Source: Rhodospirillales bacterium
GTDB taxonomy: Bacteria > Pseudomonadota > Alphaproteobacteria > Rhodospirillales > CAMCUA01
Direction of reading: 5' to 3'
Length of the DNA: 52,570 nt
NCBI GenBank assembly: GCA_947470575.1
Contig: CANITX010000003.1
Coordinates: forward strand, 1-52,570
This document shows positions 1 through 52,570 of the stretch, piece by piece. Under the pieces are notes generated by a model. It worked only from the letters and a program-made list of their open reading frames with translations. It was not told the DNA's origin and searched no databases. A program made the translations under genes and the position numbers. Position 1 is the stretch's first letter. The number at the start of each line of letters is the position of its first letter.

Positions 1-201
1 GACGACACCGCAACCGAAGTGGCTGTCGTCGTTATAGACCCGTTGCGCCGGGTGGAAGCACGAAGCCGGATAACCGGCCCGTTCCGCCATGACGACCTCA
101 TGGCCCAGCCGCTTGAAGCCCGACAGCCATTGCATGGCCCACGACAGGTTGCCGCCCAACGGATAGCGGACCATGTAGGAAGAAAGGATGACACGGGCCA
201 T
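1..201 (-). CDS. 5' part of a glycosyltransferase-like protein, paralog of 231..1511 (runs off the window edge)
   Basis: Manual translation from ATG at 201 gives MARVILSSYMVRYPLGGNLSWAMQWLSGFKRLGHEVVMAE..., which parallels the N-terminus of the adjacent gene (HPRLGGVAWDYVQYPAGLARLGHDVTYIE). Not in the ORF track. Confidence 0.75.
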   Translation of the reverse strand, partial: MARVILSSYMVRYPLGGNLSWAMQWLSGFKRLGHEVVMAERAGYPASCFHPAQRVYNDDSHFGCGVV

Positions 202-230
202 CGAAGATACCGTCCCGTCCCTGGATAGTC

Positions 231-1511
231 TCAGGCAGCCCCTTGCTGCTGTGGGTGTTCCTGCGGCCTGACGGTGAGCGCATCGTCGATCAGCCGCGGC
301 AGTACGCGGTCGTGGGCGAAATAGTCGCGCGCCACGTCGCGCGCCGCGGCAACATGGCGGGGGCGGTCCGCCTCGATGGCGGACAACGCGGCAACCGCTT
401 CGTCAGGCGTGTGAAAAGAGAACAAGCCATTCCCGGTCGGGATAACGGCCGAAAATCCGGTATCCTGGACGACCACCGGTTTGCCGGCCGCCAGATAACA
501 GGCCGACCGGCAGCTGAACCAACCGGGCTCGCCGACCACATAGCCGTTCTTGGCAACGCTCCACTCGCCGCGCGAACCCTGGATATAGGACCGGTAGCTG
601 TCGATGTCGCCGCCGACGTCGAGCGCCTCCACCACCCGCCATCCGGCGAAGCGCAGCAAGTCGGCGACTTCCCATTCCGGATGGGCGGCGGCGTCCGCGC
701 GCAAGGATTCCGGCAGCGAGCCGCCTTCTTCTTCCCAGTCGAGATGGCGCGTCGGACCCAAGGCGACTTCCAGCTTCACCTCCGGCAGGCGCCGCGGCAG
801 GTCGAGGAAGCGCTTGAACTCGATATCCTTCTGCCCAAGGCTGAGATGGCCGCAACGCAGCGGCTTGTAGCTGGTCCAGCTCATCACCGTGGTATAGGCG
901 CCGCCGCCCTCGGCATCGCCGCTGGCCCAATCGTCGAGCAGGATCGGCTGGCGGGTCGGCAGCCAGGTCACGCCGGTCGGCGGCATTTTGGCGGAATGAC
1001 GTTCGCCGAAGCTGAAGTGGATGTCGTGGGCTTTGTGCCGGGCGACGAAGGCAGCCTCGCCGTTGGCGATCTTGGCCTGGGTGAAAACCGGATCGGAATC
1101 GATATAGACCAGTCGGCCGCGGCCCCGATACTGCTCCGGGTGTTCGATGGTGCCCGAGACGTTGAGGATCAGATCGGCGTTGGCGATCGCGTCGCGCCGC
1201 TTTGTGTCGGAAAGGCCGTGCCAACTGCCGTCGATGGGAAAGCGATAGGCCCAACGGTCGGCAAGGCCGAAGCGCGCCATGACCTTGGCAAGATGGGCCA
1301 GTGTCGGCTGCGGGTCGCGGGCCACATAGTCGTTACCGCTGGCCCCACCGTCGAAGTTATAGGGCCACTCGCCGGAATCTTCGATGTAGGTGACGTCGTG
1401 GCCCAGGCGCGCTAGGCCGGCCGGATACTGCACGTAGTCCCAGGCCACCCCACCCAAACGCGGGTGCTGGGCGATCAGCCCGGTGACGACGATGCGCAAA
1501 CGCTCGGCCAT
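231..1511 (-). CDS. Putative GT-B fold glycosyltransferase-like protein
   Basis: 426-aa ORF with N-terminal GLARLGHDV and C-terminal SCRSACYLAAGKPVVVQDTG segments typical of GT-B enzymes; start overlaps the stop of the ABC gene. Confidence 0.7.
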   Translation of the reverse strand: MAERLRIVVTGLIAQHPRLGGVAWDYVQYPAGLARLGHDVTYIEDSGEWPYNFDGGASGNDYVARDPQPTLAHLAKVMARFGLADRWAYRFPIDGSWHGLSDTKRRDAIANADLILNVSGTIEHPEQYRGRGRLVYIDSDPVFTQAKIANGEAAFVARHKAHDIHFSFGERHSAKMPPTGVTWLPTRQPILLDDWASGDAEGGGAYTTVMSWTSYKPLRCGHLSLGQKDIEFKRFLDLPRRLPEVKLEVALGPTRHLDWEEEGGSLPESLRADAAAHPEWEVADLLRFAGWRVVEALDVGGDIDSYRSYIQGSRGEWSVAKNGYVVGEPGWFSCRSACYLAAGKPVVVQDTGFSAVIPTGNGLFSFHTPDEAVAALSAIEADRPRHVAAARDVARDYFAHDRVLPRLIDDALTVRPQEHPQQQGAA

Positions 1512-3307
1512 CAGCGTGCTCCGGCGATCAGGCTTTCCTCATGCGTCTCCGCCCGGACACCGCGCGGCGGCACCGTGCCGGAATTGACCAGGCGGCCGTG
1601 ATCCAGCTCCAACCACATATCGCAATCGCGCAGCGTGCTCAGCCGGTGGGCGATCATGAAGGTGGTGCGGCCTTCCATCAGCCGGTCCATGGCCGAAATG
1701 ATGATGCTTTCGGTTGCCGAGTCGACCGCGCTGGTCGGCTCGTCCAGCACCAGGATGGGGGCGTCCTTGAGGAAGGCGCGCGCGATGGAAATGCGTTGAC
1801 GTTCGCCACCGGATAAGCGCATGCCGCGTTCGCCGACGGTGGTGTCGTAACCCTGAGGCAGCGCCATGATGAAGTCATGCGCGTTCGCTGCCTTGGCGGC
1901 TGCTACGATATCGTCTTCTTTGGCATCGGGCCGGGCATAGGCGATGTTCTGGCGGATGCTGTCGGAAAACAACACCGCCTCCTGCAACACGATGCCGTAT
2001 TGGGCGCGCACGTCGGAGATGCGGTAATCGCGCAGGTCGTGCCCGTCCAGCGTGATGCGCCCGGTGGTCGGGTCGTAAAAGCGGAACAGCAGGCTGATCA
2101 ACGTCGATTTGCCGGCCCCCGTGTGTCCGAGAATGCCGACCTTGGCCGCCGCCGGCACCTTGACCGTGATGCCGTCGAGAATTTTCTGCTGACCGTCATA
2201 AGAGAATCCGACGTTCTCGAAAACGATGTCGCCGCGGGCCCGTTGCAGCGTCAAGGCATCGGACCGTTCCGCGACATCGGCCTTTTCGTCGAGCACGTCG
2301 AAGACGCGGGCCGCGCCGGCGATTGACTGCTGCACTTCAGTGATTTTCTTGCTGATGGTCTCCAGCGGACCGAAGAGTTGGGTGATGTAAGCCATCACCA
2401 GGAGCAGCGAACCGATGGTAATGGTATTGTTCTGCACCAGACCGACGCCGATGACCAGAACGGCGGCCGTGCCGAGAGCGATGGTCATGCCAACCAGCAG
2501 GTCGAAACCCGATTCGATGCTGGCGACGTCGAGATGACCGCGCACCACCTTGGACGATTGGTCGAAGAAGCGCTTGCCCTCGTGCTCCTCGCGGCCGAAA
2601 GCTTTGACCACGCGCAATGCCGACAGAGTTTCCTGCGCCACCTGCATGGCGTCGCTTTCCATCTCCTTGACTTCGAACCACCGCTTGCGCAGCAACCAGC
2701 GGCAGGTGCTGGTCAGCACGAACAGAACAGGTACTACCGCTCCGGCGACCAGGGCCAAATGCCAATCGATCATCGTCGTGACGATGATCACGCCGATCAC
2801 CGTCAGTCCGCTGGATACCAGGGCGATGAAGCCGTTGGCGACCAGGTATTGAATTCCCATGGCATCCCACTGCAGGCGATAGACGGAATCCGACGTGCCG
2901 CGGGTGTCGTGGTAAATTAGGGACAGGTGCTGCAGGTGGCGGAACAACTTCGATCGCACACTCAGCACCAGCCGCTCGCCGGTATAGGCTTGCAGCAGCC
3001 AATCGGCCATGGAACGCAGGTGGTTCAGCAGGCTGACCAGGATCAGCACCGCGATGGCAACGGCGGTTTGCCAGTAATCGGAATGCCACATCCAATCCGG
3101 GATGACCGCAACGATGAAACCCGGCAGGGGCTGGGAACCCAGCACCGTGTCGACAATGATCTTGATCGGCAGCGGGATCAGCAGGCTGATCGGTATCGCC
3201 AAAAGTTGCAGGACGATGATGCCAAGCACCGCGTAACGGAACGGTGCCGCTTCGGCAGCCAGCCGCCGGTAGATATTACGGTCCGACATGGGCGTCTTGG
3301 CCGTCAC
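1511..3307 (-). CDS. ABC exporter, fused permease and ATP-binding domains (MsbA-like)
   Basis: N-terminal TM helices, Walker A GHTGAGKS, signature LSGGERQ, Walker B ILVLDE, H-loop IAHRL. GTG start at 3307 overlaps the upstream TGA and follows GGAGG. Confidence 0.92.
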   Translation of the reverse strand: MTAKTPMSDRNIYRRLAAEAAPFRYAVLGIIVLQLLAIPISLLIPLPIKIIVDTVLGSQPLPGFIVAVIPDWMWHSDYWQTAVAIAVLILVSLLNHLRSMADWLLQAYTGERLVLSVRSKLFRHLQHLSLIYHDTRGTSDSVYRLQWDAMGIQYLVANGFIALVSSGLTVIGVIIVTTMIDWHLALVAGAVVPVLFVLTSTCRWLLRKRWFEVKEMESDAMQVAQETLSALRVVKAFGREEHEGKRFFDQSSKVVRGHLDVASIESGFDLLVGMTIALGTAAVLVIGVGLVQNNTITIGSLLLVMAYITQLFGPLETISKKITEVQQSIAGAARVFDVLDEKADVAERSDALTLQRARGDIVFENVGFSYDGQQKILDGITVKVPAAAKVGILGHTGAGKSTLISLLFRFYDPTTGRITLDGHDLRDYRISDVRAQYGIVLQEAVLFSDSIRQNIAYARPDAKEDDIVAAAKAANAHDFIMALPQGYDTTVGERGMRLSGGERQRISIARAFLKDAPILVLDEPTSAVDSATESIIISAMDRLMEGRTTFMIAHRLSTLRDCDMWLELDHGRLVNSGTVPPRGVRAETHEESLIAGAR

Positions 3308-5883
3308 GACACCTCCCGAGTCCAGCGATCCGTCATCGATATGGCGACACGCTCGACATGATACAACGCTGCTCCGGCCTGGCGAATTGCCAAGATCGCC
3401 GGCACCAGGGCGAGCAGGGCAAGACCGACAGTGGCGACCCAACTGCCGTTCATTGCGGCGCCGGCAGCGCCCAACAATGGCAGACCGATACCGATCAGCA
3501 ACGGCAACGGCCAGCGTGGTACAACGCCTATGCGGATGTATTGGTTGCCGGCGCCGTGATCTTCGACCGACATCAGGGCACGGGCCGACCCAAGCGCGCC
3601 GCCGTGCACTTCGAAGTCCCAGCGGTCATAAGGGCCGCCGAAGGTCAGCGCGCAGCCGCTTCGTGCCAATGCGTCGATGACGGCTGCCAGGCGCGATTCG
3701 GGAGTTGCCCAAAGCGCCGTCCAGACGGCCAGTTGCCGCGGTAGGGGGAAGGGATGTCCGTCGGCACTGGCCGAGCGCCAGGGGGTCAGGCCGTGTTGCA
3801 ACCGGCCCCACAGTCGGGCCAACGGCTGCATGATGTGTAGGCCCGAGGTTATCGCCCATTGGCGAACGCGCTCATTGGTCGGGCGATTGCCGCGCATGAA
3901 CGAACCGCGACAGGCGCTGATACCGGCCTGGGCGAGAACGGGGACCAAGGCGAGCAGGGCGACCGGCAGCGCATAACCGAGCGGTGCCCACGAAAAGCCG
4001 AGCAGAGCCACAAACAACAGCGTTCCCAGCAGCAGGAACCATTCCGGCATTAGCGGATAGTAGGCTGCTGTCGGCGGTGCGCCCTGGTACAGCGATTGGA
4101 ATGGCGCCGCGCCCCATTGTCCATGGTAGACCCGCTGCGGCTGGAACAGCGGCAGCGTGAGGCCGCTGCCGTAGATGCGGCCGTGCCAGTAAAGATGACC
4201 CAGCCGGTTGTAGCGGGCTGGCCATTTTTCGGCGAGCAGCGCCTCGGCCTTGCCGTAGCCCTTCTGCTGGCGCCAATACATCTCCACCGAATTGCGCCGG
4301 TGGTGCCAGACCAGCGCCGACGGGCTGAAACCGATGGTGCCGCCGTTCTCCTGCAGGCGCCAGCAGATGTCGACATCGTCGCCGGCGGCCCGGTAGCGCG
4401 CGTCGAAACCGTCGATGGCGGCAAGCGCGGCGCGGCGGAAGGCCATGTTGCAGCCGGGAATGTGTTCGGCCAACTCGTCGGTGATCAGCACCTGCATCGG
4501 GCCGCCCGGCGCGTTGGCGACGCACTCGGCGATGGGCCCATCGTCGGGCGGCGGCAGGTTGGGTCCGCCGATGCCGACGTGCTTGGTGCGAATGAAGGCG
4601 GCGGCCAGATAGGTCAGCCAGTCCGGGTCCGGATAGGCGTCGTCGTCGATATAGGCGACGATCTCGCCGGTGGCTTCCTGCCAGCCGGTATTGCGCGCCG
4701 CCGACAGGCCGCGGTTCTCGCTGGAAAACAAGCGGACGTCGTATTCCCCGGCAATGTCGGGCGTCGCATCCTTGGAACCGTCGTTGACGACGATCACCTC
4801 GTAATCCGGGTAATGGAGCCGCTCCAGCCCCTCCAGCGTATCGCGGATGGTACGCGCGCCGTTGTAGCTGCAAACGACCACCGAGATGCGCGGCCAGCTA
4901 TCGTCCGGTGCATAAGGCACATCGGCAAAGGCGCGCCCGACGGCGGCCAGTGCCGGCTTCGGGGTGCGGTCGATATGGGTGATGCCGAAGGCCCAGTCGT
5001 CGACCTGCTGCTTGGCCCGCCACCATTCGTCGGTCCACGAGAAGATGACGACCCCGGCGGCGCCGCCGGCAAAAACCGCGCGGATCTGCCAGTCGAGCAC
5101 GTGGGCCTGCTTTTCCTCGCCGTTGCGCATGGCGTCCAGGCCGGCCTCGGTCAGCAGCAGCGGCCGGTCGCCGGCCAGCGTCTGCAGGCGTTGCAGATAG
5201 GCGTCCAGCTTTTCCGGCGACTCCAGATAGACGTTGAAGCACAGCAGGTCGAGGAACGGTAGGTCCAGATATTCGGTCGTCGGGTAGTTGACATAGGTTA
5301 CCAGGCCCAGCGGGTCTTCGGCGCGGATCGCATCGGCAATGCGTTTCAGGTAGCGTTCGATCCGCCGCCGGCCCAGCCAGCGCGCCGTCGGCGCCGGGAT
5401 TTCGTTGCCGATGCCATAGCACAGCAGCGCCGGATGGCCGGCGACGCGGCGCACCTTGGCCCGCACTTCGGCGATGACGTCGGGGCCTTTTTTGCTGTCG
5501 ATCAGATAGCCGACGTATTGCTCCGCCGACAGGCCGACCATGACCCACAGATCGTGGCGTTCGGCGATGTCGAGCAGTGCACGCGGCGGCATGGTGTGCG
5601 GAATGCGCACGGTATTGATACCGGCTGCCGCCATCTGGGCGAAGTCGCGCTCGATCTGCTCCAGGTCGGGGTATTCGTTGCCCTGCTCGTCGGGCTTGAA
5701 GGCGCCGTAGGTAATGCCCTTTACCCACAGCTTGCGCCCACGCGCGAACAGGAATTTGCCGAGCGCCACGGGGCGCGTGCCGAAATCTCCCTCGCCGTGA
5801 CCCGCCAGCAGATGCCGCTTACCGGGTCCGGCGGCCCCGCCTTCGGCTGCTTGGACGAGGCGGGCAGATGTGGACGCGGTCAT
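3304..5883 (-). CDS. Clan GH-A (GH2-like) TIM-barrel domain fused to a GT2 glycosyltransferase with C-terminal TM helices
   Basis: GINTVR, GIGNEI (acid/base) and LLTEAG (nucleophile) motifs, followed by ISVVVCSYN, VNDGSKD, YIDDDA and GDDVD GT2 motifs and a hydrophobic C-terminus. Confidence 0.85.
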   Translation of the reverse strand: MTASTSARLVQAAEGGAAGPGKRHLLAGHGEGDFGTRPVALGKFLFARGRKLWVKGITYGAFKPDEQGNEYPDLEQIERDFAQMAAAGINTVRIPHTMPPRALLDIAERHDLWVMVGLSAEQYVGYLIDSKKGPDVIAEVRAKVRRVAGHPALLCYGIGNEIPAPTARWLGRRRIERYLKRIADAIRAEDPLGLVTYVNYPTTEYLDLPFLDLLCFNVYLESPEKLDAYLQRLQTLAGDRPLLLTEAGLDAMRNGEEKQAHVLDWQIRAVFAGGAAGVVIFSWTDEWWRAKQQVDDWAFGITHIDRTPKPALAAVGRAFADVPYAPDDSWPRISVVVCSYNGARTIRDTLEGLERLHYPDYEVIVVNDGSKDATPDIAGEYDVRLFSSENRGLSAARNTGWQEATGEIVAYIDDDAYPDPDWLTYLAAAFIRTKHVGIGGPNLPPPDDGPIAECVANAPGGPMQVLITDELAEHIPGCNMAFRRAALAAIDGFDARYRAAGDDVDICWRLQENGGTIGFSPSALVWHHRRNSVEMYWRQQKGYGKAEALLAEKWPARYNRLGHLYWHGRIYGSGLTLPLFQPQRVYHGQWGAAPFQSLYQGAPPTAAYYPLMPEWFLLLGTLLFVALLGFSWAPLGYALPVALLALVPVLAQAGISACRGSFMRGNRPTNERVRQWAITSGLHIMQPLARLWGRLQHGLTPWRSASADGHPFPLPRQLAVWTALWATPESRLAAVIDALARSGCALTFGGPYDRWDFEVHGGALGSARALMSVEDHGAGNQYIRIGVVPRWPLPLLIGIGLPLLGAAGAAMNGSWVATVGLALLALVPAILAIRQAGAALYHVERVAISMTDRWTREVS

Positions 5884-6923
5884 GACCCGTGGCGTCGCCG
5901 CAACGCCGTTTCAACCGATGCCGTTTGTGGAAATACGATGGGAACGGCAGCGCGTGCCGTGGCCCAACGCCAAGCCGTGGCGACGATGTTATCCAGGCTC
6001 GAATGTGTGGGCTTCCAGCCGAGGATGCGACGAGCCATCGCCGCATCGGCGACCAAAAACGGCGGGTCGCCGGGGCGGCGCGGCTGCAGGATCGCCTTGA
6101 TCGGATGGCCGGCGGCGCGCTCTACGGCCTGGATCACGGCCCGTACCGAATGGCCGGTACCCGTGCCTAGGTTGATCGCCGCGCTCTCGCCGCCGCCGCC
6201 CAGATAGTCGAGCGCCCGGATATGGGCGTCGGCCAAGTCGGCGACATGAATATAGTCGCGCACAGCCGTGCCATCGGGCGTCGGATAGTCGGTGCCGAAA
6301 ATCTGCAGCACCGTCTGTTTGCCCAATGCCGTGCGGATGACGGACGGAATCAGATGCGGCTCCGGGTCGTGGTCCTCGCCAAGTTCGCCTTCCGCGTCGG
6401 CGCCGGCGGCATTGAAGTAACGCAATGCCATCCAGTCCAGTCCATGGCAGGTACGATACCAGCCCAACAACTTTTCCATCATCAGCTTCGATTCGCCATA
6501 GGGGCTCATCGGCCGGGTCGGCGTCGTCTCGTCGATCGGTGTACGCTCGGGGATGCCATAGGTGGCGCAGGTCGAGGATACGACGATCCGCGTGACGCCG
6601 ACCTTGTGCATGGCTTCGAGCAAGCTCTGCGTGCCGCCGACGTTGTTGGCGAAATAGCGGCCCGGCTCCTGCATCGATTCGCCGACGTAGGCGAACGCGG
6701 CGAAATGCACGACCGCCGTTACCCGATGCTTGCGCATCACCGCTTCCAAGCGGGTCTGATCGTTGATGTCGCCGATCTCCAGCGGTCCCCAACGCACGGC
6801 CCATTCATGGCCGCGCGACAGGTTGTCGTAGACGACCGGCAGGAAACCGGCCCCGGCCAGGGCCTTGCAAGCGTGGCTGCCGACATAGCCGGCGCCGCCG
6901 GTAACGAGGATGGGGGTGGGCAT
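5880..6923 (-). CDS. galE: UDP-sugar 4-epimerase (GalE family; resembles the UDP-xylose 4-epimerase subgroup)
   Basis: TGGAGYVG, HFAAFAYVGES, SSTCATYG, YGESK, LRYFNAAGAD and DGTAVRDYIHV motifs. Confidence 0.9.
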   Translation of the reverse strand: MPTPILVTGGAGYVGSHACKALAGAGFLPVVYDNLSRGHEWAVRWGPLEIGDINDQTRLEAVMRKHRVTAVVHFAAFAYVGESMQEPGRYFANNVGGTQSLLEAMHKVGVTRIVVSSTCATYGIPERTPIDETTPTRPMSPYGESKLMMEKLLGWYRTCHGLDWMALRYFNAAGADAEGELGEDHDPEPHLIPSVIRTALGKQTVLQIFGTDYPTPDGTAVRDYIHVADLADAHIRALDYLGGGGESAAINLGTGTGHSVRAVIQAVERAAGHPIKAILQPRRPGDPPFLVADAAMARRILGWKPTHSSLDNIVATAWRWATARAAVPIVFPQTASVETALRRRHGS

Positions 6924-6927
6924 GGCT

Positions 6928-7956
6928 TTAAGCGATCCCCGCCCGTTTGACGTCGCGCGGTTCCTTGTCGAGCGGGATGGCGCGCAGATAACCGGTGCGC
7001 GGCCCCGTGCCCAGCAAGGTACGGAAGTACTCGATGGTGCGGATCAGCCCCTCGCGCAGCGGAACATTCGGGCTCCACTGCAGCTTCTCTTCGGCCAAGG
7101 CGATGTTAGGCTTGCGCTGCTGCGGGTCGTCGGGCAGCTGCGGGCGGCGCACGATCTCCGACGACGAACCGGTCAGCACGACCACCATGTTGGCCAGTTC
7201 GGCGATGGTGAATTCGCCGGGATTGCCAAGGTTGATCGGGCCGGTGACGTCTTCCGGCGTGTTCATCAGGCGAATCAGGCCTTCGACCAAGTCGTCGACG
7301 AAGCAGAACGACCGGGTCTGGCGGCCGTCGCCGTACATGGTGATCGGTTCGCCCTTCAGCGCTTGGACGATGAAGTTGGAAATCACTCGGCCATCCTGCG
7401 GATGCATGCGTGGGCCGTAGGTATTGAAGATGCGCGCCACCTTGATCTGAACCTTGTGCTGGCGCCAGTAGTCGAAATAAAGCGTCTCGGCCGCCCGCTT
7501 GCCTTCGTCGTAACAGGCGCGGTAACCGATCGGGTTGACGTGGCCCCAATAGGTCTCCGGTTGCGGGTGAACCTTCGGGTCGCCATAAACTTCGCTGGTC
7601 GAAGCCTGCAGGATGCGGGCGCGTTGGCGTTTGGCCAGGCCCAGCATGTTGATCGCGCCCAGCACGCTGGTCTTCATCGTATGCACCGGATCGGATTGGT
7701 AGTGCACCGGCGAGGCAGGGCAGGCCAGGTTGTAGATCTGGTCGACCTGCACGAACAGCGGTTCGGTAACGTCGTGATGGATCAGTTCGAAACGCGGGTT
7801 GGACATAAGGTGCGCCACGTTGGACTTGGTGCCCGTGTGGAAGTTATCGACGCACAGCACATCATGGCCGCGGGCCAGCAGCTGCTCGCAAAGATGCGAA
7901 CCGACGAAGCCGGCGCCACCGGTGACCAAAACCCGAGAATATCCCAAGCCAAGCAT
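6928..7956 (-). CDS. uxs: UDP-glucuronate decarboxylase (UDP-xylose synthase)
   Basis: [49 protein letters not shown] and DDPQQRKP motifs. Start placed at ATG 7956, upstream of the Rossmann motif. Confidence 0.92.
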
Positions 7957-8183
7957 CTTCGTACTTGCCTTCGTTCTGTGGAGCGTCTGGCGTCTGGCCG
8001 CATGTTTCCTGGGGCCTGCAATCGCGCTGCAGGGCCCTCGGTCATCGCAGACCGCTCGAATTGTCATGTGTTGAAGAGCATCACGCTGTTACCGGCCCCG
8101 GTGTGGAACCGGCCTGCCCATTCGCGTTATGGGCGAATTCTCCTTCGGTGTCCTATCGCGAGGCCTGTCCGGCCTCTTCCCCC

Positions 8184-8202
8184 TGATCGGTTGAACCGAT
8201 CA
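8184..8202. promoter_or_regulatory. Perfect inverted repeat, candidate operator upstream of the glycan operon
   Basis: TGATCGGTT-G-AACCGATCA in the intergenic region. Confidence 0.45.
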
Positions 8203-8433
8203 CCCACTTACCTCTTTAGAAACCGTAGATGCCCCCTTGTTCGCGCTTGAGTAGTATGCCGCATACGAAGGGGCGTTCCGCTACCAAACGCAAAATTCGA
8301 TAACAGTCGAATTCCTTAGTTTGATGATCGCATTTTTGTCCCTGGAACCTGAACGCTCCCTGAACGGTTGTTTAGACCTCGTTAACCTGTTTATCCAGGC
8401 GGCTGCCATGGATGAAAAGGCGGAATTCAGCCG

Positions 8434-8775
8434 TTAGGGCCGCTCCAGCCAGACTTCGACGCCGGCCGTGGCGATGACGGCGATGTCGTCGCCCCCGTCG
8501 TCGGGCACGTCGAGTCCGCCCTTGACCGCTTTGACGGTGATGTTGCCGAAAGGCAGCACCGCTTGCACGGCCGCGGTGTCGATGCGCTCGGGCCGCTGTA
8601 CGCCGATAGTGACGTCGATGCGCAGGGTCTTCTTATCGATGCCCAATGTGCGGATCAGGGTCAGCGAACTGTGGTGCAGGGCGTCCTCGACGGCGCGGAT
8701 GGCGGCCTTGGTGTAATTGCCGCCGTGCAGATCGTTGCCGGTGCCCATTTCCAGGATGACGCGCTTGGCTACCAT
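8434..8775 (-). CDS. Lin0512 family protein
   Basis: ILEMGTGNDLHGGNYTKAAIRAVEDALHHSSL and VLPFG...GGL motifs. Confidence 0.88.
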   Translation of the reverse strand: MVAKRVILEMGTGNDLHGGNYTKAAIRAVEDALHHSSLTLIRTLGIDKKTLRIDVTIGVQRPERIDTAAVQAVLPFGNITVKAVKGGLDVPDDGGDDIAVIATAGVEVWLERP

Positions 8776-8788
8776 GACTGTCTTCACC

Positions 8789-9130
8789 TCAGGGCAGGTC
8801 GAGCCGCACGACGGCGGCGGCATTGGCGATCACTGTCGAACCGGTACCCGCCGCATTGCGGATTTCCAGGCCGCCCTCCATGACGCGCACGGTACCGGTG
8901 CCGTGCGGCAGCACCGCCAGCACCGCGTCCTTGTCCACCTGGTCGGGTTTGGGCACGCCGATGAAGACCTCGACCTGCATGTCGTCGACGGACAATCCCA
9001 GGGCCGGTCCGACCGACAGCGAATTGTGCCAAAGGGCATCGCGCAAGGCGCGCACCGCCGCCTTGGTGTAATCGGTGCCCCGGATATCGGTGCCCATGCC
9101 GATTTCGGTCACCACGCGTTTCAAGGTCAT
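8789..9130 (-). CDS. Lin0512 family protein
   Basis: EIGMGTDIRGTDYTKAAVRALRDALWHNSL and VLPHG...GGL motifs. Confidence 0.88.
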   Translation of the reverse strand: MTLKRVVTEIGMGTDIRGTDYTKAAVRALRDALWHNSLSVGPALGLSVDDMQVEVFIGVPKPDQVDKDAVLAVLPHGTGTVRVMEGGLEIRNAAGTGSTVIANAAAVVRLDLP

Positions 9131-9439
9131 GGTCGATTCCGTCCCATCTTGGTTTCGAGTCTATTGTTGGCGTGCAGAAAACCATGCTGGAAAAGTCTTA
9201 TCCAGCCCAATTTTCGGAAGGTCTGTTCCGCGGCGCTACTCTTGACTCCGGGCGGACAGCGGCAGCAAATGGTCTCTCCATTTGTTAGTTTTTCTGCCCA
9301 ATAGAATACATTCCATTGGCTAGAATATTCAGAGAGCAGGCGATACAACAAAAGCCCGCCCCTTTCTTCAATGCGTCCGCAACGAGACGCGAGCAGGCTT
9401 CACGCAGTGTGCAGGGAACCGTAGGGAGACAGCAGCGTC

Positions 9440-10990
9440 ATGAAAAAGCTCGGAGTATGCCCCGCCTCTTCGGCCGCGGTTGCGGCGTTGCTGGCCGTGG
9501 CGCTGGGAATATCGGCTCCGGCCCATGCCCAGACGCAGGTTAACGACAAGTGGATAACTGTGGTACTTCCGGCGGAACCGCCCGATCTCGAAGGCTGTCA
9601 TTCCAGCCGCGCTTTCCAGGGCCGCGTCGTCAAGCAGAACATCGTCGAGTCGTTGGTGGCGAAGAACCCCGCCGATGGCGCCCTCAAGCCGTACCTGGCG
9701 ACGGCATGGGAGCAGGTCGATCCCAGCACGTGGCGTTTCCGGCTGCGCGAAGGCGTGGTCTTCCACGATGGCAGTCCGTTCAACGCCGAAGCGGTCAAGA
9801 AGTCGCTCGACAGGACAACCGGTAACAAGGCGCTGGGCTGCCAGGATCGGGCGAAGTTTTTTGGCGACGTCTCGCTAGAGGTTGCCGCGATCGATGCCCT
9901 GACCGTTGAAATCAAGACGTCGCGGCCCGAACCGATTCTGCCGATGCGGCTGACCGGCACCGCTATCGTCGGGCCTAACACAAGTGCGGACAAGCCGTCG
10001 ATCCAACCGGTCGGCACCGGTCCCTACAGCTTCGACAGTTGGCAGGGCGGCCAACAGATCCTGCTCAAGCGCTTCGATAAGTATTGGGGCGCCAAACCGC
10101 AGGCGGAGGGCGCACGCTATATCTGGCGCGACGTGTCGTCGGTGCGCGCCTCGATGGTGGCGATCGGCGAGGCCGATATCGCGCTGACCATCGCCGAGCA
10201 GGAGGCGACCAACCCGAAGACGGACTTTAGCTATCTGAACTCGGAAACCACTTTTTTGCGCCTGGATACCTCCATGGTGCCGTTCAACGATCGGCGGGTC
10301 CGGCTGGCGGCGAACTATGCGCTGGACCGCGCCGCGATGATCGGCACGGTCATGCCAAAGTCTGTCAGCCAGGCGACGCAGATCGTCCTGCCGTCCATAC
10401 CCGGCCACAATCACGCCCTGGATAAGAAAGTTATTCCCTACGATCCGGCCCGAGACCGCCAACTGCTGGCCGAAGCCCGCGCCGACGGCGTGGCGGTCGA
10501 TACCGAGATCACCTTCATCACCTATCCGCCGCATTTCCCCAATGCGGCCGAATTGATGGAGGGATTCATCACCATGTACCGGGCGGTCGGTTTCAATTTG
10601 AAGACCATGAGCGTCGAACCTGGCCAGTACGTAAAATGGAACAGCAAACCCTTCCCGGATCCCCGTCCGGTCACCATCCTGCAAAGCTCGCACGACAATA
10701 ACTCGGGCGATCCCGTCTTCAGCGTCTTTCACAAGTTCGCCTGCGGCGGGATCGGTTCGATGGTCTGCGATGCGGATCTGGACAAGGACATCCTGCGGGC
10801 AACGGGCTTGGGTGGGGAAGAGCGGGTCAAGGCGTGGCAGGAGATCTTTCGCAAGCAGTACGAAGATATCGTCACGTCGGTCTTCCTGTATCACATGGTC
10901 GGTTTTACCCGAGTGAATCCGCGTATCGACTTCGTGCCCGACGTCACCACCAACGCCGAACTTCGTATCCAGGAAATCAAGTTCCGATGA
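9440..10990 (+). CDS. ABC transporter solute-binding protein, family 5 (peptide/nickel-type)
   Basis: Signal peptide ending AHA-Q; LATAW, FRLREGVVFHDGSPFNA and PVGTGPY motifs; GGGAG RBS. Confidence 0.92.
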   Translation: MKKLGVCPASSAAVAALLAVALGISAPAHAQTQVNDKWITVVLPAEPPDLEGCHSSRAFQGRVVKQNIVESLVAKNPADGALKPYLATAWEQVDPSTWRFRLREGVVFHDGSPFNAEAVKKSLDRTTGNKALGCQDRAKFFGDVSLEVAAIDALTVEIKTSRPEPILPMRLTGTAIVGPNTSADKPSIQPVGTGPYSFDSWQGGQQILLKRFDKYWGAKPQAEGARYIWRDVSSVRASMVAIGEADIALTIAEQEATNPKTDFSYLNSETTFLRLDTSMVPFNDRRVRLAANYALDRAAMIGTVMPKSVSQATQIVLPSIPGHNHALDKKVIPYDPARDRQLLAEARADGVAVDTEITFITYPPHFPNAAELMEGFITMYRAVGFNLKTMSVEPGQYVKWNSKPFPDPRPVTILQSSHDNNSGDPVFSVFHKFACGGIGSMVCDADLDKDILRATGLGGEERVKAWQEIFRKQYEDIVTSVFLYHMVGFTRVNPRIDFVPDVTTNAELRIQEIKFR

Positions 10991-11100
10991 CATGATGCTC
11001 CACCCGTGGCTGCTCGGCGATGGGCGGAACGCTTCGATATTCGGACGCCTAAAGGCCACATTTTCTGCGCTTGACGTCAACCGCCAGGGAGTTTGGGACA

Positions 11101-12648
11101 ATGCATCGTCGCGGATCTAACGGCCGCAAGGTGTCGGCACTCGTGGCGGCAGGTCTCGCCATGGTCCTGCTGGCGCCTTGCGGTGCCGGGGCTCAGGTGA
11201 ACGACAAGTGGCTGACGGTCGTGCTGCCGTCGGAACCCAACGACCTGGAAGGTTGCGAGTCGAGCCGCGCCGTTCAGGGCCGCGTCGTTAAACAGAACAT
11301 CGTCGAGACGCTGATCGAAAAGAACCCGCAGGATGGATCGCTCAAGCCGCGTCTGGCGACGTCGTGGGAACAGGTTGACGCCAACACGTGGCGTCTGAAA
11401 CTACGCCAGGGCGTGTCCTTCCACGATGGGACAAGCCTTAACGCCGAATCAGCGAAGCGGTCCCTCGATCGAACGCTCGGCAAGGCCATCGTGTGCGGCG
11501 ACCGGACGAAATTCTTCAGCGATGTTGCCGTCGATATTGCCGTCGTCGATGACTATACCTTGCTGATCAAGACCGTCCGACCGGAGCCAATATTGCCGAT
11601 GCGCCTAGCCGGCATGACAATCACGGGCCCGAACACGTTGCCAGACAAGTTTTCACTCAGCCCGGTCGGCACCGGTCCTTACGTTTTTGATAGCTGGCAG
11701 GGTGGCCAGCAGATTTTGCTCAAGCGCAACGACAAATATTGGGGCGCCAGGCCGCAGGTCGAAGGTGTCCGCTACATCTGGCGCGATGTGTCGTCGGTGC
11801 GCGCTTCGATGGTAGCTATCGGCGAGGCGGATATAGCGCTGACCATCGCCGAGCAGGAAGCGACCAATCCGAAGACGGATTTCAGCTATCTGAACTCGGA
11901 AACGACGTTCCTACGGCTCGATGCCACACAGGCGCCGATGAACGACCGTCGGGTGCGTCTGGCCATGAACTATGCTCTCGACCGTGCCGCGATGATCGGC
12001 ACCGTTATGCCGAAAGCCGTCGTCCAGGCAACGCAGATGGTGATGCCGTCCATACCCGGCCACAATCACGAGTTGGACAAGCATCCGATCCCCTTCGATC
12101 CGGCGAAGGCCAAGCAATTGCTGGCCGAGGCGAAGGCCGAGGGCGTCCCGGTCGATAAGGAAATCACCCTGATCACCTATCCGCCCCACTTTCCGAACGC
12201 GCCCGAACTCATGGACGGCGTCTTTACCATGTTTCGCAATGTCGGCCTCAATATGAAGATCCTGACTGTCGATCCCGGGCAGTACCGAAAGTGGAGCAGC
12301 AAGCCGTACCCTGAAAATCCGCCGCCGAGCATCCTGCAAAGCTCGCATGACAATAATTTCGGGGACCCGGTGTTCAGCGTCTTCCACCGGTTTGCTTGCG
12401 AGGGCAATGCTGCGAATTACTGCAACCCGGAACTCGACAAGGAAATTCTCAGGGTATCGGGATTGGGCGGTCAGGAGCGGGTTGCCGGCTGGCAGGGCAT
12501 TTTCCGTAGGATCGATGAAGATTTGGTCCCTGTCGTCTTCCTCTACCACATGGTCGGTTATACTCGGGTCAACCCGCGCATCGATTTTGTCCCGGATCTC
12601 ACCTCCAATGCCGAACTCCGTGTCCAGGAAATCAGCTTCAGGAAATAA
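11101..12648 (+). CDS. ABC transporter solute-binding protein, family 5 (paralog of 9440..10990)
   Basis: Signal peptide; LRQGVSFHDG and PVGTGPY motifs; ATG at 11101. Confidence 0.92.
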   Translation: MHRRGSNGRKVSALVAAGLAMVLLAPCGAGAQVNDKWLTVVLPSEPNDLEGCESSRAVQGRVVKQNIVETLIEKNPQDGSLKPRLATSWEQVDANTWRLKLRQGVSFHDGTSLNAESAKRSLDRTLGKAIVCGDRTKFFSDVAVDIAVVDDYTLLIKTVRPEPILPMRLAGMTITGPNTLPDKFSLSPVGTGPYVFDSWQGGQQILLKRNDKYWGARPQVEGVRYIWRDVSSVRASMVAIGEADIALTIAEQEATNPKTDFSYLNSETTFLRLDATQAPMNDRRVRLAMNYALDRAAMIGTVMPKAVVQATQMVMPSIPGHNHELDKHPIPFDPAKAKQLLAEAKAEGVPVDKEITLITYPPHFPNAPELMDGVFTMFRNVGLNMKILTVDPGQYRKWSSKPYPENPPPSILQSSHDNNFGDPVFSVFHRFACEGNAANYCNPELDKEILRVSGLGGQERVAGWQGIFRRIDEDLVPVVFLYHMVGYTRVNPRIDFVPDLTSNAELRVQEISFRK

Positions 12649-12715
12649 GGCCTTCCGGTCTGCCGATCGAACGAATACGACCGCGATGCTCCCTCACTCG
12701 AATGGAGAAGCCATT

Positions 12716-13579
12716 ATGACCGTCACCACGGAAGCGCGGACGATGAAGATTACGAAACTGTCGCCGCACATCGGTGCGGAAGTGACGGGCATCGATCTGC
12801 GTCAGCCTCTCGATGCGGAAACCCGCCGCCGGCTCAACGAGGCGGTGGTCGACAACATCTGTCTGGTCGTCCGCGATCAGCACTTTACGGCCGAACAGTT
12901 TCTGGAAGCGGTGAAGCTATTCGGCGAGCCGATGCCGCAAAACAATCCTCAGTTCTCGGTGCCGGGCCTGCCTGAGGTGAACCGGCTGTCGAACCGCAAT
13001 GCCGACAAGACCGGCAAGCGCATCAAAGTCGGCATGAAGTGGCACACCGATCACACCAACCATATCTATCCGCCCAAGTACACGGTGCTCTACGCGCTGG
13101 AACTGCCGGACTCCGGCGGCAACACCAACGTCGTCAACATGCGCGCCGGCTATGAATCGTTGCCGGCCGATATGAAGAAGCGGCTTGAGGGAATGAAGAC
13201 CGTCAACGTCCGCCTGGGCAGCGCCGTGAAGGATACCTACAACACCAATTCGATATTGGCCCAGGCGGAATTGCAGCCGGTGCCGGTGCTGCAGCCCCTG
13301 GTGCGGACCAATGGCGACAATGGCACCAAGGCGATCTATTGCCACCCCAACAAGACCGAAAACATCGTCGGCATGAGCCCGGAGGATTCCCAGGCGCTGC
13401 TGGCCGATCTGGTGGAACGCACCGTGCGCCCGGAGTTCATCTACAGCCACGCCTGGAAGTTGGGCGATATGTTCCTCTGGGACAACCGCTCGTCCATGCA
13501 CAAGGCAAGCTTCGACTACGACCAAAATCAGCATCGGCTGATGTATCGCGCCTTGGTCAAAGGGGAATTGCCGGCCTGA
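12716..13579 (+). CDS. TauD/TfdA family Fe(II)/2-oxoglutarate dioxygenase
   Basis: IGAEVTGIDL, WHTD, WDNRSSMH and a C-terminal conserved Arg; GGAG RBS before ATG 12716. Confidence 0.92.
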   Translation: MTVTTEARTMKITKLSPHIGAEVTGIDLRQPLDAETRRRLNEAVVDNICLVVRDQHFTAEQFLEAVKLFGEPMPQNNPQFSVPGLPEVNRLSNRNADKTGKRIKVGMKWHTDHTNHIYPPKYTVLYALELPDSGGNTNVVNMRAGYESLPADMKKRLEGMKTVNVRLGSAVKDTYNTNSILAQAELQPVPVLQPLVRTNGDNGTKAIYCHPNKTENIVGMSPEDSQALLADLVERTVRPEFIYSHAWKLGDMFLWDNRSSMHKASFDYDQNQHRLMYRALVKGELPA

Positions 13580-13663
13580 CGCGGTTGCGGCTCCGCCCGC
13601 CGTTCGCTATGGAAGGCGACCGGCGCCATCCCGCGCCCTTATTTCCCGACCGATAGGCAAGCC

Positions 13664-14629
13664 ATGTCCGATCTACCGAAGAAAGTGATGATCAACGAGG
13701 AAGGCCCGCGCGAGGGCTTTCAGATCGAAAAAACGCCGATTGCCACCGACCGCAAGATCGCGCTGATCGATGCCCTGTCGGAGACTGGGGTGAAGCACAT
13801 CCAGACGGTGTCCTTCGTCAATCCGAAGCGGGTGCCCGGCTGGGCCGACGCCGATGCCGTGGTCCAGGGCCAGCACTACAATCCGAAGGTCGAATACACG
13901 CCGCTGTGGTTGATCCCGAAGGGCTTCGAACGGGCACTGCAATACCGCGATAAACTGGCGCTGAAGGGCCGGGTCACGGTCTATGCCTCCGAGACCTTCA
14001 TGATCCGTAACCAGAACACCGACGATCGGCAGAACCTGGCGATGCAGCGCGAACAAGTGACGCAATACCAGGCCGCCGGCCTGCCGGTCACCAGCGTCAT
14101 CGTCAACGCCGCCTTCGGCTGCAACTTCTCGGGCGATATCCCCGATGCGCGCGTGCTGGAAGTCCTCGGCTGGGCCTTCGGCGTGGCCGCCGAGTTTGGC
14201 GAAAAGCCAAAACGCATCCGGCTGGCCGACTCGATGGCCTGGGCGACCCCGGATCGCATCAAGCGCACGGTCGGCGCGGTGCGCAACCGTTATCCCGACC
14301 TGGCCATCAATATGCACCTGCATGACACCCGCGGCATGGCCATTGCCAATGCCTATGCGGGACTCGAAATGGGCGTGGCCGATTTCGATTCGGCGGTGGC
14401 CGGCCTCGGCGGTTGTCCCTTCGCCGGCCATGCCGGGGCGGCCGGCAACGTCTGCACGGAAGATCTGGTGTTCCTTTGCGAGGAGATGGGCATCGAGACC
14501 GGTATCGATCTCGACAAGCTGATCGAAGTGGCGCGCCTAGCCGAAGATGTCGTCGGCCGGCCTTTGCCCGGATCGGTGATGCACGGCGGTACGCTGGCGC
14601 GGTTCCGCCAAGCAGCGGCCGCCCAGTAG
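13664..14629 (+). CDS. HMG-CoA lyase-like DRE-TIM metallolyase
   Basis: EEGPREGFQ, LADSM, HLHDTRG, GLGGCPF and GNVCTED motifs. Confidence 0.88.
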   Translation: MSDLPKKVMINEEGPREGFQIEKTPIATDRKIALIDALSETGVKHIQTVSFVNPKRVPGWADADAVVQGQHYNPKVEYTPLWLIPKGFERALQYRDKLALKGRVTVYASETFMIRNQNTDDRQNLAMQREQVTQYQAAGLPVTSVIVNAAFGCNFSGDIPDARVLEVLGWAFGVAAEFGEKPKRIRLADSMAWATPDRIKRTVGAVRNRYPDLAINMHLHDTRGMAIANAYAGLEMGVADFDSAVAGLGGCPFAGHAGAAGNVCTEDLVFLCEEMGIETGIDLDKLIEVARLAEDVVGRPLPGSVMHGGTLARFRQAAAAQ

Positions 14630-14764
14630 GACTTCTGGCGGCGGCTCAATAGGATCGGCGGGGCTGCGCGAAAGCTCTGGTTTTTACCACTGGCGGGTTT
14701 AGGCTGGCGTCAGCCGCGGGGGCGTTGGCCCTTGCGCGGGAATTACAGAAACGAGGAGGCCGTC

Positions 14765-15727
14765 ATGTCCGATTTCCCAAAGAAGATCGTCATCGATGAA
14801 GAAGGTCCGCGCGAAGGCTTTCAGATCGAAAAGACGCCGATTCCCACCAAGCGTAAGATCGAGTTGATCGACGCGCTTTCGGAGTCCGGCGTCAAGCACA
14901 TGCAGATCGTCTCCTTCGTCAATCCGAAGCGGGTGCCCGGTTGGGCCGATGCCGACGACGTGGTCAAAGGCTTCAAATATCATCCGGACATTCACTACAC
15001 GCCCCTGTGGCTGAATCCGAAAGGCTTCGAACGGGCATTGCAATATCGCGACAAGCTGACGTTGTTGGGCGGCATAAAGCTCGGCGGCTCGGAAAAATTC
15101 ATGATCCGCAATCAGAACACCGACGACGCACAGAACATCAAGATGCAGGACGAGCAGGTGAAGCAGTTCATCGCCAGCGGCATCCCGGTGCACAGCGTTG
15201 CCGTCGTCGCCGCCTTCGGCTGCAATTTCCAGGGCGATATCCCGGTCAGCCGGGTGTTGCAGGTGGTGCGCCAGGGCTTCGACATCGCCAAGGCGAACGG
15301 CGTCGATCTGCACCAGATCCGGCTGGCCGACACCATGGCCTGGGCAACCCCGGACCGTATCAAGAAGGTCGTCGGCGCCGTGCGCGACCAATACCCGGAC
15401 AAGGAAATTCACCTGCATCTGCACGATACTCGCGGCATGGCCATTGCCAACGCCTACGCCGGTCTCGAAATGGGGGTGGCCAGCTACGACACCGCCGTGG
15501 CGGGCTTGGGCGGTTGCCCCTTCGCCGGACATGCCGGGGCGGCGGGCAACATCTGCACCGAAGACCTGGTATTCCTGTGCGAGGAAATGGGTATCGAGAC
15601 CGGCATCGATCTAGAAAAGCTGATCGAAGTGGCACGCCTTGCCGAAGACATCATGGGCCGTTCGCTGCCCGGTTCGGTGATGCACGGCGGCACCCTGTCG
15701 CGCTTCCGTCAGGCGGCCGCTCACTGA
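14765..15727 (+). CDS. HMG-CoA lyase-like DRE-TIM metallolyase (tandem paralog)
   Basis: Same motif set; GAGGAGG RBS before ATG 14765. Confidence 0.88.
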   Translation: MSDFPKKIVIDEEGPREGFQIEKTPIPTKRKIELIDALSESGVKHMQIVSFVNPKRVPGWADADDVVKGFKYHPDIHYTPLWLNPKGFERALQYRDKLTLLGGIKLGGSEKFMIRNQNTDDAQNIKMQDEQVKQFIASGIPVHSVAVVAAFGCNFQGDIPVSRVLQVVRQGFDIAKANGVDLHQIRLADTMAWATPDRIKKVVGAVRDQYPDKEIHLHLHDTRGMAIANAYAGLEMGVASYDTAVAGLGGCPFAGHAGAAGNICTEDLVFLCEEMGIETGIDLEKLIEVARLAEDIMGRSLPGSVMHGGTLSRFRQAAAH

Positions 15728-15788
15728 GTATGGTCGTTCTCCGGGGGTCAGCCGGACGGCAAGCCCCCGAGAACTTCCCATCATCCCC

Positions 15789-17696
15789 TCAAGCGATAAC
15801 CCCTCGCTGACGCAGCGCCTCAAGGATGACGTCCGACGCCTCCTCTGCCGACACCTTGACGGTAGCGATGACGATCTCCGGATTTTCCGGCGTCTCGTAG
15901 GGTGAATCGATGCCGGTGAAGTTCTTCAGCAAGCCGCTGCGCGCCCGCTTGTAGAGGCCCTTCACGTCGCGTTCCTCGGCGACCTCGATGGGCGTGTCGA
16001 CGAAGATTTCCAAGAACTCGTCGGCTTCCATCAGCTCGCGCGCCATGCGCCGTTCCGAACGGAATGGCGAAATGAACGATACCAGCGTGATCAAGCCGGC
16101 ATCGACCATCAGGCGCGAAACTTCGGCGACGCGCCGGATGTTCTCAACCCGGTCGGTGTCGGTGAAGCCAAGGTCGCGGTTCAGACCGTGGCGGACGTTG
16201 TCGCCGTCCAGCAGGTAGGTATGCCGGCCCATGGCCACCAGTTTCTTCTCGACGATGTTGGCGATGGTCGATTTCCCCGAGCCCGACAGGCCGGTGAACC
16301 ACAACACCACCGGCTTTTGGCCCTTGAGATCGGCACGCGCTCCTTTGTTCACGTCCAGCGCTTGCCAGTGAATATTGTGGGCGCGCCGCAGCGAGAAATC
16401 GATCAAGCCCATGCCGACCGTGTTGTTGGTCATCCGGTCGATCAGGATGAAGCCGCCGGTGTCGCGGTTCTCCTCGTAAGGGTCGAAGGCGATGGTGCGG
16501 TCGAGCGAGATATTGCAGACCCCGATTTCGTTCAGGTGCAGCGTCCGTCCGGCCAGGTGCTGATGCGTATTCACGTCGATGATGTATTTCGGCGCGGCGA
16601 CAGTCGCCTGCGCCGTGCTCCCGCCGATCTTCATCAGATAGGCACGCCCTGCCAGCATCTCGTTTTCGTGCATCCATAGGATGCGCGTCTGGAACTGATC
16701 GGCGATCGGCGCCGGATCGCGCGACGCGCAAATCACGTCGCCGCGCGAAATGTCGATTTCGTCCGCCAGCGTCAGCGTCACCGCCTGCGCAGCCACCGCC
16801 TCCGGCAGGTCGCCATCGTAGGTGACGATACGGCTGACCGTGCTTTCCCGGCCGGAGGGCAGAACCTTGATCCTCTCGCCGGGCTTGATCGTGCCGCCGG
16901 CGATGGTGCCGGCGAAGCCGCGGAAGCTATGGTCCGGCCGGTTGACCCATTGCACCGGCATGCGGAACGGCCGCGAAGGCAGATCGTCTTCGACCTCGAC
17001 CGTCTCCAGATGGGCCATCAGCGTCGGGCCCTGGTACCAGGGTGTATGGGCGCTGGCCTCGACGATGTTGTCGCCGCGCAGCGCCGATACCGGGATCGCC
17101 AGGATGCGGCCGATATCGATGCCGCGCTGCTTGGCGAAGTCGCGGTAATCCGCGACGATCTCGTCGAAGCGGTCCTGGGAATAGCCGACCAGGTCCATTT
17201 TGTTGACGGCCAGCACGATGTTCTTCACGCCCAGCATGTGAACGATGAAGCTGTGCCGCCGGGTCTGTGTCAGCACGCCCTTGCGCGCGTCGATCATCAG
17301 CACGGCTAGGCTGGCGGTCGAGGCACCGGTCGCCATGTTGCGGGTGTATTGCTCGTGGCCCGGTGTGTCGGCGACGATGAACTTGCGCTTGTCGGTGGAA
17401 AAAAACACATAGGCGACATCGATCGTGATGCCCTGTTCGCGTTCGGCCGCCAATCCGTCGACCAGCAGTGCGAAGTCGAGCTCGCCGCCTTGGGTGCCGA
17501 TCCGCTTCGAGTCGGCCTCCAGCGTCGTCATATGGTCTTCATAGATCAGTTTGGATTCATAGAGCAGGCGGCCGATCAGGGTCGACTTTCCGTCGTCGAC
17601 CGAACCGCAGGTGATGAAACGCAACAGCGACTTGTGCTGGTGCGACTCCAGGTAGGCATCGATGTCCTTGCCGATCAGGTCGGACGTATGGGCCAT
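15789..17696 (-). CDS. cysNC: Bifunctional sulfate adenylyltransferase large subunit / APS kinase (CysN-CysC, NodQ-like)
   Basis: [27 protein letters not shown] and NKMD, followed by [12 protein letters not shown] and [13 protein letters not shown] at 17696 overlaps the cysD stop. Confidence 0.96.
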
Positions 17697-18598
17697 CAGA
17701 AATACCCTTCCTGCTTCTTCTTCTCCATCGATGCCGTGGCGTCGTGGTCGATCACCCGGCCCTGGCGCTCCGACGATGTGGTCAGCAGCATTTCCTGGAT
17801 GATCTGCGGTAGGGTCGTGGCCTCGGATTCGATGGCGCCGGTCAGCGGGTAACAGCCCAGCGTGCGGAAGCGGACCATCTTCTGCATCGGCGTTTCGCCG
17901 GGGCGCATCGGCATGCGGTCGTCGTCGACCATGATCAGCACGCCGTCGCGTTCCACCACCGGGCGGCGCGCGGCGAAGTAGAGCGGCACGATGGGGATGC
18001 CTTCCAAATAGATGTATTGCCAGATGTCCAGCTCCGTCCAGTTGGACAGCGGGAAGACGCGGATCGATTCGCCCTTGTTGGTCCGCGTGTTGTAGATGCG
18101 CCAAAGTTCCGGGCGCTGGTTCTTCGGGTCCCAGCGATGCTGGGCCGAGCGGAAGGAAAACACCCGCTCCTTGGCGCGCGACTTTTCCTCGTCGCGGCGC
18201 GCCCCGCCGAAGGCGGTGTCGAAGCCGTATTTTTCCAGGGCCTGCTTCAACGCCTGGGTTTTCATGATGTCCGTATGGACGGCCGAGCCGTGGGTGAACG
18301 GCCCGATTCCGTTGGCGACGCCCTCCGGGTTGGTGTGGACGATCAGTTCCAGGCCGTTCTTGCGCACCGTCTCGTCGCGGAACCGGATCATGTCTTGGAA
18401 CTTCCAGGTGGTGTCGACATGCATCAGCGGAAACGGTGGGCGGGCCGGGTAAAAGGCCTTCATCGCCAGGTGCAGCATGACGGCCGAATCCTTGCCGATG
18501 CTGTAGAGCATCACCGGGTGTTGGCATTCGGCGACCACTTCGCGGAAGATGTGAATGCTTTCGGCCTCGAGCCGCTGCAAATGCGTCAAAGGTTCCAT
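17696..18598 (-). CDS. cysD: Sulfate adenylyltransferase small subunit
   Basis: [37 protein letters not shown] and [10 protein letters not shown] motifs. Confidence 0.97.
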
Positions 18599-18860
18599 CG
18601 AACCGGGAGTCTCCCTGAACCAACAGTGCTGAAGGTGATACGCCGGATGCGCTATGTTGGAAAGTCAAAAACCCATATTTCAGGTGTGAGAAATTTATTA
18701 ATAACATAAAATAAAAGTAATTTTAGCCGAGGCCTAAATCCAATGTTCCCGGTCGCCGGCACCGAGCTTGACGCTGTTGATCGCAGATTCGCCTTTCGTG
18801 CTTCCGACGGCTAATATTGGCGGACCATTACAGGTGAAGCACACGGGGGGAGCATCGGTC

Positions 18861-19694
18861 ATGCAGATCACCAAGATATCGGACCATATCGGCGCGGAAG
18901 TCACCGGCATCGACCTGAGCCGGCCCATCGACGAAGCGACCCGCAAGCGGCTGGAGGCGGCGTTGGTCGAACATGTCGCCCTGGTCATCCGCGATCAGGA
19001 TTTCACGCCGCCTCAGTTCCTTGGCGCCGTGAGCCTGTTCGGCGAACCGATGGAGCAGCACTTCACCGAAGATCAGGTTCCCGGATGTCCACTGGTCAAT
19101 ACCGTATCGAACCGCAAGGCCGGCATGGTCGACTATACAAAGAAGCGCGGCGCCGGCTGGCACACTGACCACACCAACCACCGTCTGCCGCCGAAGTTTA
19201 CCTCGCTTTACATGGTCTCGATGCCCAAGGAAGGCGGTAATACCGCGGTGTGCAATACCCGCGCCGGCTATGCCGCCCTGCCTGAGGATTTCAAAAAGCG
19301 GCTGCAAGGCCTGAAGACCAATAACGTTTTCATGGGTAGTGCGGTCAAGGTCGCCGGCGGCGCGTCCATCGAGGCGCAGAAGAAGCTCAAACCCGAACCC
19401 GTGCTGCAGCCGCTGATCCGCACCAACCCCGACAACGGTACCCAGGCGCTCTACTTCCACCCGTCCAAGACCGAGAACATCGTCGGCATGACGCCGGAAG
19501 CCAGCCAAGAGATGATCGACGATCTGTTGGCCCGTTCCCTCAAGCCCGAATACATCTATAGCCACAAATGGCGAAAGGGCGACATGCTGATTTGGGACAA
19601 CCGGGCCTCCCTGCATCGTGGCGAGGCAGTGGCCGATCCTAATCAATTGCGTCTGCTCTACCGGGTCATCGTTCGCGGCGAACTGCCGTACTGA
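18861..19694 (+). CDS. TauD/TfdA family dioxygenase, divergent from cysD
   Basis: IGAEVTGIDL, WHTDHTN and WDNRASLH; GGGAG RBS. Confidence 0.92.
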   Translation: MQITKISDHIGAEVTGIDLSRPIDEATRKRLEAALVEHVALVIRDQDFTPPQFLGAVSLFGEPMEQHFTEDQVPGCPLVNTVSNRKAGMVDYTKKRGAGWHTDHTNHRLPPKFTSLYMVSMPKEGGNTAVCNTRAGYAALPEDFKKRLQGLKTNNVFMGSAVKVAGGASIEAQKKLKPEPVLQPLIRTNPDNGTQALYFHPSKTENIVGMTPEASQEMIDDLLARSLKPEYIYSHKWRKGDMLIWDNRASLHRGEAVADPNQLRLLYRVIVRGELPY

Positions 19695-19730
19695 GGCGGC
19701 CGCCCGCCTATAGCGGAAGCGGCGGCCGCG

Positions 19731-20171
19731 ATGACGGCAATCACAGCCTACGCTGGCCTGTTTGTCAGCGCCTTTCTTGCCGCGACGGTCATTCCCGGTT
19801 CCTCCGAGGCGGTGCTGGCCGCCCTGTTGGTCGGCGGCAATGGCAGTCCCTGGCTGCTATTGGTCGTGGCCACCGCCGGCAACGTGCTGGGCTCGGTCAC
19901 CAACTGGTACTGTGGCCGGTTCCTGGCCGGTTTTCGCGAGCGTAAATGGTTTCCCATATCGCCGCGCCGCTACGATCAGGCGATCCGCTGGTTCCGTCGC
20001 TATGGGCTGTGGTCCCTGCCGTTCGCCTGGTTACCCTTTGTCGGAGATCCGTTGACGGTGGCGGCCGGTGCGTTGCGGGTGCCGCTGGCACCGTTTGTGG
20101 GGCTGGTCGGTATCGGCAAGTTCGCCCGCTATTTGGTTGTCCTCGCCGCCACCTTGCACTGGATGGGATGA
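19731..20171 (+). CDS. YqaA/DedA (SNARE-associated) family membrane protein
   Basis: SAFLAATVIPGSSE, ATAGNVLG, WLPFVGDPLT and GKFARY motifs. Confidence 0.9.
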   Translation: MTAITAYAGLFVSAFLAATVIPGSSEAVLAALLVGGNGSPWLLLVVATAGNVLGSVTNWYCGRFLAGFRERKWFPISPRRYDQAIRWFRRYGLWSLPFAWLPFVGDPLTVAAGALRVPLAPFVGLVGIGKFARYLVVLAATLHWMG

Positions 20172-20282
20172 CCGGTGTCATCGCGGGGCTATGCTGCGGG
20201 CCGGCAATCTGGCTATCATCGCCTTCGAGGCAATCTGCAAAAATGATCAGAGGAAGGCGGCATCCATGCCTGATACCCGCTC

Positions 20283-21140
20283 ATGAGCGCCACACCCGAA
20301 GCCATCGTCAACGACCTCGACCGTAAAGCCGAACGTCTGACCACGCCCTGCGGCGACGGTCACATGGTCTGGCGGCGATGGGGCAAGGGCGCTCGCCATG
20401 TCGTCTTGCTGCATGGCGGCCACGGCGCCTGGAGCCATTGGATCCAAAACATTCCCGCGCTCGCCGAACGTTATACCGTGCTGGCCGCCGACGCGCCCGG
20501 CTGCGGCGAGTCGGCCAGCCCGCCGATGCCCTTCGATGGCGACAGTCTGGCCGACATCGTCGTCGCCGGACTGAACAAGATCGTTCCCGCCGACGCACCG
20601 CCCTACCATCTGGTCGGCTTCTCCTTCGGCGGCGTGCTCAGCGGCCCGGTGGCCTTTCGCCTGGGCAAGCGGCTGGCCTCGCAAACCTTGGTCGGCGCCG
20701 GCGGTCTCGGCCTGGTGCCGCGCCTGCCGCGCGAGAATTTCCGAAGCTGGCGGAAGCTGACCGACCCGGCCGAGATCATGGCCGCCCATCGCTTTAACCT
20801 GGGCGTCCTGATGATCAGCGATCCGGCCCGCATCGACGAACTGGCGGTGTACATTCAGAACCGCAACACCCGCAACAGCCGCCTGGACAGCCCCTCGGTG
20901 GGCCGCACCGGCATCCTGCGCCGTCTGTTGCCGCAGACCAAGGTGCCGCTGAACGGCATCTGGGGTGAATTCGACGTTGTAGTAAAGGGCCAGATGGACG
21001 CCTGCCGCGACATTTTGCTCGATGGCCATCCGGAGCTCGACTTCCGCTATATTCCCGGGGCGGGCCACTGGGTGCAATACGAGGCGGCGGATCGCTTCAA
21101 TGCCATGCTGCTCGACATGCTGGCCGCCCGGGAAGCCTGA
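20283..21140 (+). CDS. Alpha/beta-fold hydrolase
   Basis: LLHGG, DAPGCGES, GFSFGG nucleophile elbow, WGEFD and AGHW. Confidence 0.9.
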   Translation: MSATPEAIVNDLDRKAERLTTPCGDGHMVWRRWGKGARHVVLLHGGHGAWSHWIQNIPALAERYTVLAADAPGCGESASPPMPFDGDSLADIVVAGLNKIVPADAPPYHLVGFSFGGVLSGPVAFRLGKRLASQTLVGAGGLGLVPRLPRENFRSWRKLTDPAEIMAAHRFNLGVLMISDPARIDELAVYIQNRNTRNSRLDSPSVGRTGILRRLLPQTKVPLNGIWGEFDVVVKGQMDACRDILLDGHPELDFRYIPGAGHWVQYEAADRFNAMLLDMLAAREA

Positions 21141-21155
21141 CGGCCATTTTTTTTC

Positions 21156-21174
21156 GCATGATCAAAAGTCATGC
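21156..21174. promoter_or_regulatory. LysR-type (T-N11-A) inverted repeat upstream of the cupin operon
   Basis: GCATGA-TCAAAAG-TCATGC; a near-copy lies at 27628..27646. Confidence 0.55.
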
Positions 21175-21279
21175 TCGGTATGATTTAGTTGTCCTTTTGT
21201 CGTGCTCTGCCGGGTGCCATCGTGACGGCAATAGGGACAGGCAGCACGCCGCCGCCACGCGCCAACAGGAGACGCCGAC

Positions 21280-22146
21280 ATGCAGACGAATTCCGCCAAG
21301 AAAGCCGTCGATTTCCATAAGCTGGTCGGCGATTTCCGCCTCAGCGATACGTCAGGTCACCGCGTTTCTCGGATGCTGCTGACCGGCAAGGAAGGCGCGC
21401 CCAACAACTACAAGATGGGCCTGGGCGGCGGTGGCGAGAGCGAGGATTGGACGACGCCGCGCCATCGCCACACCTTCGAGCAGTTCCGCTATCCGCTGTC
21501 CGGCGAATATGTCATCCGCAAGGACGAAGTGCTGCCCGCCGGCTGGGTCGCCTATTTCCCCGAGTCCGTCTACTACGGCCCGCAGATCAAACGCGGCGAT
21601 CTGCTGATGCTGTCGCTGCAGTTCGGCGGGCCGAGCGGCCTTGGTTATTGGAGCGCGGCCGAACGCAAGAAGGCCACCGAGCGCCTGTTGGCCAAGGGCG
21701 GCAAGTTCGACGACGGCGTCTATACCTGGACCGACGATAAAGGCCGGCGCCACAACCAGGATGCCTCCGAGGCAGTCGAGGCGGAAGCCCGTGGCCACGA
21801 TGTGGACTACCCGGAACCGCGCTACAAGGATCTGGTCATGATCAATCCGGCCGCCTTCTCCTGGATCAAGGACAAGGACGCACGGGGTGTGGCGCGCAAG
21901 AACCTGGGTTCGTTCACGGAACGCGACGCCCGCTTCGGCTTTGTCCAAATGGAGAAGGGCGCCACCCTGCAGTTCGGCACGGAACGTGCGCCGGAAGTGC
22001 TGTATCTCAAGGAAGGCGTCCTCGCCCACGATAACAGCACCTATGATGCCCAGTCCGCCTTCGGCACCGAGGCCGACGAAAAGCCGGTTTCGCTGACTGC
22101 CGTCGAGCCTTCCGAACTGGTCTATATGAAGCTGCCGACGTTCTGA
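21280..22146 (+). CDS. Uncharacterised cupin-like protein, paralog 1
   Basis: PRHRHTFEQ (cupin motif 1) and GWVAYFPESVYYGPQ (motif 2-like); AGGAG RBS. Confidence 0.8.
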   Translation: MQTNSAKKAVDFHKLVGDFRLSDTSGHRVSRMLLTGKEGAPNNYKMGLGGGGESEDWTTPRHRHTFEQFRYPLSGEYVIRKDEVLPAGWVAYFPESVYYGPQIKRGDLLMLSLQFGGPSGLGYWSAAERKKATERLLAKGGKFDDGVYTWTDDKGRRHNQDASEAVEAEARGHDVDYPEPRYKDLVMINPAAFSWIKDKDARGVARKNLGSFTERDARFGFVQMEKGATLQFGTERAPEVLYLKEGVLAHDNSTYDAQSAFGTEADEKPVSLTAVEPSELVYMKLPTF

Positions 22147-22195
22147 TCGGCGGCGCGGCAAAGGCCTAAGAAACACGTTCCAGGGAGAGACCGAC

Positions 22196-23053
22196 ATGCA
22201 GATCAGCAACAAAAGCGAAGCGCAGGATTACTTCAAGGTCGTTGGGGATTTCCGCTCCTCCGGCAAGCGCAACTCCAGCATGTTGCTGACCGGCAAGGAC
22301 GGTGCGCCCGACAATTACAAGCTGGGCTTGAGCGGCGGCGGCAATCCTGAAGACTGGACTTCGCCGCGCCACCGCCACACCTTCGAACAGTTCCGTCACC
22401 CCATCTCCGGTGACTATGCCATCAAGAAGGATGAGGTTTTACCCGCCGGCTGGGTCGCCTATTTTCCGGAATCGGCCTATTACGGCCCGCAGGTGAAAAG
22501 CGGCAATCTACAGATGATGTCGTTGCAGTTCGGCGGGCCCAGCGGCCTTGGCTATTGGAACATGTACAGGTGCAAGGAGGCCTTCGACCGGCTGGTCGCC
22601 AAGGGCGGCAAGTTCGAAAACGGCATCTACACCTGGCTCGACGATAACGGAAAGCGCCACAATCAGGACGCCTCCGAAGCGGTCGAGGAAGAGGCGCGCG
22701 GCCACCCGGTCGAATATCCGGAGGCCCGCTACAGCGACATTGTCATCATGAATCCGGCGGCCTTTAGCTGGATCAAGGACCGCGAACATACCGGCGTGGC
22801 GCGCAAGCATTTGGGCACTTTCACCGAACGCGACGCGCGCATCGGCTTCGTCCGTCTGGAAAAGGGTGCGACGCTGCCGTTCGGCACCGAGCCGTCGGCT
22901 GAAATCGTCTTCCTCAAGGAAGGCCGCATCAGCCATGACAACAGCACCTACGCCGCGCATACCGCCTTCGGCACGGAGGCCGACGAAAAGCCCGTCGGCC
23001 TGACCGCGGTCGAACCCTCCGAATTGGTTTATATGAAGCTGCCGACGTTCTGA
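22196..23053 (+). CDS. Uncharacterised cupin-like protein, paralog 2
   Basis: Colinear with paralog 1 down to the C-terminal YMKLPTF; GGGAG RBS. Confidence 0.8.
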   Translation: MQISNKSEAQDYFKVVGDFRSSGKRNSSMLLTGKDGAPDNYKLGLSGGGNPEDWTSPRHRHTFEQFRHPISGDYAIKKDEVLPAGWVAYFPESAYYGPQVKSGNLQMMSLQFGGPSGLGYWNMYRCKEAFDRLVAKGGKFENGIYTWLDDNGKRHNQDASEAVEEEARGHPVEYPEARYSDIVIMNPAAFSWIKDREHTGVARKHLGTFTERDARIGFVRLEKGATLPFGTEPSAEIVFLKEGRISHDNSTYAAHTAFGTEADEKPVGLTAVEPSELVYMKLPTF

Positions 23054-23067
23054 AAGGAACCGCCGCC

Positions 23068-23595
23068 ATGGCTACCGTCGTCAATACCGCGCAACGTGCT
23101 CAAGAGCTTGCCGATCCGGCCGCGAAAGAGTCCCTGCACAAAGAAGCCGAGACCCGCGTGCAGCCGTTCTATTTCAAGCCGCCGGAAGAACGGCCGAAGG
23201 ACGCCAAGACTTACTACAACTTGGCTAAGTCCGACCTGGTCGGCGCCCAGATACAGATCGTGCCGCAAGGCGGGGCGAACAACCTGCATTACCACACCGG
23301 CGAGGACGGTTTCTGGATGGTGCTGCAAGGTCGGGCGCGGTTTTACGATTCCAACGGCCCGACCGGCGAATACGGACGATTGGAAGGCGTGCTGATGCCG
23401 CGCAACGCCCGCTATTGGTTCGAGGCGGTGGATTGCGGCGAGGAATTGCACCTTCTGCACATTTCCGGCCGTCAGCCGCGCGACAACCGGCGCGTCGACC
23501 TGGAGGCGAAGACCGCGCAGTTCGGGCGGTCCATGCACGTCGACCTGCTGCCCGATGGCGAGCAGAAGATCACCCGTCGGAATTCGGAGGGCTGA
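23068..23595 (+). CDS. Cupin domain protein
   Basis: GGANNLHYHTGEDGFWMVLQG and GVLMPRNARYWF; AAGGA RBS. Confidence 0.82.
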   Translation: MATVVNTAQRAQELADPAAKESLHKEAETRVQPFYFKPPEERPKDAKTYYNLAKSDLVGAQIQIVPQGGANNLHYHTGEDGFWMVLQGRARFYDSNGPTGEYGRLEGVLMPRNARYWFEAVDCGEELHLLHISGRQPRDNRRVDLEAKTAQFGRSMHVDLLPDGEQKITRRNSEG

Positions 23596-23658
23596 TCGGT
23601 TAAGGGCCGCTCCACATCCCATGCCGTTGAAAAGTTCTCGCGTGTAGGAGACATCGCC

Positions 23659-24525
23659 ATGCAAGCCGGTTCCGCCAGCGCATTGAAGGACGGCCCTGCC
23701 TACCACGATAAGGTTGGCAATCTACGCACGGGGACGCGCAATACCAGTACGCTATTGTTGGGGAAGGAAGGCGCGCCCAACAATTACAAGGCCAACTTCG
23801 GCGGCGGTGAGGACAGCGGCAGCGGCGATTGGATCGCGCCCCGCCATCGCCACACTTTCGAGCAGGTCCGTCATCCGTTGTCCGGCGACTACACCATCGG
23901 CACCGATCAGGTTCTGCCCGCCGGCTGGGTCGCTTATTTTCCCGAGTCCGTGTACTACGGCCCGCAGGTCAAAAGCGGCAATCTGGTGATGTTCTCCTTG
24001 CAGTTCGGCGGCACCAGCGGCCAGGGCTATTGGAGCATGCGCCAGCGTAAGGAGGCCTATCAGGCTTTGGCCGCCAAAGGCACCTTCCACGACGGGGTCT
24101 ATACCTGGATCGACGACAAGGGCGTTCGCCATAACCAGGATTCTGCCGAAGCTGTGTTCGAGCAGGCGCTCGGGCGCAAGACCGAATATCCACCGGCCCG
24201 CTACAAGGACCTGGTGATGATGAACCCGGCCGCGTTCAGTTGGCGCAAGGACAAGGACCAGCCCGGCGTTGCTCGCAAGCATTTGGGCATCTTCACCGAA
24301 CGCCTGATCAAGGTCGCCATGATTCAGGTCGACAAGGGCGCGATGCTGACCTTCGGCGCCGAGCCGGCGCCCGAGGTGCTATTCCTAAAGGAAGGCGTCA
24401 TGACCCACGACAACACCAGCTACGATAAGCATTCCGCGTTCAGCACCGAGACCGACGACGCCCCGGTATCCTTGCGCGCCGTCGAGCCTTGCGAGCTTCT
24501 GTACATCAAGACGCCGACGTTCTGA
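23659..24525 (+). CDS. Uncharacterised cupin-like protein, paralog 3
   Basis: PRHRHTFEQ, YFPESVYYGPQ and C-terminal YIKTPTF; AGGAG RBS. Confidence 0.8.
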   Translation: MQAGSASALKDGPAYHDKVGNLRTGTRNTSTLLLGKEGAPNNYKANFGGGEDSGSGDWIAPRHRHTFEQVRHPLSGDYTIGTDQVLPAGWVAYFPESVYYGPQVKSGNLVMFSLQFGGTSGQGYWSMRQRKEAYQALAAKGTFHDGVYTWIDDKGVRHNQDSAEAVFEQALGRKTEYPPARYKDLVMMNPAAFSWRKDKDQPGVARKHLGIFTERLIKVAMIQVDKGAMLTFGAEPAPEVLFLKEGVMTHDNTSYDKHSAFSTETDDAPVSLRAVEPCELLYIKTPTF

Positions 24526-24546
24526 ACGGCGGATTCCCCCGCCGTT
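24525..24546. terminator. Hairpin between convergent operons
   Basis: AACGGCGG-ATTCCC-CCGCCGTT; no strong U tract. Confidence 0.5.
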
Positions 24547-24570
24547 ATCTGCCGGCGGCATCCGCCGCTG

Positions 24571-26319
24571 TTATCTGACGGTCAGGCCGAAGCGTTTCGC
24601 CATCAGATAGAAGGCGGTGGCGACCAGCGTCATCAGCGCCGTCCACAGCAGCCCCAAGGCTGCCACCATGATGACGCCGCCGCTTTCCCAGACGTCGAAC
24701 AGCACCACCGAAATCACCCGCGAATGCGGGCCGATCAGCAGGATTGGCAGCGACAGCGAGCCCACCGACAGCAAAAAGACGAACAGCCATCCGGTGGTCA
24801 AGGCCGGTGCCACCAGCGGGACGACGATGCGCACGAAGGTGGTGAATTGTCCGGCGCCCGAACTCCAGGATGCCTGCTCCAATTCCGTATGGATCTGGAT
24901 GATGCCGGCATAGGCATAGCGCATGCCATAGGGCATGTAGCGGATCCATGAGGCATAGACGATCGACAGCAGCGTGCCGTAGATGGGAAACGGCATCTGC
25001 AGGAAAAGTTCGAGCATGGCGACGCCGAGCACGATGGCCGGAAAAACCAGCGGTATGGTGATCAACTGGTCGATCAGCCAGGCTCCGCGGTAACGGCGCA
25101 CCACGAACCAGGCGCATAGAACGGTGAACAGCGAGGTCAACGTTGCTGTGCCGATGCCCAGCAGAAAAGTATTCCACAATGCGCCCATGAACGAGACGGT
25201 ACCCAGCACGGTCCGGTAGTTGTTGAGCGTCAGCAGCGACAGGCCGGCGATGCTGACGTGCTGGATGTAGGGCATCAACGACATCCAAATCAGGATGCCC
25301 AGCGGCAGTACAATGATGACGAAGAAGAACAGGAGCAGGAATCCGGCCGTCAGGTAACGCAGCTTGCCGAGATGGATCGGCCGCGGGCGATAGCCTTTGC
25401 CGGTGATCGTCTGATAGCGCTCGGCGCGCCGCGACAGCCGCCCGTAGAAATGCAGCAGGACCATGACGATGGCCAGCAACCCCATGGAAAAGGCCCCGGC
25501 CCGACCGTGGTTGGGCGGGATGGCGGTCTGATAGTCCGTGGCGATCTCGGTGGTCAGCACGAAGACGTTGCCGGGCATGCCGACCAGAGCCGGAATTTCA
25601 TAGGACTCGAAGGCCCGGATGACGATCAGCAGGGCCACCGCCAGAACCGCCGGCAAGGCCAGCTTCAGGGTGATGTCGCGGAAGGTGCGTGGGATGCTGG
25701 CGCCCGACATCATCGAGGCTTCCTCGAACGAGGCATCGGCCGAGCGGAACACCGACGACGTTAGCAGGAAGGCGAGCGGCGCCCAGTTGATCGCCTCGAT
25801 GACGATCATGCCGGAGAGGGAATAGACGCGAAACACCGGCTCCTTGCTGCCGGTCAGGTACATCAGGATCTCGTTGACCGGGCCGGAATTGCCGAAGATC
25901 AGGATCCAGGCGACGGTGTAAAGCACGCCGGGAATGCCCAGCGAGACGATTGAAAACAGAAACACGTACTGCCGCCCCGGCGTGTCGGTCCGCTCGACGA
26001 TCCAGGCTTGGCCGACGCCCAGCACGACGGCGAGCGCCGCCGAGGCAACGGCGTAGATGGCGGTATTGCGCACGGCGCGTCCGAACAACGGACTGTCGAA
26101 CAGCCCGGTCCAGTAATCGAAGGTGAAGTCGCCCCGTTCGCCGAGCAGCGTCGTCGTATAGAAGCTGGTCTGGATCAGATAGAGGATCGGCGGGACGACC
26201 ATTGCCAGCAGCACCGCCGCCAGTAGCAGGACGACTGGCGAGCATTTCAGGCGCGACCGGGCCGGAAGATGGGCAGGGGCGGGGGCCTCGTTTACGGACA
26301 TGGCCGTCACCAACGACAT
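24571..26319 (-). CDS. ABC importer permease with two fused TM domains (FbpB/ThiP-like)
   Basis: Two EAA loops (FEEASMMSGA and LEQASWSSGA) and a YQTITGKGYRP linker. Alternative start at 26301. Confidence 0.9.
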   Translation of the reverse strand: MSLVTAMSVNEAPAPAHLPARSRLKCSPVVLLLAAVLLAMVVPPILYLIQTSFYTTTLLGERGDFTFDYWTGLFDSPLFGRAVRNTAIYAVASAALAVVLGVGQAWIVERTDTPGRQYVFLFSIVSLGIPGVLYTVAWILIFGNSGPVNEILMYLTGSKEPVFRVYSLSGMIVIEAINWAPLAFLLTSSVFRSADASFEEASMMSGASIPRTFRDITLKLALPAVLAVALLIVIRAFESYEIPALVGMPGNVFVLTTEIATDYQTAIPPNHGRAGAFSMGLLAIVMVLLHFYGRLSRRAERYQTITGKGYRPRPIHLGKLRYLTAGFLLLFFFVIIVLPLGILIWMSLMPYIQHVSIAGLSLLTLNNYRTVLGTVSFMGALWNTFLLGIGTATLTSLFTVLCAWFVVRRYRGAWLIDQLITIPLVFPAIVLGVAMLELFLQMPFPIYGTLLSIVYASWIRYMPYGMRYAYAGIIQIHTELEQASWSSGAGQFTTFVRIVVPLVAPALTTGWLFVFLLSVGSLSLPILLIGPHSRVISVVLFDVWESGGVIMVAALGLLWTALMTLVATAFYLMAKRFGLTVR

Positions 26320-26373
26320 CCTTCTCGCAGCATGTGTCGCCTCGGATGTCGTTTGCCGCCGCCTGCAGCCGCC

Positions 26374-27471
26374 CTATTCGCCCCGGAAGTACGTCTTGAA
26401 CAACTCCACCGACTTGGGCGTCATCTGCGCCTCCTTCACCGCATCCACCACCAGTTCCTTCTGGTTGTTCATGGCCGGTACGGTCCAGCGCAGCTCGGGC
26501 AGCGGTTCGGCCTTGGGGTGCGACGGATTGTAGCCGGCTTCGACCAGAGCTTTCTGGCCGCCGTCCTTGTCCAGCATCCAGTCCATGAACAGCATGGCGG
26601 CATGGGGATGCGGTGCGCCCTTGAGCAGCGCGATGCCGCTGGTCTTGGTCAGTGCCGGTTCATAGTTGGCCCCGTCGATCGGCGCGCCGTCGGCCTTCAG
26701 CCGGCCGATGACGTGCATCGCCGAAGCGAAGGAGAAGGCATATTCGCCCAATACCGTCTGGTCGATGACCTCGTTGGTCGAGCCGAGCGAGGTGCGGATA
26801 TCCAGCTTAGCGAGCTTCTTCAGGAATTCGACGGTCTTGTCCTCGCCCCACATCAGGCGCCAGTGGGTGATCAGGCGCGGTCCGCCGGAAACCGCCGTGT
26901 TCGGCCAGATCAGCTTGCCTTTGAACTTAGGATCGATATTGACTAGGTCTTCCCACGATTTCGGCGCCTCCTCGGGCTTCACCAGATTGGTATTCCAGGC
27001 GATGCCGACCCAACCTGTTCGGAAGCCGACCCACTCGCCGGCCTTGTCGATATAGTCCTGGTTGTATTCCTCGAGTCGGGGCGACCAGAAGGGCTGCAAC
27101 AGGCCCGAACCGCTCAGGCTGTCGACGTTGCCGGCGGCCACCGCGTCGACGCGCACCGAGTTGGCGCGCTTTTCCGCCTGCATGCGCTGCATGCTCTGGG
27201 CTGCTGTCGAAAAAATGAACTCCGCCTTCAGGAAGGGATACTTCTTGGCGAAGGCTTCGGTGACCGGACGCGATCCGGTGTCCACGTTCAAGGTGGAATA
27301 CCAGATCAGCTCGCCTTCCTTCTTGGCGCCTTCCTCCAGCAGCTTCTGGCGGTCGGGCCCCTTGTAATTGAAGATTTCGTCCGGGGTCAGGGAATAAGAC
27401 GGCGCTGCGCCGAAAAGAATAAGGACGGCCGCGGTGAAACCTGTGCCAAGCAACACTCTGGCGGACATCAT
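26374..27471 (-). CDS. ABC solute-binding protein (Fe3+/thiamine/polyamine-like cluster)
   Basis: Signal peptide, GAKKEGELIWYST, APKSWEDL and APHPHAAMLFMDW; GGGAG RBS before ATG 27471. Confidence 0.88.
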   Translation of the reverse strand: MMSARVLLGTGFTAAVLILFGAAPSYSLTPDEIFNYKGPDRQKLLEEGAKKEGELIWYSTLNVDTGSRPVTEAFAKKYPFLKAEFIFSTAAQSMQRMQAEKRANSVRVDAVAAGNVDSLSGSGLLQPFWSPRLEEYNQDYIDKAGEWVGFRTGWVGIAWNTNLVKPEEAPKSWEDLVNIDPKFKGKLIWPNTAVSGGPRLITHWRLMWGEDKTVEFLKKLAKLDIRTSLGSTNEVIDQTVLGEYAFSFASAMHVIGRLKADGAPIDGANYEPALTKTSGIALLKGAPHPHAAMLFMDWMLDKDGGQKALVEAGYNPSHPKAEPLPELRWTVPAMNNQKELVVDAVKEAQMTPKSVELFKTYFRGE

Positions 27472-27540
27472 GTCGTATCTCCCAGCCTGTAAAGACATCC
27501 GCGTTATTTTTTTGTCTTTTTAAGCGGCCGTCGCGGTTTT

Positions 27541-27646
27541 TGAATATTATTCAGGGACTTGGCCGTCTCAACTTGGCGAGGATGTCATTTTGGGGGCAGC
27601 ACCAAAATAACAATTTCGGCATGGACCGCATGATTTTTTACTATGC
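27541..27646. promoter_or_regulatory. AT-rich promoter region with three inverted repeats, including an LTTR-type box
   Basis: TGAATA-T-TATTCA (27541-27553), ATTTTGG-N8-CCAAAAT (27587-27608) and GCATGA-N7-CTATGC (27628-27646). Confidence 0.5.
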
Positions 27647-27705
27647 ATTGGTCGCCGACCGATCGGCCGGTCGTTCCGGCCTGCTGTACCGAGAACGGCT
27701 GTGCC

Positions 27706-28026
27706 TTACGGACGGTTGCCGTCTGGCAGCTCGATGGTCAGCATCAACGTGCTCAGGCTCTTGCCATGCATGTCCTGGGCTAGCGAGCGGGTGACGCCGC
27801 CGCCGAGCGCACGCTCGATGACGAAGTTGAGTGCCTTGAGCTTCGGCAGTTCGTAGCGGGTGACCGGCCCACGGGCGATATGGGCATAGGCCGCCATCAC
27901 CCGTTCTGCCGTCAGCTCGCGGCGCAAGACCTCCCAGGCCGCCGCATCATAGGCGACGACCATGATGCTCGACGTATCGCCCTTGTCGCCGGCCCGTGAA
28001 TGGCCAAGATCGTAAACGCGCACCAT
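27706..28026 (-). CDS. Small AtuA-associated protein
   Basis: HSRAGDKGD, VTRYELP and LGGGVTRSLAQDMHGKSLS; ATG at 28026 overlaps the stop of the AtuA-family gene. Confidence 0.85.
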   Translation of the reverse strand: MVRVYDLGHSRAGDKGDTSSIMVVAYDAAAWEVLRRELTAERVMAAYAHIARGPVTRYELPKLKALNFVIERALGGGVTRSLAQDMHGKSLSTLMLTIELPDGNRP

Positions 28027-29372
28027 CAGCCGCCTTCCTCGATGAAAACTTCGGGGCGCACCAGCTCGCGCGGCAGCAGCAACGACTGTACGGCGAGGAT
28101 TTCGCGCACCGACGGTTCCGATGCGCCGCCGCCGCCGGCCGGGCCGTTGACGTGCATCGCCCGCGTCTCGAAGCCGACCGCCTCGGCCGCCTTGCGGTTC
28201 TCCGTGCGGCACGCGATGCGCAACCGTACTTCGTAAGGTTCCGGCTGGTTGGGCCGTTCGCCGTGCAGGCTGGAGATGCCGATCAGGTCGACCCGGGTTT
28301 CGGAATAGCTGAAGCCGCGCAGGCGCAGGCGTTCCTGTACCACCTCGGCACAGAGCTTGGCGCGCCCGACGGCATTGATGCCGGCATAGCTCACCTGGCC
28401 TTCGCCGATGTAGCCGTCCGTATAGCCGACCGTGACCTTGTAGAACGGCGTACGCGGCCAGCCCCGCGCGCCGCTGACGCGCACCCGGTTTTTCCCGTCC
28501 GACGTCAACTCGACGTCGGTGATGTCGAGCACGCAGTCGGGCGTGATGTAAGACGCCGGGTCGTGCATCTCGTAGAGCAATTGCTCGGTGCAGGTGGCAG
28601 CGTCCACCCGCCCGCCGCTGTCGGGCAGTTTGGTGATGACGACGCCGCCATCCGCCGCCACCTCGCCGATGGGGAAACCGCATCGAGCCAGATCCTCGAC
28701 ATCCTTTTTTCCCGGATCCGCGAAGCAGCCGCCCGTCACCTGCGCCGCGCATTCCAGCAGATGACCCGCCGCCGTCCCCGCCGCCAGCCGCTGCCAGTCA
28801 TCGTAATCCCAGTTGAAATGGTAAAGCGCCGGGGCCAGGAACAGCGACGGATCGGCAACGCGGCCCGTGACCGTCACCGGCGCGCCCAACGCCAGTGCCT
28901 GGCGCACCACGTCGGCGCCAAGATAGGCGTTGGCCGAGACCATGCGCGGCAATAGGCTCTCCACCGGCTCGCCGTTCTCCAGGATTTTCAGGTCGGGCCG
29001 GCGGCGTACCAGCTCGCTGACGTCGTCGCCTTGGACGACGGCACAGGCGATGTCGCCCAGACCCAGGTCGCGGGCGATACGTCGGGTCATGCGCGCCGCT
29101 GCCGGCGGGTTGGCGGCGCCCATGTTGGTCAGGATCCGCGTGCCGTTTTTCAGGCAGTCCGGCAGCACCGCCTCGAAGCGCATCGGCAGGTAAGGGGTAT
29201 AGCCGAGCTCCGGGTTCTTCTGCCGCGTCTGGTTCTCGCGCGCCACGGTACGCTCAGCCAGACACTCGAAGACCAGCCAGTCGATGGCGCCGCTCGCCGC
29301 CAGTTCGACGGCCGGGGCCAGCCGGTCGTCGGCGAAACCGGCACCGGCGCCGATGCGCAGCGGCTTACGCAC
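28026..29372 (-). CDS. Acyclic terpene utilization AtuA (DUF1446) family protein
   Basis: IGAGAGFADDR, FECLAER, NMGAANP, ANAYLG, TGRVADPSL, GHLLEC and EQLLYE motifs. Confidence 0.9.
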   Translation of the reverse strand: MRKPLRIGAGAGFADDRLAPAVELAASGAIDWLVFECLAERTVARENQTRQKNPELGYTPYLPMRFEAVLPDCLKNGTRILTNMGAANPPAAARMTRRIARDLGLGDIACAVVQGDDVSELVRRRPDLKILENGEPVESLLPRMVSANAYLGADVVRQALALGAPVTVTGRVADPSLFLAPALYHFNWDYDDWQRLAAGTAAGHLLECAAQVTGGCFADPGKKDVEDLARCGFPIGEVAADGGVVITKLPDSGGRVDAATCTEQLLYEMHDPASYITPDCVLDITDVELTSDGKNRVRVSGARGWPRTPFYKVTVGYTDGYIGEGQVSYAGINAVGRAKLCAEVVQERLRLRGFSYSETRVDLIGISSLHGERPNQPEPYEVRLRIACRTENRKAAEAVGFETRAMHVNGPAGGGGASEPSVREILAVQSLLLPRELVRPEVFIEEGG

Positions 29373-30600
29373 TGCCGGCCTTCAGGTTGGCGTAGTTCAC
29401 GTCCGCCCAACCGCGCCGTTCCACCGAACGTTCGCTGGCGTCCAGAATGTCGTGGATCTTCAGCGCCTCCTTGAATCCGGGGGCATAGGGCGTGCCGTTG
29501 ACGATGGCCTCGTGGAAAGCGGCCCAGGCCTGCGCCACGTAATAGGCAGCGCGGCCTTCCGGGATGCCGGTCTTGGCTTCGCTGCGCGTCGGAATTTCAT
29601 CGAACAGCCGCTGCAGCCGCTCCGGCGGGATCGGGTCGGCCATGAACTTGTCCATGTCGATGCGGTTGCCGAACAGGCGCAGGCCGCCGCGATTGGGGTC
29701 GCCCTCGCCGGTCTCCTTGCTCCAGCCCTCGGTCGGCGCGAAGGATTGCAGCATCAGCATGCCCTCGGTGCCGTAGACCTCGAAGCGCTCGCCGCTGCCG
29801 AACCAGGCGGCGTTGCTGATGTGCAGCGAACCGCTGATGCCGTTCTCCATTTCCAACAGGAAACCCATGGTGTCGGCTTGGTCGCTTTTGATCGGGGCGC
29901 CGCCGTCCAGCGACGGGCGCTCGGGCACCTTGATCGACATGTCGGCGCAGATGCCGGTGATGTCGCAGCCGAGCACGGCAATGATGCGCTCCAGCCCCAG
30001 GCCACTGCGGTAGCCCGGATGGCCGCTGGAGGCGAGCTGGAAGATCCATTGCCGGTGCGACGGCCGGGGTACGATGTAGTTGCTGCCGTACATGCTGAGA
30101 TTGAACATCAGCGGCTGGCCGATGTAGCCCTCGGCCACTCGGCGCGCCATCTCCATGGCGGCGGGATGGTAGTGCTGCTGGTAGCCGAGCGCCGTCTTGA
30201 CGCCCTTCGCCGTGGCGATGGCGTACATCTCCTCGGCCTGTTTGACACTGATGCCGAGCGGCAGCTCGCAGTAGATGTGCTTGCCGGCCTTCAGCGCCGG
30301 CATCGTCGCCTCGTAGTGGCTGGCCGGACGGACGCAGGTGCAAACCACGTCGATTTCGGGCACCGCCGCGAGCATGCGCTCGACGCTGGCGAAGGCATGC
30401 GGCACGCCGAAGTGCTTAGCCGATTCGTCGGCCGATTCCTGGCGCCGCGTGCAGACGGCGACGACCTCGAAGCGTTCCGGTTGCGCCTTCAGCGCTGGCA
30501 GGTGGCCGCGGATGGCGAAATTCTCTCGCCCGTCGGCGCCATGCGCGAAACCGGCGCCGACGACGGCGACTTTCAATTTCTTCTCGGATGTTTTAGCCAC
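29365..30600 (-). CDS. Gfo/Idh/MocA family oxidoreductase
   Basis: VAVVGAG, AGKHIYCELP and FEVYGTEG; GTG at 30600 follows AGGAGGAG. Confidence 0.85.
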   Translation of the reverse strand: MAKTSEKKLKVAVVGAGFAHGADGRENFAIRGHLPALKAQPERFEVVAVCTRRQESADESAKHFGVPHAFASVERMLAAVPEIDVVCTCVRPASHYEATMPALKAGKHIYCELPLGISVKQAEEMYAIATAKGVKTALGYQQHYHPAAMEMARRVAEGYIGQPLMFNLSMYGSNYIVPRPSHRQWIFQLASSGHPGYRSGLGLERIIAVLGCDITGICADMSIKVPERPSLDGGAPIKSDQADTMGFLLEMENGISGSLHISNAAWFGSGERFEVYGTEGMLMLQSFAPTEGWSKETGEGDPNRGGLRLFGNRIDMDKFMADPIPPERLQRLFDEIPTRSEAKTGIPEGRAAYYVAQAWAAFHEAIVNGTPYAPGFKEALKIHDILDASERSVERRGWADVNYANLKAGSA

Positions 30601-30649
30601 GCGGCTCTCCTCCTGCGCTTTTCGGGGCGGTACCGTGAAACCCACGCCG

Positions 30650-31573
30650 TCACCCATCCTGGCTGGCCAGATAGCGCAGGGCGAGTTCGCGGTCCAGGGC
30701 GTCGATGCGCGGCTGCACGACGGGTGCCGCCGCGGCGCGGAAGGCGGCACGCTCCTCCGGGGTCAGATCGACGAAGCGGGTGCCGCCTTTTTCCAGTTCG
30801 GCGCGGCAGGTCACATCGTCCTCGGCGGCGAAGCGCCGCTGCGCCAGGGTCGCCGCGCGCGCCGCATCGTCCACCGCGTGGCGCAAGTCCGCCGGCCAAT
30901 TCTCGTAGGCCGTCCGGTTGCACAGGAACAAGGCGACGCCAAAGATATGCGCCGACACGGTCACATAGGGGTGATAGGCGTTCAGCCCGAAATGCAGCAG
31001 GTTGGTCAGCGGATTTTCCTGGCCGTCGACCTCGCCGCTGGCGACGACGCGCGGCAGATCCTTGGCATCTGTGACCACCGGCGTGAAGCCGACCGCCGCC
31101 AGCACGTCCTGGTAAATCTGGCTGTTCAGGGTGCGCATGCGCAATCCCCGGCAGTCCTCCGGCCGGCGCAGCGGCCGTCGCGCGTTGCTGAAGTGGCGAA
31201 AGCCGTTGTCCCAGAAGCCGAGCAGCCGAAAGGGCGTCCGCGCCGCGACCTCCGCGCTCAGGCGCGCGCCCACCTCGCCGTCGAGCGCCGCGAAAGCCTT
31301 CGCCCGGTCGTGGATGGCGAACGGCAGGTCGAGGATGCCGAGCAGGGGAACGCTGCCGGCCTGGGCGCTGGAGGCGTAATAACAAAAGCCGATCTCGTTC
31401 GCCGCCAGCATAGCGAACAGATCGGTCGAGGCACGGCCCTGCTGGGTGATATCGGGCATCAGCGCGAGGCTGGCCTCGCCGCTACAGAGCGCCGCCAGCC
31501 GCTCGGCGAACACCCGGCCGGCGCGGGTATGGACCGATGCCTCGGATTGATAGCCTGCGAAGGTGAGGTCCAT
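30650..31573 (-). CDS. TRAP transporter solute-binding protein (DctP family)
   Basis: LDLPF, WDNGFRHF, PEDCRGLRMR and VDGQENP motifs. No obvious signal peptide; start at 31573 or 31579. Confidence 0.85.
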   Translation of the reverse strand: MDLTFAGYQSEASVHTRAGRVFAERLAALCSGEASLALMPDITQQGRASTDLFAMLAANEIGFCYYASSAQAGSVPLLGILDLPFAIHDRAKAFAALDGEVGARLSAEVAARTPFRLLGFWDNGFRHFSNARRPLRRPEDCRGLRMRTLNSQIYQDVLAAVGFTPVVTDAKDLPRVVASGEVDGQENPLTNLLHFGLNAYHPYVTVSAHIFGVALFLCNRTAYENWPADLRHAVDDAARAATLAQRRFAAEDDVTCRAELEKGGTRFVDLTPEERAAFRAAAAPVVQPRIDALDRELALRYLASQDG

Positions 31574-31691
31574 CGGCATGTACCGGGGTTTCAAGGGATC
31601 GGGAAGGTTTGGGGACCGGGAAGGCTTGGGCCGAACGGCACCATCATCTATATGAGATGATCGTTCGACACGAAGCAAGAAGGAGCACGCG

Positions 31692-32174
31692 ATGGGTCTT
31701 CGCTTCATGGAGCATATCCTGATCCTCACCGACGATCCCGACGGCACGCGGGATTGGTGGTGCAAGGTGCTGGGCATGCGTGCCGGGGATCATCCGGAAT
31801 TCGGCTTTCCGGTACACTGGCTTTATATCGGCGATCAGGACGTGGTGCACATCGGCCAAGCCAAATTCTCCGCCCACCAGGACACCTACCTGAAGACGCC
31901 GAAGGACACCGACCTCGACGTCCCCGACGGCAGGCGCGGCAGCGGGCGCATCGATCACGTCTGCTTCAATTGCGATGACATGCCGGGTTTTCTCGCCCGC
32001 CTGACGGCCAACGACGTGGCCTTTAGCGAACGCAAGGCGCACAACTCCGACCTCTATCAGATTTTTTTCCGCGACCCGATCAACGGCATCAAGGTCGAGC
32101 TCAATTTCTCGGCCGAGGAAGCCGTGCGCGCCGGCCGCGTGCCGTCCTGGACGAGTACCGGCGCGACCGCGTGA
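31692..32174 (+). CDS. VOC (glyoxalase/bleomycin resistance) family protein
   Basis: EHILI, VVHI, IDHVCF and FFRDP.NGIKVEL; AGGAG RBS. Confidence 0.88.
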   Translation: MGLRFMEHILILTDDPDGTRDWWCKVLGMRAGDHPEFGFPVHWLYIGDQDVVHIGQAKFSAHQDTYLKTPKDTDLDVPDGRRGSGRIDHVCFNCDDMPGFLARLTANDVAFSERKAHNSDLYQIFFRDPINGIKVELNFSAEEAVRAGRVPSWTSTGATA

Positions 32175-32202
32175 CGGGCGTTACGTTACGGCGCGGGCTC
32201 AT

Positions 32203-32292
32203 CCTTCGAGACGGGCCTGCGGCCCTCCTCAGGATGAGGATTCGCTTTTTAACCTCACCCTGAGGAGGCCGCGTCAGCGGCCGTCTCGAAGG
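32203..32292. repeat. REP/BIME-like composite palindromic element between convergent genes
   Basis: CCTTCGAGACG-hairpin-CTCCTCAGGATGAGG, a 13-nt spacer, then the inverted copy CCTCACCCTGAGGAG-hairpin-CGTCTCGAAGG. Confidence 0.8.
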
Positions 32293-32311
32293 GTCGGCCG
32301 GCGCCGCGACG

Positions 32312-33397
32312 TCAGCCGAGCGGCTGTATGCCCAATTCTCCGGCCAGTTTGTCCAACACCCGGCGCAATTCGGTATGGATCGGAATGCCGCCGGTCCGCC
32401 GTTCTAGGGTGATCCGTGCCAGCCGCTCGCCGGGTAAGCGGATTTCCGTCACTCCCGGCAACAGGTCGGACGACTTCATGGTGTCCCAGATGTCGTCGAC
32501 GCCTTGTTTGAATTCGTCGACATCGCAGAAGGCCGCGATGTCGATGGCGACGACGAAATGGCCGGTGTTGGTCACCGTCTTGCTGTCGGCGTTGAAGTCG
32601 ACCACGTCGCGGCCGAAGGCGGCACCGTTCAGCGTTCCGGCCAGCAGCCCGAACATCAAGGCCAAGCCATAGCCCTTCGGCCCGCCGATCGGCAGCAGGA
32701 AGCCGTCGTTGGAGCGCTTCGGATCGGTCAGCGGCTGGCCCTGGCGGTCGATCATCCAGCCTTCGGGCATGGTCTCGTTGCGCTGTGCCTTGGTTTTTAC
32801 CTTGCCATAGGCCGCCACCGTGGTCGCCATGTCGAGCACCATCGGCGGATGCTTCTTGCCGGGCACCGCGATGGCGATGGGATTGGTGCTGAGCAGCATG
32901 TCGATGCCGCCCCACGGCGGCAGATGATTGGCGCTGCCGACGGCGACGTAAAGCCCGATCATGTCGTGGGCCAGCGGCATGCGGGCATAGAGCGAGGCGG
33001 GGCCCGCGTGATTGCTGTGATGCGCGCCGACCCAGGCGATGCCGGCGGTCTTCGCCTTGGCGATGGCGATCTCGGCGGCGCGGCTCATCACCAGATGGCC
33101 GAGCGCATTGTCGCCGTCGAGCAGCGCCATGGCCGTGCGCTCGCGGTCGATCTTGATCTGCGGATGAGTGTTGATGCCGCCGTCGCGGATGCGCTTCACG
33201 TATTGCGCCAGCCGGAAGACGCCATGGCCCTCCGAGCCGATGGCGTCGGCTTCCGCCATCAACGTGGCCGCCCGTCGCGCCCCGCCGGCCTCGACCCCGA
33301 CGGCAACGAAGGCCGCCGCGATGAAGTCGGTCAGCTTGCCTTCCGTCACCACCAGCGGCGACGATGCCTTGTCCCCATGACCCGCTGTATCCGGCAT
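32312..33397 (-). CDS. Ldh_2 family (malate/lactate/sulfolactate/ureidoglycolate-type) dehydrogenase
   Basis: GHGVFRL, LDGDNALG, SNHAG, STNPIA, LDMATT, GGPKGYGL and IRLPGE; GGGAG RBS. Confidence 0.9.
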   Translation of the reverse strand: MPDTAGHGDKASSPLVVTEGKLTDFIAAAFVAVGVEAGGARRAATLMAEADAIGSEGHGVFRLAQYVKRIRDGGINTHPQIKIDRERTAMALLDGDNALGHLVMSRAAEIAIAKAKTAGIAWVGAHHSNHAGPASLYARMPLAHDMIGLYVAVGSANHLPPWGGIDMLLSTNPIAIAVPGKKHPPMVLDMATTVAAYGKVKTKAQRNETMPEGWMIDRQGQPLTDPKRSNDGFLLPIGGPKGYGLALMFGLLAGTLNGAAFGRDVVDFNADSKTVTNTGHFVVAIDIAAFCDVDEFKQGVDDIWDTMKSSDLLPGVTEIRLPGERLARITLERRTGGIPIHTELRRVLDKLAGELGIQPLG

Positions 33398-33704
33398 CGC
33401 ATTTCTCCCTTGTCTCGACCCTGCCGCCAAGCTTGGACAGGCAAATCGATATACGGCAACCGCCGACCCCCGACAATCGCCCCCGGCCAACTCCAGCCGA
33501 ACGATCTTGACTCCGTCTGGCACTGGCAGAAGAGTCGGAAACTCAACAGGAGCGCTGCGTTCCGCAGCCGCCGCTCAAAATCAATCGGCGCGGACGCCAT
33601 AAGGCAAGGTTCAATGTTGCAGACGATGAGTGCCGCGTCGCTGCATGACGCCGGGCGCTTGTGGGCACAGCCGTCATCGCTGCGACCGTCTGGAGGATCG
33701 GGAT

Positions 33705-35180
33705 GTGCCGCTTCGTCGTCGCATCGCGCCGTTCGCCATCGCCATGAGCCTGTTGAGCTATATCGTCCTGCCGGTACCTGACGCGACCGCCCAGTCCAGC
33801 GGCAGCCTGCCGAACGCCAAATGGATTACCGTGGTCCTCGCTTCCGAGCCCGACACTCTGGACGGCTGTCAGGCGCTGCGCTCCAGCGCCGGGCCGGTGA
33901 TCATGCAGAACGTCGTGGAAACCCTGACCGACGTCGATCCGAAGACCGGCGTCATCAAGCCGCGCCTCGCCACCGCCTGGCAGGCTATCGACCACAAGAC
34001 CTGGCGCTTCACCTTGCGCCGGGGCTTGACCTTCCACGACGGCGCGCCGTTCAACGCGGCCAGCACCATCAAGGCGCTGCAACGCACCCTGACCAAGGAA
34101 TTCACCAGCAACCAACCGCTGCCGATCCGGCCCCTGCAGATGTCGACGCTGACCGTGACCTCGCCGAACACGGTGATGGACAAGATGTCGCTCGAACCCG
34201 TCGGCACTGGCCCCTACGTTTTCGCCGGTTGGTCGGCGGGCAGCGAGATCAAGCTGAAGCGCAACGAAAAATATTGGGGCAACAAACCGCCGGTCGAAGG
34301 TGTGCGCTATGTCTGGCGTGCCGAATCGGCGGTGCGTGCCGCCATGGTCAAGATCGGCGAGGCCGACATATCGCCCAACATCGCGGTCCAGGACGCCAAG
34401 GAGCCGGCGATGGACTACAGCTTCCTCAATTCCGAAACCACCTTCATGCGCATCGACACCAGCCGCAAGCCGCTGGACGACGTTCGCGTTCGTCGCGCCC
34501 TGAACTATGCCTTCGACCGTCACACGGTGCGCGGCAGCATCCTGTCGAAGGATATCGTGCACGCCACCCAGGCGGTGGTGCCGACCATGGCCGGCCACAA
34601 CCACGATCTCGACAAGCGGGTGATGCCCTACGACCCGGCCAAGGCGCGCCAGCTTTTGGCAGAGGCCAAGGCCGCCGGTACGCCGGTCGATAACGAAATC
34701 ACCATCCTGGGCGTGCCCGCGCTCTATCCCAACGCCGCCGAAACGGCCGAGGCGATGCAGGCCATGTACAAGGCGGCCGGGTTCAACATCAAGCTGCGCA
34801 ACATCGACCGCAGCGAGTCGCGCAACCTGACGGTCAAGCCGTTTGCCGAAGATCGCGGCCCGGTGCTGTTTCAAAGTTCGCACGACAACGACAAAGGCGA
34901 TCCGGTGTTCTCCGCTTTCACCCGTTTCGCCTGCGACGGCGTCCAGTCGATGTCGTGCATGCCCGAACTCGACAAGCTGATCGCCGATGCCACTGTGATG
35001 GCCGGCGAGAAGCGGATCAAAGCCTGGGAGGACGTCTTCCGCATCGTCTATGACGATCTCGTGCCCTGGGTCTTCATGTATCACATGGTCGGCTATTCCC
35101 GCGTCGGCGCCCGGGTCAATTTCGCCCCGACCTCGTCGACCAATACGCAAGTGGAAATCGCCACGGTGATGTTCAAGTAA
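33705..35180 (+). CDS. Family-5 ABC solute-binding protein with an in-frame internal deletion
   Basis: Paralog of the 9440 and 11101 genes; GTG at 33705 follows GGAGG; about 26 aa are missing near nt 34105. Confidence 0.85.
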   Translation: MPLRRRIAPFAIAMSLLSYIVLPVPDATAQSSGSLPNAKWITVVLASEPDTLDGCQALRSSAGPVIMQNVVETLTDVDPKTGVIKPRLATAWQAIDHKTWRFTLRRGLTFHDGAPFNAASTIKALQRTLTKEFTSNQPLPIRPLQMSTLTVTSPNTVMDKMSLEPVGTGPYVFAGWSAGSEIKLKRNEKYWGNKPPVEGVRYVWRAESAVRAAMVKIGEADISPNIAVQDAKEPAMDYSFLNSETTFMRIDTSRKPLDDVRVRRALNYAFDRHTVRGSILSKDIVHATQAVVPTMAGHNHDLDKRVMPYDPAKARQLLAEAKAAGTPVDNEITILGVPALYPNAAETAEAMQAMYKAAGFNIKLRNIDRSESRNLTVKPFAEDRGPVLFQSSHDNDKGDPVFSAFTRFACDGVQSMSCMPELDKLIADATVMAGEKRIKAWEDVFRIVYDDLVPWVFMYHMVGYSRVGARVNFAPTSSTNTQVEIATVMFK

Positions 35181-35270
35181 GATGCCCGGTTTTATGGCCG
35201 GCCGCCCGGATTGACTCGCTCGGTCACTCCTGTAAAAAAGTTTTGCGGTGCCCTGCTCAGGAGAAGCCAG

Positions 35271-36284
35271 ATGACCGACATCTACCGCCAGCGCATCGAC
35301 CATCCCGCCGCCTGGACCAGCCGGGCCATTGGCGGCAAGGAAGGGCTGATGCTGCGTCTCGCGCCCAAGCATCTGGCCGGCTTCGATGCGATCCTGGCCA
35401 AGACCCGCCACCTCAAGCCGCAGGAAGTGACCCGGCGGGAATTCGATCATCCCGACGTCAATCCGCTGCTGGCCGAGGTATTGCGCATCGTCCAGGACGG
35501 CCGCGGTGCGGTGATCGTCGCCGGCATCGAACACGCCCGCTATTCCGAAGAAGAGTTCGAACGCATCTACTGGGGCTTCGGCACCCATTGGGGCGAAGCG
35601 GCGACGCAAAGCGCCTTCGGCGACCGGTTGGGCCGCGTCACCCACGTTCCGGTCGGCCCCGACAATCCGACCAATCGCGGTTACAAGGGCAGGGACGAAT
35701 TGTTCCTGCACACCGACAATCACGAAATCGTCGGCCTGATGTGTATCCACAAGGCGGCGAAAGGCGGCTTCAGCGTCCTCGCCAGCTCGCAGGCGATCTA
35801 CAACGAAATACTCGCCACCCGGCCCGATCTGTTGCCGGCTCTCTACGAAGGCTACCCCATGGCGACCCGCGAGGCGTCGACGAGCGCCAAGCCGGTAACC
35901 GAATATAAAGTGCCGGTCTTTTCCCTGGTCGGCGGCAAGGTCAGTTGCTTGTACAACCGCGAATTCTTCGACCGTGCCGCCAACCTGCGTGGCGACCGTC
36001 CGGCCGATTTCAGCGAAGCCATGGCGCTTTACAACGCCATCGCCGACAATCCCGACGTCCATGCCGAATTCATGTTGGAGCCGGGCGAAATGATGTTCTT
36101 CAACAACTACACCATGCTGCACGCCCGCCGCCCGTTCGAAGACGCATCCGACCGGCCGCAGCGCAGCCTGTTGCGCCTATGGGTGACGCCGCCCGAAGGC
36201 CGGCGCCGGCCGGTGATCGAGGTCTACCGCCGCAAGGCAGGCTCCTATGGCCCCGGCCCCAAGGTGCCGACAATGGCGGGATGA
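35271..36284 (+). CDS. TauD/TfdA superfamily dioxygenase (different subfamily from the other four)
   Basis: LFLHTD, GGFS, LEPGEMMFFNNYTMLHAR and RSLLRLW; AGGAG RBS. Confidence 0.9.
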   Translation: MTDIYRQRIDHPAAWTSRAIGGKEGLMLRLAPKHLAGFDAILAKTRHLKPQEVTRREFDHPDVNPLLAEVLRIVQDGRGAVIVAGIEHARYSEEEFERIYWGFGTHWGEAATQSAFGDRLGRVTHVPVGPDNPTNRGYKGRDELFLHTDNHEIVGLMCIHKAAKGGFSVLASSQAIYNEILATRPDLLPALYEGYPMATREASTSAKPVTEYKVPVFSLVGGKVSCLYNREFFDRAANLRGDRPADFSEAMALYNAIADNPDVHAEFMLEPGEMMFFNNYTMLHARRPFEDASDRPQRSLLRLWVTPPEGRRRPVIEVYRRKAGSYGPGPKVPTMAG

Positions 36285-36338
36285 GCCTCCCGGTTCTAAC
36301 GCTTCGCATCGCCGGAGTCGTGGCGTAAGCTGACGTCC

Positions 36339-36968
36339 ATGGCATCGAGCGGGCCGATGAACAAACCTTCGAGCGAAAGCTGGGCCGCCTATTATGCGCG
36401 GACGGGTAACCGTCCGCCGCGCCGCACGCTCCTGGTGGCGCTCAATCGCTTCGCCGCCGATCCCGGTTCGGAAGGGGCCAAATTCGCCATTGACCTCGGC
36501 TGCGGCAATGGCCGCGACACCGTCGAGTTGCTGCGCCGCGGCTGGTCGGTGCTGGCCATCGATGCTGAGGCCAAGGCCATCGAAGGCTTGCGCCAACGCC
36601 CCGACCTGCCGCCCGATGCCAAGCTGGAAACCCGCACTGTGCGCTTCGAAGACGCGCTGCTGCCGACCGCCGATCTGGTCAATTCCAGTTTCGCCCTGTC
36701 GTTGCAGCCGCCATCGGCCTTCCCCGCCACCTGGCAGCGCATCGTCCGCGCCGTGCGTCCGGGCGGGCGCATCGCCTGCCAGCTTTACGGCGTGCGCGAC
36801 GAATGGGCCGGCGATCCGACCATCACCTTCTTCACCCGCGACGGCATCGAGGAACTGCTGGCCCCGCTCGCCTGGGAACTGATGGACGAGGAGGAGACGG
36901 ATTCCGTCACCCCGCGCGGCAAGCCCAAGCACTGGCACATCTTCCACATCGTGGCGCGCAAGCCCTGA
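36339..36968 (+). CDS. Class I SAM-dependent methyltransferase (TehB-like)
   Basis: AIDLGCGNGRD, VLAID and VRPGG motifs. Confidence 0.88.
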   Translation: MASSGPMNKPSSESWAAYYARTGNRPPRRTLLVALNRFAADPGSEGAKFAIDLGCGNGRDTVELLRRGWSVLAIDAEAKAIEGLRQRPDLPPDAKLETRTVRFEDALLPTADLVNSSFALSLQPPSAFPATWQRIVRAVRPGGRIACQLYGVRDEWAGDPTITFFTRDGIEELLAPLAWELMDEEETDSVTPRGKPKHWHIFHIVARKP

Positions 36969-36976
36969 ACGCGAAA

Positions 36977-37009
36977 CGCCCCGACATCGTCGGATGCCGG
37001 GGCGCTTTT
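36977..37009. terminator. Probable bidirectional intrinsic terminator
   Basis: Stem CGCCCCGACATC/GATGCCGGGGCG flanked by AAA and TTTT, between convergent stop codons. Confidence 0.65.
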
Positions 37010-37028
37010 CGTTAATCGGGAACCGGCT

Positions 37029-37898
37029 TCAGAACGGCTTATCGCCGCGCACCAACGTGCGATAGAGCATCCGGTGCTGATTGGGGTCGTAATCGAAGCC
37101 GGCCTTGTGCAGGGCCGAGCGGTTGTCCCAGATCAGCATGTCGCCCAGCTTCCACTGGTGGACATAGGTGAACTCCGGCTTCACCAGATGGGTGTAGGTA
37201 AGATCGCGCAGGAATTCCTGCGATTCCTCGGGGCTCATGCCGACGATGTTCTCGGTCTTGTTCGGGTGGAACCATACCGCCTTGCTGCCGTTCACCGGAT
37301 GGGTGCGCACCAGCGGATGGATCGGCGAGGGCGCCTTGTAGTTCTTCTGGTCTTCCAGGGTGTCGGGGTTGCGGTTCTTCGTCGCGCTGCCGGCCAGCAG
37401 GTTCACCGTCTTCATGCCGGTGATCTTCCTTTTCAAATCCTCCGGCAGCGCCTCGTAAGCCGCGCGCGTGTTGCAGAGCGAGGTTCCGCCGCCCCGGTCC
37501 GGCAGTTCCACCGGGTAGAGCGAGGTGTAATTCGGCGGCAACACCTGGTTGGTGTGGTCGGTATGCCATGAAGAGCTTTGCGCCGTCTTCGCCTGGCTGC
37601 CCTGGCTGTTCTTGAAGCGGTTCGACAGCACGCTGACCAGCGGCACGCCCTCGGCCAGATAGCGCCGGTTCTGGTCTTCCATGACCTCGCCGAACAGGCT
37701 GACGGCGCCCAGGTATTCGGCCGGGGTGAAGGTCTGGCCGCGGATGCAAAGCGCGATGTTCTCTTCGAGTGCGTCGATCAGCTGCCGGCGGGTCGCTTCG
37801 CTAACCGGCTGGCGAAGGTCGAGGCCGCTTACCTCGACGCCGACATTGGGGGACAGCTTGTCGAACCGCAGTTTCGGTTCCTATGCGATGACATTCAT
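37029..37898 (-). pseudogene. TauD/TfdA dioxygenase gene with an in-frame TAG at codon 6
   Basis: AGGAG RBS, then ATG AAT GTC ATC GCA TAG GAA CCG AAA CTG CGG TTC..., continuing in frame through LSPNVGVEVSGLDL, WHTDHTN and WDNRSALH. Confidence 0.75.
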
Positions 37899-38098
37899 GG
37901 GCCGCTCTCCTGGCAGGGATGGGAATGGCACGAGTTTGCCGCAGCAATTCCGCCCCGATGCGACGTCGGGTGCCCGCGTGACACCAGGATTATTTGGCCG
38001 GCAGCCCAGGGCCGGAACGCCGGTTCTACGTATAGATTATCGATAATCGACGGCGGCGGGAAGTCCTCTCTGCGCCGCACGGAAGGAAGCGTCCTGTC

Positions 38099-39637
38099 CT
38101 AGATCGCCAGTTCGATGACGAACGGCCCCTTGCGCTTGTTGGCCGCCGCGAACAGATCGGCGAAGCTTTCCATGGTCGTCGCCTTGGCCGCCTCGATGCC
38201 CATGCCGCCGGCGATCTGCACCCAATCGAGGTCGGGATTGCCGAGGTCCATCATGCCCATCGCCGTCGGCCCCGGATTGGCCCCGACGCTGGCCAGTTCG
38301 CCGATCAAAATGGCGTACTTGCGGTTGGCCAGGATGACGGTGGTGACGTCCAGCTTCTCGCGCGCCTGGGTCCACAACGCCTGCACCGTATACATGGCCG
38401 AGCCGTCGGCCTGTAGCGACACCACCCGGCGGCCGGGGGCGGCCACCGCCGCGCCGACCGCCATCGGCAGGCCGCTGCCGATGGCTCCGCCGGTGATCTG
38501 CAGCCAGTCGTGCGGCGCGGCGTTGCGCGTCATCGGGAAAAAGGCGCGGCCAAAGGAAACGCTTTCGTCGGTGACGATGGCGTTCTCGGGCAGCAGCGCG
38601 GCGATGGTCTGGGCCATGCCTTCCGGCGTCGGCCGGCCGCGCTGGGCCTCGGGCTGTTTGCCGCCGTCGCCGGCCGCCAGCGGCTTGACGCCGAGTTCGT
38701 CGGCCAGCCGCGCCAGGGCATCGGGCAGGTCGTTCTCCGGCCGTGCCAGCACATGCACCAGCGAATTCGGATCGCGCAGGTAGCCGGGCTTGTTGGGATA
38801 GGCGAAGAAGGCCACCGGCTGGGTCGAGCCGACCAGGATGATATGCTTGACGTCTTTCAACCGGCCGACCGCCTGATCGATGGGGTAGGGCATGCGGTCC
38901 ACCGGATGGCGGCCGCGCCCGCCCTCGATGCGCGTATTGTGCGACACCGCCAGCACCCTGGCTCCCGTCTTGGCGGCGATGCCATAGGCCAACTCCAGCG
39001 GCTTGGCGCGCAGCGCCGGCCCGGCCAGCAGCAGCAGGGCTTGTTCGCCCGAACGCAGGGCGCGCGCCGCGCCCTCCACCATGTCGGGCGACACTTGCGG
39101 GGTGGCCGGCACGGCCAGCGGCGTGCCGACGATGCCGCCCTCGTCCCAACAGACATCGGACGGCAGGATCAGGCTGGCGATGCCGCCCGGCGCGGTCCGC
39201 GCCGCCTGAACGGCCACGGCGGCGTCGTTGCCGACGGCGGCCGCTTTGTCCGACGTCCGCGTCCACACCGAGCAGGCGCGCGCCAGGGCTTCCGTGTCGG
39301 CGGTCAGCGCCGCGTCGAGCGGCCGGTGATAGGTCGCTTGGTCGCCGACGATGTTGACCATCGGCACCCGGGCGCGCCGGGCGTTGTGCAGATTGGCGAA
39401 GCCGTTGCCGAGGCCCGGTCCGCAGTGCAGCAGGGTGGCCGCCGGTCTTTCCGCCATGCGGGCATAGCCGTCGGCGGCGCCGGTCACCACGCCCTCGAAC
39501 ATGCCGAGCACGCAGCGCATGCCCGGCACATGGTCGAGTGCCGCGACGAAATGCATCTCGCTGGTGCCGGGGTTGGCGAAACAAGTGTCGACCCCGCAGG
39601 CCAGCAGGGTCCGTACTAAACTCTCGGCTCCGTTCAT
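38099..39637 (-). CDS. ThDP-dependent enzyme, acetolactate synthase large subunit-like
   Basis: FANPGTSEMH, EGVVTGAADGYAR and a ThDP motif variant ADGSAMY...N. Confidence 0.9.
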   Translation of the reverse strand: MNGAESLVRTLLACGVDTCFANPGTSEMHFVAALDHVPGMRCVLGMFEGVVTGAADGYARMAERPAATLLHCGPGLGNGFANLHNARRARVPMVNIVGDQATYHRPLDAALTADTEALARACSVWTRTSDKAAAVGNDAAVAVQAARTAPGGIASLILPSDVCWDEGGIVGTPLAVPATPQVSPDMVEGAARALRSGEQALLLLAGPALRAKPLELAYGIAAKTGARVLAVSHNTRIEGGRGRHPVDRMPYPIDQAVGRLKDVKHIILVGSTQPVAFFAYPNKPGYLRDPNSLVHVLARPENDLPDALARLADELGVKPLAAGDGGKQPEAQRGRPTPEGMAQTIAALLPENAIVTDESVSFGRAFFPMTRNAAPHDWLQITGGAIGSGLPMAVGAAVAAPGRRVVSLQADGSAMYTVQALWTQAREKLDVTTVILANRKYAILIGELASVGANPGPTAMGMMDLGNPDLDWVQIAGGMGIEAAKATTMESFADLFAAANKRKGPFVIELAI

Positions 39638-39796
39638 GGTTCCTCCCTGGCGGGCTCGTTGGCCGTTGGATGGGCGCCCGTGACGTTTCTACCCGGATCG
39701 GTGGCGATGTCAGTCTTTATTTTTTAACGGCCCCGTGATTTGACCCGCCACCCCCTACGGCCCTAGGCTAGGGCATGCGTATCGGGGAGGACGACC

Positions 39797-40639
39797 ATGC
39801 CTGACGAAGCGGCAGTCAAAGCAAGCAGCAATGTGAAAGTCGAAGACGTCGCCTACCAGCAGGTCGACGGCAAATCCATGCTGGCCCGTCTCTACCGTCC
39901 GGCCAAGCCGTTGGCGGCCTTGGTCGAAGTTCACGGCGGCGCTTGGGTTTCCAACGACCGGTTGCGCAACGCCCCCATCGTCGGGCCGTTGGCCGCCGAC
40001 GGCACGATGGTCATGTCCATCGATTTCCGCATGCCGCCCCAGGCCGGCTATCCGGCGTCCATCGCCGATATCAACCTGGCCATCCGTTGGCTGAAAAGCC
40101 GCGCCGCCGAATTCGGCTTTGCCGCCGATAAGGTCGGCCTGCTCGGCACCTCCAGCGGCGGTCATCAGGTGCTGCTCGCCGCCGTGAAGCCCGACGACCC
40201 ACGCTACGGTGCCCTGCCGTTACCCGGAGCCAAGACGGACGCGCGCGTCGCCTTTGCCATCGCCTGCTGGCCGATCGCCGATCCGCTGGATCGATACCGC
40301 ATGGCGCAGCGCGAAGGTAAAACCAACCTGGTCGCCAATCATAACGCCTATTGGGGCAGCGAGGCGGCGATGCAGGACGGCAGCCCGCAGCGCATCGTCG
40401 AAAGTGGCCAGCACTCGGCCCTACCGCCGATCATGATCGTGCACGGCACCGAGGACGGCAACGTCAAGCACACGGCTTCCGAACGCTACGCCGCCACCTA
40501 CCGCAAGGCCGGTAGCACCGCCGACGTGCACATCTATCAGGGCCAGCCGCACGCCTTCATCGGCGAGAATGTCGGGCATCCGGATTCCGTCGACGCCATC
40601 GGCAAGATCGCCGCTTTCATCCGCCGCCACGGTCGCTGA
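39797..40639 (+). CDS. Alpha/beta hydrolase (HSL-like esterase family)
   Basis: HGGAW oxyanion motif, GTSSGG, HGTED and PHAF. Confidence 0.9.
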
Positions 40640-40689
40640 TCGCGCCCGGGCCGCACGGCGTTCGGATAACGGCTGAAGGAGCTGAACCT

Positions 40690-41955
40690 ATGCGCCCCGC
40701 GCCGTCGCCTGCCGTCTCGCCGCTCGACGAGGTCTATCGACAGGTGCGCGCCGCCAGCCTCGAACTGGCGTCAGGCCTTAGCGACGCCGACGCCACCGTG
40801 CAGTCGATGGACGATGCCAGCCCGGCGAAATGGCATCTGGCGCATACCACCTGGTTTTTCGAAACTTTCGTTCTTTCGCCGGACGCGCCCGGCTACCGGC
40901 TCTTCGATGAACGCTTCGGATTCCTATTCAACTCCTATTACGAAGCGGTCGGCGAACGTCACCCGCGACCGCGCCGCGGCCTGCTGACACGCCCGACGCT
41001 GGAACAGGTGCGGGCCTACCGCGACCATGTGGATACGGCGATGGCGGCCTACCTGCCGATGGCCGGCGACGCCCAACGCCAATTGATCGAACTCGGCCTG
41101 CATCACGAACAACAGCATCAGGAACTGTTGCTCACCGACATCCTGCACCTGTTCGCGCAAAACCCGTTGCGCCCCGCCTTCCGTCCGCCGGAGCCGCGGG
41201 CGGTCGATGCAGGTGGCGTCACGGTCGGCGGCTGGGCCAGCTTCGCCGGCGGGTTGATCGCCATCGGCCACGACGGCGACGGCTTCGCCTTCGACTGCGA
41301 AGGGCCGCGCCATCGGGTGTTCCAGCAGCCATACCGGTTGGGGGCGTGCCCCGTCACCAACGCCGATTGGCTGGCCTTCATGGACGACGGCGGCTACGCC
41401 ACGCCGACGCTCTGGCTGTCCGACGGTTGGGAGGCGGTACGCCGCAACGGCTGGTCGGGGCCGCTCTATTGGGAACGACGCGGCGATACGTGGTGGAGCA
41501 TGACGCTGCGCGGCCTGCAGCCCGTCGATCCTGCCCAGCCGGTCTGTCATATTTCCTATTTCGAAGCCGATGCCTTCGCCCGTTGGGTCGGCAGTCGGCT
41601 GCCGACCGAAGCCGAATGGGAGCATGCCGCTGCGCCCCGCCCCGTCGCCGGCAACTTCGCCGGCAGCGGCCGATTATGTCCCGCACCGGTTAGGCCCGGT
41701 GACGCCGATGCGCCTGCCGGCCTGTTCGGCGATGTCTGGGAATGGACGCAAAGTCCTTACGTCGGCTATCCCGGCTTCGTCCCGTCTCCCGGCGCCGTTG
41801 GCGAATACAACGGCAAGTTCATGAACGGACAGTACGTGCTGCGCGGCGGCTCGTGCGTGACGCCCGATGGTCATATCAGGGCCAGCTACCGCAATTTCTT
41901 CCAACCCGATAAACGCTGGCAGTTCTCCGGCCTGCGATTGGCAAAGGACGCCTGA
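40690..41955 (+). CDS. egtB: Ergothioneine biosynthesis sulfoxide synthase
   Basis: [37 protein letters not shown] and YRNFF motifs. Confidence 0.95.
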
Positions 41956-42938
41956 TGCCCGCTGCCTTCGACGTGCCTTACGATTCGGCCGCCATGGCTG
42001 ACAGCGTACCGACCCCCGGCGTCTCGGAATTCGAACGTTCCGTGAAAGCCGGCCTTTCCGCCCGGATCAAGACGCTCGACAGCAAGTATTTCTACGACAG
42101 CGCCGGTTCGGCCCTGTTCGATCGCATCTGCGAGCTTGCGGAATACTACCCGACGCGCACCGAAACCACGATCCTGCGCCGTTGCGCTCCGGCCATCGCC
42201 CTGGCAGCGGGCCGCGGCGCCGAACTGGTCGAACTCGGCAGCGGCTCCAGCGTTAAGACCCGTATCCTGCTCTCCGCTCTCGACCGTCCCGCCGCCTATG
42301 TGCCGGTCGATATCAGCAGCGATCACATGCTGGGCGCTTTGCATTCCTTGCGCGCGCATTTCCCGGGGCTCGACATCCGTCCCGTCTCGGCCGATTTCAC
42401 CGAGCCGTTTGTCTTGCCGGTCCGGCGTGGCGAGGGTGTCCGCTTGCTGTTTTTCCCGGGCTCGACCATCGGCAATCTGCATCCCGCCGATGCGGAAAGC
42501 TTTCTGCGGCGCCTGCGCCGGGATTTTTCGCCCCAGGCCATGGTGATCGGCGTCGATTTGAAGAAGGACGAAGGGCTGCTACACGCCGCCTACGACGATG
42601 CCCTTGGCGTTACCGCCGCCTTTAACCTGAATATTTTGGAGCGTATCGGCCGCGAGCTGGATGCCGAAGTGCGGCCAGCATGCTTCCGCCATGAAGCCCG
42701 CTATGTCAGGGCGCTCGGGCGCATCGAAATGCACCTGGTCTGCACCGAAGACCACATGGCCCGCGTCGGCGACATGCCCATCCGATTCCACCGGGGCGAA
42801 TCCATCCATACCGAGAATTCTTACAAATATACGCTGACCGAATTCACCACGCTCGCCGAACGCGCCGGATGGCATTCCAGCGCGGCTTGGACGGACGAGG
42901 ACGGATTGTTCTCGATCCACCTGCTGGCTGCAGGTTGA
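41955..42938 (+). CDS. egtD: L-histidine N-alpha-methyltransferase
   Basis: KYFYD, EYYPTRTE, ELGSGSSVKT, FPGSTIGN, AYDD..GVTAAFN and IHTENSYKY motifs. Confidence 0.96.
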   Translation: MPAAFDVPYDSAAMADSVPTPGVSEFERSVKAGLSARIKTLDSKYFYDSAGSALFDRICELAEYYPTRTETTILRRCAPAIALAAGRGAELVELGSGSSVKTRILLSALDRPAAYVPVDISSDHMLGALHSLRAHFPGLDIRPVSADFTEPFVLPVRRGEGVRLLFFPGSTIGNLHPADAESFLRRLRRDFSPQAMVIGVDLKKDEGLLHAAYDDALGVTAAFNLNILERIGRELDAEVRPACFRHEARYVRALGRIEMHLVCTEDHMARVGDMPIRFHRGESIHTENSYKYTLTEFTTLAERAGWHSSAAWTDEDGLFSIHLLAAG

Positions 42939-43041
42939 TGGGATAATTCGTCCGCTGCCGGCCATTCAACAGGTGCAACTCGAACAAAAACCTTTGTAGA
43001 GTTGCGGCATCGGCGATTCGCATTGGTTTTAAAAGCACACG

Positions 43042-45432
43042 ATGTTTCCGAATCCAAGCTACCCGCCGCTTCCCGAACATATCGGCCAGCATGCACGAAA
43101 CCGCCCGCTTCAGCCTGCTGTCGTTTGCGGTGAGCGCACGATCGCCTACGGGGAACTCGATGTATTGATGCGTCGCGGGGCGGCTGGCTTGCGGGCGGCA
43201 GGAGCGAAGTCCGGCGACCGGATCATGGTGGCGGCCGCCGATAAGGTCGATCTGTTGCTGGGCGTTCTTTCGGCCATGGCGGCGGGCATGCCGGTCATGC
43301 CGGTATCCGGGCGCGAGGAAGATGTCGGCCGGGTGGCGGCGGCATTTCGGCCCCGGCTGGTTGTCGTCGGATCGTCTACTGCGGGCGGCGCTCCCGACTT
43401 GGGGGATACGCCGCACCGTTTCCTCGCCGACCTATTGGCCGCCGAGCCAGGCGAATTGGCTCATGTGTCCCACGCCGACATCGGTCTGCTGATCCTGACC
43501 TCGGGAACGACCGGCGGCGAACGGCGCGGCACATTGCTGTCGCATCGGGCGCTATCGGGAACGGCCCAGTACATCAACGAACGCATGGGTGTCGACGACA
43601 CCGTGCGCGACCTCGTGACCTCGCCGTTGGAACACGGCTTCGGCATGGGGCGGACACGCTGCGCACTGCATCTCGGCGGCACCATCGTGCTGCAGTCCGG
43701 CCTGTTCACGCCGGCTTCGGCGGCCGAGACCCTGCGCGTCAAGGACTGCAACATGCTGTCGATGTCGGTCCCGGTGTTGAGCCTGCTGCTCGATACCGAG
43801 GCCCAGGCGTTGGGTGCGCTCGCCGGGCGCATCCGGTGGATCGAAATCGGCAGCAGCCATCTCAAGCCGGATCGTCGGCGGAAACTTTTGACCTTGCTGC
43901 CGCGGACCCGCTGCTTCGTCAGCTACGGCCTGACCGAGGCTATTCGTTCGACCTTCATCGAGCTCAATGCCGAACCGGCAAAGATCGATACGGTCGGCCT
44001 GCCGACGCCTTGGGTGCGGGTACGCGTCGTCGACGAAAATGACGTCGATGTGGCACCAGGCACGATCGGGCGTATCCAGGTCGACGGGGTCAACAAGGCA
44101 TCGGGCTATTACGGCTACGACGCAGCCTGGCAACGCAAGCTGCACGGCGACTGGCTGGACACCGGCGACCTCGGCACCATGGATGCCGATGGCTATCTCA
44201 GCTTTATCGGGCGCGTCGACGATACCATCAACGTTGGCGGTCTGAAGGTGGCGCCGGAAGAGGTGGAGGAGGCCTTGGTTCCGCTGTTGGCGGATACGCC
44301 CTTCGCCGTCGCGGCGGTATCCGACCCGGCGGGAATCGAAGGCTTCGTGCCCGCCCTCTTCGTCGAAGCCGATGTGGCCGAAGCGATTGGCCTCGATCGG
44401 GTGCGCGACCACCTGCGCAACCGGTTACCGGCCTTCAAGATTCCCCGTGTTGTCTACGCCGTACCCGTCTTTCCCCGTACCGCCGTCACCGGCAAGGTCC
44501 GCCGTGCCGCGCTCAGCGAGATCGCGGCTGCCAAAGAGGCGGCGCGCATCTTGTGGCCTCGTCGCCTGATGGCTGCGTTGGCCGAAGCCGGAGAACCGGC
44601 CTGGCCTACCTTCGAGGGGCGCTCCGTGCTATCGCGACGCCGGCTGTCGGAGCTGCTGGTGGGCGACGATGGCGTAGCGCTGCCAAGCGATCCCGTTCTT
44701 GTCCGTGCCGTGACCGCGCTATGCGCGGCAGCGCTCTCCGACGATCTCGATGTGGGCCGCGCCGCCGGCGATGCCCGGTCTTGGCTTCCCGCCGGGCGCG
44801 GTTCCGTGTTGGCCATCGGCAGTGTCGATCTCGATGACACGGCGGTCCTCGGGGCCCTGCTGCATGTACTGGTCGCTGGGGGCCGGTGTCTCTTGCTGGC
44901 ATCGCGCGCCGCACCCCTCATCGCCGAGGATCTCGGCTGGATCGCCCGTGGCCGAGCGCGCCATGTTTTGCTCGATGCCGGCCGCTTTGCCCGGCTGGCG
45001 GCGGCGGAGGCGCATCTAAGGGACGCTTTCGCCTATCCGGAATTCGAACAGGTGGTCATCGTCGGGTCTCAGCCCGATCCGGCGGCGATTGCCCGCTTTC
45101 ACGATGCTTTTGGCTTCATGCCCCGCCATCTGACTCGCCGCGATGGGGTCTGGTCGACGCGCGTGCTCGAACCGGCACCGCCGACTGCCGATGCGCAAGC
45201 CATTTGGTTGCGTCTGCGCGAAATCGCCGCGACGGTATTCCGATGCGCCGTCGACGATCTGGGGCCCGACGCATCGGCGGAAAATACCAAGGGGTGGGAT
45301 TCGCTCGGCTTCATCAATCTGATCCTGGAGATCGAAACCGCCTTCCAGCGGCAATTGACGCCCACTGCCATCATGACCATCGGCAGATTGGGCGATGTTG
45401 TGAAGTTGTTGGAGACCGAGACGCCGCGATAG
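43042..45432 (+). CDS. Adenylate-forming enzyme fused to a degenerate second adenylation-like segment and a C-terminal acyl carrier domain
   Basis: TSGTTG, SYGLTEA, TGDLG, GRVDDTINVGG and TGKVRR; C-terminal GWDSLGFINLILEIETAF phosphopantetheine site. Confidence 0.88.
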   Translation: MFPNPSYPPLPEHIGQHARNRPLQPAVVCGERTIAYGELDVLMRRGAAGLRAAGAKSGDRIMVAAADKVDLLLGVLSAMAAGMPVMPVSGREEDVGRVAAAFRPRLVVVGSSTAGGAPDLGDTPHRFLADLLAAEPGELAHVSHADIGLLILTSGTTGGERRGTLLSHRALSGTAQYINERMGVDDTVRDLVTSPLEHGFGMGRTRCALHLGGTIVLQSGLFTPASAAETLRVKDCNMLSMSVPVLSLLLDTEAQALGALAGRIRWIEIGSSHLKPDRRRKLLTLLPRTRCFVSYGLTEAIRSTFIELNAEPAKIDTVGLPTPWVRVRVVDENDVDVAPGTIGRIQVDGVNKASGYYGYDAAWQRKLHGDWLDTGDLGTMDADGYLSFIGRVDDTINVGGLKVAPEEVEEALVPLLADTPFAVAAVSDPAGIEGFVPALFVEADVAEAIGLDRVRDHLRNRLPAFKIPRVVYAVPVFPRTAVTGKVRRAALSEIAAAKEAARILWPRRLMAALAEAGEPAWPTFEGRSVLSRRRLSELLVGDDGVALPSDPVLVRAVTALCAAALSDDLDVGRAAGDARSWLPAGRGSVLAIGSVDLDDTAVLGALLHVLVAGGRCLLLASRAAPLIAEDLGWIARGRARHVLLDAGRFARLAAAEAHLRDAFAYPEFEQVVIVGSQPDPAAIARFHDAFGFMPRHLTRRDGVWSTRVLEPAPPTADAQAIWLRLREIAATVFRCAVDDLGPDASAENTKGWDSLGFINLILEIETAFQRQLTPTAIMTIGRLGDVVKLLETETPR

Positions 45433-45473
45433 TCCCTGCAGGGGCCATGGCAAAGGGGTAGTGAAGGCCGGAT

Positions 45474-46628
45474 ATGTCCTACGTATCGCTCGCATGGCTC
45501 ACTGTGATGGTAGCAACGTTCAGCCTGTACTGGCTGACGCCGGAGCCTTGGCGGCGGGGGACCCTGGTGGCCGTCACCGCCGTCTTTCTTGCTTACATGG
45601 CGCCTGTTTCGGCCGTCATTCTCGTGGGCTTCACGGCTGTTACCTGTCTGATCGCCCGCCAGCCGCACCCGGCTGGATGGGTGGTGGCGACCGTCACCGT
45701 TGGCTTCATCGCCATTCTGAGTGTCTTCAAATTCGGGGCACGTGGCGCATCCTACGAGACGATCCTCAGAGAAGGCCTGATTCCCATGGGCCTGTCTTAC
45801 TATACCTTCCGTTGCCTGCACTTGATCTACGAACGCCATCGCGGCAACTTCGCCGAAACGCGCTCGGCCGAGATCGTCGCGTATCTGTTTTTCTTGCCGA
45901 CCCTGGTCGTCGGCCCGATCCATCGCTTTGGCGCTTTTCAACGCGACTTTTACCGCGTGCGGCTCGATCTGACGCTGCTCGGCGAGGGGTTGGAACGCAT
46001 CCTCTACGGCTACGTCAAAATCGCCTTCATCGGCAACTACCTGATCGGCGGCCGGCTCGGCGATTGGATGCACGGCATCCAGTCGGAGCATCCTTCGCTC
46101 TACGCCTACCTCTGGATCGTGCAGGGCGGCTGCAATCTCTATTTCCAATTCTCCGGTTTCGCCGACGTTGCCATCGGCTTTGCACGGCTGCTGGGCTTTC
46201 GGGTGATCGAAAACTTCAATTGGCCGTACTTCAGCAAAAACCTGTCGGAATTCTGGCAGCGCTGGCACATCTCGCTGACCAGTTGGTGCCGCGATTACGT
46301 CTACGGTGCCGTCGTCTCGGTGACGCGTAGTCCGGCGCTTGGCGCCATCGCGACCTTGCTGGTCATTGGCCTGTGGCACGAACTGTCGCTGCGCTTCATC
46401 TGCTGGGGCCTGTTCCACGGTTTCGGTCTGATCGTCTGGCAGCGCTTCCAGATCGTGAAGCGCCGCCTGCCTGCTGTCGTCTGGCCGCCGGCGCAGGCGG
46501 CGCTCGCCGTGCTATCGACGCTGTTGACGGTGCATTACACTTGGTTTGCCTTCGCCATCGTGCGCAAGCCCGATCTTGCCGGCGTGTTGAGTGTCTGGGG
46601 TGCCGCCACGATAGGATTCTTCCAGTGA
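45474..46628 (+). CDS. MBOAT family O-acyltransferase (DltB/AlgI-like)
   Basis: PMGLSYYTF, GPIHR, YFQFSGFAD, ENFNWPY, EFWQRWHISL and GLWH (catalytic His). Confidence 0.93.
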   Translation: MSYVSLAWLTVMVATFSLYWLTPEPWRRGTLVAVTAVFLAYMAPVSAVILVGFTAVTCLIARQPHPAGWVVATVTVGFIAILSVFKFGARGASYETILREGLIPMGLSYYTFRCLHLIYERHRGNFAETRSAEIVAYLFFLPTLVVGPIHRFGAFQRDFYRVRLDLTLLGEGLERILYGYVKIAFIGNYLIGGRLGDWMHGIQSEHPSLYAYLWIVQGGCNLYFQFSGFADVAIGFARLLGFRVIENFNWPYFSKNLSEFWQRWHISLTSWCRDYVYGAVVSVTRSPALGAIATLLVIGLWHELSLRFICWGLFHGFGLIVWQRFQIVKRRLPAVVWPPAQAALAVLSTLLTVHYTWFAFAIVRKPDLAGVLSVWGAATIGFFQ

Positions 46629-46636
46629 GGGATGCC

Positions 46637-46774
46637 ATGTACCGCCTGTTGCACCGCCATCTGCCGCAACCGTATGCCGTCGCCGTGTCCGCGTTGTGGT
46701 ACGTGGGTCTATTGGCGCTGGCGGCCTATGGCGCCTTCGAACCGCAGGCGGAATTCCAGTATCTGGTGATGTAG
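46637..46774 (+). CDS. 45-aa single-TM DltX-like acyl-shuttle peptide
   Basis: ATG 8 nt after the MBOAT stop with GAGG upstream; MYRLLHRHLPQPYAVAVSALWYVGLLALAAYGAFEPQAEFQYLVM has one TM helix and ends in FQYLVM. Confidence 0.72.
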   Translation: MYRLLHRHLPQPYAVAVSALWYVGLLALAAYGAFEPQAEFQYLVM

Positions 46775-46781
46775 CGGCGCC

Positions 46782-47996
46782 TCAGCGGGCGGCGTTGCAA
46801 CCCTTGCCGCGTTCGGCGATCAGCCGCGCGACGGCGGTATTGGCCGCCAGGCCGTCGCCGACGATGGCGCCCAAGATCGCGCTGCCGGCAGCGGTCGTGT
46901 GGACCGTATCGGCATAGTAGTTCGGTCTGGCTGGCATCCGTTCGACGGTGGCGATGAACGGTGCGGCGTGCGCCGCCGCGGCTTCGCGCAGCCGGGCGTT
47001 ATAGGAATAGAAAGCCTCGGTGACGTCGCCGGTGTAGGCTTGGGGAACGTAGACGGCCCGGGTCGCCGTGCCGGCCAGATTCGTTGCGCCGGCAAGGGCC
47101 AGTTGCTCGTCGGCCGATTGCTCTCGGCGCAGCCATGGCGCCTTCTCGACCACGACGGGCAGCACCCCCTGCTCCTTGGTTGTTGCCAACAGGTGGCCGG
47201 CTTCGGAACCGACGTCGGCCAGCATGACCGGCAGATCGATCCGTTTGGCAAGGTCGCGGCGGCCGGCGATGCGCAGCAGCTGCTCGGCTTCCATGTTTTT
47301 CTCCACCGTCCGCCACAGGTGGGAATGCTTGGCCAACCAGCTCGGCCGGTATTCGCCGTCGCCCAGGTTCAGGTGCCGGCGCGCCATGGAAAAAATGTCG
47401 TTGAGCATGACGACGGCGATGTCGGGGGCATATGGCTGCGTATCCTCGACGAAGCGGCTTTCCACGGCGCGGGTGATGTCGCCGAGCACGCCGGCATTGA
47501 CGAAGTCGAAGCGGCAGCGGGGATAGGCCGCGCCGAGTCGCGCCATGGCAACGGCCGGCCAGGTTTCGTTGTCGTGTGTCACAAAGAGGTCAAACGTTCC
47601 TGAAGCGCCCAGAAAGGCGATGCGGACGGTACCCTCGGGCTTGGGTATGGCCACGGCCTTGCCGCGAAAGCCTTGGTCGCTGAATTGAATGCGGCCGAGA
47701 ACCGCGTTGGGTCGCGGCCGACGGCGCTCGCCGACGGACTCCCAGACGTTTCGGTTGACGACGGACTCGACCGCCGGTCCCTGGCTGCCGAAGCGATAGT
47801 ATTGTTCGGCGCGCAGCGCGATCTCACCGGCCGCGAAGACCATGCATAGCGCCGCCGGCGCCGCCAATCCGATGAACACGTCCCGCTGCCACGGTGGCAG
47901 AGCCGCCAACCGCCGCCACAGTCTGGCGAAGACCGACGGACGGGCCGCTGCTGCCGACGTTGCGGTTGACGTCGCGGGGTTCTCGAAGGTGAACAT
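46782..47996 (-). CDS. Membrane-anchored SGNH/GDSL family protein
   Basis: N-terminal TM helix; blocks FLGASGT, NAGVLG, MLND and DTVH. Confidence 0.85.
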   Translation of the reverse strand: MFTFENPATSTATSAAAARPSVFARLWRRLAALPPWQRDVFIGLAAPAALCMVFAAGEIALRAEQYYRFGSQGPAVESVVNRNVWESVGERRRPRPNAVLGRIQFSDQGFRGKAVAIPKPEGTVRIAFLGASGTFDLFVTHDNETWPAVAMARLGAAYPRCRFDFVNAGVLGDITRAVESRFVEDTQPYAPDIAVVMLNDIFSMARRHLNLGDGEYRPSWLAKHSHLWRTVEKNMEAEQLLRIAGRRDLAKRIDLPVMLADVGSEAGHLLATTKEQGVLPVVVEKAPWLRREQSADEQLALAGATNLAGTATRAVYVPQAYTGDVTEAFYSYNARLREAAAAHAAPFIATVERMPARPNYYADTVHTTAAGSAILGAIVGDGLAANTAVARLIAERGKGCNAAR

Positions 47997-48046
47997 GCCG
48001 ATACCCTATAGGGAGCCGGTGTCCACCATCTGTGACGGGCGTCACA
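47996..48046 (-). promoter_or_regulatory. CRP-type box and -10 element for a probably leaderless SGNH transcript
   Basis: TGTGA-CGGGCG-TCACA at 48031-48046; TAGGGT at -12..-7 from the ATG; no SD sequence. Confidence 0.55.
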
Positions 48047-48092
48047 ACGTCGGCGGCGCTTCGCTGCCGACGCCCCCGCGCCCTAAGGCCGC

Positions 48093-48965
48093 TCAGTGGG
48101 GCCGTTCGCCCTTGATCAGCGTGCGATACAGGCGCCGCTCCTGGGTCGTGTCCAGCGGATCGTAATCGTAGTTGGCCTTGTGCAGGGCGGAGCGGTTGTC
48201 CCAGATCAGCACATCGCCCAGCGACCACTGGTGGTTATAGATGTACTGCGGCTTCAGCGCGTGTTCGACCAGCTCGTCCAGCAGCTTGTGCGATTCGACC
48301 GGCGTCATGCCGACGATGTTCTCGACCCGGCCGGGGTGGAAATAGATCGCCTTCTTGCCGGTATCGGGATTGGTGCGCACCAGCGGATGGATCACCGGCT
48401 CCGGGTTGGCCGCCTTCTGCCAGGCCAGCCGGTCGGAATTGACGTTCTTCGAGGCGCTGCCGGCGATGACGTTGACCGTCTGCATGGCGTCGATGCGCTT
48501 CTTCGTCGCTTCCGGCAACGCGTCGTAGGCGGCGCGCATGTTGGCGATGCCCGTCGATCCGCCGCCGGTCTCGAACAGCTTGACGGCGTAAAGCATCGTG
48601 TACTTGGGCGGGAATTCGTGGTTGGCGTGATCGGTGTGCCAGCGCGGACCGGTATAGTTGACCGTGCCGTCCTTGTTGCGGTGATGGCTGGAGATGATGT
48701 GCACCTGCGGCAGGTCCGGCAACGAATGGGTCGAATAGTCGCGCGCCTGCGGTTCGCCGAACAGGCAGGCGGCGTCGTAGAACTGCCGCGGGCCATCGAA
48801 CGTCTGATCCTTGATGACCAGCGCGATGTTCTGAACCAGGGCTTCGTTCAGCCGGCGCTTGGTTTCCGCGTCCACCGGCTTGGACAGGTCGACGCCTCTC
48901 ACCTCGGCGCCGATGTGCTCCGAAATCTTGCGGACCTTCATGGAATCTTGGGTTCGAATTTGCAT
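48093..48965 (-). CDS. TauD/TfdA family dioxygenase
   Basis: IGAEVRGVDL, WHTDHAN and WDNRSALH; GGGAG RBS before ATG 48965. Confidence 0.92.
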   Translation of the reverse strand: MQIRTQDSMKVRKISEHIGAEVRGVDLSKPVDAETKRRLNEALVQNIALVIKDQTFDGPRQFYDAACLFGEPQARDYSTHSLPDLPQVHIISSHHRNKDGTVNYTGPRWHTDHANHEFPPKYTMLYAVKLFETGGGSTGIANMRAAYDALPEATKKRIDAMQTVNVIAGSASKNVNSDRLAWQKAANPEPVIHPLVRTNPDTGKKAIYFHPGRVENIVGMTPVESHKLLDELVEHALKPQYIYNHQWSLGDVLIWDNRSALHKANYDYDPLDTTQERRLYRTLIKGERPH

Positions 48966-49074
48966 GGACGTCTCCCTGGACGGTCGGTGGGCCTTTGCCT
49001 TGGGGGGCATGCTACTCCCGCCCATGCAAAATCGCAAAAGCCCTGTGCCAAACCGCAAAAGCCAAGCGCCGGCC

Positions 49075-50457
49075 TCAGCCCCGCTTGGCCATCCCCGCCG
49101 GCAGATTCTCTCCCGGTGCCGTTTCCATGGCTTGGGCCAGCCATTTGCGCTTCGGCCACACGACGATCGACACGACGATCAGGAACAACGCCGTCGCCCC
49201 GGCCAGGGCGATCCTGAGGCCCCACACTTCGGCCGCCAGCCCGACCGCCCAGGCGCCGACCGAAGGCCCGCCGCGGGTGCCCATCGACCACAGGCTCATC
49301 ACCCGGCCTCGCATGCTGCCGTGAATGGCGCTTTGCACCAGCACCTGGCTGCCGATGCCGTAAAATCCCATGAACATGGCCAGCACGCCGACGCTGACGA
49401 TGCCGACCCAATAATTTCCCGTCGCCGTGATCGCGAATTGGCACAGCGCCGCCAGCAGCGCCGCGCCCAGCAATAGCCGGGTCAACCCCTCGACCCGGCT
49501 GAACTTGGTCAGGAACGCCGAACCGAAGATGGCGCCCAGGCCCGCCGCCGATTGCAGCGCCGCGAAGCCGTGCACCCCGGCGCCGTAAACCCCGTCGGCC
49601 AGCCCGGCCAACAGATCGCGGTGCGAGCGCAGCACGATGTTGACCAGCAGCATGTTGAGCATGAACAGGCCCAGGCCCTCGCGGCACAGGCAATAGCGCA
49701 AGCCTTCCGCCAGGTCGGCGACGAAGCGCGAATCCTTTGCCCGCTTGGTCTCCACCGTGCGCAGCCGGATGATGCACAGCACGATCAGATAGCCGATGAA
49801 GGTCGAGCTGTTGATCAGGAACAGATAGCCGATGCTGTCGCGGTGATCGCCCATGACGGCCAGCACCAGCCCGGCCAGCGCCGGGCCCAGGAATTGCGCC
49901 AGATTGAACAGCACGGCGCCCATGCCGATGGCCGACGGCAGGTCCTCGCGCGGCACCAGATTGGCCGCCATGCTGAGCCGGATCGGCGTCCAAAAGGCCT
50001 GCGCCGTGCCATAGACCGCCATCAGCCCGATCAGGCTCCAGATCGTTACCATGTCGAACACGGTGAGCAGGCCGAAGGCGCCGGCCAGCACGATCAGCGT
50101 CGCTTGCGCCAGGCGCCCCAGCTTCAACCGGTCGCCGCGGTCCACCAGCGCCCCGAACAGCGGCAGGAAGGCCATCAGCGTTGCCGCCTCGGCCAGCGCC
50201 ACGGCGGCCAGCCAGGCATAGGATTCGGTCAGCGACCAGGCCAGCCATTGCACGCCGACCCGCTGGATCCACAATCCCATGTTGGAAACGAAGCCGGCCG
50301 GCGCGTACAGGCGGAAATCCCGGTGGCGCAAGGCGCGCAGGATTCCCCCTTCGGCGAACAGGCCGCGCGCATAGGCGACGATACGGGCGATGCTGGTTAC
50401 TCCGGGACGCGGGTGGATGTCGGTATTCTGGGCCGCGTCGTCGCCCCTGGCAACCAC
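49075..50457 (-). CDS. MFS transporter (start uncertain)
   Basis: ALRHRDFRLY, GALVDRGDR, NLAQFLGPALAG and MRGRVMS; about 12 hydrophobic segments. The nearest in-frame start is GTG 50457. Confidence 0.85.
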   Translation of the reverse strand: MVARGDDAAQNTDIHPRPGVTSIARIVAYARGLFAEGGILRALRHRDFRLYAPAGFVSNMGLWIQRVGVQWLAWSLTESYAWLAAVALAEAATLMAFLPLFGALVDRGDRLKLGRLAQATLIVLAGAFGLLTVFDMVTIWSLIGLMAVYGTAQAFWTPIRLSMAANLVPREDLPSAIGMGAVLFNLAQFLGPALAGLVLAVMGDHRDSIGYLFLINSSTFIGYLIVLCIIRLRTVETKRAKDSRFVADLAEGLRYCLCREGLGLFMLNMLLVNIVLRSHRDLLAGLADGVYGAGVHGFAALQSAAGLGAIFGSAFLTKFSRVEGLTRLLLGAALLAALCQFAITATGNYWVGIVSVGVLAMFMGFYGIGSQVLVQSAIHGSMRGRVMSLWSMGTRGGPSVGAWAVGLAAEVWGLRIALAGATALFLIVVSIVVWPKRKWLAQAMETAPGENLPAGMAKRG

Positions 50458-50495
50458 GGCGCCTCGCGCCCTTAGACCACGGCGCCGCGCGCCTC

Positions 50496-51194
50496 TCAGA
50501 CGACCGTACCGACCAGCTTGCCGATACCCGCCGTCAGCGCCATGGCCAGCGCCCCCCAGAAGGTCACCCGCAAGGTTGCCTTCCACACCACGGCGCCGCC
50601 GGCCCGCGCCCCGATCGCGCCGAGCAGCGCCAGGAACAACAGCGACGCCACCGCCACCGCCACCGCCAGATAGGCTTGCGGCGCCACCACCACCATGGCC
50701 AGCGGCATCGCCGCCCCCACCGAAAAGGTGGCGGCCGAGGTCAGCGCCGCCTGCACCGGCCGCGCCGTGGTGATTTCGGAAATGCCCAGCTCGTCGTGGG
50801 CATGCGCCCCCAGCGCGTCCTTGGCCATCATCTGATCGGCGATCTGGCGGGCCAGCCCCGTCTCGACGCCGCGCTTCACATAGATCTGCGCCAGTTCCTC
50901 GCGTTCCAACTCCGGCTGGCTGGCCAGCTCGGCCCGCTCCCGGTCCAGGTCGGCGCGTTCGGTGTCGGCCTGCGAACTGACCGACACGTATTCCCCCGCC
51001 GCCATCGACATCGCCCCCGCCACCAGCCCGGCGACGCCGGCGATCAGCACCTCCGACGTCGCCGTCGCCGCCGCCGCCACGCCGACGATCAGGCTGGCCG
51101 TCGAAACGATGCCGTCGTTGGCGCCCAGCACGGCGGCGCGCAGCCAGCCAATGCGCGACACCAGGTGGCGTTCGGAATGCAGGTGGCGCGGCAT
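50496..51194 (-). CDS. VIT1/CCC1 family metal transporter
   Basis: LRAAVLGANDGIVS, AGAMSMAAGEYVSVSSQ and HAHDELG motifs. Confidence 0.93.
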   Translation of the reverse strand: MPRHLHSERHLVSRIGWLRAAVLGANDGIVSTASLIVGVAAAATATSEVLIAGVAGLVAGAMSMAAGEYVSVSSQADTERADLDRERAELASQPELEREELAQIYVKRGVETGLARQIADQMMAKDALGAHAHDELGISEITTARPVQAALTSAATFSVGAAMPLAMVVVAPQAYLAVAVAVASLLFLALLGAIGARAGGAVVWKATLRVTFWGALAMALTAGIGKLVGTVV

Positions 51195-51369
51195 GGCGGT
51201 TCTCCGGGGTTGCGGCGGGATGGTCCCGCCATTTAACACCGCGCCCCGCCGTTGTACGAGGCGCTATTGCTGGCGATCTTCCAGGCCGCCGAGCATCTGG
51301 TCATCGTCGCGCCGGGCGATTAATCTGCGCTCCCCTCTCGCAACGGACCTCGGAAGGCTTGGATCGAAG

Positions 51370-52386
51370 ATGATGCGGATCGGCGAAGGCGCGCACGCAT
51401 ACGAATGGATCGACAACTGGGCGGTCTATCCCGACACCGGCGATGCCGCCGAAGGTTGGGTGCATCCCGGCATGGCCTTCGGTCGCGACGGCAGCATCTA
51501 CACCAGCCATCCCGGCCGTCCCGAAATCCTCGTCTACGATCGTGCCGGCAAGTTGCAGAACTCGTGGAAGGCCGATGCCGTCGAAATTCACAACCTCGTC
51601 CTGGTCGAGGAAAACGGTCGTGAATATCTTTGGGTCACCGATAACGGCGCCAAGCGGTTCAAGGACATCGGCTACGAATACCGCAAGGATTCCTCCGGCG
51701 CCGCCGGCCAGGTCCTCAAGTTCGATGTCGGCGGCACCCTGGCCCTGCGCCTCGACATGCCGGCCTTGCCCGACTACGCCGGGGCCCGTTGGTCGCCGAC
51801 CGCGGTGGCCGTCAACCAGGAACGTTTCGGCGGCAACGGCGATGTCTGGGTCGCCGACGGCTACGGCAAAAGCTACGTGCATCGCTATGACAAGGCCGGA
51901 ACCTATCTCGGATCGCTGAACGGCGAGGACGGCGCCGGCCGTTTCAGTTGCCCGCACGGTATCCTCATCGATGTTCGCAAGTCCGAACCCGAACTCTACG
52001 TCGCCGACCGGGCGAATTCCCGCGTCCAGGTCTACGATACCGCCGGCCGCTTCCGCCGCGTCTTCGGTCAGGACCATTTGAAGAAGCCGAGCTGCTTCGT
52101 GGTGGCCGGCAACGATCTGATCGTCGGCGATCTCAGCGCCCGCCTCAGCGTCTTCGACAGCGCCGACCGCTTCGTCTGCCATCTCGGCGACAATCTGCCC
52201 GTCTGCGCCCGGCCCGGCTGGCCGAACGCGCTCGACGGGCAGGGGGCCCGTGTTCGCCCCGCCGTCCTGGAAGCCGGCAAATTCAACAGCCCCCACGGGC
52301 TGACCGCCGACCCCGCCGGGAATCTCTATATCGCCGAATGGTTGATCGGCGGCCGGATGATCAAACTGAACCGCCTCGCCGCCTGA
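51370..52386 (+). CDS. NHL-repeat beta-propeller protein
   Basis: Repeated blades: VWVADGYG, FSCPHGI, LYVADRANSRVQ and FNSPHGL...GNLYIAEW. Confidence 0.82.
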   Translation: MMRIGEGAHAYEWIDNWAVYPDTGDAAEGWVHPGMAFGRDGSIYTSHPGRPEILVYDRAGKLQNSWKADAVEIHNLVLVEENGREYLWVTDNGAKRFKDIGYEYRKDSSGAAGQVLKFDVGGTLALRLDMPALPDYAGARWSPTAVAVNQERFGGNGDVWVADGYGKSYVHRYDKAGTYLGSLNGEDGAGRFSCPHGILIDVRKSEPELYVADRANSRVQVYDTAGRFRRVFGQDHLKKPSCFVVAGNDLIVGDLSARLSVFDSADRFVCHLGDNLPVCARPGWPNALDGQGARVRPAVLEAGKFNSPHGLTADPAGNLYIAEWLIGGRMIKLNRLAA

Positions 52387-52462
52387 TACCGCCAGTCCGC
52401 GGGATGCGACCTGACCGCGAGACGCCGCTCCGGCGTCTCGCTTCCGGCCGCCCCGCGTCCGC

Positions 52463-52570
52463 TTAGCGCGTCGGCACCCCGATGCCCTTCAGCCGCGTGT
52501 TGGCGCGGTCGGCCCGCGCTTTGAGGCCTTCCAGATAGGTGCTGGTGTCGTTGCCGGGCAGGTTCAGGAC
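52463..52570 (-). CDS. 3' end of an unidentified gene entering from the right edge
   Basis: Open frame ...VLNLPGNDTSTYLEGLKARADRANTRLKGIGVPTR-stop with GC3-rich codons. Confidence 0.55.
   Translation of the reverse strand, partial: VLNLPGNDTSTYLEGLKARADRANTRLKGIGVPTR

Follow-up and report, generated by a model that had tools for sequence, protein, structure and literature searches.

Four adjacent genes in a 52,570-nt stretch of Rhodospirillales DNA (hereafter the window) appear, on balance, to encode a Dlt-type relay which would carry a small acid, probably not an amino acid, out of the cytoplasm to an envelope glycan in the periplasm, a reading drawn from the sequence and from analogy with known systems. 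As judged by sequence comparison, the cassette belongs to one lineage within a wide family, whose named members include Nitrosomonas, Maricaulis, Shewanella, Magnetospira, Sedimenticola, Roseitalea, Roseobacter and Sulfitobacter; Shewanella waksmanii and Sulfitobacter pontiacus S1704 (plasmid NZ_CP049347.1) are distantly related members. In this lineage, the loading enzyme usual for the family has probably been replaced by a different one.

The first-pass annotation had described an adenylation-ACP fusion, an MBOAT, a transmembrane (TM) peptide with a terminal Tyr and an anchored SGNH protein, and all four genes (positions 43042-47996) proved to be real. They are contiguous, as it had proposed, with gaps of 41, 8 and 7 nt between consecutive genes; it had left unstated that the SGNH gene lies on the opposite strand, convergent (tail-to-tail) with the remaining genes, at a distance of 7 nt from the stop codon of the microprotein gene. 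Given this arrangement, the window cassette is not one four-gene operon. Also unmentioned were a stretch of about 215 aa separating the adenylation domain from the ACP in the first protein, the probable module swap and the wider family. The host, supposed to be Gram-negative, is indeed a diderm as judged by the presence of LpxC in its genome (E 8e-105), which also encodes an AcpS-family PPTase.

The MBOAT gene (45474..46628, plus strand) encodes a short protein of 384 aa matching PF03062 (E 8e-19), which ends without the fused FxYxxF motif and its two extra helices; the other three MBOATs of the genome carry fused tails. Its profile aligns to DltB (6BUG, E 1.9e-45) with the same final helix. 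His302, which aligns to the WH motif of DltB, and Glu303 are invariant in 50 of 50 aligned sequences, and His265 is the second His. WHE is found in 61 of 77 short MBOATs, and WHG in DltB and the fused MBOATs. DltB is the only NCBIfam match, with a score far below the family cut-off (TIGR04091, 167.3 bits against 375), and the protein is 27.9% identical to B. cereus DltB, outside whose branch it falls in a tree including that one DltB. Clustering the 78 short MBOATs gives 69 groups at 90% identity, 58 at 70% and 18 at 50%. Relatives with MBOAT identity as low as about 40% still have this gene set, so that the association exceeds chance.

Eight nucleotides downstream, a 45-aa microprotein (46637..46774, plus strand; GC3 0.80), the predicted acyl shuttle, carries one hydrophobic segment at residues 14-32 and ends in FQYLVM, an FxYxxx motif which includes Tyr42 (46760-46762, plus strand). 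Another 45-aa frame proposed by the ORF lister (46632-46769) was rejected on its codon score (-8.2 against 17.9). The first-pass annotation had named lack of peptide conservation as grounds for doubt; the opposite was observed, with Tyr42 present in 50 of 50 aligned peptides and Phe40 in at least 90%. The final residue of the motif is mostly not Phe, and is Met in the window peptide. In a set of 158 loci, 81 tail-less MBOATs have 200 nt or more of downstream sequence, and 77 of these are followed by a microprotein (72 found by rule and 5 more by profile), as against none of the 69 MBOATs ending in FxYxxF. The loci behind these counts are not independent, and the rule itself contains the motif. 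A motif-blind search using length and hydrophobicity only gave a similar exclusion pattern. No peptide match was obtained at the four remaining tail-less loci (L005, L006, L025 and L165). Tyr at -4 and Phe at -6 are found both in the microproteins and in the fused tails, and the match between the two profiles is weak (36.9%, E 3.6e-4). The peptide profile has one match among 77,819 genome frames. The window peptide has no Pfam or NCBIfam family match, the Pfam DltX model (PF12459) is matched by 2 of 50 family peptides (best E 3.3e-4), and the peptide profile scored -1.5 bits on the single DltX tested. In L170, the one annotated record examined, the microprotein is unannotated.

The fourth gene (46782..47996, minus strand) encodes a 404-aa protein with an N-terminal TM segment at 41-59, a GDSL_2 match just above threshold (33.3 bits, cut-off 32.9) and a predicted SGNH fold (pLDDT 88.6) carrying the catalytic residues Ser132-Asp363-His366. 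Esterases make up most of its top fold matches; DltD is absent among the 50 fold matches listed, where absence is not exclusion, and the sequence matches neither the one DltD compared nor the DltD Pfam family. Block II, in the window protein as in the family consensus, has a hydrolase-type Gly. Transferase-type Ser or Asn occupies this block in PatB, and OatA is likewise transferase-type (excerpts of PMC12148441), a residue choice not known to be required for MBOAT-SGNH transfer. Retention of the Gly would be compatible with an esterase role. The SGNH proteins of the family are of two clearly distinct types, and of the 51 loci showing an SGNH gene, 30 have it on the same strand as the MBOAT and 21 on the opposite strand.

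The first gene (43042..45432, plus strand) encodes a three-part protein of 796 aa, the start of which is shared with the homologues P0123, P0124 and L085 (a 735-aa form is called in the protein database). Residues 1-500 (43042..44541, plus strand) form an intact adenylation domain with P-loop, A5, A7, A8 and A10 Lys motifs, in which Pfam finds AMP-binding at aa 16-357 (E 5.7e-43) and, below cut-off, AMP-binding_C at aa 407-481. After an insert of about 215 aa (44542..45201, plus strand) comes an ACP domain (45211..45411, plus strand; PF00550 at aa 724-790, E 9.8e-7, 29.4 bits against a cut-off of 20.8) with its predicted phosphopantetheine site at Ser754 (45301-45303, plus strand). The ACP and this Ser are kept in 7 of 7 aligned lineage members, whose aligned parts share 39-76% identity with the window protein. 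The DltA and DltC roles had been proposed to be fused here, and both domains do stand in one protein, together with the insert. An acyl-CoA-ligase-like activating domain had also been proposed, in agreement with the best NCBIfam and several of the best PDB matches, which are generic CoA ligases; identity to DltA is 24%.

The amino-binding Asp of DltA is replaced in the window pocket by Gly (Gly or a small residue in 6 of 6 lineage members), with Glu and Arg/Lys conserved. The cargo is probably a small non-amino acid, and from these pocket residues a polar carboxylic acid, hydroxy- or di-, can be guessed. Together with the DltB score of 167 bits against a cut-off of 375, the missing Asp indicates that the system is not Dlt.

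The insert is likely a decayed relic of an ancestral carrier-linked adenylation domain. Over 92 columns of the roughly 215 aa, residues 600-692 of the protein align with the core of A2, the carrier-fused adenylation domain usual in the family (hhalign 90.8%, E 1.2e-6), compared with 29.8% for the free-standing adenylation set and 0.1% and 0.3% for SGNH and MBOAT controls. P-loop and A7/A10 motifs are absent from it. The insert is conserved among 7 aligned homologues, and a search of 1.84 billion proteins returned 3 relatives at E<=1e-10. In trees, A1 and A2 group together in a single clade (support 1.0), outside which lies the window adenylation clade (support 1.0), whose deeper placement has supports of just 0.05-0.23. 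The window domain scores 160 bits on the A2 profile and 210 on the free-standing one, where true members reach 643 and 511; other ligases of the same genome outscore it (up to 176 and 230 bits, respectively). The window MBOAT nests inside the family. The relic match and the position of the active domain outside A1/A2 thus suggest that the loading module was probably swapped. The ancestral state, as suggested by trees and profile match, would have been the one usual in the family, a free adenylation enzyme A1 with an A2-ACP fusion. A third kind of adenylation domain would then have been joined in front of A2-ACP, and A2 would have shrunk to the relic while MBOAT, microprotein and SGNH were retained; A1 was not found in the window lineage. 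With the loading module exchanged and the membrane parts kept, the cargo has therefore probably changed in this lineage.

Gene neighbourhoods were compared at the 22 long-flank loci of the family, where 3.5 kb or more lies upstream and 2.5 kb or more downstream. The first-pass annotation had held that failure of SGNH and MBOAT to co-occur would speak against a shared system; the reverse was found, an SGNH gene being present at 22 of 22, as counted with a profile built from these same loci. An adenylation gene is likewise present at all 22, a fused A-ACP at 21, two adenylation genes at 14 and a sulfotransferase at 6. Extra genes seen in family members encode a sulfotransferase, a radical SAM protein or another adenylation enzyme. 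Locus G030 has the same four genes as the window, all co-directional, and L087 keeps the tail-to-tail SGNH with different upstream genes. The L001 sulfotransferase best matches 4GBM (E 5e-15) and 4GOX (E 1e-14), the CurM and olefin-synthase enzymes, which we take to act on ACP-bound hydroxyacyl groups; no sulfotransferase was found in the host genome with one protein query and a profile. In 46 long loci, the genes flanking the cassette include no recurrent glycosyltransferase, polymerase or exporter; glycan-related neighbours (YfhO-like, GT2, epimerases) occur at one or two loci each.

In the proposed relay, the adenylation domain would activate the acid with ATP and load it onto the phosphopantetheine of Ser754. 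By analogy with Dlt and PatA, the carrier would dock on the MBOAT, whose His302 would shift the acyl group onto the microprotein at Tyr42; the microprotein would thereby supply in trans the tail borne in cis by AlgI/PatA-type MBOATs. Tyr42 would pass the group to Ser132 of the SGNH protein, which would esterify the acceptor at the periplasmic face. The chemistry has precedent in MBOAT/SGNH relays (excerpts of PMC12148441). Of the Dlt relay logic proposed at the outset, the parts list stands, with all part types present and catalytic residues intact; its surface glycan gains nothing from the neighbours, as conserved glycan genes do not flank the cassette. Since polymer genes are not linked, we favour a general glycan of the envelope over a dedicated exopolysaccharide as acceptor; our first guess would be LPS, and our second peptidoglycan.

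The lack of recurring glycan genes could also mean that the same relay ends on a membrane lipid, a lipid-linked intermediate or a periplasmic protein, and elsewhere MBOATs are known that have lipids or proteins as acceptors (excerpts of PMC10213974). We nevertheless consider such an acceptor unlikely, as envelope polymers are the targets of all characterised MBOAT/SGNH pairs listed in the excerpts of PMC12148441. A different division of labour, in which the SGNH protein would be a linked esterase or editor (as Ape1 to PatAB) while MBOAT and microprotein acylate directly or via another protein, would fit its separate, convergent transcription in the window, the canonical block II Gly, the esterase-like folds and the two SGNH types. 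However, this is the sole SGNH gene of the cassette, an SGNH gene is present at every long-flank locus and the N-terminal anchor of the window protein resembles those of PatB and DltD, so that we give this reading a small chance.

Two further readings concern the donor. The new adenylation domain could be an acyl-CoA ligase, with relic and carrier vestigial and the MBOAT taking acyl-CoA as PatA does. Its best matches and the decay of the ancestral carrier-linked domain point that way, but conservation of the ACP and its Ser in all seven aligned members, with the new domain still fused, makes this improbable. A true D-alanylation system, as reported in Dickeya and Pectobacterium, seems scarcely credible: dlt genes do occur in a few diderms (excerpts of PMC5541007) and DltB is the only NCBIfam match of the MBOAT, yet the latter scores at less than half the cut-off and forms a separate clade, identities to DltB and DltA are 28% and 24%, neither the one DltD nor the one DltX compared is matched, and the pocket is without DltA's Asp. 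In addition, no TagF-family polymerase was found in the host genome (91.7% complete; control positive in 3/14) by the teichoic-acid search, which covered PF04464.

We thus retain the relay to an envelope glycan as our preferred reading. A literature search, the scope of which lay outside a 2023 paper on the Dlt mechanism (Schultz, Snow and Walker), returned no description of this non-Dlt family. According to excerpts of a 2025 paper (PMC12148441), a carrier protein and a separate Tyr microprotein are employed by Dlt only, other MBOAT/SGNH pathways using acyl-CoA and a fused tail; the present family has both features without being Dlt, against that view. New here are the window adenylation domain outside the two usual clades and the insert as a likely decayed ancestral domain. 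If the relay is real, undescribed envelope modifications are predicted in diderms, and the window lineage would lend itself to testing how far an MBOAT relay tolerates new cargo, which bears on the engineering of polymer acylation. More speculatively, and with considerable doubt, the family might be a second, independent lineage of carrier-and-microprotein envelope acylation machines. A fixed membrane exporter (MBOAT, Tyr microprotein, SGNH) would be served by an exchangeable cytoplasmic half, a small assembly line made up of one or two adenylation enzymes together with radical SAM enzymes and a sulfotransferase resembling CurM. This half would build unusual acyl groups on the carrier, sulfated in some members, for attachment to the Gram-negative envelope. 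The window would then show a module swap in the act, its conserved relic maybe a docking spacer.

Among known systems, Dlt (DltX-A-B-C-D, Firmicutes; also Dickeya and Pectobacterium) shares an adenylation enzyme with a Ppant carrier, a tail-less MBOAT of equal length with the same two His, a single-TM microprotein that is a protein of its own and has Tyr at -4, and a membrane-anchored SGNH protein with Ser-Asp-His. Nevertheless, no window component reaches Dlt family level, the carrier is fused, the pocket is without the amino-binding Asp, the microprotein motif ends in Met, Leu or Ile rather than Phe, most short MBOATs have WHE instead of the WHG of DltB, and the family adds a second adenylation enzyme, sulfotransferase or radical SAM protein. 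The acetyl-CoA pairs PatA/PatB, AlgI/J/X and WssH/I differ in the shuttle, which here stands alone as a protein, and in the donor, here probably carrier-bound; the window MBOAT has about 90 fewer residues than theirs and belongs to another clade, and block II of the SGNH protein has Gly. The CurM/olefin-synthase sulfotransferases are the best match of the L001 family enzyme, which here lies within an MBOAT cassette.

The cassette had been described in the first-pass annotation as a contiguous four-component set. All four reading frames were recovered, three on the plus strand: the adenylation-carrier (A-ACP) gene (43042-45432), the MBOAT gene (45474-46628; 384 aa) and the TM microprotein of 45 aa (46637-46774), separated by 41 and 8 nt, respectively. 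The SGNH gene (46782-47996) is carried by the minus strand, its stop lying 7 nt from that of the microprotein. The Gram-negative host proposed from the same reading was supported by the presence of LpxC in the genome, which also encodes an AcpS-family PPTase. With Magnetospira (61-62%) and Sedimenticola (59%) contributing the closest named MBOAT relatives, the host is likely to be a proteobacterium. Immediately 5' of the cassette and on the same strand are egtB-egtD-like ergothioneine genes (40690-42938, +), probably unrelated to it because they are not linked in genome G030.

Coding of the microprotein was supported by a codon score of 17.9, versus -8.2 for an overlapping 45-aa frame, and by base changes relative to two homologues mostly at third positions (23 versus 11 and 12; 22 versus 14 and 10). 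The window MBOAT ends at the same point as DltB; the three remaining MBOATs of this genome are 464-524 aa long and carry a C-terminal FxYxxF. A motif-blind search, based solely on length and hydrophobicity, recovered an FxYxxx-ending TM peptide about 45 aa long directly 3' of nearly all short MBOAT relatives; the hydrophobic ORFs downstream of five long MBOATs had no such ending. Over 158 partly redundant loci (78 short MBOATs fall into 58 clusters at 70% identity), the peptide followed 77 of the 81 tail-less MBOATs that had sufficient downstream sequence (72 identified by rule, 5 more by profile) and none of the 69 tailed ones; with less than 200 nt downstream it was seen in 5/8. Neither rule nor profile matched a peptide at the tail-less loci L005, L006, L025 and L165, L006 carrying a peptide-like ORF recognized by eye. 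Tail and microprotein are mutually exclusive across loci, and conservation of the microprotein was borne out by a Tyr42 invariant in 50 aligned peptides. Its profile matched that of the fused tails weakly, though in register (36.9%, E 3.6e-4). The microprotein probably corresponds to the tail that the window MBOAT is missing. Two Opitutales split MBOATs, L074 (peptide end 8376) and L044 (peptide end 5080), have peptides ending PFIYxxF like fused tails. They cluster with fused MBOATs (support 0.90), which suggests that the tail has split off more than once, theirs being probably an independent split.

The family usually carries a free-standing adenylation enzyme (A1) and a carrier-fused adenylation domain (A2), the latter intact in 38/38 cases examined, 33 of them with an HxxDG-type pocket motif. 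In the adenylation tree, A1 and A2 formed a single clade (support 1.0), outside which the window domain and five relatives formed another (support 1.0), its deeper branching being poorly supported. On the A2 profile the window domain scored 160 bits, versus 643 for true members; on the free-standing profile it scored 210, versus 511. No score in the genome exceeded 176 (A2) or 230 (free-standing); therefore, neither A1 nor A2 was found elsewhere in it. An insert of about 215 aa separates the window adenylation domain from its carrier and matched A2 over 92 columns (90.8%, E 1.2e-6), versus 29.8% for the free-standing set and at most 0.3% for controls. Conserved within the window lineage, it is otherwise rare: 1.84 billion proteins gave five matches at E<=0.001, of which three reached 1e-10; of the remaining two, both weak, one or both are spurious. 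The simplest reading would be that A2-ACP gained a foreign adenylation domain by fusion, after which A2 decayed and the membrane half was kept; the loading module was probably exchanged in this sub-lineage. The Asp of NRPS-type pockets binds the amino group. At DltA's Asp column the window pocket has no Asp, and Glu and Arg/Lys are conserved, from which we infer a non-amino polar acid as substrate.

Among 22 family loci with at least 3.5 kb upstream and 2.5 kb downstream, a fused A-ACP was present in 21, a second adenylation gene in 14 and a sulfotransferase in 6. The closest solved structures to the latter are CurM and olefin-synthase enzymes; one protein query and a profile did not find it in the window's genome. 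The window also carries cysD and a cysN-cysC fusion (ATP sulfurylase, APS kinase; 15789-18598, -), a likely PAPS source. In L137, L141, L143 and L145 the cassette comes with radical SAM/SPASM proteins, either as fusions or as neighbours (domains fused to or beside adenylation genes at L143 2472-5147, L137 2843-3772 and L145 9258-10040), and a PLP decarboxylase is found at L112, L113 and L116. Distribution is patchy (4/401 genomes of the class and 4/401 of the order, the host counted both times). A Sulfitobacter pontiacus plasmid (L170, NZ_CP049347.1) bears a distant member flanked by transposases, with a hexapeptide acetyltransferase, A-ACP, SGNH-like protein, short MBOAT and, 3' of it, an unannotated TM microprotein (6029-6199). 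In a midpoint-rooted tree of 59 MBOATs, the family formed its own clade (support 0.94; 0.98 including L005), separate from the fused MBOATs and the single DltB included. Elsewhere in the genome, on contig C68 (8633-11524, -), a fused-tail MBOAT precedes a 431-aa gene and then a stand-alone ACP, with a radical-SAM-like and a 658-aa gene alongside (all labelled by eye); this MBOAT may be fed by a carrier despite its fused tail.

Several features lie apart from the cassette. Five TauD/TfdA-like dioxygenase genes (12716-13579, 18861-19694, 35271-36284, 37029-37682 and 48093-48941; three confirmed by Pfam, two by resemblance) share the contig with several solute-binding proteins. A cupin gene is surrounded by three paralogues of about 288 aa (21280-24525, +), one with a weak ChrR cupin-like match and two without Pfam family, and tandem pairs of Lin0512-family (8434-9130, -) and HMGL-like (13664-15727, +) genes are present. 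About 35 kb from the cassette, a polysaccharide-type cluster (231-7929, -) encodes two NAD-dependent sugar epimerases/dehydratases, an ABC transporter, an 859-aa GH2-TIM-barrel + GT2 fusion and a 426-aa protein without Pfam family.

The analysis established gene content, motifs, conservation, co-occurrence and fold, and we consider it likely that the cassette runs an acyl relay, its order modelled on Dlt and PatAB as outlined in PMC12148441. An acid would be adenylated by the adenylation domain and loaded onto the phosphopantetheine of Ser754 of the carrier, the acyl group then passing via MBOAT His302 to Tyr42 and on to SGNH Ser132 and the acceptor. From the basic residues that precede each TM segment, both Tyr42 and the SGNH domain are predicted to lie on the periplasmic side. 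Transfer from CoA with a vestigial carrier appears improbable. That the SGNH protein acts instead as an esterase is a little less so, though still unlikely. The complete reading, a relay with a glycan acceptor, is favoured somewhat over even chances. No glycan biosynthesis gene recurred near the cassette in more than two of 46 long loci, and a lipid or protein acceptor has a modest chance. A swappable assembly-line head mounted on a fixed acyl exporter is a tentative view of the family.

A true Dlt system is highly improbable: the cassette would work like Dlt, but differs from it in its DltB, DltA and teichoic-acid characters, and no TagF-family gene was found in the host assembly (91.7% complete). 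Unlike PatA and AlgI, the window MBOAT has no fused tail. According to PMC12148441, non-Dlt MBOAT/SGNH pathways have neither carrier nor DltX-like microprotein; dlt genes are known from a few diderms (PMC5541007). Full-text searches of a mainly open-access literature did not find the family described, and a bioinformatic mention may exist in print. The cassette is real and conserved, and apparently represents an undescribed Dlt-style system in a diderm.
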